A stretch of DNA of 64,000 nucleotides from Pocillopora damicornis (taxonomy: Eukaryota). Made by a program: the position numbers and the translations under genes. Shown one piece after another: positions 1-64,000 of the stretch. Under the pieces are notes generated by a model. It was not told where the DNA came from and searched no databases. It saw only the letters and a list, made by a program, of their open reading frames with translations. Location: NCBI RefSeq assembly GCF_003704095.1, contig NW_020845410.1, positions 1,116,001 to 1,180,000 of the forward strand. Direction: 5' to 3'. The stretch's first letter is position 1. Every line of letters starts with the position of its first letter.

Positions 1-251
1 TAAAGCACAATTGGGCATGGTGACAATCAAATTCACCACATGTTATCCATGTGAATTAAAAATTGATATGTTACATGAGAAGAATGTAGATTTTGATCGG
101 GATCAGAGCGCAAATTTCAAGGCAGTAAGTAATTTCACTCTCAGATGTTGATAATCAGTAAACAACCCTAAAGACGAGTGAGTGACATGTTTCTAGGTCC
201 GCTTGAATGCACATCGCGAAAGATTTCAGAGATTACACAAATGTATGGTAC

Positions 252-386
252 CTTTGGTTGTAAGCGATGCAGCTCATCTACAAGTTTCGGTAACTTTATA
301 CTCGCCACGCTTCCAGTGACTCCAATCAAAATATTTTTCTCCGACTTGTTCCTCTTGTTTGGTGGAGGTCCATCGTCCTCCGCCAT
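252..386 (-). CDS. PPCDC: Phosphopantothenoylcysteine decarboxylase, first coding exon (gene continues off the left edge)
   Basis: MAEDDGPPPNKRNKSEKNILIGVTGSVASIKLPKLVDEL contains the HFCD flavoprotein N-terminal motif (xLxGVTGSVAxxK). Donor AAG|GTACC at 252/251. Confidence 0.85.
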
Positions 387-1249
387 TTTGGATTGATATT
401 ATTATTATGGCAACTGCTGACCAATGCCTGAGCATTTGATCGGGCAATGTCGAGCCCAGGGTCATTTTGGCTCCTTGTCAGCGGTATAATCGCACAAATA
501 ATGACGCAGTGCGGAAGGGTTCAGAAGGACGTGGGGGCCCTCCGGAATACAAGTCCTGACTGCCTGAGGAGTAGCCAGGGTGATTAAGGCGGCAAGGGAC
601 CGAAAACTGAAACTAAGCTGATCCTTAGATTCCCGACATAAGACTGACGACCGTAAATCCCGCACAAACAGCCTCTCGCTGAAACTAGGGGTTGGGAAGA
701 AGTAGCTGTCATTGCTTTTGAATAAGGTCTAACATGTATTACCTTGCTCGCTACCTCTACGTATACCTTGTATGACCTGCAGAATGACATGGTAAAATCC
801 AGCTGTTAGATTTACGCGCATTTCAAAGGTAAATCCTCTTAAATTAGTCAAGTGTTCCCGAGCCCTCTGAATATATTTCCAGAAATCACCAGTACCCTCA
901 AATTCCAAAGAGGAGATCTTTTCTGTGCCATGGATATTCTTGAATTAGTTTTGGCTGATATCACCATGAAAACTAAACTTGACTAAGATGACTAAGCGTT
1001 CCAGTCATTGTGTATTGCAGTTTCATGGTCTGATTATGCATTAAATTTGCGCAATTGATATTTAAATATTTATTGAGTACCTGTAACGAGAGGGAATGTA
1101 AACAACGCATTGTGAAGGAACAAGGTTAGCGTGATCTTTCGCCACTGCAACGAAACTGGGAGAAATCATTCCTTTTCACAAGCTACAGAAACCAAAATTA
1201 AGAAAATTATATGTTCTTTCAGTTTCATGCCGGATAGAGCAAAACAAAA

Positions 1250-1897
1250 TTAACAACAAGTTTTCTCCTTTTTCCTCACAAAGCGACTCTTTTTCTTTAT
1301 ATCAACTACCGCTCCGTTTGTAACTCTTTCCTGTTCTTTTGCACTCCATCCTGATACAAATTTAAATAGCATTTCCTCTGCGACACATTCAAAAGCTTCA
1401 TCGATGCTTTCATTTTCCTTGGCGCTTGTTTCAAAGAAAGGCATATCGTACTCGTCAGCTAGCTGTTCCCCCTCTTCGCGTTTGACAGCTCTTGGATGCT
1501 GAATGTCGCATTTGTTTCCTATCAGTAGTTTAGTGACATCTTCTTTGGCATGTTCGTCAATTTTTCGCAGCCATTTTGCAATGTTTTCAAACGAGCGCCT
1601 GCGACTTATATCGTAAATAAGCATAATTCCGGACGCGGTCCTATAATACGACACACTGATAGCATGAAATCGTTCCTGGCCTGCCGTATCCCAGATCTGT
1701 AGACGAACTTTTTTTCCTTGCACGTCAATAGTTCGTAATTTGAAATCGATTCCAATTGTAGAGATGTAGGTGTGATTGAACATATCGTCCGAAAACCGCC
1801 ACATCAAACTTGTCTTTCCGACACCAGCATCTCCAAGGAGCAAGACCTTGAACATGTAGTCGCAGGGTTCTATATTTGAATTCTTTTTATACGCCAT
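1250..1897 (-). CDS. Rab GTPase, Rab8/Rab10/Rab13-like, intronless, 215 aa
   Basis: GDAGVGKT (G1), TIGIDF (switch I), WDTAGQERF (G3), GNKCD (G4), ETSAK (G5) and a C-terminal CC prenylation motif. First ATG at 1897. Confidence 0.93.
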
Positions 1898-3245
1898 TTC
1901 GAGCTCTGACAACACAGTCCGAAGGTAATCTCCTTTTCTTTTTTGATACGTACACGAGCAGGTGGCACACGCTTTTTAAGCCCAGGAATGTCTGTCATTG
2001 GCTAAAAAATTATGCAAGTCGGAAGAGAAAGGCGGCATTTGTTACAAAAGTCACGCTCGAAGTAACTTGAGCCAATGAAGAGAATAAATATGGAACGTAA
2101 GATTAAACAAATTTGGACGTACATGCGACACTTTGTGTTGAGTGGGTTATTATTTAAGAATCCACTCGTTTGCATCAGCACATTTGCATTTTTATTTCAC
2201 AAAAGACCTCGAGGCAACCGAAAATCCTTGTGAATTCGTTTGAAAAAAATCGTTTTGCATTGTCTTAAGACGCCATAAGTCATCAGACTACGCCAAAACA
2301 GAAAACATCTGGAATTAAATGGGCGTTTTGAATTCGTTACTTTGGTTAAACTTCCCCCCTTTATTGACATTCACTGATGCAGCTTGCAACATTCGAAAGC
2401 AGCAGGATTATTGTTGCCATGTTTATCTTTTTCAAACTTAGCACTCCGGTTTGGCTGCTCGATCGATGGGTGGCCTGATAATGTTACCCATCGGATGCTA
2501 ATAGCTACTTATTGAACGAGTGTCCACAAACTAAAACAAGATTACAATCGGGATCTGTTCGCTGCAGAGTGTTATCCTCCCGAATCACAACGAAGGGCTC
2601 GGTTAAGACTTATTAGGTGTGTATTTAATGGAAAATACATGTTGCTTTAGGGAATATGAAATGGATAAAAAACAAAACGAAATGAATAACTGGAGTTTTT
2701 ACAGTCACGCTCCCACCAGGATTGCTCAAGCTTCTCAGGTTTTTAAGAGAGACCCTGGAAGTGAAATTTAGGAGGTTCTTCGTCCACTGTTGTTTTGGTT
2801 TTAGGAGCAAAAATAATGGGAGGACCCGGGGAAAACCTTTAGAAGAAGAACGAGAACCAAAAACAACGAAGCCGATATTTTCTTCCCGTGGCCCAGTCCA
2901 CGCCGCACAAACGACCCATCGGTCATATTCATTAACACCGAAAAATAATACTTTTTATTCGCCGTAAATGGCAACACACACTTGTCAAAGGCTGTTCTTT
3001 CTCGGCTGCAACTGTCCTTTATCATACACTTTATCATGGACATACTTACTTCTAACAGATACTCATTTCGCGGAAGCTCTTATGAGCATAATGACGTTAA
3101 ATCCTTGTAGTGCTGGGCTTACCTATTTTCACGGACAAACATGATAAATACAATAATTACACATGTCTCCATGAAGCATTCCTTGTAACTAGAAAAAGAA
3201 ACATACAATTCAGTGGTAAGGAAGGTTACAAAGATGCAATCAGTC

Positions 3246-6200
3246 TTACAGGACAATTCTTTCTTCAGTTTTATGAGGACTTCCTGATTTTTTACTGCTA
3301 TTGGCAGCTATCTTTGCATCCTTCTCCGATAAATCATGATTCTTGGCACCAACTTCCTTTCCGTCGTTTTTCTGGCTATGGTTAGGTTCACCACCCTTGT
3401 TCTCTGTTTTCTTCTCATCTTTGACAGAAACGTTTTTCTTAGACGTATCCTTGACCTCGCCATTTCGCTCCCTTTTCATTTCCTCCCTGGCCTCCTCTGA
3501 CTCTTTTGGATTTGACTTCTCCTCTTTTTTGGGGGAACTTTCCTTTGATCCCGTCACTTCGACAGCCTCCGTTTCATCTTTGTCACCTTGTTCGTCTTCT
3601 CTATCCTCAGCTTCGTCGTCATCGTCTTCGTCTTCCGACGACTCACTTTTCTCGAGGTCGGCTTCATCCGGAACATAGTCCGGATCTTCATCGGAAACGT
3701 AATCCTCGCTGACGTGTATAAGCTCCACTATCAAGGTACCGTCTTCGTCTTCTCTGTCGTACCTTCGCTTCCGCTCGGGAGAAACGGGGAATGGTTGAGA
3801 AGCATCGATGATTCGAGAATATTCTGCTTTAGGTTTGTAGCGACTGGATCTTGTCGGGTTTTTCTTTCGTCCAAGCCGCTCCTGTAGGGCAGGGGAAAGC
3901 AAAAGTTTTTTGCAAAATTCAAAAATGCTTAATCATGCTGAGTAATCGGGGTTCTTTTCTTCCTAATCTAAAGGAGTACACGAAGAACCACCTATACTTG
4001 AATGAATAATTTTTAACTATGAGGTGCATCTAAAGATTGGTATGCTATCGTTACTTCCAATATTGATTCATAAATATGACACTTTTGATTAATTTTACTC
4101 CAATATCTCTGATATCATAGAATGATTGGTGAACACATTTGTCTCAAACGGTTATCTTCAGTAAAGAAATTGAATTTCAATCAAAGTCTTGGATAACCAA
4201 GGCAATTAGTCTTCGGGCAAAGATACTGAAAGGTGTTCTGCAAAATACTGTTATGACATTAGCAAGATCAGTTTGTTTTTTCAGAAAGGAGTACAACAAT
4301 GTAAATGACAAACCTTTCCTTCTCCTCCTCTTCCTCCGAGGAACGACGGCAAGAAAAAAAAAGTTTTCCGTTTAGTAGCGTTCCAAACGTCCCAAAAGGC
4401 TCCGACAATTCTTCCTATCACCTATCATTGGCAAGGGTGGGTTATGAAAATTACTTTTAAAAATCGACAAATCACTAACACATAAAATGAGTTAAAATCA
4501 CAATCAGCACTTTTTGCTTTGTGTTGACGAGCTACTGAATTTACTCGATTCACTCTCGAAAGCGAAGAGTTTAACCTAAATTGTCGCATCCTCGATTGAA
4601 ATTAGTTTAATTTACCGATTAGAACGTATTTATACTGAATTGGTAGCTGGATTTGTTCCTTTACCGTTACGTTTTGCAGCAGGATTTGAGAGATGCCCCA
4701 TGACCACGTGGCTACAGTTTTGGCGCCATCAATCGCAGCTAGAGTGACTCGACCTGGAACCGAGGCTGCCCGCGTTATAACCTAGAAGAGTCACATAAAA
4801 TTCAAGGAAATCAAACAGAAGATCGAGAGCACGGCTTAGAATTCGAATCATGCACTGTCATTATTGCGCCTTGTCAAATAATTATTCATTTCCTTGCCTT
4901 TTCCCCTTCACCCTTGATCACATTAACGATTCCCTGGATTCGATCGACTTTACTTTGGGAAAGCGGGGCTTCAGCAGCACCCTCCTTCATACATTTCTCT
5001 TGAGGTGGGAGGAGGTATTCAATTGCTGCTTCTGTAACAGTGAGTAAGACTTCCGCAAGATCTGACTGCTCCAGTTTCTTAGCTCCGATTGTCAAAACCT
5101 GTCAACAGAAACAAAAGACATATCAATTATAAGGTTTTACCCGGGAAGACGTGGGGTAGCGCTTACATCCTAGAATTTAATTTTCTCTTGTAAAGACAAA
5201 AATAAAATTACCCAAGCTGGAAACAATCCAGCATACCCCTGAAATAAAGACACCATTTTAAACATCGTCATAAAAAAAATCCTGTCGTACGCGACCACGC
5301 CCTATAGCCCTGATCCTCCATTTTGCAATAAATTGAATTATGTGCCAAGTCGACATGCCTACCCTTGAGTGGGTGTGCAGCCCTGGAAGACGTTCTTAAA
5401 TAAAGAACGTGAGATGAGAAGCTATTTAGCATGATAACAGAGCGGTAATTTACCTAAGAAAATAGCAAGTTTCGATTCATAACAATGTCATCCTCGGCCT
5501 TACTCCTATTCAAAGGTTTGACAGCCATGCACAAATGGGAAAATAAACCATTGTTGAAGGTGCAACATTGCCATTCCCAGCTCACAATTACGACCGTTTC
5601 GTACCAGATTTAGCACAAAATTTCTGCACCTTCATCGCAGATCGTATTGTCGATAATGACGTCTTGACTCAAAATTGATATTTTCCTGTAAGAGGCTTTT
5701 TACTTACTTGTTCTGTGTTGTCCTTTATTATCGGCCATTTTTTCTCCAGGAATGTCAGTCCATCACAGGCCATCGAATCAGCTTGGAAAACTGTTTGAAA
5801 ATGTATTATGACCCTTCACACCCCTAAAATTGGTATGCATATTCTCCATACTGTTCTCAATACATTTCCTAAGGTGCTGACTAGGAGAATTTGTTTAACG
5901 ATCAGGAGCTTTAGTTAGTGATCATTTCCTTTATTCTCGCGACCTTAAAATTTGGTCCAGAGGCGATATTGTTAGGAGAAAATAGATGCTAGTCACTCTT
6001 AGAGTCAAAGGGTTAAATTTGATGCTGCAGTCTACTCTTCAAGGTAAGGTATTTGCAAACCCTTGCAAAATGATTAAAAAAATCTTTATCACACTTTTCT
6101 TTGCTTCAAAGCCTCATATTTTGCATATTAGGGGAAGGTGAAATTGAACTCTTGCAGGAAACATGGTAATAACTGAATTTTGCAAAGTCTAACAAAATAT

Positions 6201-6691
6201 TACTAATTGTAATATCAAAGGAAAAGGCTCCGATAAGACTGTACCCAAATTGACTTAATTGTGTTTGAGAATCTAAGCGAGACAAAATAAACCAACCCTT
6301 CCTCATCAAATTGCACACGTCCTCTCATTAACAAAGCCCTACGATTTTACTAGCGGTCTCAGACAACCTTGACGAGCTGCAGAAATCCATCAATAAACTT
6401 ACCTTTTTCTTCGAAACCTTCTTTCACTTTTCCCATCACACCAGAGGAAGGCAAAGAAGTATATGTCACCTTGGCGGCGACCACAACTGCGTTTATCGAC
6501 ACCTCTGCAGCGCTCAACCCGACCATCGAAACAAGACTATACTCCTTCGTACGTTCGTACATCTCAGACACTTTTTCACAAGTTGATTTTACAATCGGTA
6601 ACTGAACCAGACGGTTGAAAACTTGTGGCATTTGCAAAGGTGACCTCTTGGTTTCGTGAACGCAAGCTTCTTTATCCCCTTCGCCTGCCAT
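3246..6691 (-). CDS. Perilipin/PAT-family lipid droplet protein A (~477 aa) with long acidic C-terminal tail
   Basis: Exons 6691-6403, 5790-5708, 5098-4898, 4781-4665, 4421-4314 and 3881-3246 join in frame. PAT motifs: RLVQLPIVKSTCEKVSEMYERTKE and ADSMACDGLTFLEKKWPII (cf. perilipin RVxxLPLVxST...ACxGLDxxEExLPIL). Joining of the last three exons is less certain than the first three. Confidence 0.8.
5808..6016 (+). mobile_element. ~200-bp dispersed MITE-like repeat (family R1), in perilipin A intron 1
   Basis: Ends (t)gaccctt...aaagggttaa. The core (tattctccatactgttctc...aggagaatttg...gatcatttcctttattctcg...agatgctagtcactctt) recurs at ~31343, ~32796, ~33968 and ~34635. Confidence 0.8.
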
Positions 6692-8907
6692 CTGTTGCTT
6701 CAGCAAGAGGGCGTTCACTTCGACTTTGACAATCAACGTTAAAAAATCGTTTTACATATTGGCTTTATATACAGATGGTTGCATATGCACGCGGAATTTA
6801 TCTTGCTATTTGGTCAGTTCCTGCAAAACGAATGAAATTAATTTAGGTGACGATAGAATATTGTTTCTTTGCTCTTTTCTTTCATGTGTGCCGCTGGAAT
6901 GGACAGTTTTGCATACTTTTGGACGCATGGGAAAATATTGGAGCGAAAAAGAACCTTGCACCCACTCTATTTTCACCCCCTCCTTCCCAAAACGTAGTTC
7001 GATAAATTACAGAATTAATTTTGCACTGGGATAAAAAAACAAAATTAAAAAAAAAAAAATAAGGAATAACGTCACTGAGCAGTCAATCTATTTTTAAAGC
7101 TAACAATCTTTTGAGGGCCTGTGTGGTCTTAATATTAATCATATGATCAAGTGATCAAGTTAGTTTAGCGAAAATATGTTTTTGACGTCATTAAAATTGA
7201 GAGTTCATGTAAATTTAGAACAAAAGAGAAAATGAACATATCAATTGTAATTAATAATTAGCCTTAATGCATTTTTTTAGAATCAGTAACTGACTTTTGG
7301 CCTGATTTCATAAGCTGAATCGAGACCCTACCGGAAGGCATGACGATCACATGTTTTCAGAAGTCATTAACGGAAGTTGCAGTGCCAGTATTAAGCCTTG
7401 AGATTTGGCAAATGCCAGTATCATGCAAACAGACTGGTGTGAAAGGTCAACGAAATTCCTACTTCGAGTGTCAAAACAATAAAGTTTTTCCATATCAGTT
7501 GCTTTTATTGAGCTTTGAACGCGTTCAAAGTCGAACTCCCGGACACAAATCCGTTCTAACATAGTATTGATGGTATTTTTGAAAATAAAAAAGCGCCGTG
7601 AAGAGCGTCTCTTGAGTGTTCATTTCTTAAGGAGGAATCTCGAAAATAATTATTTTTTTTTTCAACAAAATTGAGATATAGTTCGTGAAATAATGTTTGA
7701 AGCATTGAAATGGATCGGCTTGAATTGAGGTAAATTTTTCCGTGAACTGTTATTTCCGCCGGGAATCCTCTTAACAAATGCTAACTATGGATGTTTTGAG
7801 AGGGATGTTTTTTCGCCTTGTCACGAGCCAAAAGGACAAAGGGACAAAGAAAAAATTCTGGACCTTCAGACTTTCCGATTCCACGCTCCGATGCACTACC
7901 ACTAATCTTGTCATAGTTTTTAAAATTAAACTGATGATCTTCAAACTACGTTTTCGAAACCATTTTAAACGCGAAACTTTGACGATGCTTTTCAAAATCT
8001 AAGCGGCTTCCTTTCCAATGTTTGTCTACTCCCCAAGAGGAAACAAATATTGGAGCGAAGAAGGAAAAACTTAAAAAAAGCTGGCATGAAGGGAAATAGT
8101 GTTTACAAAGGTAAAATTTCATCATGAGATGGAGAACGAAAGCGTTTGTTTGTCGAAAATGGCTAATAGTATGAGTTACGTAAGTGCTTGAGCCTTTCGA
8201 ACCTTTTCGAATTTCTGTTCGGTGTTGCCCCAGGGCCTTGAGTTTGAACTGGAATAACAGAGGCAAAATGTTTCCGTATTGGGTATAAAATAAAGAATTG
8301 GTACCCAAAGAATGTTGCATTCTTCGCGGGACTTTTTTTTTTCTTATTTTATATATGAATTTTCTGGCGGGGTATTAGCGTAAGGGGCAAAGTCTCCCGT
8401 TCACCTTGAATGAACTTCAGTCGTGTTTTATGTAACGTCACACAATATTCCATCGAAGGTTCCTACACAAAACCTTGTCCGTGGGAAATCTTTGTCCCAA
8501 AAAGGCAATTTTAAACGAAAGGAATTGCAAAGTACGATTGAATTGCATCAATTTTCATGTAGAGACGGGAGAGCACGGGAGAGTAAATAAAACCCAGAAG
8601 CAATGTCATTAAACTCACTGTCCTGTCACGTGAATGTCTGCGTGTCGTAACGAACTTTGTCCGTCAAGAACTCCGGAGCAGACGGTGACATAACTTATTT
8701 TATAAATATGAAACCTTCTCTGATTGGTCAGATTAGTGACGGAACGAAACTGTTTCTAAGCTTCATTGTAATTGGTCAATTTTCACTCTCTGCCCAAGAG
8801 CAAAGTCCGTACTTGAACACATTAATAAGCGTCTCGATACCTTGTCCATTAATCTTAAAGTTACTTCACATTGTGTCCTTGCGTTGTTCATACTGATAGT
8901 GCCACCC

Positions 8908-9187
8908 ATGCAAAGTGAAGAAATGGCTGCTGAAGTCGAAAGGATGCCTGAAGCTGACAATAAGTCTTTCACGACTCGTCTGTGTGAATTGCCTGTAGCT
9001 TTAGCTGCTGTCAACCAACTCTCAGAAATTTACAGTGCGGTGAAGGAGCGCAATTGTGTCACCAGAATGGCTTTTAATGCTGGTGAAAAAACGATCGATA
9101 TGGCGAATACTGCTTCTAAGCCTATAATTCAGGCAGCCAGCACTTGTTCGCTGTCTAAACCCATCGTTGGAACAGTTGAATGTGCTG
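8908..9187 (+). CDS. Perilipin B first coding exon, copy 1a (alternative first exon, or start of a separate paralog)
   Basis: MQSEEMAAEVERMPEADNKSFTTRLCELPVALAAVNQLSEIYSAVKERN...TVECA G|GTAAGT. Phase-1 donor compatible with exon 12465. Near-identical protein to 11440-11686. Confidence 0.75.
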
Positions 9188-11439
9188 GTAAGTCAGTAAC
9201 GACTGGTTTCTCTCGTAGAAATTTATAGGGTTTGGGCTAATAAAATCCGTCGCTTTACACGAATGTCATATTTTAATAACGCTGTTGTGCAATTTGTGAA
9301 TTGATAAATTGCGGTTTTCATAAATTTGGCGTTTGTCGTAGTTTGTGGTCAGAGTAATTTGTACTACGTCCTAAATATATGTGAACTTTGACCAGAACAC
9401 TGTTTAGTTTTATAGTTGTAGTTTGCCTTTTAGTGATAACTTGTATTTCTCTCGTGGTTTTGTTCATTGTTTCAAAATAATTTAATTGTTTGAAATGGTG
9501 TTTTAGGTAAGGCTTGTGGCGCGACGTCTTATTATGCAAATCATTACATCATTAAGATACGTGTTGAACGTCACGAGCTTTTGGAAGCAACGATGTGAAA
9601 AAATAAATTATTTCTGTCAATACAGTTGATTTTTAAGAAGACATTTCTAAATATGAATAGACCAACATTCCCTCTAGTAGTAAGTGTCAATTATTTGCTT
9701 CAGCCAACACAACTTTGCCAAATTCATTTTCTCACAAAAAGATAATTGAAGTGAATAGTGAACACAGCTGGGCAACTTCTCCACAACTCACTGAACCACC
9801 GTTGTTGTTTTAACCTGTTATTAAAATCGTGGTGACAAGGTAGAGGTGGCTCTACAAGATGTTTGGTGGTAGTTCTTGGGATAAATTAACAATGATAACA
9901 ATAATAATAATAATAAAGTTTTTTGGCACCTTTAGAAAACTTGATAAGCTTACATTACTATATAGAAAAAATTAAATTAGTCAAAATCTAAAAATTTTTT
10001 TCTTACAACAGTAATAAATAAAATAAATGAAATAATTAAGAATTAGGTGACATGAAAGNNNNNNNNNNNNNNNNNNNNNNNNNNNNNNNNNNNNNNNNNN
10101 NNNNNNNNNNNNNNNNNNNNNNNNNNNNNNNNNNNNNNNNNNNNNNNNNNNNNNNNNNTTTGGTAGTTTCCTATCAGCCTGCAAATGAAAATGAGCAATT
10201 GATTGAAATTTTCCTTCTTTCCAGACTAAAGTACTTACAGCCATTAAGTGTTTTAATCAGTTTTACAAAAATAGCATTAAGTTGAAACAATTGTTTCTGA
10301 AAATTTTTTTAGTTTTCACATCTTGATTAAGTTGGTGATGGTAATGATAATATGAAGACATTGTTTTACAAGAAAACAAATATTTACAATCTTAACATAA
10401 AGAGTCAATGAGTGTAGTGAAAGAGCATAAATAAATTTTGTATTGTAACCATTTGCTTTGTTAGACGTTTTTATCTAGCTGGAGAATGTTTGACGTCTTT
10501 CTGTAAAGGGTTGTTGTGTTTTGCTTGTCTGAGATATATACCTATCCTCTGTGGTTGGATTTCATTTTCCAAGTTTCAGCACCATGATTTTTTCGAATTA
10601 CCAACTGTGAAGTATCCTTCAGAAAATACGAAAAAACGCTCCTTTCTCTTTCTCACCCCCTTCAACTTATACTTGCTTCAGTTTGCCTGGGAATAATGAG
10701 AAAAACGATACCTGCAGTCTAGCTGTTGGGGGAAATGTACACAAATGAAAAAAATTGCGGCAACTTGCTAAAGAGGATCTTCCCATCTAACAACCTCAAA
10801 GGTCTCCGAAACTAACTGTGATTATACTTACCTCGTGCATAGTAGTTATCTTGCATTAGGTGGACTGTACGTGCCATTCATGATGGCCCTCGCAAAACTT
10901 TGTTTGCTTCTCTACGAAATTGTGACAGTTAACATTTCTTGTTATTCTGCCAACAACTCGATTATCTACAGAGGTGGAAGTGAAGAGTAGTTAAAAGTAT
11001 CCGAGAAATAATTCCTGTCTAGCCACTCCCATGAGAGAATTAGGCACGTGTCCAATGAAGACTCGAACCATGATACACCACTCCAGGGAACAAGTTCCCT
11101 CACCGAAAAACCCAACCACCACCGCGTAACGACAAATTCTTAAGACTTAACTGAAATTTCTGTATGACGTGTTTTTATTAAATTTGTCAACGAAAGGTTT
11201 GCAGCGTAGTTCAAGATGTTATTGGAGAGAGCTGGGCACTACTCAGAATCATTCCAGATTTTGCTGAAGCAGGGTTTCTCCCCAGTCCTCTTACCGCTCT
11301 TGAAGGAGTGGTCACTTAGTCAGATCTAAAAACAGTCTTGTATCGTTTTATCGGAGTGAGCACATCATTTACAATCAATTGTGTTTTAATCTCGAGTTTG
11401 TGTCTTTACTGGTGGGACATCGGCCATTTATCGAGAAAA

Positions 11440-14400
11440 ATGTGTACTGAAGTAGAAAACAAGTCTTTCACGACTCGTCTGTGGGAGCTTCCTGTGGCAC
11501 TGGCGGCAGTTGATCAACTATCACAAATTTACAATGCTGTCAAGGAGCGAAATTGTGTCACAAGGATGGCTTGTAATGCCGGTGAAAAAACGATCGATAT
11601 GGCGAATTCTGCCACTAAACCTATAATTCAGGCGGCCAGCACTTGCTCGCTGTCGAAACCCATCGTTGGAACAGTTGAATGTGCTGGTAAGTTTAAAATT
11701 TTTCCCATTCGATGACGTATTTACGGAAGTACGACGCTTACGAAATGTTTACTTGACATGTATTCCAGTTTGTGATAGCTTTCTCGTTTACTGTTTATTG
11801 TACCTTAATGTACTTGCTCCTTTGTCAACCATGATTGTGCTAGACTTCTGCCTTAATAGTAATTCGTCCTCGCTTTATTTTGTAATGTAATCGTATTTCC
11901 CTCGAAGGAAACAGTTCGTGAATGGACTTTGGTCAGGGTACTTTGACCTTTTTCTGTTCCGAGTAACGATTTCTGTTTATCGCTTCATTTATTTACTTCA
12001 GTGATATTGAACTTTAATTGTGTTTCAACTAATTATTTTTGTCGAGTGTTGTAATAACGACGAAGTAGGTTCAGAACAAAAGAATTGTTATTGTACAATG
12101 GAAAATCGATTACCGAGGTTAAGCGAAGAAAGGGTGGTTGTTTAACGAACGTTCCGCTAGAAAGCTTGTGTAGTGTTCAATTCTAAATTATGAATCCGTT
12201 TTAACTATCCATGCTTGGATCCTCTCCATATCCTATAGATCCACTATCTATATCTAGCACAATCTCTTTTTTGGCTTCTTTCTGCGCATAATTTTTTTTC
12301 TTTTGGAGGGAGGGATTTTTCCGTGAATGATTTGTTTTATTCTCCATGAAACCTCTCAACTTCAACCCTGACCTTCCCTCCCTGCAGAGAGCTTTTCGTG
12401 ATCAATCACCTGAGAACTATTTTTCTTTTTGAATTCAAAATAATTGTTTTTTTTTTAATCATAGCTGCAACCATTGACCGTGTGGCATCAGGAACATTAG
12501 CCATAGTCGAAGAGAAGTGTCCCATCATGACCAAAACACCCACGGAGGTATAACTCCTTGACTCTCTGTCTTCATTACTTGAGGGTTACTTCAAATATTT
12601 ATAAACTCGATTTCTTGGACATAGTTCTAGGGGATCCTAGTGCAGTTAGATCTTAAAGTGTGCAGCAGGCTGACAAGAATGATTTATAATTTTTGGTTAT
12701 GTTGAATGAATATTGACCAACATTATCTTTTAGAATGTACCCACTCAGTGGGTGAATTGTTGATTTTGCTGGGGCCAATTTGTCTTTAAAAAAAATGTTT
12801 AGCTCTCGAGAGGCATCAGGTCATCATGTGTTGACATTTTTTTTTTGTTGTGTTTTGATCTCAACAAAGCAACTTTGATTTGATATGTTGCACTGAGGAA
12901 AACAATTTTTGTGACTTGGAGATTAACTATTAATGGTTGTTGAAGGTTCTATTATAACGAAGTGGGATATTAGCACTTTAAAGTTGTCTGATATTGTGAT
13001 TTTGAATTGAAAGAGACAAAATGGTGTCATTATGCATGAAGGAAATTTGGGAATATGAGTAAACCCTATTTGCTTGAAATCTATAACATACTAAAAACTG
13101 CTATGTAGAAATCTTCTTCGTGTTATTGTTGTGATTGGTTAAATGATAATTTTCCTAGATCAAGACTACTGTGGCTGATACTGCCACAGAGTACTACAGC
13201 AAAGTACAAAACAGCTGTGTTGTGCAGATGTTGGCTGCCAAGACAGAGGAAGTCTTGGATTATAGTGAGTTGATTGCTGAAATGGCATTGCCAACTGACA
13301 GCAACAATGAAGAGGACAAGAAAGAACTGGAGAGAGCTGATGACGTTGCCAGCAAAGGAGCTTTATTGAGGGCTGTAACCCTTAAGAACATGGTGACACG
13401 TAGAGGAAAGAAGAAACTGATGACTTTCAGGCCTGTGAAGATCAGTGTTGATGTGGTATGTAACAGGTTTTAGATATGATCACTTAGTGCTCGGTAGAAA
13501 CCTGTTTGCCAGTTACTAATGGAGTGAGTTTGTTTATTACACTTTAACAGGTGACATGTTTACAGGGACACGTGAATGACTTACTAGGTAAATCATCTGA
13601 TTGCAGCAAGAAAGTCTATAAGGCATCCATGTACATCCCAAACTTGGCTCTCGGTCTTTCTGGTGAAGTGATTGTCTGTACAAAGGACCTAGTTTTTGCT
13701 CTTAATCAGGTAAATATGTGGGCTACTCTGATATGTTTGGACTTAAATATTCTTGGCAGTGCTGTATTTTTTATCAGAAAACAAAATAAACTGTTTTAAT
13801 TTTGACAAATGCATCACACTATTCAACACTGGATTCAACCCCATGAAGTGCAGGCTATTGGGTGAGGTACAAAGAAGAATTATTGTGAAAAACAAACTAC
13901 TTTAAAGTCTTCAATTTCTGCCTCTAGTAAGTCCCATTAGCTCAACTAAAATATATTTTTGTAAGAAAAGAAAAACCAATCAGCAAAAGTCCAACCATTC
14001 AGGAAACCTTTGTATGCTTTGCTGGTTTATTTTTTGCAGAAACTTTAAGAATACATCTTGATGTGATGAACTTTGGCCAGTTTTTTTTGTGGCTTGCATC
14101 CAAACAAAAGGAACACAGCCATTTGTACACCAATATTGTTTGTGGTATAACATTCTGAAATGTAGTACCAGACAAACATTCATTGCTTCTTTCAGGCTCA
14201 CTCAATAAAGGATATGCCCTCTTGTGTGGCCAATGTGGTGGTCAAGGCCATTCAGCCACTCTCCGATGTTACAGACAAGCTGGCTGGCTATGTATTTGTC
14301 CCTCCACAAGTTATGACTGAGTACCTTCTGACATCTCGCCCAGTTCAGTGGATTCTCCCTGAAATTGTCCCAGTTCAAGACTTGATCACCAAAATGGATA

Positions 14401-14468
14401 TCACCATGGAAGAGATTGAAGACACAACTGAGTCAGAGGAATTTGAAAATTTGGAAGACTCTTCATAA
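11440..14468 (+). CDS. Perilipin/PAT-family protein B (~352 aa using exon 1b)
   Basis: Exons 11440-11686, 12465-12547, 13159-13455, 13551-13709 and 14196-14468 join in frame with GT-AG sites. RLWELPV...YNAVKERN and IDRVASGTLAIVEEKCPIM are PAT-like. Exon 2 is 83 bp, phase 1/0, exactly as in perilipin A. Confidence 0.82.
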
Positions 14469-15557
14469 ATTTTGAAAATTTCCTTCTTTATTAATATATT
14501 TTCCTTTTAAAGAAGTCACAACTATTTTATCTCTTTTTAATTAATCAGCTACTGTAAATTAATGTATATTAGGGTCAGGTATAAGTAAGTGTCCTGAAGT
14601 TTTCAAGGAGGAAAGGCTCACATTCACAAAAGCTCATGTGGTTTATATTTTTACTGTAAAATTCACAACACTGTTTCATTGCAGATTTGATCAGAGAACT
14701 AGATATATTTGCAAAGACTAGTGACTGAAAATTAAAAAAGCAATACATCATTTTCTTTCTTTGAAAATTGTAAAGATTTTAACTTTGTTTTTAAACTTCA
14801 AAGTCAATGGAAATCATAATTATGGCCTGTGACATTTTATGAATTATTTTATACAACAAATAGTTTGTAATGGTTGTTTCTTGGTGTAAATTGTAAAATT
14901 GATTTTGCAAGGGTCAGGAATTGAAGCATGGGTGTCTGTGTGGCCACAATGAGAAAAAGTTGATATCAAATGCATCTGAATGATTAGACTGTGTAATCAA
15001 ATGTTACTCTGGAATTAAAAAAACTTACTTTATATAATCATAATATATCAGAGACTTCCATAAATAAAGAGGTGTTATGTTATCTAGTCTAAATGGTAAA
15101 ATACGAACAGTTGTTCAATAAAAACAGTCCTTGTTATGTTATTATGGAATTTTTTCTACTGTGGGAAAATCGTAGCAACAGCTGATTTCCTGTTGAATCA
15201 AGTTCAAAACATTGGGCATAAATCTTAAACTGCACACTGAGTACACAAAGAAACTGATCCTTTCATTCTTGAGATCTAAGTAACAATTCCCCACAATGCT
15301 TGCCATTCACCTTTAACTTTATTAATTTTAGCTCAGAAAAATTGCTAAGGAACAATTTTTTATTTGATTATTGTCTTTCATTCCACACCTCTCTGCTGTG
15401 AAATGTATTGATGTTGGAGAAATTCCTTTTCAGTCGCCGGGGTGAAAGTAAAAAATTAACTAAAAGTGCTTAGCTTTCAGCTTTGACACAGTGTCATAGT
15501 TCCAGCAGAAGTTCTTAAATTTTGCTTGAAACAAGTTGTGTGGTTGAACTTGGCATC

Positions 15558-17289
15558 TCATGGTGACTTTTTGCCATACTTGATCTCTTGTGTTGATGTT
15601 ATAAGTTTGTGTAATGCCGCATCTGAGCGCCACCTTAAAATTGGTAGAAAGTCGAACCTGATCAACAATGTTAAGCTGAAATGGAATGGTGCCAGAAAGA
15701 ACTCATTTGCCAGATCCAGTATTTTAAATAGCAAGTTGTCTTCTTTAGTTGGTAGTCTCTGGGGAGTTTCACCTTCAAAGAGAAGGTGTCCCAAGAATTG
15801 AAGCACCAGGCATAAACTGATGACAATGCCAGCCTGGAAAGTTGTTACGCCAGTGTGTATATATACAGCGTAGTATGCCAAGACATTGTACAGAATGGAA
15901 TATACAAACTAAGAAATGAACATAAACAAAGAGAACATTAATTTAATTCATGTAGATGTGTTTAAGAGCAAGGATGATTTAACATGAAGCCTTATTTTTG
16001 TCAATGTTAAAATTTTAAAGAAGCATATTGAGCCCTTGGCAAGGAGCTGCAGTGTACTCTATGATCCACTCAAATTAACAAGAGTGTATGGGTGTGAAAG
16101 AGAAAAATTAACTTTCGTATCAGGGATATATATCCATATCCATCCTGGAGGCATTCAAAAGCTAAATTTTTCAAAGGAAAGAATGAAACTCAAATAGAAT
16201 CTCTAGGGGTCTTGGGTTGGGGATGTAAAAGCAGTGATCTTTGTTATAGATGACTTAAAACTTAAACTTATGACATTTACAACAATAGCACTTACCCCCA
16301 TTGGAGGCTCTTGTGCAATACACAGGAGACATTTCAAAATAATAAGTAACAACTGGAGAGAGATGGGTAGAATATTGCGTCCAATACATAGTATAGCCCA
16401 AGCCTTGGGCCAAGATGTCACAACATGAAGTATAACATTCCTATACAAATAAGAAATTGAGGTTGAGTCAAAGATTCATCAGTTAGCGGGCAATCTGTTG
16501 GTTAGTTGCAGATTTCTAGCATATAATTTATTTACTTAATGTGTATTTATTATTTTAACTGATGATCAATTTCCAACAATCACTTGGGTCACTGTTTGAG
16601 GCCAATGAATGAAAGATAGATGATTACTAATTAACTTTCCAGCTTGTAAATATGTGGGTATATCATTGACAAGAATATACCAATTCTATTTTGTTGAACA
16701 AGGAACTTGGGAAGATATCTGTATAAAATCAAACTCTCCTAAAACAAAGCCGTATTCCTAAAGGCAATCCACTTTTTTGTCATTGTTTTTTTTTTATCCA
16801 AGAACTGCATGCATAATGAAGTATGGGGATGTGCGGAAATCTTGCCAGGAAGGGGCGCAAGGAGGAAATAGTGGCTCGTTTAATAAAAATCTTTGTAAGC
16901 AAGAATTAGGGAGCAGTAAACCAGGGTTAACAAATTAACAATCCTCGGGGTCATGATCAGAATGAAGGTTACAACAAGAGTTACATAAAATGATCTTGAG
17001 AATTATGAATGGTTTTTCTAATTAACGTGTAGATTTGACGAAACATGACAATGTTTGAATTTAAATCAAATTTGGGTTTAGAAGATCCTCTAAAAAGGAC
17101 GCGATCGTGAGAAACATTCCTAATGAGGATGGAATCGTCTAACTTAGTTTGAGAAAAACCATTCAATCGATCTGTCAGTGTCTGTTCGATCGCCACTTAC
17201 CAAAGTTTCTTGTGTGAAAAGCGTTTGGTAGCAGTTTGCAGGGAACTGTCAATAAAGTAACCAAATCCCAAATTCAAAGACTTAGACAT
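15558..17289 (-). CDS. Mpo1/DUF962-family membrane protein (2-hydroxy fatty acid dioxygenase-like), ~194 aa
   Basis: Exons 17289-17201, 16440-16296 and 15908-15558 join in frame. Motifs HKKLWNVILH (HxxxxNxxxH), QFLGHLLFEGETP (QFxGHxxFExxxP) and FFLAPF resemble yeast Mpo1/YGL010w. Hydrophobic segments lie between them. Confidence 0.75.
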
Positions 17290-17628
17290 CTTCGCGTTTC
17301 TCTGCCTTGGAGGCGATGAATATTCGACGTGCCTTGGTGAAACTCGACCGAAAATCACACATAGACGAGTAGAAATGAACAACCACTAAGTCACGCAATA
17401 CGTGACGAGTTTGTCACGCCTTAGTTATATTTCTAATTATTTGGAGGAAATTTGTAAGGAAGTAATTTCCGCAACGAGCTTATCTGGTTTGGCCGGGGAA
17501 GATTTTAGAAAATGATAATAAAATGTCGATGAATCTGGCTACTATATCGATTGTAAATGTGCTTCCAACCAGGCCACAAAGATCTTTGGTTTTCAAGGAG
17601 TGGTCGCTAAGTCCTTGAAAGAAGAAAA

Positions 17629-20600
17629 ATGTTTATTATTCCTTTGTTTGGTTCATCGAGGAATTCCTCTTTTGCCTCTGTGCAGCAGGTATGTACTGTT
17701 GTTTACATATTTGATCAGGTTATATTTTCCCAGTGACAGGGGAAGCCTGTTTTAATAGGAAACTGAATTATGCACCATTTACATGCATTTGAACACAGCT
17801 TCCGAGAAGACACTTTCTGTTAAAGAAGTACGTTAAATTAAGGAAAAAATGGCCCTCAGCATTTTCATGGAGTACTTTTGATAAATGTTTTCTTACTACT
17901 CACTACACAGGAGCTGTAAAGAATAGCTCCTGTGTTTCCATCCAGGTCAAATGAAATATTTCTGATTGGAAGTAATTTCTTTCCTTAAAATATTCAAGAT
18001 GGAAAATACTCAATTTTGTTTTTTGATCATTTATGGTTTACTGTTTTGCCGCTTGAAGTTTTATTGCAGCAGAGGGGTTTCCCCAAGCAAAGTACTTCAG
18101 ATAGGCAAAGGAAAGAATTCAGTATGGAGCCTTGTAGGGAAAATGATGATTTCTCAGTGGCTACCAATAGAAATATACCTCTTGCTATAGATTCTAATTC
18201 CGAGAACGGGTCTACCACAGAGGAAATCAGAACTGAAGTGGATCACAACTCTCCAAAGCAGTTTGAGCCTGATTCTAATCCTTTAAAGCCAAACAAGTCT
18301 CACAATGCAAGTAACAGAGAAGTACTAGCTGTCTGTGTACCTCAATTTGTTCAAAATAGTAGAATTGTGATCATCTTTATTGATGCATGCCAGGCAGTTT
18401 TAAAGATCTGGGGGTCGTACAGTAATTTGCAGCACTTGTTGAGAAAGCATGGAATCAACACACATAGATTCAGCCAATCAGAACTGAGAAAATTAAAGAG
18501 CATGGGGGCAGTGGACATGCAGGTGAAACTATGCTCATTTATCAGTGACAAAGATTTTCGTCAAATACTTATGAAGTATGACGAAATTTGCAACACAAAT
18601 AAAGCCAAGTTTATACACTTTTTGACTCCAGTTGAAATCAGTGATAATTATTCAGACTCTGTAAATGTTCAAGGTGTGCAGAGCAATATTGGAAACAATA
18701 AAAATTCCAACATCACTTGGCCATCACAAAACACCATTTCCTCATTGCATAGGATTCATGCATATATGATCGAAAACCAGGAAGTTATTACTTTATCTGA
18801 ATTAAATTCCTTGTTTGTGCATTTTGAGAGGCCAGACCTTTTACTCCAAGTTCTATCAACCTTAGAAATAACTGTCAGTATGTTAATGTCCAATAAGCTG
18901 GAGAGAGTAGGGATTCCTACTGCCATTACTGATGGTGACTGTGCAAGATTGTTTATTAATAAGAAGGATTTTGATAGAATTCTGCAATACAATGCAGCTT
19001 TCCTCAACCAAAATCCACCAAAAATTGTATGGATACATTTAAATGAATCACATTTACTTAGCAAGGGACAAACGTCACAAAGATCAAACAGTGTTGCAGG
19101 ATATGATGAGCCTGAGGCTGTTGATTCATTGAATAAATCTTATGATTATATTGAGAATTTCAACTTGAATACCTGTCAAAGTGAAATCAGTGCTGAAGCT
19201 CACAGAGCTAACTTGCAAAGTGGCCTGGGTAAGAAAGATGAAATGGATGATTTGTCAGATATGCTGCATGTTGTGCCACAAAGTGGAAGTCCCCCAATGT
19301 CACAAGGAGGTGGGACAAATAGATGCAGATATATAATTCGTACCTGTCGTGTTAATGATGAGGTTGTTGTTTGCATTCCTGATCTTCAAAAGGCTGTTAT
19401 TGACATCTTTAAACAACGTGTGCAAGTGGGAAATTATATGCACCACCTTAACATTTCAACAAAAAGGTTTGAACGAGTTTTCTTGCAGCGGCTAAAATCA
19501 CACAATATTCTGAGTTCGAGAGCAAAACTGTGCACCTACATCACCAAGACTGATGCTGAAAGGTTATTGCAAATGTACCATGTAAATCATTGTGACAATG
19601 GAGACAAAATTCTACAAAACATTGAATGGAGTGAGCCAATCAATTTAGAAGATGCAGTCAACAATGTCTGCGGAGACAGTCAAAGGCATCTGGTTGAACA
19701 TGGTGGCCAAGAAACTTTGAAAATTCCTTTGTTCATTGTAAATGATCAGATTGTTGTGTCAATGCCTGATGTTCACAAAGTTGTGCAGCTTTTGAACGGC
19801 CAAAGTGTCCAGTTGCAGTACAATCTCCAGAAGTTAGGAATTGTCAAGTATAAGTATCCTTACAATGACATTTGTCAACTGAAAGTTCTGACCCAGATGA
19901 AAAGGCCAAGTTTGCGCACATACATCACTAAGTCAGATGTTGATAAGGTGTTGAAGTTTTACATCACACCAGAAAATGAAACCAGGTTGCAACTGATTGA
20001 GTGGCAGACTCCAATAGCAGTGGAAAGTGTGGCCTGCAGCTCAGCATCTAGTGGAATTTCAAGTGTAGATGCTGAGTCCATCAGCACAGAGAACAATGAT
20101 GTAAATCCTGCAGATGGTGAGACATGTGACTTGTATTCCTTTTCAGATCTTTTCAAAGCCTTTGTCAGTGATGACTCAGAATCTGTGGATAGCTTTAATG
20201 ATGATGACGATGACGACTTGCCAGAGACATTGTTCCACCCCTCATCGCCATCACCATCATCAAGGGCTGGCACCACCAATCCTTTACAGTCTACTCCAAT
20301 CACTTTCTACACAAGTGATAAAGTGAATTCTCCTAGTAATCAGTTACATCCAGTTAAACCATTGTTCTCAAACAATCACTTGCCACCATTACATCTTCCT
20401 GGCAGACATGATAGAGATGTTAATCAAGTAGGACTGGATGTCAATCAAAGAAGTCAGGTCAATGTCGAGGATGTGACAAGATGTTGGAGCTGTGACACTC
20501 CATCTTGTACCAAGATGCATCCAAGCAACATCTTAGGAAATAGTGCTGTCACAACTTGTAAAAGTATTCATTCAAAAATTTCAAGTGATGGTGGAGCAAG

Positions 20601-22912
20601 CCAGACTCTTCCAGGTACTTCAGTAAAGTTGACAAACTGTGGTAAGCCCTCAGGATAAATTATTAGACAGTGTAACTGTATGTAATTGCTCAGTTGTCTG
20701 CTTGTCTATCTTTTTGCCTTCATAATATTCCTTTGTTTGTCTGTCTCACATTCTACTCATTTAGCAATGGAATGGTTGGTTGTTTCCCAGGGGTGAGTTA
20801 GCCTCCATCTTTTTGTCAGCCTCTCAGCTTAGTTAGGTTTTGATTGCTTGCTTGCTTGCCAAGAGTTTGTGTGTTTGTGTCTTTCTGTCAGTCTGAATAA
20901 AGGGGGTAAGTTTCTAAACAAACTGTGGTGCTACCTTGATGGGGAGTATTATGAGATAATTTGGTTTTATCAACTGAATTGATAATGTAAGTTGGTCACC
21001 ATAAAGAGGAACTCTTTACAATGGCCAGTCTATGTTATCAACTCAGAGTTGGTAAAACCAATTTTCTGTCATTCAGTCTCATCTGTTCTTTACCTATGAA
21101 GGCCTGTTTCTTTCCCTTTTTGCTGTGTACCTGCCTTTCGGTGTGACTCTGTTAATCTGTTGGTCTGTTTCTGTCTGACTGCCTGCTTGTCAACCCTTCA
21201 GCTCACTTTGTAATCAGTTGCTCGGCTGTTACGTCGGTCTTTGTGTGTCTGTGGAGACGTGCTTTCCTGGTTTTTTTTTCATCCCTGTTTACTTAGTGTG
21301 TTAGTGTGGTAAGGGAAAGCATTGTAAATATGAATGTAAAATTTTTTTCCAGACTGTAGCCATCATAGCTACAAAAGAACCAGGGAGGTTTTAGTCGGTG
21401 AGGGTGCATGGATGGAACAGTTGGCTAAAAAACACAGGGGTAATTTGAAACCTGTACGGCTGTCTTGAGTTGTAATATTTTAATTTTTATAACAGTTCAG
21501 GTAGATACATTGTACTTGATCAATGCTTAAAAACATTCTTCTTGATTTTGCAGCAGACCACAATGACCTTCTGAAGACCTTGCAGCACAAAGAAACAGAA
21601 CTGAACATTTTATATGGTAAATGATATAAGAATTCCTTACCCAGAAAACGTTGCAAGCAAAAGGAAATTGATCAGCCCTTGAATAGACCCAAAATTGATC
21701 AATGACAGACTTTTTTTTAAAGAATATTTCAGGCTGTAGAAGACTAAAAATTGATCTTCTTTGATTTAGTTTGTTGAAGTAAATAATGTTGTTATAATTC
21801 TGCTTTTCTTAAGACGCATATCAGGAACAAATAAAACGGGAGAGGAAGCAAAGGCTGGCAGTTCAGCGAGAATTGGATCAAGTGAGGAGTATGTACTCGA
21901 TATTTATCATATTGAACTGAGAGAGAAACTGCGTCCCTTTTCTTGTGCGGCTCGCACTCGCTTCGCGCATTTCTTAGGCTTGTTACTTAGTTCTATTTTT
22001 ACGATGTTAAAATTGACAGCTTTTTTTTTGGTCTGGGCAGATTCCAATGCGGAACTGCTACAAAACATCGAAAGAAAGAAAATAGAAATGAAGATTTTGC
22101 ACGGTAAGCTAGTGTCTTCTGCAGGCTCTTTTCTTTACAACAATCTAGAATAACAGTTTTACCTCGAAGGGTCTTCATGATATATTTATTTCGCTTCCAG
22201 AATCTGTGTGACATGTGTCGAGGGAATGAAAAAAATGTCTCCCAAGATCACCAAAGTGTTAAAGACGCAGGCCCAGTTGTTCAAAGGCAGATAAGGCCAT
22301 CCAGCGGATAAGTGTTATCAAAACGTATTGTGTTATCTACCAGATACAGATTTATCCAGTGGATGGCGTAATCTTCCCTTTGAAGAAACCGGGGCCTGAA
22401 AGAAGTCTTCATTACGTTAGGCACTAGTAGTATTTCCAATACAAATCCGATTCTCGATAAAACCGGTCATTGTTTAATTTTCTTCAAATTATTTTAAGTT
22501 CTTTGATTCAATTGTTGTTTCAGATTCACACAAGCTGCAGATGGATTTGGAGAAAAAGAAGAGGGAACAGCTTCAGATTGAACTTCGTAATCCTCGAGGT
22601 AAAATGTTTAGAGTATCACTTCTGTTTTGCTAATGAAGCGAGCACACTGAGTCAAGCAGAAGCAATCAGAATAGCTCTCCTTTAATCCCGAATACGGCTC
22701 GCACACCGCCATATTTAAGCTTAATGATCCAACTCTTTTTATGCTTGACGGCTTGCTTTCGCCTGAAGGACATCAGCCAGGATCAGTAGCGCCATCTCAA
22801 AACCTGTGTCACACTGTCACATATCGTCGCATCCTCAACTATGTTTTTGTTCTCTTTGATAGGTGGTGAAGCACGGTTCAACATTGTTCATGTGAAACAA
22901 GAACCTCTGTAG
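17629..22912 (+). CDS. Protein with four tandem Ski/Sno/Dachshund-like domains and a C-terminal coiled coil (~990 aa)
   Basis: Putative exons 17629-17688 (start uncertain), 18070-20641, 21353-21397, ~21554-21616, ~21814-21888, ~22525-22598 and 22863-22912 join in frame. Repeats such as LRKLKSMGAVDMQVKLCSFISDKDF and LQRLKSHNILSSRAKLCTYITKTDAERL resemble the Dach/Ski domain (LRGLGAIQPGVNRCKLISRKDF; CGLITKTDAERL). Tail: YQEQIKRERKQRLAVQRELDQVR...IVHVKQEPL*. Confidence 0.75.
20900..21064. repeat. Imperfect inverted-repeat element in an intron
   Basis: ttggttttatcaactga..ttgataatgtaagttggtcaccataaagag is roughly inverted to ctctttacaatggccagtctatgttatcaactcag..ttggtaaaaccaa. Confidence 0.55.
22268..22397. 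mobile_element. Palindromic MITE-like element
   Basis: Terminal inverted repeats caggcccagttgttcaaagg ... ccctttgaagaaaccggggcctg, with internal atccag..ggat repeats. Confidence 0.65.
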
Positions 22913-23404
22913 TAAAACGAATGATATCAAGCTTACTGCAAATTCAGATGTGGTGGCATCCTTCCAAGTTGACTTAGCTAAATATAACGGCAAACCAGCT
23001 CCACAACAAAGAGAGTTACAAGAGTGACCACACTGAATATATATAAACTTTACATACTGGAGTTCATTTATTAATTTATTGCCAGCTTTCGAATTCTCTC
23101 ATGCCTTGACATCAGCCATAAAGTGTTTAACTCAATTGATATAAAGAGCTTGGAAAACAACTCTTCTTGTCTTGTGTCGTTTCACTTCTGTGTTCTTTCA
23201 CCCTCGCAATTGTCGCTTTCTTGCCTGCCACGTACATTTATTACTTTTGATCTTTCTCCCTATCTATTGCTTGCTTACTTTCTGTAACCCTTGACAAAAG
23301 TTCATTACGTCCTTGAAATAAGAGCGTTGCTTGTGAGGTGCACTGAACTTCAAGCCTCGTGAAACACGCTGTTTCTCCTTTTCTCGGGAACGATTTGCCT
23401 TTTG

Positions 23405-26400
23405 TTATGACAGGAGTTGGTCAAGCTTCCAGTTCGTTGCTATTTTAAAGGGAGGAGGTTTTGGTCTTTGCAGTTCATCTGCAGGTAGAAATAACGGTAG
23501 TGATTTTTAAAATGATCCAAGATTGTTTTAGGCTTTTTTTTAGGGACAGATCCAAATATTTTGAAGATTCTACTTCGCTTGAAACCATTTGTTTATCAGC
23601 GCCCGTGCTTGGTGCCGTTCTTACATTCCCGGGGTAAGTGAAAATTTTCCGCGCTTCACGCAATAGTAAATTGTGTATTTTGGCACAAAGCAAATTCAGG
23701 CCATCTTCAGGATTTCTAGTATTTAAAATTGTTTAAAATGTTTAAAATTAAACATGTACCATCGCAAACGAAATAAAAAGGCAAACACTGATGAGTACCT
23801 CTTGGCTTATTTAACGTCGTATTCTGATCACTTCTCATCGCTGCAATGATGCTGTTAACAGTAGCTCCTGGACCTGTGATCTGGAAAAAGGCGAATTAAA
23901 ATTAATGAAACCCAACTCTATCGTGAAGGCCACGTAATACAAAATGGTTGAAAAAGAACCGAGCTCTGTACTTCTGCAAGTCTCGAAGATCGTTTGGAGA
24001 TAATAAGTTGTTGCTTGAAGATGAACGATTGTCCTCCGATTGCTATCGGAAGCGGAGGGTAGACTTTAAATTACGAAATGACGTGGTTGGGAGAGTAAAT
24101 CACTTTAAAAAGACTCACTGACGTTTTGTAACGAGAAAGGTACAAACTGAACAAATCTGAGTCGTCATTAGGAGCCGAACACATGCCTTCGCCATCCGCT
24201 TCTCTACCACTAAGCTACTGAGAAATCGATAGAGAGTTGGGTAATTTTACATTCGGCTTAACGTACCTGGGAAACTTGACTTGAATTGGTGGAGCTTTCC
24301 TCTGGGGGCCAGATAACGCCGATCGATGATTCTATCATTGAGATTAGCTTTTCAAAGTTGGTTTGAAGGACGGCAGCTTGTCCCGCATGATCAAACAAAA
24401 CCAACATCTTGAGCAAGGATGCCATGTCGTCTGCAAATGAAGTAATCGGAAATAACGTTGCATGCACCACGATACTCTAGTTATAACTGACACTTTACTG
24501 CACATGCGTACTTCAGCCTTGTGTCTATGCTTGCGTCTTTACGACCAGACTCAAATGAATCAGTGGTTCAGCCCCTAAATCTTCTTTCCGCGCCCTTTAT
24601 GGGCCTGCCTTGATTTATCCAATATATAGGGCGCTAATACATGAACTGGACTCGCATACCTGTGGTCTTGTGAACTGTTTGAATAATGTCAGAAAGTGCT
24701 TCCATCAAGGCTAAATCCTCAAATCTACTTCCCTCTTTCAAGCTGTACATCTTTCGTGCAGTTTTTCTTCGATTTTTGGAGGATCGCCTGTCAAAAATAA
24801 ATTTTAATTACAGACCTTACTTAGCCGCAAAGAAGTTTAGGAAAGATGTGACTTAAGTTTAAAATAGGACTTTTGTCTACCCGGTTGATCTTGACCCCCG
24901 GGAACTGGTGCTAGAGGCATACTCCGAGTTATCGCCTACGCTGCTCGTGTCGGAGAACAGGTCCGTATCATCTCGCGCCAGTCCACTCTCTGTAAAGGAA
25001 GACACCGGCGAAAAAATTTCGAAGATGATTGGAAAAAAGGAAATTATTGGCTGACTTAAAGGTTCAGGCAAATGAACCAGCATGGACCAAAGCAACCAAA
25101 AAAGTTACCTAAAAATGTCGTGTTATACCTTGATATTCTACACTTTGTTGTTCTTTCAGTTCTCTGACAACTTTCAGTCGCTTGGTGTATTTATTGAACA
25201 ATTCCTCCTGTTCTTGTATGGAACTCAAGTGGTGGTTATGGGCTGAGATTAAAAAAATTAAATTAAAAAAAACCGACCTTTATTCTTGAAGCTTCCTATT
25301 CTTGCAAGGAAAACAAGTTCAAGTGAGCCTTGCAAATATTTTCGGTTAAACTTTGTTAAAGAGATGACGACTCCTTCAACTCTTGAAATGACGTTTGTTT
25401 GTTTGTTTTTCTTTTATATATCTTTCGGATGAAAAAAATCCCGCGAATCCTCTTCAATGATGACTCCGCAGATGATCAAAAATTCCCGTTTTGCGAAGAT
25501 AAGTAGTAGTTAAATTACTATTACAAACCTTCTTCCAACGCGCCTTTCAAATGTGTTTCCACAATATCTGTCCGATCATGTTTATGCATCTATAAGGGAC
25601 ATAAACACGAACCCTGTAAACGGCGACGCTATTCAAAATTAGCCCTAAGTTAACTTAAACCGCTTCCATCCCCCATCGAGTTTAAAGGGCTTGCGTCCCT
25701 AGATAAGTCACACGAAAGGAGACGAACTGTTCCGTCGAGTTTTAAGCAAAACTGTTATGTCGCTTTTTTCCTCTGGAAATTCGCTCTCTCTACTGAAGGC
25801 ACGTAAGTCTGAAAGGAAAAATAATCCTGCCCCAGTCTTACACGCTCACTCACTCATTCGCTCCAGGCTTCCTCTGTCCCGCTAGTGCTAGCGAGACCAT
25901 CGACTTGACTAGTGAAAGCGTGCTTCAAAAAAATTCTTACAGAGACTTGATAATACGCTTGAGTTCCCGTGATAGTACAGGAGGGACACCGTCCTAAAAC
26001 TCTCTAACTCACCAATCTCAGAGCTTCTTCCCACTGCATTCCGTCGATAAGAACAGCAATGGCTTCCTCAGGATCCTACGAAACCAAACAAAAAAGCACA
26101 AGGACATAAATCCAAACCAAGAAACAGCAGGTCTTCAAAATTTGAAAAGAATGAAAATGTAACAATAGAGAAGGAATTCAAATGAAAAACCATAAATCTA
26201 AGGCATAGTGTAAAAGAGTTTAGAAATTGTCATTAGCTGGTGCGGGGATAAACGCACTAACCCTGAGTGATGATATATCAATCACTCATAACTAGACTCT
26301 TGTGTTCTCTGCAGTTCTTTACCTTTGCATATTCTTCCAAGACTCTGGAGGCTTCAAGGGAACGCTTATGTCCTTTCAGATAACCTACAGTTTTGCAAAC

Positions 26401-29400
26401 GAACACATTAATCCTGACCAACAGATGTTTCAAGAACAAGAGAGTTCTATCAAAGAGGTGAGTAGCTCACCTGCAACTGTTCTGGCCAATGATACCACTT
26501 GTTCACCGGTGTGCTGCAACAGAGAAGCCATACAAAACACTTGTCTCCAGTTTCCGCTCTTCTGGAATGATGATAGAGCTTGCTCGTGAGCTCCACAACT
26601 GGTAAATACTGCAAAAAGGAAAGTGAATACTTGAGGCTGGTAAGGCTAGTAAGTGCTAAATTCATTGTGGTTATACCTGAAGGGTTTGGTAGAAGCAGAT
26701 TTATAACAACCACATATAGGTAATAATGCAAATTTATCCTCTTCTAAATTTGAAACGTTAAATAACATACCTAGTCCGGCTTCCTCGTGTCTTTTCTGTT
26801 GAACAAGGTACTCGCCATATGCAACCAATAAAGCCTGTAAATAACGCAGTTATTTCAAAATTAACCCGAGACAGACAAGCTAATCTTCAACGTCTTTGAT
26901 GGGTAGCCTGAGTGGGCTTATGGCTAAGTCAGGTGGATACACACTCTGGTCCAATCCATTCGTAAATGGACACAGTCATTAAATCATTAGAAAGGAAAAA
27001 TAGCAGAACGAACATGAAAATCTTCAATCGCATAATTATCGACTCACCCGGTGCTCCTGGCTGGATTTCCCATAAAGCTTAAGCGCGTCCTTGAATAGAC
27101 AGTTCTCTTTCACAAGNNNNNNNNNNNNNNNNNNNNNNNNNNNNNNNNNNNNNNNNNNNNNNNNNNNNNNNNNNNNNNNNNNNNNNNNNNNNNNNNNNNN
27201 NNNNNNNNNNNNNNNNCAAAACGGCATGATTTTAACAAAAGTCGATTTTATCCGCAAAACTGAAGAAAAAAATGGATCAAAGTGGAAAAACTGTAGGACT
27301 TAACGAGAAAACGTTTCTTACACTCCGGAGTCTCCTACATTGTACCAAGAAAGAAGAAATTTCATGGACTCGATTCACGTTTATCAAAAGATAGAACCCA
27401 GGATTCTAGTTCAAGGCGAGAAAGCAAATATTACTACCTGTAGGAGCTTGAAACAAACGAACAAACAAACCTTTTAAATCTTTGATGATCATCAAAACTT
27501 TCTCTAACTCTGGATCATTCTTCTTCACATACGTGGTTAGGATGGACAGAAGATATCTACAAATAAATTAGGCAGAATTAAGGCGTTCACATACATACGC
27601 ACTGTTCTCTGATAGAGAGCCAGGAACGAGCTAATTCCTCTCCAGTCGCCTCTCTGTTGGAAATGCACGGGAATAGTTCCCTTCGTGCTCTTCGTTGCGT
27701 GCTGATGAATGACTCGTTTCCATATCGCTTGCACTTTCAGACACCACAGATAAGTTAAAACTGGGAACTAGTCAGTAGCGAAACCTCAGAAAACTAATGC
27801 TACTCACTTAAAATATACTCAAACCAGTAATTATGACTTACTTGTTATGGCCAACAGCTTCCAAGGCAACGCGCACAGCATCACAAACTCGATCAACTTT
27901 ACTTAACTCATCACCTGGAGACGCAACAGGGCTGTTGAAAGAAGAACCGTCTTAAAATACTGCGACGCAACAAGCGCTCGTTATTAGTGCTCCTGCACGA
28001 ACTTTTCTCTGCCCGTGGGAAGTATGAGACCTTGAACAATACGAGTCGGCGACAGCTCTGAAAGGAGTCTAACCAAACCTCTACCCAACTCGTCTCCAAT
28101 CTTCCCACGTGCAGGGAAACACGCGTCTTGCCGCGCTTATAGTGAGAGCTCCTTTCAAACAATCTAAAAAGACGCCAGTGCGCCAGCAAAAGGTGTTTTA
28201 ACAACAGGTTGGTGATAAATCAAAGCAAAGAAGACGAAAAGTTGCTATTACCATGGCAACCAACAAAGCGGTCAAACGACTGTGCTTGTGAGAACGTGAG
28301 TGCCAGAGGCAAGTATGGAGAATATACATATTGATGTTAGGGTGGAAAGTGTTGAAAACATATTAAATAAACACGTACGTCTGTTTTGATTCAGAATAAT
28401 AATCAGAATACATCGTGGTAGTCACGTCTTCCTCTCTGCCAGAGAAAAAAAAAATCAAGAAATTAAAAAACACCCGATCGTAAACTTTTTGACACTTTTA
28501 AATTGGAAATCGAAATTCAGAAAACCACATACTTAAGATCCGTGAGGAATAGGTTGATAAAATTTACCGATTCCACATGACTCACAAATTTATCCAAATT
28601 TTCCAAGAAAAGCTGCGAAAGACAGAATTTCAGTATATATTTTATTATAAATAAATAAACAAATAAAAAAAACCAAAAATGCTCGCTCACATGACCGATT
28701 CCCCAGCCCCGGTCTTGAGTGCAAGAAACTTGTACCACTAATTTGGTTTCATTCAGCCATAAAAAAGTGATACTCACCTTGGGATTGTGGTCATGTATCA
28801 AATTAAGATTGATCCGATGACGGCGCATGACGGTAAAGGCCTCTCCATAGCTGAGACTGAAATACCAAAGGTACATTGATCAACATAACCACGCCCAATT
28901 CTAGATCAGAGTAGTCTATTTAAGGCGCTATTGTCCGAAGTTAGACTCTAGTATCTGATTTTAGACACTAGAATCTGATTTTAGACACTATGTCCGATTT
29001 TAGACACTAGCGTCTGCTTTTAGACACTTGCGTCTGATTTTAAACACTAGTGCCCGATTCTAGACACTGTTGTTCAATTTTAAACACTGTTCTCCACTTT
29101 TAGACGCTGGCGTATGATTTTAGACTGTGGTGACCGACTCTAGACACTATTGTCCAATTTTAGACTCTGTTCCCCACTTTTAGACGTTAGCGTGTGATTT
29201 TAGACAGTAGTGACTAATTTTAGACACTACTGTCCAATTTTAGACACTTTTCTCCACTCTTAAACAGTAGCGTCTGGTTTTAGACGGCATTGACGGATTT
29301 TAGACTCTATAGTGTCCTATTTTAGACACTAGAGTTTCGATTTTAGACAACAATGTCCCATTTTAGACACTGGAGTCTGCTTTTGGTCGCCAGTGTCTTA

Positions 29401-32400
29401 AATCCAATTATTCGGAGACTGGTGCCCGTTTTTAAAACACCAACGTCCGATTTTAGACACTAGTTACCTGGTTTCAAGTCTCGTCAAAAATCCAGTCTTA
29501 TCACCAGGCCTACTCACCTGTCTAAACATTTCTTTAAGTACGACAAAACTAGTGATCGAGGATGAATAGTCTCTATATTTCCACGAGGCATCTACGAGGA
29601 TAATCAGACAAAGATAACACTTCAGTTGTATACATTAGCCGCATAAGGAAAACTTAACCGTGTTTCTTTAGAAAGAAGCGACTAGGAAAACTTAATTCTT
29701 TCTGGATGGTGTGCGAGACCATCGCTTGTGAATCCACCCAGCAATTAGCGAGTATTTCCTGGCAGTTTGGCGGAGAGAGCATTGTGAGAGTTCAGAGTCT
29801 TACGTAAGAACACAACTCAGATGACCCCGTCATGGCCTCTCGGACCCAGACTTCTCGATTCAGAGTTCAACACGGTAACCTAAACGCCATCGCGTTTTCC
29901 GTAACTTGTTAAGAAAAGGAGGCTTGAATGTAAAAGAATTCCACTGTGGAAAAATTAAGTCTTTTAAAAGTATTCCTGCTCTCGTACCTGCAAAATAACT
30001 TTCGTATCTTGAGTAACAGCGACCACTATCCGTGAACCTCTCTCGACGCGTCTTATGTTTTCATCCAAAGGATGCGGTTTATCTTCAATCAAAACTGGCA
30101 AACCTACGACATCAAGGAGTAGTCTGAAGTAAGCTTTCGCTGAGATCAGACAAGTTTGTGGCGCTGAAGGTGATGGATTCTTAACCGCACTAACTCAGAG
30201 TTCGGATATGGAAAAATGTCACCTTAATTTTGCAAGTGCTTTATTTCTAAGAATTCGTGTCGATCTTAGTGATGAAAATAAGTTTCTAATCAAAAGGTCT
30301 GGAACCTACCTCGCGTGGTTGGTAAAAGACTTATACAACGCAACGTGTGCGCATGCGTTGTTAGAAGAAGAAATTCATCATGAACAGCGAAGGAAGAGCA
30401 GTTTGAAGCCACCTATAATGTAAAATTCAAATTATGTTCCGCTGTCAGCTGTGGTATTTGGCACTACGATAAAAACATCAAAATACAGAATCGTACCTCT
30501 TTGTTATTCGCATATAACCTTGAGTGTTCAGTCAATCCCAGAACGACTTCCTGTAAATTAAAAAAAAAAAGATTTCTTCGTTACGGCACAATGGCTTCGG
30601 GGAAAGTTTTCATGAGTCCAGATCAAAATGTCAGGGTTTAACTTTTGCCTGAGGTTGACGAATTTTGTATTTGACATTTAATTCTCGATTGGGAAACAAT
30701 CAAAGTTCATCTGCCTTCACGGGTGTTTTTTTTTTATCTTGTTCCAGGAATTAATCCGCCATAGAAACTGGATATGACATCGCTGTTTTATTCATTTGAC
30801 GAAGGTCCTTAAGTAAAATTGGGGCTTGAGGCTTTAGGAAGGGTGGGGAGGGAAGGGGGGGGGGGGGAGATTAATTCCTCACTGTGATACTATGACTGCA
30901 CGTCTTTTCTGTCCGAAAGAAACTGCATCAAAAATGTCTAAACTACAGAAGGTGAGGAGACTCGGGTCAACTTTGACCACTGAACAAAATTATATTTGAG
31001 TTACAAACCTCATCTCCCACTAAGGCTGTTTTTACACACTGGCATGGTTGAGGGAGAGAGATTTCAAGTCCTCGACTGTTAAACCATGGTGATAATTTAG
31101 CCTGGCTTGAATCTGAAAACAAAATAAATATGTCACGTCAGATTTAGGAGACTTTTGAATAAGGACTCAACTCGCCTTTCAAGTTAGATACCTGAAGTGT
31201 AACTGAGTAAGTTTCCATTGATGAGCTCCACTAATACAGACTCAGTGTGACGACGGGCACAAAGACGAAGGACTGGCGTGTCGGTTTCAGTGGTGCGCCT
31301 GAGAAGAAAAGAGAAGAAATTGGGAGTAATAAAGCTTAGTGAAACCTTTACATCCTCCGTATTCTCTCTACTGTTCTCTAAACATTTCTAAGGTGCTGAT
31401 AAGGAGAATTTGTTCAACAATAAAGAGCTTCTCTACATGGTGATCATTTCCTTTACTCTCGTGGCCTTAAAGTTTGATTCAGCAGTGATATTGTAAATTC
31501 TCCCCTCTAGCTTCTACACATTTCCTTGAAATTTTGCTGTGAGAATTTAGATGCTAGTCACTCTTGTGAGTAAAAGGGTTCATAGTGACTTGCATTCTCA
31601 AGTATGCTGGTTATGTAGACCTCTGTTTATTTGGATTTCTTAACAAATAAATTGTTAACAAACGAAAGGTAACGGAGAGTGTTTTGAAAAATCGAGGGTG
31701 CTCGCAAATCATGTAAAATAAAAAAAAAATCTCAAGAGTTTACCAGAATTTTACTCAGTTGATAGGAACAACTAGACACCCACCCATCATTGAGTTTAGA
31801 ATCAATGACTTCTGCTGATATAACTTTGCATGTTATGTGGGTATATTGCCTGGCTTACAATCTACTATAATGAAACCCTGTTAATGGCAGACTGGCTGTG
31901 ATTCACAAAGGAAATAGAAATAAGTAAGACTGTATCACTGTGAATACACATAAGTTCAACTCTTACCTGATAGCAATGCTATTAGCCCCATCTTCTGCAG
32001 AGATCTCTAATTCACAAACAATGTCTTTCTGACTCATGGTATCCCATCCAACTGCGATAAGGGTGCAGTCCTTCCACCAAATCATCTGCCGCCAACACAA
32101 GGCTCCTGTCCATACTGTTGGAAAGTCTTTGGTGTCTATACTGTTATGTACAAGAAACACATAATAAAGAATGAGTAAATAAGCAAGAAGCTTGTGTGCA
32201 AACATCAGTTAGAACTCCAAGCTACTCAAAGTTTCCATTCCACATCCTAAAATTACAAAATGGTTGCCTGGGTCTAGGATCGTCTTGTCTTCAAACCCTA
32301 AAACTTGGTTCTAAAAATGCAACAACATATCACATGGAGGTAAAACACAGGTATCCAAGTTGGTGACTAAGTTGCCAAAATTGTTTTTAAGTCCCCATGG

Positions 32401-35400
32401 GTACCAAAATGGTTGTAGCTTGGAAGAGAACACAAGTAAACAATTTAAATGCATCTTTTCATTATCTGTCAATTTCTGTACCAAGAGAAAGCATTTTGTA
32501 ATGAGAAAAATAACAACACTGTGTTACCTGTAAATGCCAACAAGTTTTGGGGCTTTGCCAGGTGCCCTGAACACTTCTTTTACGCCATTTTCTGTCAATA
32601 ATTTGAAGACTGCCATCTTACCATTGGACATCATAACTACCATATCACTACAGTGTGTGGGCGGAGCAAAGCTGATGGTGGACGCTGGGGATGGCAGGTC
32701 CAGGGCATAGGCAGACATTGGAGGGGGAACCACCATGTGTTTCATTGGAGTCAGCAACAACTTAGCTACAAATAAGATAAGGAATATCTGAACTAAACCT
32801 GGCTTTAGGGTTATTCTCCATACTGTTCTCTATACATTTCCTAGGATGCTGGCAAGGAGAATTTGTTCAACAATCAATAGGTTTTTAAGTTGGTGGTCAT
32901 TCCCTTTAGCCTCCTGACCTTGACATTTAATTTATGGGTGACATCATAAGGAGGACTCAGATGCTAGTTATTTTTAGTGGAGCAAAGGGTAAAAATACAC
33001 ATGGCTGAATTCATAAATGGCCATGCATATTTACGCAAACCAAAACTTGACAATAACTTGCCACACCTATGTACATCTACATGTATGAACATAAAGGATC
33101 AATATCAGTATTTGGGCAACTGCCCACCTACCCCTCCCCTAACCCAACATTAACCTTAAGTTGTTGTCAATTGACTTTTGTTGAGTCAGGGGAGGGGTAG
33201 GTGGGCAGTTGCCCAGATACTGATATTGATCCGACATAAATGTGGGAACAAGGAAAATGTGGAAAACTTACTCATGAACTACTTACTTATGAACGAGATC
33301 TATTTTACACAGGGAACAGAGAATAATTTTAAATCAAAATTCCCAAACAATTAAAACACTTTCAAAAAGCTATAACTGTATTACAGACTATACCTCCATC
33401 AATGACTGCTACAGTGGACATGTTTTGTTCACTAGCCCCTTCACTATGAACTGTATTCCAACACCACTCATAACTCAAGTACTGGCCTCCTGTGCAAGGA
33501 AATTATTTTAAAATGCATTTGTTGAGCTCAGTGTCACCAGACCAAGACCACTAACTCATCTCAATTTTGGACAACTGGCACATGTAAGATCATATATATT
33601 TGCTTAATAATGACATTTATCTTGCAACCAATGTGCTACAATTTGCATGTGTTCATTCTTACCTCTCGTCATGATGTGCATTCTTAGGGCAGCCTCTGGG
33701 TCCCATAAAAGACAGGCCACTCTATGTTTAGCAGATGCTGGGAATTCCATCTGCTGCTTCAGATACCAGTGATAATTATTCACTGTCCACAACTGAACTG
33801 CAAGTCACAAGGTAAAACATTAATATGTTAGTGTTATCTTAGCATAGTATTAGTAAAAGAACAACTAGAGAACCATATCTAACAACATTGTTACTTGGAA
33901 AAGATGAGAGTGAGAGTGATTCCTACCACTTTAGTTTTACATCTAAATAAAAATGACACTCGTCTAATAAACCTTTTGATCCCCAAGAGTGACCAGCATC
34001 TAAATTCTCCTTGCAATATGACCCCTGAATCACGAGAATAAAGGACATGATCACCAAGGTCTCTGTTGTCGAACAAATTCTCCGTGTCAACATCTTAAGC
34101 AATGTATAGAGTACAGTGGGGAGAATATTTATAACGATGTTGGGGTTTACAGGGTTTATAAATGAAGAAAACAAACCATAAGACTTTGGTACAAATTCTT
34201 CTATCTGTTCTGTGCTTGGTAACTCTTCAGACCAGACAGCTAGTACTGATGAGTCATTATTCCATGCTATTTCCAATACCTTGTACAAGACATTATTACA
34301 ACATACAAAATGTTAATATTTACCGAGCAGCCACTCTTTTGGGAAGTGGCACGTTGCAACCACACAATGACAACTATCAATGACAGTCTACTACAGCCCC
34401 CCCCCCCCCCAAAAAAAAACAAAAACAAAAAAAAGAAAGAAAGAAAGAAAGGCAACATGTTTAAGGCCACACACATCTGCTCTGATATTGTTATGCCCAT
34501 GAGCTTTTTATAGCTATTATCATTTATGATCATAAAAGCCAGAGATTACAGCCTCAATGAGGTTTTTATTCAACTTAAACAAAACCATATTGTGCCAAAT
34601 CAGCCATAAAATATTGTTACAGCATGTTTAATGCTTTAACCTTGTGGTGACCAGTTTCTCTTTACAATATCACCCCTGAATCACATATTGAGGTAACAAG
34701 AATAAAAGAAATGATCACCAGCAAAGGAAGTTCTGATGTGATTGTTATACAAATTCTCCTTTTTCACCTCATGTATGGAGAGCAGTATGGAGATTATGCA
34801 TACTGATGTTACGGTGTAAACCATTAACTGCTATTTACCTGAACTTCCATCTTGCCAAAAGGAAGCACAAATTCTCCATGTCTGAGGCCATTTCTCTCAA
34901 AGAAAATCACTTCATGTCTATGAGGCTTGCGCTGGGTTGAAGCTATTAAGCTGCCTGATGGTCTAAAAAGGTAATTAATTTAATAATAATAATAAGTTCT
35001 TATATAGCGCATTAAAATTGAACTCTATGCGCTTGCCCTGAACTTGAATATAATAATCATGGTTTAGATTATAAAAACAAATGTTTAAAAAAAAGGAAAA
35101 AAGTAAAGGCAATTAAATAAAAACTGTATAAAAAAATAGAAAAAAAATAGAGGCAAATGAGCTTGAGGGAAAGCAACAAAACTTTGCTGATGACTTTCAT
35201 GAACCTACCTCCAAAATAATGCCTGTTCCAATCCATCAACATTTTCACTTGTAGAGCTAAGTACACCTTCCCTATTCCACACTCTCAATTTCCTTGCACC
35301 TATCATCAAACATACAATCATTTTCATGTGTGACTTATGGTACATACATTTGGACGCTGAATAAAATTGTGAAAAAAATTAATTGACATGACTGGAGTCA

Positions 35401-37375
35401 TAGAGCTCAGAATGAGCCATAGTTAGTGAAGTCAAAGTTGTACAATGCCCTTGAAAGCAAAGTATGATATTTAGAAGGTAGGAGTATTATGAACAAAAAT
35501 GATGTGCTAAAGCAGATACCTGTCAAAGGATGGATTGCACTGGCTGCGAAAAATTGTCCATCACCACGCCAGCTGATTCTTGGTTTCCTGTCATCCCAAC
35601 TTGCAGCAGGCTTGGCAATCTGTTGTAGAATGAAATCAAAGTCAATGCAATCCTACAAATGCAGCAAAAAAGATTCAAGTGAACTTCCTACTTGAAGTAC
35701 CCTTCTGTGGATGCTAATAAAACTTCAAAGTAAAAACACTGTATGTAATTCTCTCTGTGAGATTTAAAGTACACAGGTATAAATATCACCACAAGTATAT
35801 TACACCATGTACTAAAGAAAATCACACTCACAACTTCCTGTACATCAGCGGCTGTTGGTTTGCCTTGGGACCCATGGAACTGTGTTTCTTTTTTTCCCCA
35901 ACCAACTGTGATTGGTTTTTCTGACAAGAAAATATATATATATGAATTAAGTCTTCACAGATCTGTATTTATATTCCTCTGTAAATCTAAAATTAAAAAA
36001 AAAAACCTTAACAATACTTGTAATAGTATAAAAATTAAAGATCTTTTGATAGTGAGTTGTGCCTTATTTTGGAGAGCCTGCAACAATTAATACAAAGGTG
36101 CTGTAAGCAATTTGATGACTCACCTTCACCAAACTCCTCTGAGTGAAAAGGGAACTCACAAATGGCATCAAAATCCTTTGTCATTATGATAAGAGTTTCT
36201 TCTCCTTAAAAATGTCAAAGGAAAAGTCTTCAGATTTCATAAAGATGTGTAAATGAGTTTTTGTGTGCTATATCAAAACAGTATACCAATAGAATTAATT
36301 CCTTAAAGGTCATCAACATGAATAATATTTTCCAACCTGTCATGAATACCACAAGCTCTTGATCAGGACTCCATTCCATACACCTGAGCCCATTGTCCAC
36401 ACTGCCAACACATTCAACCTGACAAAGGAACATATTGACTGAACCACATACCTGGACATGTCAAGATCCTCATCAAGGCTTAAATTTTTCAAATGATTTT
36501 TTCCTTTTTTTTCTCTTTTTTACATGATTTACTGGGAAATACTACCATCAAACTGTAATATATATTTTCTTCTCAATGATGAAAAGGTAAGTTGTGTGAG
36601 GTACAAATAATTCAAGATTTCAGTCTATCCAAAAAAAAACCTATTATAATTAACCTCCTCTTCTTCCCCTATTTCATCCCATGGCCTCTTCAACCCATCC
36701 CCTCTGATTTTAGCCATTGGGTTTGATGTTACTGGTTGATCATGAGTAGAGAGTTAGAAACTACAAAAGTATCTTGAGCGTGAACCAACACAAGCACCCC
36801 AGCCTGAGACAATGACTTGGGCAGGTCTCAAACCTAGAGCTTCAACTCACACTCCCACTTTGGGTTATTTTTGACTGTTCTTTTTTTTTTTTTGAGGGAT
36901 TTGTTCTTGACAATTACCCAAACCAGACCTCGGCTTACCTGGTCAGTAACTGTATTCCAAAGAATTACATCTCCTTTTGCAGTGGCCACACATACAGATT
37001 CCAAGTCTGGCAAGTGCTGCATTCCAATAACACAGCCACTACCATCTTCTGGCAGGTACCCATCGGATACAAGTGAAACAGAACTTACAGCCTGTAGAAT
37101 AAAAATGAAAAAAAAACTCAAAAAATGCTAATGGCTATTATACAGCAGTTATTAATAGTGGCTTCAAAAATTATCAAGGGCGAATTTTCAAAGGCAGAAT
37201 TATACGGCCTACTGCAGTGTTGTACCTGATGAGTGGAGGGCTGGACGCCTTTTATGTGAGTAGATGTTGCAGTGTAAATAACTCCACAATCACAATCCAC
37301 TGAAAAACAAAATGGGTCCTCAGTTCCTTCCAACTCCAGCACTGGAAAACTCCTCAGTAGTTCAAGATTTCTCAT
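23405..37375 (-). CDS. ELP1: Elongator complex protein 1 (IKBKAP), many exons; some central exons lost in the gap at 27117-27216
   Basis: MRNLELL start; [11 protein letters not shown]; [18 protein letters not shown]; [12 protein letters not shown]; [17 protein letters not shown]; [23 protein letters not shown]; [16 protein letters not shown]; RSSKNRRK...[12 protein letters not shown]; C-terminus [17 protein letters not shown]. All match the ELP1 family. Confidence 0.96.
24150..24240 (-). mobile_element. tRNA-derived SINE head remnant in an ELP1 intron
   Basis: The minus strand reads TAGCTTAGTGG (A-box consensus TRGCNNARYGG), then TGTTCGGCTCC (degenerate B-box). No full cloverleaf. Confidence 0.5.
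28898..29465. repeat. Minisatellite, ~20-21-bp unit (gattttagacactagtgtcc-like), about 25 degenerate copies
   Basis: ttttagacact recurs every ~20-21 nt through the interval. Confidence 0.9.
29672..29895 (-). mobile_element. Degenerate SINE-like repeat remnant
   Basis: gagagagcattgtgagagtt..gtctt..aagaacacaac..atgaccccg..ggacccagacttctcgattcagagttcaacacg resembles the antisense of a tRNA-headed cnidarian SINE as I recall it. A weakly similar stretch lies at ~36740-36845. Confidence 0.4.
31343..31582 (+). mobile_element. Family R1 repeat copy with internal insertion
   Basis: Aligns by eye to 5808-6016, with ~45 extra bp (attctcccctctagcttctacacatttccttg...) before agatgctagtcactctt. Confidence 0.75.
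32796..32992 (+). mobile_element. Family R1 repeat copy
   Basis: tattctccatactgttctctatacatttcctaggatgctggcaaggagaatttg...agatgctagt...aaagggtaa. Confidence 0.75.
33096..33232. mobile_element. Near-perfect palindromic MITE (137 bp)
   Basis: ggatcaatatcagtatttgggcaactgcccacctacccctcccct is the inverse of aggggaggggtaggtgggcagttgcccagatactgatattgatcc (one mismatch). acataaa occurs on both flanks. Confidence 0.88.
33968..34158 (-). mobile_element. Family R1 repeat copy (reverse orientation)
   Basis: aagagtgaccagcatcta...cgagaataaagga..atgatcac...aacaaattctcc...acagtggggagaatat is the reverse complement of the R1 core. Confidence 0.75.
34635..34827 (-). mobile_element. Family R1 repeat copy (reverse, degenerate)
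   Basis: tacaatatcacccctgaatcac...agaataaaagaaatgatcacc...caaattctcctt...cagtatggagattatgcatactgatgtt. Confidence 0.7.
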
Positions 37376-38042
37376 GATCTATATCCAAAGAAAAAGACTA
37401 TTCCCTTTATGACACGGGTTATGTATCATGAAATTAACTCAGCTGAGCTAGTCTGTTTCGGACACGTGCTTGGCGAAGGGTTTCTGATCGTCCTTTCCTT
37501 CGAACGAGTCAAGCGGAAATACACATAAAATGGCAGGTTATAATTTCTAGACTCTGCTTCGCCATAAATACTCAAACATTACTGATAGAGGAGTAACGAA
37601 ACCATACACAAAAGATTCACATGTGCAGAAAACAACGTCCTCATGATAAACACCGCTGGCTATCATCATCCAGAAAGACTGGAAACTACTTCCTAGTTCT
37701 CCACATTTGCAATCTAGTTCATGAGCGTTCATGTCATTTGTTGTCAAACTTCTGCGTTGTAAGATATCTCAGTATCATCTGTCCCCTTCAGCCTGATTAT
37801 AAAATCGTACAGGTTTGGGCAAAACAATTTGGTTTATTTAAATAGTGAAAATAATTTCGCGGCGATGTTTTTGAGCCCGCCATATTTGCGTGTGTGTCGC
37901 TATTGACTGAGCCCGCGAATTTACGGACGTTGATTATCATGGCGACGGAATCCAGCAATTGAAAAGGCGCTAAATTTCATCTGCTGGTATTCGCACATAG
38001 GCTAACTGACACGCTTCCATCAATTTTGGTCAGGAAAGTTTA
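37376..38042. promoter_or_regulatory. Probable bidirectional promoter region for ELP1 and LRRC28
   Basis: Divergent ATGs are 668 bp apart. CpG-richer patch at ~37855-37975 with YY1-like cgccatatt (~37878) and atggcg (~37939). Confidence 0.55.
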
Positions 38043-41000
38043 ATGTGTGAGTCTGTAAATGAAGAAATTTGGGAAGCTCAGTCCAAAGGACATACCAATC
38101 TCTACTTGAATTATCGTAAGCTTAGCGAGTTGCCTGAGGAACTTCTTAATTTGTCCAGGATAAAGAAACTTTACCTCAAACAAAATGTTCTGACCAAGCT
38201 GGTAAGAAACCATAAATAGGCTTAATAAAACATTTGAAAAACTATTTCCTCATGAATTTATCGCATTGCTTTTTACACTTTAGCCTGCAGATATCTGGAA
38301 GCTTGAAAATCTGGTAGAGCTGTAAGTAAACTTTATGTGAAGATCGTTTTTAAGTTAATGAGCAAATACTCTCATTTAAGTAAATCAGCTTTTGAGGTTT
38401 CCCTTTGCTCCATAAAGTAACCCACTTTCCTTGAGTTTGCTAACTTTGACTCAGATCAACTGGGTCAGTACAGGTCTTTGAACAAGTTAAGTGGGTTGGT
38501 GTACTGTGGTATATTTTATAGACTTCTCTATTGTGATTATGACCCATTTAAAAATGGCTTTGGCACATATTTAAACTGGAGGTTAGAGAATTAAGATGCT
38601 TGCAGGGTTAAGAAGTGGTTCTAATAGCAACAAACTAATTTAAAGGTGGTATTGAATTAATCTGATTTATGATGCTTTTCTTTTTGCAGATATATACATT
38701 CTAATTACCTTCATCACCTTCCAGATGGTAAATAATTCTTGCCAGCCTTTTCATGATTATAAAATATTGAAAATGTGAACTTCACCAATTTTTTCTTTTC
38801 ATAATTCTATAGTGGTAATCTTTTGAAAATTACCAGTTAACCATGCAAAGAACTCCATGCTACACTAGCATTAATTATTAAGGTTAATCTAAAGTCAGTC
38901 TCTTATTCAAACTTAACTTTACCTCCACTTTAGTTTTGCACATTTTTAATGAGGCTTTTATCAAAAACATTTTATGAGATTTTCAGAGATTTATGCTATT
39001 CAGCTGAGATTCTGAGACAAGGCAATTTAAAGATACTGGTGTTCATGCATGGGAGTCTGATGAAAATGTGTTATTCTGGCTTGTAGAGATTGGAAAACTT
39101 CAAGTGCTTGAAAAATTAAATGTCAGTTTCAACCACCTTAAGATCCTGACGCCAGCTGTCAGTCAGCTGAAATCACTGACTTCCCTTGAACTTGCCAACA
39201 ATCAGTTGACATTTTTACCTAAAGGTAGGCTTGTTATTTTAGTCAGAAGAACATTGTTGTTTATATTTTTTGATGATTAGATTTAGCCCTGACCAGGCAG
39301 GCCTTTTTACTTTTAAGATGTGCTTGATTGCTTCATTGTCAAGGAAAAGTGATGAATTACAATAACAAATCACACTGATTCTTTGGTTGTTTGTAGAGCT
39401 TGGAAATCTCACCAATTTGAGAGATCTCAATGTCATGAACAACAAGCTTGAGTGGTTACCATGGCAACTGTGTAACTGTTCATCTCTCAAGATTCTGTCA
39501 TTTGATGGGAATGCAGTTCAGAAGATTCCACATCAATTAATGACACATCAAGGACTGGCTGAACTGTATGCAAGTGGAAATAATTTGTGTACTTTGCCTC
39601 AAGGTAAGCTTTTAGCATCCCTAAATCCACATACCTGTAGATAATTCAAGTTTGGCTATGTTTAACTGCTAAAGAGAAATTCATAGTACTGCCAAGAAGA
39701 AAGTTTTTTTTCCTTCAAGTTCAGTGGATGATACATAAATAGATCTTCATGATTCGGAATTTTACTTGTGTTGTGACTTTGCAGATTTGAATAAACTCTC
39801 ATCGCTGGAGTCACTGATACTGGATCACAATACCAAACTTCAGCTGTTACCAGCAACACTATTGAAAATGAAGGATTTAAAAATGATTGGCTTGAGTGGT
39901 TGGTATGTGTTTCAAATCTGAAACAAATTTACCCTGATAACCTTCTGTGATGGTCCACATTATTGTAAATTATGGCCATGAAGAACTTATTCACTCAAAG
40001 AGTGGTGTAAGGAAAAAGTTACAAAATTATGTGATAAAAAATGTCATTTACATTAGTTAATTGATCACTTTCTTATTTCAAATTGTCTCTGTTGCCAATT
40101 CTGGGTGGAAAAATCCAAAGGAGTACTGAACAGTAGTTGCAGACCCCTTTATACAGCAAGCTGGAAGTTCTCTTCTCACATTTTATTTTAGACTTAGAGA
40201 TGGGACATAAATTTGAGTAACATTCTCTCTTGATTACTTAGTGCCACTAAGGAGCTGGCCAGACTGCCAGGGAGAGATTCTAAAGGTGAGAATTTAAGTC
40301 TAAGCAGTATCATTTTAATTACATTCCTTTGTAAAGGTGCTACCAATTCATTGAAGATTATTATATTCCAAGTTTTGGGAGACTGTTACAACTAATATGT
40401 TTTACAGTTGCAATATATTTTTTCGACAGAATTGGTGGAGGTGTTGAATTTAAGGAATATTCTTCAAGGGAGCAGTGGAAGAATCCTTCCTCTCCTTGAG
40501 TTGTGCTTCAGAAAAGTGCACTGCTTTGGTGAGTATATCTTATTGTCTTTAGTTTGATTGTTGTTGTGACTTACAATTAAAAGTTTTGCTTAATTGAAAT
40601 GTACTCGATTTCTGGCATTGAATTAAATATGAAACTTTGGAGTACTTGGCCTGGCAAGATTACCCAGTGGGTAAGTCAGAATTTTTAGGTAATGTACAAA
40701 CTACCAAAAATTTTCCAGAAAGGTGGAAAAGTGTGGTAGTCATATTAATGACATAAAAATAAGGAGTTGCAAAAGGTCACGCAAATCAAAAGACAAATAT
40801 GATCAGTGCAGAAAAATGTGCATTTTTGTTGTTCTCTGCAGAGTGCTCACACAATTAACCAAATGTGTTCAAGAGTTTTTTTAGATCCTACACTGTAGGA
40901 CCGAAAATATAATTTTTAATTGCGATACGCACGATTAACGCAGCGTTTTTTGTACACCAACTTTTTAAATTATTTAGATTATTGTAACATATAGTTTTTT

Positions 41001-41462
41001 AGTGTGCCTATAACATCATGGTCAGGTATTGAATAGTTTTGCACTTTATTCCCACAAACCAATGCTTCTGCAGATCTTCTGGTGATCTCTGTATTTGTAA
41101 TTCTTATTGGTAAATTAAGATCGTGTTTTTGTGACTGAAAACTTGTTACTTCTAAAGACTTCCGTTACCATGGTTATTTCCTTTGCATAGTTCGGTCAGT
41201 CAGTGTTGAAAAACTTTCGTCCCTTGAGCTACCATCCCACGTGACCACGCTACTGGCTGCGCCCACAGGACACTGTTTCGTTTGTGACAGTTCTTACTTC
41301 ACAGCGGTATTCCTCCAGGAAGAAAGCGCAAACACAGCATTGCGTATTACCAGCGCCGAAATCTTCCTAGGATTGCGTGACACTACGTGTTCATTTGCCT
41401 TTTGTTGCTGCTCGAGGAGCTGTTTGGATGAAGTGAGCAGATTGCATGATATTCCTGATTAG
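38043..41462 (+). CDS. LRRC28: Leucine-rich repeat-containing protein 28
   Basis: Exons approx. 38043-38201, 38284-38321, 38690-38727, 39087-39224, 39397-39603, 39785-39902, 40242-40284, 40430-40528 and 41191-41462. HTNLYLNYRKL, LENLVELYIHSN, LANNQLTFLP, PTGHCFVC and FAFCCCSRSCL match LRRC28 (HKNLFLNYRNL; LVELYLHSN; PLGHCHRC; VAYCCSTQCL). Confidence 0.88.
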
Positions 41463-41829
41463 GGAACAGAATAATTTGCAGATGTCCTGTTAGAACGGGC
41501 TTATATTTTCATAGGGAAAATACAGTAATTTCCACGAGTTAACATGGTGATCTAAAGTCTGTCTTCATACGTTGTTGTAGACAAGAGTTCCACTGAAATA
41601 CTTCATCGAAGTGTTGCCCCCAATGTAATTGAAGATACACATAGGAACTCTAGTAAAGTGACCGTTTGGGCTGAAAGGAAAACAAAAGGATTACGTAAAA
41701 CTCCCAGAGTGTAATGAAAGAAGTCTTTGATACATCGATCATGGGATTGTCATGTCTTACCTCTGTGGTAAAGGAATTCCCAGGCTGAGGAATTCCTAAT
41801 AATGTGAAGAGTAATGAAGTGATATTTTG

Positions 41830-41998
41830 TACACTCGAAGGGGTATTTCTAGTAGTGCAAGGGGTATTTTTTACTGTTCTAGGGGTCTTTCTTAAAGCCC
41901 TAATGGTATTCTTTGCGTTATAGGGCATTATGTTTTTTTTTGTTTTTTTTGTTTTTTTTGCGGTTCTAGAAGTATTTCTTGCATTCCTTGAGGTATTT
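41830..41998. repeat. Degenerate 21-bp tandem repeat (..aggggtatttctt..) interrupted by poly-T
   Basis: ggggtatttc, ggggtatttt, ggggtctttc and tggtattctt recur at 21-nt spacing. Confidence 0.55.
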
Positions 41999-42890
41999 TA
42001 TTCAGAAAACTATAAAATCGCCCAATATCCAGATTAACTGATTCGTATGTGAGGCTGAGTTTGTTTCATTAACAATTTAGGCGTCAAATTGTTCATTTTG
42101 AACAAAAAAGGTATTTGTCGAAGGAATTACTCCTTCCGATTGTTTCTCAATAAACTTCGAATGTCATTAGTATGCTGGTAATTTTGTTTAAATAATAATT
42201 TTTTCAGTTGACACACTTCGACATGTACGTGCAATTTGTCAAATTTACTCTGTTCGGATTCATCTGCTTATGGCCATTGTTAACTACGTAATTTGTCATG
42301 AACAGAAATAGCCTTTTTAGTGACTCCGTGGATTCAGCTGCTAGGACTACAAATTCATCATAGGGAACTCAAGGTACTTGGAAATTAAAGCTTCATTCAC
42401 AGAGTAATGTTGATTCGAACTGTTTGAGGGAAATTGCCAAAGAGACATGGTTGTGATTGTAATTGGAATTGATAATTAATCTGCCAGTTGTTATAATCTG
42501 ATACAAACAGCAATACTCCGTGCCCTTATCTCAGTCTCTATTCAAAATGGTTTTTTTGATGCGCTCGTACATATATTTGAACAAGCACATCATTCTGTCT
42601 CTAATTAACACTTTCAGACAGTGTACAAGCGGTCATAAGAATTATAAATTCTGTATAAGATGAATTTTTTTACGCAAGGGTTTTGTTTCCATACAAAAGA
42701 AAGTACTTAAACCACAGGAGGTAAATTGTTCTTCATGTAGTTTTCATGTTCATTGTTCCAAGTGAATGGTTTTTCGTTCAAAGCAAGGCAGTCATTTTCA
42801 AAACTCTTTAGTGTTGTTTCGTAACTTGCCGACTTAACTTGTGGCGCTGTAACTCGTCGAAAACTTTTTTCCTTTTGCAATTAACACACA

Positions 42891-44126
42891 ATGAACGATA
42901 GTGAAGACAACGGCGTAGATGACCGCTCCTCGCTGTCTGAGGAAGAATACGTGGCTGGATATCAGATGTACGATATATTTCTGAACGCTGCCATTGCGGT
43001 TCGACTTCTCTTGGCCTTCCTGGGTGTCATTGCTAACTGTACTGTATGTGGTGTTCTTCTCCGACAGAAAAGATTAACGAAGAACTTTTCGAACTTTCAC
43101 CTCTTCAATATTGCATTAACTGATATAGTTTTTAGAGTAGCTCTTACGCCAGTGCTTGCTACCATTGAAAACACTGCTGTTGAACATGGCAACAACGCAA
43201 TTTGCAAGCTGGGCGCGTTTTCCTCCTACACCACATTGGCCGTAACATTCGCGCTGCTTTTAGGAATGGCTTTCGATCGCTATGTACATATTGTTCTTCC
43301 TATTAAGGCAAGGAAAATCACATGGAAACACAGCCGAAATGTTGTGGTGATTTCATGGCTGTACGCGGCACTTTGTTCATCGCCAATCCTGTTCAGTATG
43401 AAATACACTAAATTGGATTGGAATCTGACGGACAGGTCAGTATACGAGATATGTCTTCCCATTTTGGGCATTCCATCTCAAGTTTCCTCCACTGTGTTTC
43501 TCGTGTTTGCATTTTTAATCCCTTTAGTTCTTATGGCTGTGGCATACAGCAAGGTTTTGAAAAGTCTCTGGCAGCACGCGCGAAGTAAAGTGATCAATTC
43601 AAAACTAGCCGAAGCAAAGGTTCGAGCCGTTAAAATGATGGTCATTATTGTATTGGCTTATTCCATCAGCTGGGGTCCACGACTGATTTGGCTTTGCCTT
43701 CAAGCTTTCGAGGTTATTTCTCTGGAAGACGATTATTTCTGGGAGGGAGAAGAAATTTCCTACGAATCCCAAATAGAAGCGCAGAAATACTACATAAAGT
43801 TACTAATCATTGACGATATCATAGATGCGTTTACATTTACAAGTTCGATTCTTAATCCCGTAATCTTTGGTTATTACAGTAAGTCTTTTCGAGAAGATCT
43901 CAAGAAATGTTGTTGTGGAGGAAAGTGTTTTAACATTTTTCAAAAATGCAAGCACAAGGCAAAAAAACCGAAAAAAGTTGAAAAGAAAACTGTCCGTTTA
44001 GTTGAAATAATGAAAACTACCGAAATTGTCTTGATGGAAGAAGACAACACGAGAGCTGTTGGAAATAGTTACTCGTTAGAAAACGGAGCAGTAATTACAG
44101 AAGATTGTCTAGAAACGAAGTTGTAA
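42891..44126 (+). CDS. Class A (rhodopsin-like) GPCR, neuropeptide-receptor-like, intronless, 411 aa
   Basis: Seven hydrophobic segments, TM1 N, TM2 IALTD, CK at the top of TM3, FDRY, SWGP in TM6, NPVIF in TM7, helix-8 FR and CCC. Confidence 0.93.
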   Translation: MNDSEDNGVDDRSSLSEEEYVAGYQMYDIFLNAAIAVRLLLAFLGVIANCTVCGVLLRQKRLTKNFSNFHLFNIALTDIVFRVALTPVLATIENTAVEHGNNAICKLGAFSSYTTLAVTFALLLGMAFDRYVHIVLPIKARKITWKHSRNVVVISWLYAALCSSPILFSMKYTKLDWNLTDRSVYEICLPILGIPSQVSSTVFLVFAFLIPLVLMAVAYSKVLKSLWQHARSKVINSKLAEAKVRAVKMMVIIVLAYSISWGPRLIWLCLQAFEVISLEDDYFWEGEEISYESQIEAQKYYIKLLIIDDIIDAFTFTSSILNPVIFGYYSKSFREDLKKCCCGGKCFNIFQKCKHKAKKPKKVEKKTVRLVEIMKTTEIVLMEEDNTRAVGNSYSLENGAVITEDCLETKL

Positions 44127-45664
44127 AATGCGAAAGATATTGTGTTTATGAAAAATGTAATTGTGCGGTCTGTTTGAAGAACGTTAACTGGCGATCATTG
44201 TTTAATTTATACGCAGCGCAGGCTGTTTAAGCCGCAGGCAGGCTTTTAATGACATTTTAATCACATTTGAATTATGCATTAGTTAAAGAGGTAGGTAGCG
44301 AACACTTACCTCAGAAGTAATCATCACGATTAGATAATTGAAAATCGAAAAAATAAAGTTTTTAGTAGAAAAGTGGTAGTAAACGACTGAAGATGTACCT
44401 CAAGGGACATGTACCGAATCAAGTTACTGTTGTGTTCGAGTAAGCCACGGATTTCCTAAGGTTTCCCGCGAAACTGATCCGGGCGGGCTTCGCCGCTCGT
44501 GCCTAAGCTTAAATAAGAGCGTGCTCACATACTGAATTCTAGTTTTGTTTTCTGTCAATAATCAATCGAGAAACGACTCAGTGATGCCAATTGTTGAATT
44601 TTACTATTGTCAGCTTGAAGAGACCCGTTTAGTGTAAGAGGATCAGGAGTGGCCCCTTTTTTCTTAGACGCTTTCATCACTAAAACCGACAATCTCCTAG
44701 AAATTTATGCCAAGTGCGAAGGTCATGTGAACGAGGACATGTTGGAGAAGAATTTTGTATTTGAATTAAAGTACTGTGGGTGAACTTTGTACATGTAGAA
44801 TTATTTTTGGAAACCAATTGTGCAAGTAGTGCGAGATCACCAAATTTGCGGCTTAATCTCAGAACGGGAGCGCTGACGTGAAATAATTCACGCTTCCAAT
44901 GGAAGCTTGACGTTAGCCATGGGAGTGTTGCCTTCAGCCAGCGCACAGAGTAGATACCGTAAATATTTTGAACCCGGGGGTAACATTTGATCGTGTAGTT
45001 TGTTCGTTCGGGTGAGGGTAGTCTTGAGAAGGGCCGTTGTTGGTATTAATGACTGACGTTACAACTGCCCAGACGGAAGTAATCATTTGATACCGTAAAG
45101 GGAACATTAAGCTGGAACGCTAAGACCTCAACGTTCGCGATCCACACTCGAATTAGCTCTCCCCTCCCCCGTCTCCTCTTCATTTCGGCGCCAGCCACCC
45201 AGGCTATCACATGTTATTAAATGAAAGTCAGACAAATGTTAGTTTATTTTTCCAATCGACGTTTTCTTAGGCGTTGTATACTTCTTCTCTCGAAATAGTT
45301 TTATCAGTTTAAAACTGAAATTATTTGATGCATCGATACCGCCACAACTTTCGTTTGTTCCTTTTGTGCTAAAATAATATGCATTGTTTTAATCATTCTT
45401 TATGACATGCTTGGTTACCACAGCGATACTATAGCTCCTTAGAAGCGCCTTTAATTTTAGTGCTATGTATTCATAACTAAAAAAACGAGTTCTTTGACCC
45501 ACATATTTTAAATTGCAATCAGCGTATTAAAAATTCATTTTNNNNNNNNNNNNNNNNNNNNNNNNNNNNNNNNNNNNNNNNNNNNNNNNNNNNNNNNNNN
45601 NNNNNNNNNNNNNNNNNNNNNNNNNNNNNNNNNNNNNNNNNAGTTCGCAGCCTAACTGCGCGGC

Positions 45665-46768
45665 CTACGTCGTGGTATCACGAGTTTGCTCGGCTAAAGG
45701 CATAACGATGTGTTTACGTTTCCCAAAAAATTTCGCGCCTTTCATTCTACGAAAAATGTTGTATACTTCCTCTTTAAAGCTAGAGTTGTAAAAGCTAAAT
45801 ATCAGGGGGTTTAAAATGGAACTCATCAAAGACAACGTGTCAGATATGCCCTCAAATAATTGTAATGACTCATATAGTTCCTCGTTATCTGACTCTAATT
45901 CTGTCGAGCCTTCTCCCTCAACTTCCTCAGAATTTCTTCCCTCGAGAGAAAAAACTATCACAGTTCTAACAATAAGATATGGACCCCAGGTAATGAAATA
46001 TGTAAGGACAATCAACACCATCATTTTGACGACTCGAAGTTTGGTCTTGATCATGTTTTTGTTAGATATCTTGGAACGATCCCGACGCCATAGGACAATC
46101 ACAATTCTACTGTAAACAAATCCAATGAAAACCAAGGGAACGATGAACGCACCAAAAAGGAATACAGCTAAGGAAATCTGAAACGATAGGCCATGTTTGT
46201 CGACGCAGTTCCCAAATTTGTCCATAGTTTCCTCGTTTACTTCAACAGTCCACACTGTGCTGCTCAAAAATGGCGCAGACAAAAGCCCTCCGCAAACCCA
46301 CGAGAGTACCATCACATTTCTACTGTGTTTCCATGTAATTGTCCTGGCCCTAAACGGATGAACAATGTGAATGTATCGATCAAATGATATTCCGGCCAGA
46401 ATAGCAAATGTTACCGCCAAAGTAGTGTGTCTACTGAAGTCGATCAATTTACATATGAAGTCGCTCCCGCCAATAATTTCTCCTGGCAGCAATTCCGGAA
46501 CAGAAACGGCTCGAAAGAGAATATCTGTAATGGCCAGATTCAATAAATGAAAGTTGGAAAAGCTTTTAAAACATTTCCTCTTCTTGCGAATCAATATCCA
46601 ACAGACAAAAACGTTTTCCAAAACTCCACACAGCACTAAAACCAAACCAAGCACAAAATGTAGACCATATTGGTTTCTATTTTGGTCGACGAGCTCTTCA
46701 TGGCCACTTGATGTTCTTCCATCGTCAAATTCGGTGAAATTTAAGTCGTCTTCATCTTTCCAATCCAT
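45665..46768 (-). CDS. Class A GPCR paralog, intronless, ~367 aa
   Basis: ATG at 46768 (MDWKDEDD). FSNFHLLNLAITD, FDRY, ITWKHSRNV, TWGP and NPLIF are shared with the 42891 gene. Confidence 0.92.
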   Translation of the reverse strand: MDWKDEDDLNFTEFDDGRTSSGHEELVDQNRNQYGLHFVLGLVLVLCGVLENVFVCWILIRKKRKCFKSFSNFHLLNLAITDILFRAVSVPELLPGEIIGGSDFICKLIDFSRHTTLAVTFAILAGISFDRYIHIVHPFRARTITWKHSRNVMVLSWVCGGLLSAPFLSSTVWTVEVNEETMDKFGNCVDKHGLSFQISLAVFLFGAFIVPLVFIGFVYSRIVIVLWRRDRSKISNKNMIKTKLRVVKMMVLIVLTYFITWGPYLIVRTVIVFSLEGRNSEEVEGEGSTELESDNEELYESLQLFEGISDTLSLMSSILNPLIFSFYNSSFKEEVYNIFRRMKGAKFFGKRKHIVMPLAEQTRDTTT

Positions 46769-48159
46769 CTCAACAAACTTAATGATAAAATGAAGCAACA
46801 GGGCTAGAAGGTTAACAGAAGAAGTGAATTTTTTTCCCTGTGGATAAGCTTTTGTCTTCAACCTCGGCAATCTCCAAGCTGAATATGGCGTTTCAGTATT
46901 AAGAGAGTGTCTCTGTAAGAGCGGTTCGGTCGACGACGCGAAGCGGAGTGGTTTCCAGCTTATCAAGTGTTTACATCAGGCTATGTAAACACGGAAACCA
47001 TTTTTTCATTTCTTTTATAAAATAACTAATGAAAGAGGAACGAAAACCGTGATTACATACGCTCATGTAAAATGGTTTTATGGCCAATCAGAGCGCGCGT
47101 ACTGCATATGTCTCAGGACATTCAAAAGCTGTTTGGAGTTATTATTCCAGTTGAATCTGGTAATCTTCAGTAACATTTTCTGTTATATATTTTTGTCACG
47201 TGACATATTTGCTCGAAAAGAGAAGAAATTATTTATTAGATATAGCCGCAAACGCTAATCACACGTATTTCAAACTTTACTAGAACAAACTTGACACATT
47301 GTTGACTACGGTAACTGAAAATGACAAAATTAAAAACACGCGAATGAGCATAAAATAACTTACATCGTATGAGTGAAAGTACTGGAAAACGACAAAGCGA
47401 GATAAACAAGGATACTTACAAGACGAATGTGACCAACCCAAAGACGAAAACATGAAACCCAGAGCTAGATATGTAACGGTAATTTTCACAAACTAGACAA
47501 CTAACCAAATAAATTACGCGCAACCAATATATATACGATATGCAAATAAATATAACAAGTACAAAACTGGTAACTGACAAAGGACACTAATGGAAGACGA
47601 GAAAATAAACGCCTAACACGAAACTATGAAACACCAACACTAACAAAAAATGATAGTACAAGTTCTTGCGCCTACATTAGATGAAGGGTACTTAAGTGCA
47701 CATCACGTTGAAAAAACATGGATCTATGTGTAAGTGATTTTAATTGCAGATGGAAATATGTACAATGTTGCTTGGTTGATAATCAATAATGTGTTTGTAA
47801 AAGGTTAAATCACCTGACAACGCAATACACTTATTCATGCGCACGGTTCACAATTATTTGCGGTCAGTTTTCCTCATGCGATCAGTTTGTATGATTCTCA
47901 TTAACCAGTATGATTAAATTTGCAGACTAAAACACTCCTTATTTGATTAAGAATAATAAAAGTAAACAGTGCATCACGGTTTTCAATTCCNNNNNNNNNN
48001 NNNNNNNNNNNNNNNNNNNNNNNNNNNNNNNNNNNNNNNNNNNNNNNNNNNNNNNNNNNNNNNNNNNNNNNNNNNNNNNNNNNNNNNNNNTTAATTGTTC
48101 CTTTCAATTTACACAGGTTTTTAGCATAATGTATATTTTTCTCCCTAAAAAGAAAAGGT

Positions 48160-61800: not shown

Positions 61801-61975
61801 TGAATACTACATAGCTACACGTGTGTTTTATTACTTACGTGACAGTATTGTTGACTTTCTTTTCGGTATCTTCTTTAGAAACTTTCTTTGTATCTTTTTG
61901 CGATGAGAAAGCGGACGCATACAAAATGCAACCACAACACAACACAAGACAATACGAACTCCAAACTCGAAACAT
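58873..61975 (-). CDS. CREC-family EF-hand protein 2 (divergent), ends KVEL
   Basis: MFRVWSSYCLVLCCGCILYASA signal; DRDKDGKVNEEE, DTDKDDKLTFEE, KRFNVADADKDGLLN..FHPEERPHM, DINGDGLLSLEEY, DKNGDGSFDR, ADDNK|DGAITDSE; ends EKAEKNEKAKVEL*. Same seven-exon layout as protein 1. Confidence 0.88.
59052..59412. repeat. MITE-like repeat with aataagcgccc subrepeats in an intron of CREC gene 2
   Basis: gaataagcgccc, taataaacgccc, aaataagtgcc, aacaagcaccc, agtaaggcccc and taataagcgccc occur as direct subrepeats. Confidence 0.5.
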
Positions 61976-62920
61976 TGTGAAACTAAGGTTCGTGTGCTTT
62001 ACTTAAAGAGCGCTTTGTACTATCTTATGACAAGTTTAACTAAACCGGCATATATTGTATCGGTGATCCAAGATTTTGTCAAGTATAGTACACGTTGTAT
62101 GCTTCGTGTGAAGCCACGTAGCTTATGGTATCGGCTGATGCGCAATCTACCGTGCCGAAAATAATGTCGTCAAACATCTAACAAAAGGGTCTCTATAAAC
62201 TATGCCACTTAACGTAGAAAGTGAGCCGAGGGGGGAGAGTATGGAACAACACGGAAAACAAGTCTTTTGTGTCAAATGTCCGGTGAATCATGAAACAGCC
62301 AAAAATCCTTTAAAGTGCACTACACTTTTCTTTGTATTTACCAAAATTACAAGCATAGTCAGCATATCAATTTTTTCCGCATCCCACCTTTCGTCAGAGC
62401 CTCCCGCTGGCTACGTAATAGGAAATGGTAAATTCTAAATAAAAACCCAAGGAAACATCACAATATCAATTTCTAATGCATGCATGCAATACACAAACCT
62501 TTTTAACGCGTATTCCTTACCACTCTACGAAAGCCAACTGTGATATTTCAGTTTTGTCTAATGTTACAAACTATGGTCCTCCTAGACAAGTATTTCGATT
62601 TCTCTAGCGAACTGACAGGTCGCTTATCAAAACTATTGCACTGATTTCGCCTGCAAAGCTTTTTAGCTTCATTTTTTTCAAGGTTATTTATAAGGTATTG
62701 TGGTAAGAATTTCGGGGATTAATAGACAAACTTGTTGAACTAGAACAGCATGAAAATAAGCCAATAGTCTCAATGTCATTTAAAAACATGTATAAACAAG
62801 ATTTTAAACAAACAAATGACTTAGCACCATCGTGAAACATTGTGTTTTTTTCAACCAATGATAATGGTATTCCAAGTTTACCTACAATAGTATAATTTCA
62901 CTCAATCACATCACAGATCT

Positions 62921-63011
62921 TGAGCCCAGGGCGATCTCGGCTTCTTGTCAGCGGTATGGTCGTTCTTGGAGACCATACCGTTGACAATAAGCCAAAATAA
63001 TCGTGGGCTTG
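62921..63011. repeat. Palindromic hairpin element; half copy at ~451-487
   Basis: gagcccagg..ggcttcttgtcagcggtatggtc pairs with gaccataccgttgacaataagcc..gtgggctt. gagcccagggtcattttggctccttgtcagcggtat at 452-487 matches the left arm. Confidence 0.7.
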
Positions 63012-63285
63012 TGGTTGTCATATCACGCGATTCCCAAGTTTGTTTTCAATAAGCCACTGGTCTAAAAGAGTGCGTACTTATATGAGATCTTCGTGATCCC
63101 AAGTTTCTTACAAAAAAAAACACCAACCAATGTTCAAAACGTAGAGTGACCGTTGTATTTTCGTTTTAAGTTGCTTCCCTTATTGTTATCTCGTCCTCTC
63201 TGTTTCCTTTTCTCTTCAATTCAGTGTTTGCATCTTTGGAAGACGAACAGAGGGACCAGAGAAGAGTATTTTATACTAAGTGTCT

Positions 63286-63994
63286 TCACAATTCGTCTTT
63301 AACTTTTTGCCTTGTTTGGAATCCTTCAGGCCCGGCGGTGAAAATCTCCATATGGTTCCTGATTTCTTTTTCGCTTAAAACACCATCCTGTGTGTATTTA
63401 CAGATGAAAAAATGATGTCCTGAAGACGATAAGCCTCTCTAAAAATAAGTCTGTGAATCTCCAAGGGATATGGGACATAGGCGCAGTCCCTTCCTTTTGC
63501 GTTTCAGTGTGGAAATTATTAGAAACGCACTACATTACATATTCTCGTGATCTTTTCTTTTCATCGCGCTTGACAAAATAAATTGGAACAACTATCGACT
63601 TCTTTATTGCCACAAGTTGGTTTCAGTCACACTGGACACAGTTAAGATTACATAAAAGTTTTGCTTGTGCTAACGAACAAGTTGAAAGACATTCAAGGAA
63701 ATTTTGATAGAAGCATGGGCTCGGCCTAATTTGCGGTGACGCCCCTTCTTTTTAACCCACAATTTAAAACGTTCCACCACCTCTTCCAGAGGTGGTACTA
63801 TCCAAAAGACGAAGGTATGTAGAAAATAGACGGGAATTTGGGGCACACCCTCCGGTTACACTCAACTACCACGCATCTTTCATCATCTGAAAATAGATTA
63901 CCTTGTTATCGTCGGCTAATTTAACTTGTCTTTGTGCTTGATTATTTGCTTGGGCCGAGGTGTTTACTGCTGCTAACCACAGCTTCATCTCCTC
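63286..63994 (-). CDS. CREC-family EF-hand protein 3, last two exons, ends KDEL (gene begins beyond the right edge)
   Basis: Exon 63994-63902 EEMKLWLAAVNTSAQANNQAQRQVKLADDNK and exon 63387-63286 DGVLSEKEIRNHMEIFTAGPEGFQTRQKVKDEL*, with the same intron position (DDNK|D) as genes 1 and 2. Confidence 0.85.
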
Positions 63995-64000
63995 CTTAGG

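Follow-up and report, generated by a model that had tools for sequence, protein, structure and literature searches.

Ski/Sno/Dac proteins are central to TGF-beta/BMP signalling, to eye and limb patterning and to cancer, and in the studied proteins the DHD is a module that binds nuclear proteins or DNA within chromatin-associated co-regulators. To our knowledge, and in all that we found, each studied member of the superfamily carries one DHD. A locus of the stony coral Pocillopora damicornis raises the question of what kind of protein carries four of them, and what such a protein might do. The locus lies in the window analysed here, a stretch of 64,000 nucleotides (contig NW_020845410.1). An initial annotation, made from the sequence alone, had proposed four tandem DHD-like domains in one large exon, followed by small exons encoding a coiled coil.

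Structure and expression of the gene

The tetra-DHD gene is a real, spliced, single-copy gene of this pocilloporid coral and is expressed as RNA. An open frame of 880 codons (18016-20658, + strand) contains the large exon product, and the predicted protein of 976 residues consists of four tandem DHDs, an acidic/Ser-Pro linker, present in the translation as had been described, and a heptad-repeat tail of about 110 residues. The transcribed parts are as follows.

17552..17688, + strand: 5' non-coding exon, spliced to 18059; 5' end undefined
18059..20641, + strand: large exon, 2,583 bases; CDS from ATG 18124, covering the four DHDs and the linker
21353..21439, + strand: coding exon 2, 87 bases, phase 1-1; joints 20640 to 21352 (runs X1, X2) and 21438 to 21553 (four runs); translation; tblastn with the Stylophora orthologue
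21554..21616, + strand: coding exon 3, 63 bases; joints 21438 to 21553 and 21615 to 21813 (four runs each); translation
21814..21888, + strand: coding exon 4, 75 bases, coiled coil; joints 21615 to 21813 (four runs) and 21888 to 22041 (three runs); translation
22041..22103, + strand: coding exon 5, 63 bases; joints 21888 to 22041 and 22102 to 22523; translation
22524..22598, + strand: coding exon 6, 75 bases, coiled coil; joints 22102 to 22523 and 22598 to 22864 (runs X4, X9); translation
22863..22912, + strand: last coding exon, acceptor TTTGATAG|G; terminates in VKQEPL, with the stop codon at 22910-22912

All seven coding exons are bounded by GT-AG sites and are in phase 1, and each coding junction was found in RNA contigs of two to four runs from three studies; the joint from 22598 to 22864 into the last exon contained one differing letter (runs X4 and X9). 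Contigs of four runs covered the large exon from 18111 to 20630 without an internal joint and connected it with the six small exons, its donor (20641|GTAAGC) joining to 21353. The splicing of the large exon to the coiled-coil exons, on which the initial annotation depended, is thus directly visible in RNA; the exon start that it had placed at 18070 has to be moved to the RNA-defined acceptor at 18058|18059.

Upstream, one RNA contig of run X1 alone joined 17686/17688 to 18057/18059 across a GT..AG intron. The 5' exon contains an in-frame stop that no ATG follows, which leaves the ATG at 18124 as the first that can be used. A database protein of a sister species starts at the ATG at 17999; in the window this codon is out of frame and had no RNA support, and it was rejected. 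An unspliced contig over the region of the 5' non-coding exon was seen in run X4. Two in-frame isoforms were also seen, one using an alternative donor at 20614 and the other skipping the exon at 21353-21439. No Rfam match was obtained within 17000-23500, and the region studied had no runs of N.

The four DHD repeats

The repeats were delimited as four segments of the large exon, which match the positions given in the initial annotation.

18301-18660, + strand: DHD repeat 1 (R1); PF02437 19.9 bits, E 6e-4
18721-19080, + strand: DHD repeat 2 (R2), the most divergent; folded core about 18745-19041
19300-19680, + strand: DHD repeat 3 (R3), the best conserved and the closest to Ski; PF02437 36.2 bits, E 5e-9
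19690-20049, + strand: DHD repeat 4 (R4); folded core about 19714-20004

An alignment of R1-R4 spans about 105 columns, six of them invariant. Scanned with PF02437 (Ski_Sno_DHD), the whole frame gave 54.5 bits in three stretches, above the curated cut-off of 24.5, which places the protein in the Ski/Sno/Dac superfamily. R2 scanned alone reached an E of 0.12, and R4 scanned alone gave no match to PF02437. When per-repeat profiles built from 15-18 coral orthologues were compared pairwise by hhalign, the agreement went well past what chance would give: R3 and R4 were matched at 99.6% (E 1.8e-24), R1 with R3 at 97.2%, R1 with R4 at 97.4%, R2 with R4 at 94.4% and R2 with R3 at 79.7%; R1 with R2 was the sole weak pair (26.6%).

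Two of the repeats point towards particular relatives. R3 contains the motifs CIPD and YITKTDAERLL and has 40 invariant columns among 18 orthologues; the resemblance to a Ski motif that had been pointed out is direct in its phmmer alignment with the SKI DHD (1sbx, E 0.0017), where TKTDAERL is echoed. The R1 profile found its best match in the coral's own Dachshund DHD exon (30.6 bits), and by this comparison R1 appears to be the repeat most like Dachshund's DHD; its counterpart in Nematostella scores 28.1 bits, over the PF02437 cut-off.

AlphaFold2 models were obtained for R2 (pLDDT 79.9) and R4 (pLDDT 81.9), and their best matches among solved structures, 1sbx and 3eq5 included, were the DHDs of SKI, SnoN and DACH1 (Foldseek E 0.01-0.6). 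R2 and R4 are predicted to fold as DHDs, a mixed alpha/beta variant of the winged helix that has an extra helix in the wing. The next-best structural matches, INI1/BAF47, DNTTIP1, BCOR and Mbp1, are published structural neighbours of the DHD (PMC4509781). An ESM Atlas look-up of the large-exon product returned no usable match. Taken with the PF02437 and hhalign results, these models bear out the proposal of four DHD-fold domains.

A fourth superfamily branch and its distribution

Ski, SnoN and SKOR proper have a single N-terminal DHD, a SAND-like Smad4-binding domain directly after it and a dimerising C-terminal coiled coil. The coral protein is like them in its PF02437-family DHDs, R3 keeping SKI's C-x-P turn and ITKTDAERL helix, and in its C-terminal coiled coil, for which dimerisation is predicted here. 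It differs in carrying four DHDs instead of a single N-terminal one, in lacking the Smad4-binding domain, and in a tail with a duplicated motif of its own, for which no sequence homology to that of Ski was detected. PF08782, the model of the SAND-like domain, gave no hit in the window frame or in any of ten family members, with E allowed up to 1-10, whereas the canonical coral Ski of the same genome, used as a positive control, gave 101.6 bits; the initial annotation had likewise seen no such domain. Labels such as "ski oncogene-like", given in Montipora, are misleading, because the Smad4-binding domain behind Ski's mechanism is missing.

Dachshund (DACH1/2) combines one DHD (DD1) with a separate conserved C-terminal DD2, and no such layout was seen here. 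The genome has a canonical Dachshund DHD exon on a different contig (L001, 112.3 bits), and at E <= 0.001 the full-length family profile retrieved neither Ski nor Dachshund proteins, so that, as judged from this exon and the profile search, the coral protein falls outside the Dachshund family. SKIDA1 resembles it as an orphan member of the superfamily with a DHD and no SAND domain, but SKIDA1-like proteins carry one DHD, at the N-terminus, and a long Lys-rich tail, with neither tandem DHDs nor such a coiled coil; the coral copy (L005) has 776 residues and scores 39.1 bits with PF02437. With the N-terminal winged helices of INI1/SMARCB1 and BAF45a and the DHD-like domains of BCOR and DNTTIP1, only the fold class is common, not family membership: these domains are single copies in other protein contexts and have no sequence similarity to the coral protein. 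The tetra-DHD family is a fourth Ski/Sno/Dac branch, beside the canonical Ski, Dachshund and SKIDA1-like genes that the coral genome also carries.

Only 29 matches came back when 1.84 billion proteins were searched with a profile, and all the named ones were cnidarian. Members were found in Scleractinia, Nematostella, Hydra, Hydractinia, Clytia, Rhopilema and the myxozoan parasite Myxobolus, and judging from these sequences the branch that is added to the superfamily appears restricted to Cnidaria, having so far been seen in no other phylum. The initial annotation had called the protein lineage-specific; the restriction holds, but the lineage is the whole phylum and not Anthozoa. All named members are labelled "uncharacterized" in public protein sets (database orthologues include Nematostella LOC116608993, Hydra LOC101240632, Hydractinia LOC130635816, Stylophora LOC111328426 and one from Clytia), so the gene is unstudied rather than unseen. 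Literature searches with gene ids, with DHD and Cnidaria, and with Ski_Sno and cnidarian genera found no paper on the family and, as had been supposed, no characterised protein with four DHDs.

Stony-coral orthologues have 37-73% identity. With PF02437 the orthologues score 49.8-98.1 bits, and in Hydra four stretches are recognised by Pfam alone. The four-repeat order is common to Nematostella, Hydra, Hydractinia, Clytia and Rhopilema, and the layout found in the window, four DHDs in fixed order with a duplicated-motif tail, has orthologues in Scleractinia, Actiniaria, Hydrozoa and Scyphozoa; the comparison across and beyond Anthozoa that had been suggested shows four repeats kept in corals, sea anemones, hydroids and jellyfish. 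In a tree of the repeats, the anthozoan and medusozoan copies group together for d2 (86/82) and likewise for d4 (87/79), d3 is placed with d4 in an unresolved clade, and anthozoan R1 groups with canonical DHDs. The four-DHD layout has been kept since before the split of corals and jellyfish. Microsynteny with Nematostella extends over three genes, and in an 18-sequence alignment the domains are conserved and the linkers variable. Montipora-type proteins are without R1.

Tail dimerisation and the proposed role

Directly after R4, a short element kept in stony corals could be delimited.

20134..20229, + strand: short motif with the consensus YSISDLYKVFVGDDLES, then an Asp run; translation and 18-sequence alignment

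Its columns Y671-E686 are invariant or nearly so in that alignment, and it is speculation that this acidic motif might act as a SUMO-interacting or other linear motif. The Ser/Pro-rich linker that follows the Asp run to 20641 is poorly conserved; a hit to PF08347 (CTNNB1_binding) within it, at 16 bits against a cut-off of 22.4, was rejected as compositional. Exon 2 contributes a basic patch (KR...KKHR), loosely NLS-like at most, and the start of the helical tail. Exon 3 holds the first copy of the tail motif, LQxKETELxILYDAYQ, and exon 5, with 81-85% identity to the orthologues, holds the second (IERKKIEMKILH|DS); the duplicated motif can be written RKE-x-E-[ML]-[KR]-[IL]-L-H-[DE]-x-Y. The small coiled-coil exons and the terminal VKQE had been recognised correctly, as the exon translations end in VKQEPL and a stop, with a psi-K-x-E motif at 22892-22903. 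The C-terminus is VKQEPL, VKEEPL or IKQEKP in Oculina, Montipora, Stylophora and Nematostella; in Hydra the psi-K-x-E ending is absent and a single copy of the tail motif is evident.

The tail was analysed through database orthologues (P0002, P0005 and P0023). A homodimer prediction with two copies of Stylophora residues 885-1004 scored 0.44, against 0.00 for the best control, and three runs shared at least 95% of the contacts, with pLDDT of at least 83, in-register contacts and a/d spacing. In benchmarks on microbial proteins, the dimer mark was reached by 21 of 30 whose solved structures are pairs of one chain and by 0 of 23 whose structures are single chains; on animal proteins it was reached by 7 of 16. 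The most likely state of the tail is a parallel homodimer, as predicted from the Stylophora orthologue and not from the spliced tail of the window itself. Coiled coils can also pass such dimer tests through memorisation on the predictor's part.

By homology, we consider it probable that the tetra-DHD protein is a dimeric nuclear scaffold for transcription or chromatin, or a co-repressor. This role appears the most likely because the DHD is a nuclear-protein- or DNA-binding module in all the studied proteins. Two chains would dimerise in parallel through the tail, which would give eight DHD modules per particle, and the dimer would gather several partners or DNA sites together; the Smad4-trapping mechanism of Ski and SnoN would not be open to it, since the Smad4-binding domain is missing. 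In anthozoans, SUMO attached at the terminal psi-K-x-E motif may provide additional regulation. Nuclear localisation, partners, an effect on transcription and SUMOylation are things that we only infer, and the transcriptional co-regulator proposed in the initial annotation likewise follows from domain homology alone. Four DHDs in fixed order with a predicted dimerising tail suggest that the DHD can serve as a repeated, multivalent module, and the four diverged copies offer a natural set for asking what a DHD binds, with orthologues in the tractable models Nematostella, Hydra, Hydractinia and Clytia.

A different reading, which we hold to be unlikely but the strongest of the competitors, is a sequence- or structure-specific DNA-binding factor whose DHDs would read DNA as winged helices, a mode proposed for DACH1, with four per chain and eight per dimer on arrayed sites or bridging DNA. 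The Dachshund-like profile match of R1 and its place among canonical DHDs in the tree agree with this, as do structural neighbours such as INI1 and Mbp1, whose winged helices bind DNA (PMC4509781). R1, R3 and R4 are mildly basic (median pI 7.7-8.9), which would suit DNA contact, but R2 is acidic to neutral, and with a net charge that is only mildly basic or neutral the repeats give no clear pointer to DNA binding over protein binding. Against it, the DHDs of SKI and SnoN are reported to be protein-interaction modules that do not bind DNA. The DNA-binding reading overlaps with the scaffold or co-repressor, both being nuclear and chromatin-acting.

We think it quite improbable that the protein is a non-nuclear scaffold, of the cytoskeleton, the cilium or a cnidarian-specific organelle, in which DHD-like domains are re-used for other protein contacts. 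Its confinement to Cnidaria and a long coiled coil, common among structural proteins, would fit, but the best sequence and structure matches are the DHDs of nuclear proteins (Ski, SnoN and Dach), the signature motifs of Ski are kept in R3, the tail is short, and no signal peptide, membrane segment or other domain was detected in the family protein. That the gene is an artefact of annotation or assembly, or a pseudogene in decay after tandem duplication inside a Ski-like gene, might be suggested by the two of four repeats that Pfam does not recognise in P. damicornis and by the missing R1 of Montipora-type proteins, but is refuted for practical purposes by the open frame over seven exons with canonical splice sites, the spliced RNA contigs of four runs from three studies, the four-repeat order kept from corals to jellyfish, the Nematostella synteny and the conserved domains set between variable linkers.

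The dimeric nuclear scaffold or co-repressor also admits a bolder form, doubtful as a whole: an eight-valent nuclear hub, built in the cnidarian ancestor and kept in all sampled classes, with a different task for each DHD. Dachshund-like R1 would face DNA or chromatin, Ski-like R3 would face co-repressors, and R2 and R4 would have new partners. If so, Dachshund-type and Ski-type branches of the superfamily would be combined in one polypeptide, and the hub would control a phylum-specific programme, for example stem-cell or stinging-cell differentiation; in anthozoans SUMO would act as a switch on the hub through the C-terminal psi-K-x-E motif, perhaps along with the acidic motif conserved behind R4.

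Four Dachshund homology domains in one exon

The large exon of the tetra-DHD gene (18059-20641) lies in an open frame of 880 codons (18016-20658, + strand). In this frame, Pfam detected the Ski/Sno/Dac Dachshund homology domain (DHD; PF02437) in three stretches with 54.5 bits (cut-off 24.5), and phmmer aligned frame residues 433-518 with the solved SKI DHD 1sbx, an ITKTDAERL helix being common to both, in agreement with the echo of Ski first noticed in the third repeat. The initial annotation had proposed four tandem DHD-like repeats, and the segments at its positions could indeed be aligned with each other. Scored separately against PF02437, they differed widely.

DHD repeats of the large exon and their PF02437 scores alone
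18301-18660, + strand: R1, 19.9 bits (E 6e-4)
18721-19080, + strand: R2, E 0.12
19300-19680, + strand: R3, 36.2 bits
19690-20049, + strand: R4, no match

Per-repeat profiles were built from an 18-sequence alignment of coral orthologues, in which the DHDs were conserved and the linkers variable. Pairwise comparison using hhalign gave probabilities of 99.6% for R3-R4 (E 1.8e-24), 97.4% for R1-R4, 97.2% for R1-R3, 94.4% for R2-R4, 79.7% for R2-R3, and 26.6% for R1-R2, indicating that all four repeats are homologous and that R2 is the furthest diverged. The R1 profile matched the coral Dachshund DHD with 30.6 bits, and the best match of the R3 profile was Ski (15 bits). In orthologues, the Nematostella R1 exceeded the Pfam cut-off by itself (28.1 bits), and Pfam counted four PF02437 stretches in the Hydra protein.

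R4 and R2, the repeats worst seen by sequence searches, were modeled with family alignments. Both models were confident (R4: pLDDT 81.9, pTM 0.75; R2: pLDDT 79.9, pTM 0.71) and had the same order of elements, namely a β hairpin, helices, a short strand, a long helix, and a last strand. Foldseek ranked the three solved DHDs, 1sbx (SKI), 3eq5 (SnoN), and 1l8r (DACH1), first in the PDB for both models, with probabilities of 0.99-1.00 and modest E-values (0.013-0.1) for R4, and of 0.82-0.94 (SKI and SnoN chains) and 0.54 (DACH1) with modest E-values (0.12-0.74) for R2. The next-ranked matches, INI1, DNTTIP1, BCOR PUFD, and Mbp1, are published structural neighbors of true DHDs (PMC4509781). R2 and R4 are thus predicted to take the DHD fold, and we regard the four-DHD architecture as practically certain.

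Transcript structure and the coiled-coil tail

Using full-length orthologues, tblastn located six small exons downstream of the large exon. Logan contigs of four poly(A) or cDNA runs from three studies, which as contig sets show presence and junctions but not expression levels, were mapped to 17300-23200. They spanned the large exon without an internal joint and connected it to the six small exons by GT..AG joints (20640->21352, 21438->21553, 21615->21813, 21888->22041, 22102->22523, and 22598->22864); the gene is expressed and spliced. One run joined a 5' exon (17552-17688) to 18059. As this exon contains an in-frame stop and no ATG after it, the start was placed at 18124.

Coding segments of the tetra-DHD gene (exon-by-exon reading, split codons carried over)
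18124-20641, + strand: CDS segment 1
21353-21439, + strand: CDS segment 2
21554-21616, + strand: CDS segment 3
21814-21888, + strand: CDS segment 4
22041-22103, + strand: CDS segment 5
22524-22598, + strand: CDS segment 6
22863-22912, + strand: CDS segment 7

The encoded protein is 976 residues long, and its final VKQEPL includes the terminal VKQE recognized initially. All coding introns have canonical ends and are in phase 1; omission of any internal small exon therefore keeps the frame. Run X9 alone showed an in-frame variant that uses an alternative donor at 20614, 27 bases upstream of 20641, and run X2 alone showed one that omits the 87-base exon 21353-21439.

The small exons code for a basic patch and for a heptad-repeat stretch of ~110 residues, the coiled coil that had been expected after the linker. 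These heptads hold a duplicated motif (LQxKETELxILYDAYQ and IERKKIEMKILHDS), which is kept in Nematostella and of which one copy is evident in Hydra; anthozoans retain the terminal psi-K-x-E, and Hydra lacks it. For Stylophora residues 885-1004 modeled in two copies, the prediction was a parallel, in-register homodimer (score 0.44 versus 0.00 for the best of three controls), with contact agreement of at least 95% among three runs and pLDDT of at least 83. Of 30 microbial proteins with one chain solved as a pair, 21 attained the dimer mark, compared with none of 23 solved as single chains; on animal proteins, 7 of 16 attained it. Modeling of this orthologue's tail supports dimerization as a prediction.

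Further features were observed in the RNA contigs. All four runs carried six extra bases (AGAAGC) after 18319, adding two in-frame residues just ahead of R1, likewise found in a 93%-identical database protein; the genome assembly carries a shorter allele or a species variant here. In the first coding intron, depth at 20846-21042 was ~3,000-11,700 in all four runs, versus ~10 on exons, with numerous loose ends and 'opposite strands' joints. Rfam gave no match to this interval, which resembles a dispersed repeat, highly represented and with inverted-repeat character, outside the gene proper. Depth at 22225-23200 was several-fold above that of the coding exons and extended beyond the stop codon; the contig data fit a long 3' UTR, intron retention, or a second transcript that overlaps the gene.

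Distribution, age, and relation to Ski and Dachshund

Identity of the product was 71% with Stylophora pistillata LOC111328426 and 93% with the unnamed database protein, which places the source among pocilloporid stony corals. A profile of 18 coral proteins scored against 1.84 billion representative proteins returned only 29 matches at E <= 0.001. In this census, a lone canonical DHD falls short of the cut-off at that library size, and two-DHD proteins of other phyla could escape; a four-DHD relative would probably not have done so. Named matches were Nematostella vectensis LOC116608993, Hydra vulgaris LOC101240632, an Actinostola protein, and a partial Myxobolus squamalis protein, and a second, Hydra-seeded search added Hydractinia LOC130635816, a Clytia 'SKI/SNO/DAC domain-containing protein', and the scyphozoan Rhopilema LOC135687153. 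The family is lineage-specific, as first suggested, in that all named matches are cnidarian, but the lineage in question is the entire phylum Cnidaria. Database names are all 'uncharacterized' or generic and no paper on the family was found, consistent with the earlier statement that no characterized protein is known to have four such domains. Tetra-DHD proteins are already in public databases as uncharacterized predictions, and the family adds a new branch with its own architecture to a known domain superfamily, without amounting to a novel kind of system.

All complete members have four repeats in identical order. In a maximum-likelihood tree of 43 repeat units and three canonical coral DHDs, anthozoan and medusozoan second repeats clustered (support 86/82), as did the fourth repeats (87/79). 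The third repeats fell within one unresolved clade with the fourth, making R3 and R4 mutually nearest relatives, in line with hhalign; anthozoan R1 was placed near the canonical DHDs, unsurely given the long branches there. On the basis of repeat order and grouping, the four-fold layout most likely predates the Anthozoa-Medusozoa split. Orthology with Nematostella is further indicated by microsynteny common to both genomes: perilipin (+), a small gene (-), and the tetra-DHD gene (+).

The coral assembly (234.35 Mb, 4,393 contigs) contains four DHD loci, namely a Dachshund-type exon (112 bits), canonical Ski, a SKIDA1-like gene, and the tetra-DHD gene, which is therefore an extra branch of the superfamily and not the coral's Ski or Dachshund. 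Whereas canonical Ski of the same genome carries the SAND-like Smad4-binding domain (PF08782, 101.6 bits) adjoining its DHD (77.6 bits), Pfam found none in any family member examined, as the initial reading had it.

Gene models of other cnidarians differ in part. Montipora foliosa 'ski oncogene-like isoform X2' and two unnamed relatives lack R1, with only a short degenerate remnant aligning to its last helix; a three-DHD version may exist in some stony corals, or these may be isoforms or incomplete models. Actinostola sp. KAK3728970.1 has QRICH1 and DUF3504 domains ahead of R1-R2-like repeats and may be a merged model or a real domain shuffle. In Nematostella, introns split the four repeats that one exon carries in the coral, and one of these tetra-DHD introns houses, on the opposite strand, a potassium-channel-type gene (Ion_trans_2; locus positions 14660-16164, - strand).

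Proposed function and neighboring genes

DHDs are nuclear modules that bind proteins or DNA: Ski/SnoN bind N-CoR, Smad, and SKIP, and DACH1 binds DNA and co-repressors. On this basis, the tetra-DHD protein would act as a dimeric nuclear scaffold with eight DHDs, four per chain, working without Smad4 capture and, in anthozoans, possibly under SUMO control. We give this reading somewhat better than even chances. Its main rival, direct multivalent DNA binding, appears unlikely; it differs in what the DHDs would contact, not in where the protein would act. Of the transcriptional co-regulator proposed initially, the architectural parts were confirmed, and the putative function is drawn from known DHD proteins. 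The family is clean, apparently ancient, phylum-restricted, and testable in model cnidarians.

The minus-strand gene upstream (15564-17292) has as its orthologue in Nematostella an unannotated gene of 194 residues. With its 5' end only ~260 bases from the tetra-DHD 5' exon (17552), the coral minus-strand gene is arranged head to head with the tetra-DHD gene, which suggests a shared bidirectional promoter. Further upstream, the first coding exon of the perilipin gene occurs in two copies (8947-9156 and 11461-11655), with further exons to ~14384; by tblastx, both copies match one Nematostella perilipin exon (54% and 57%).
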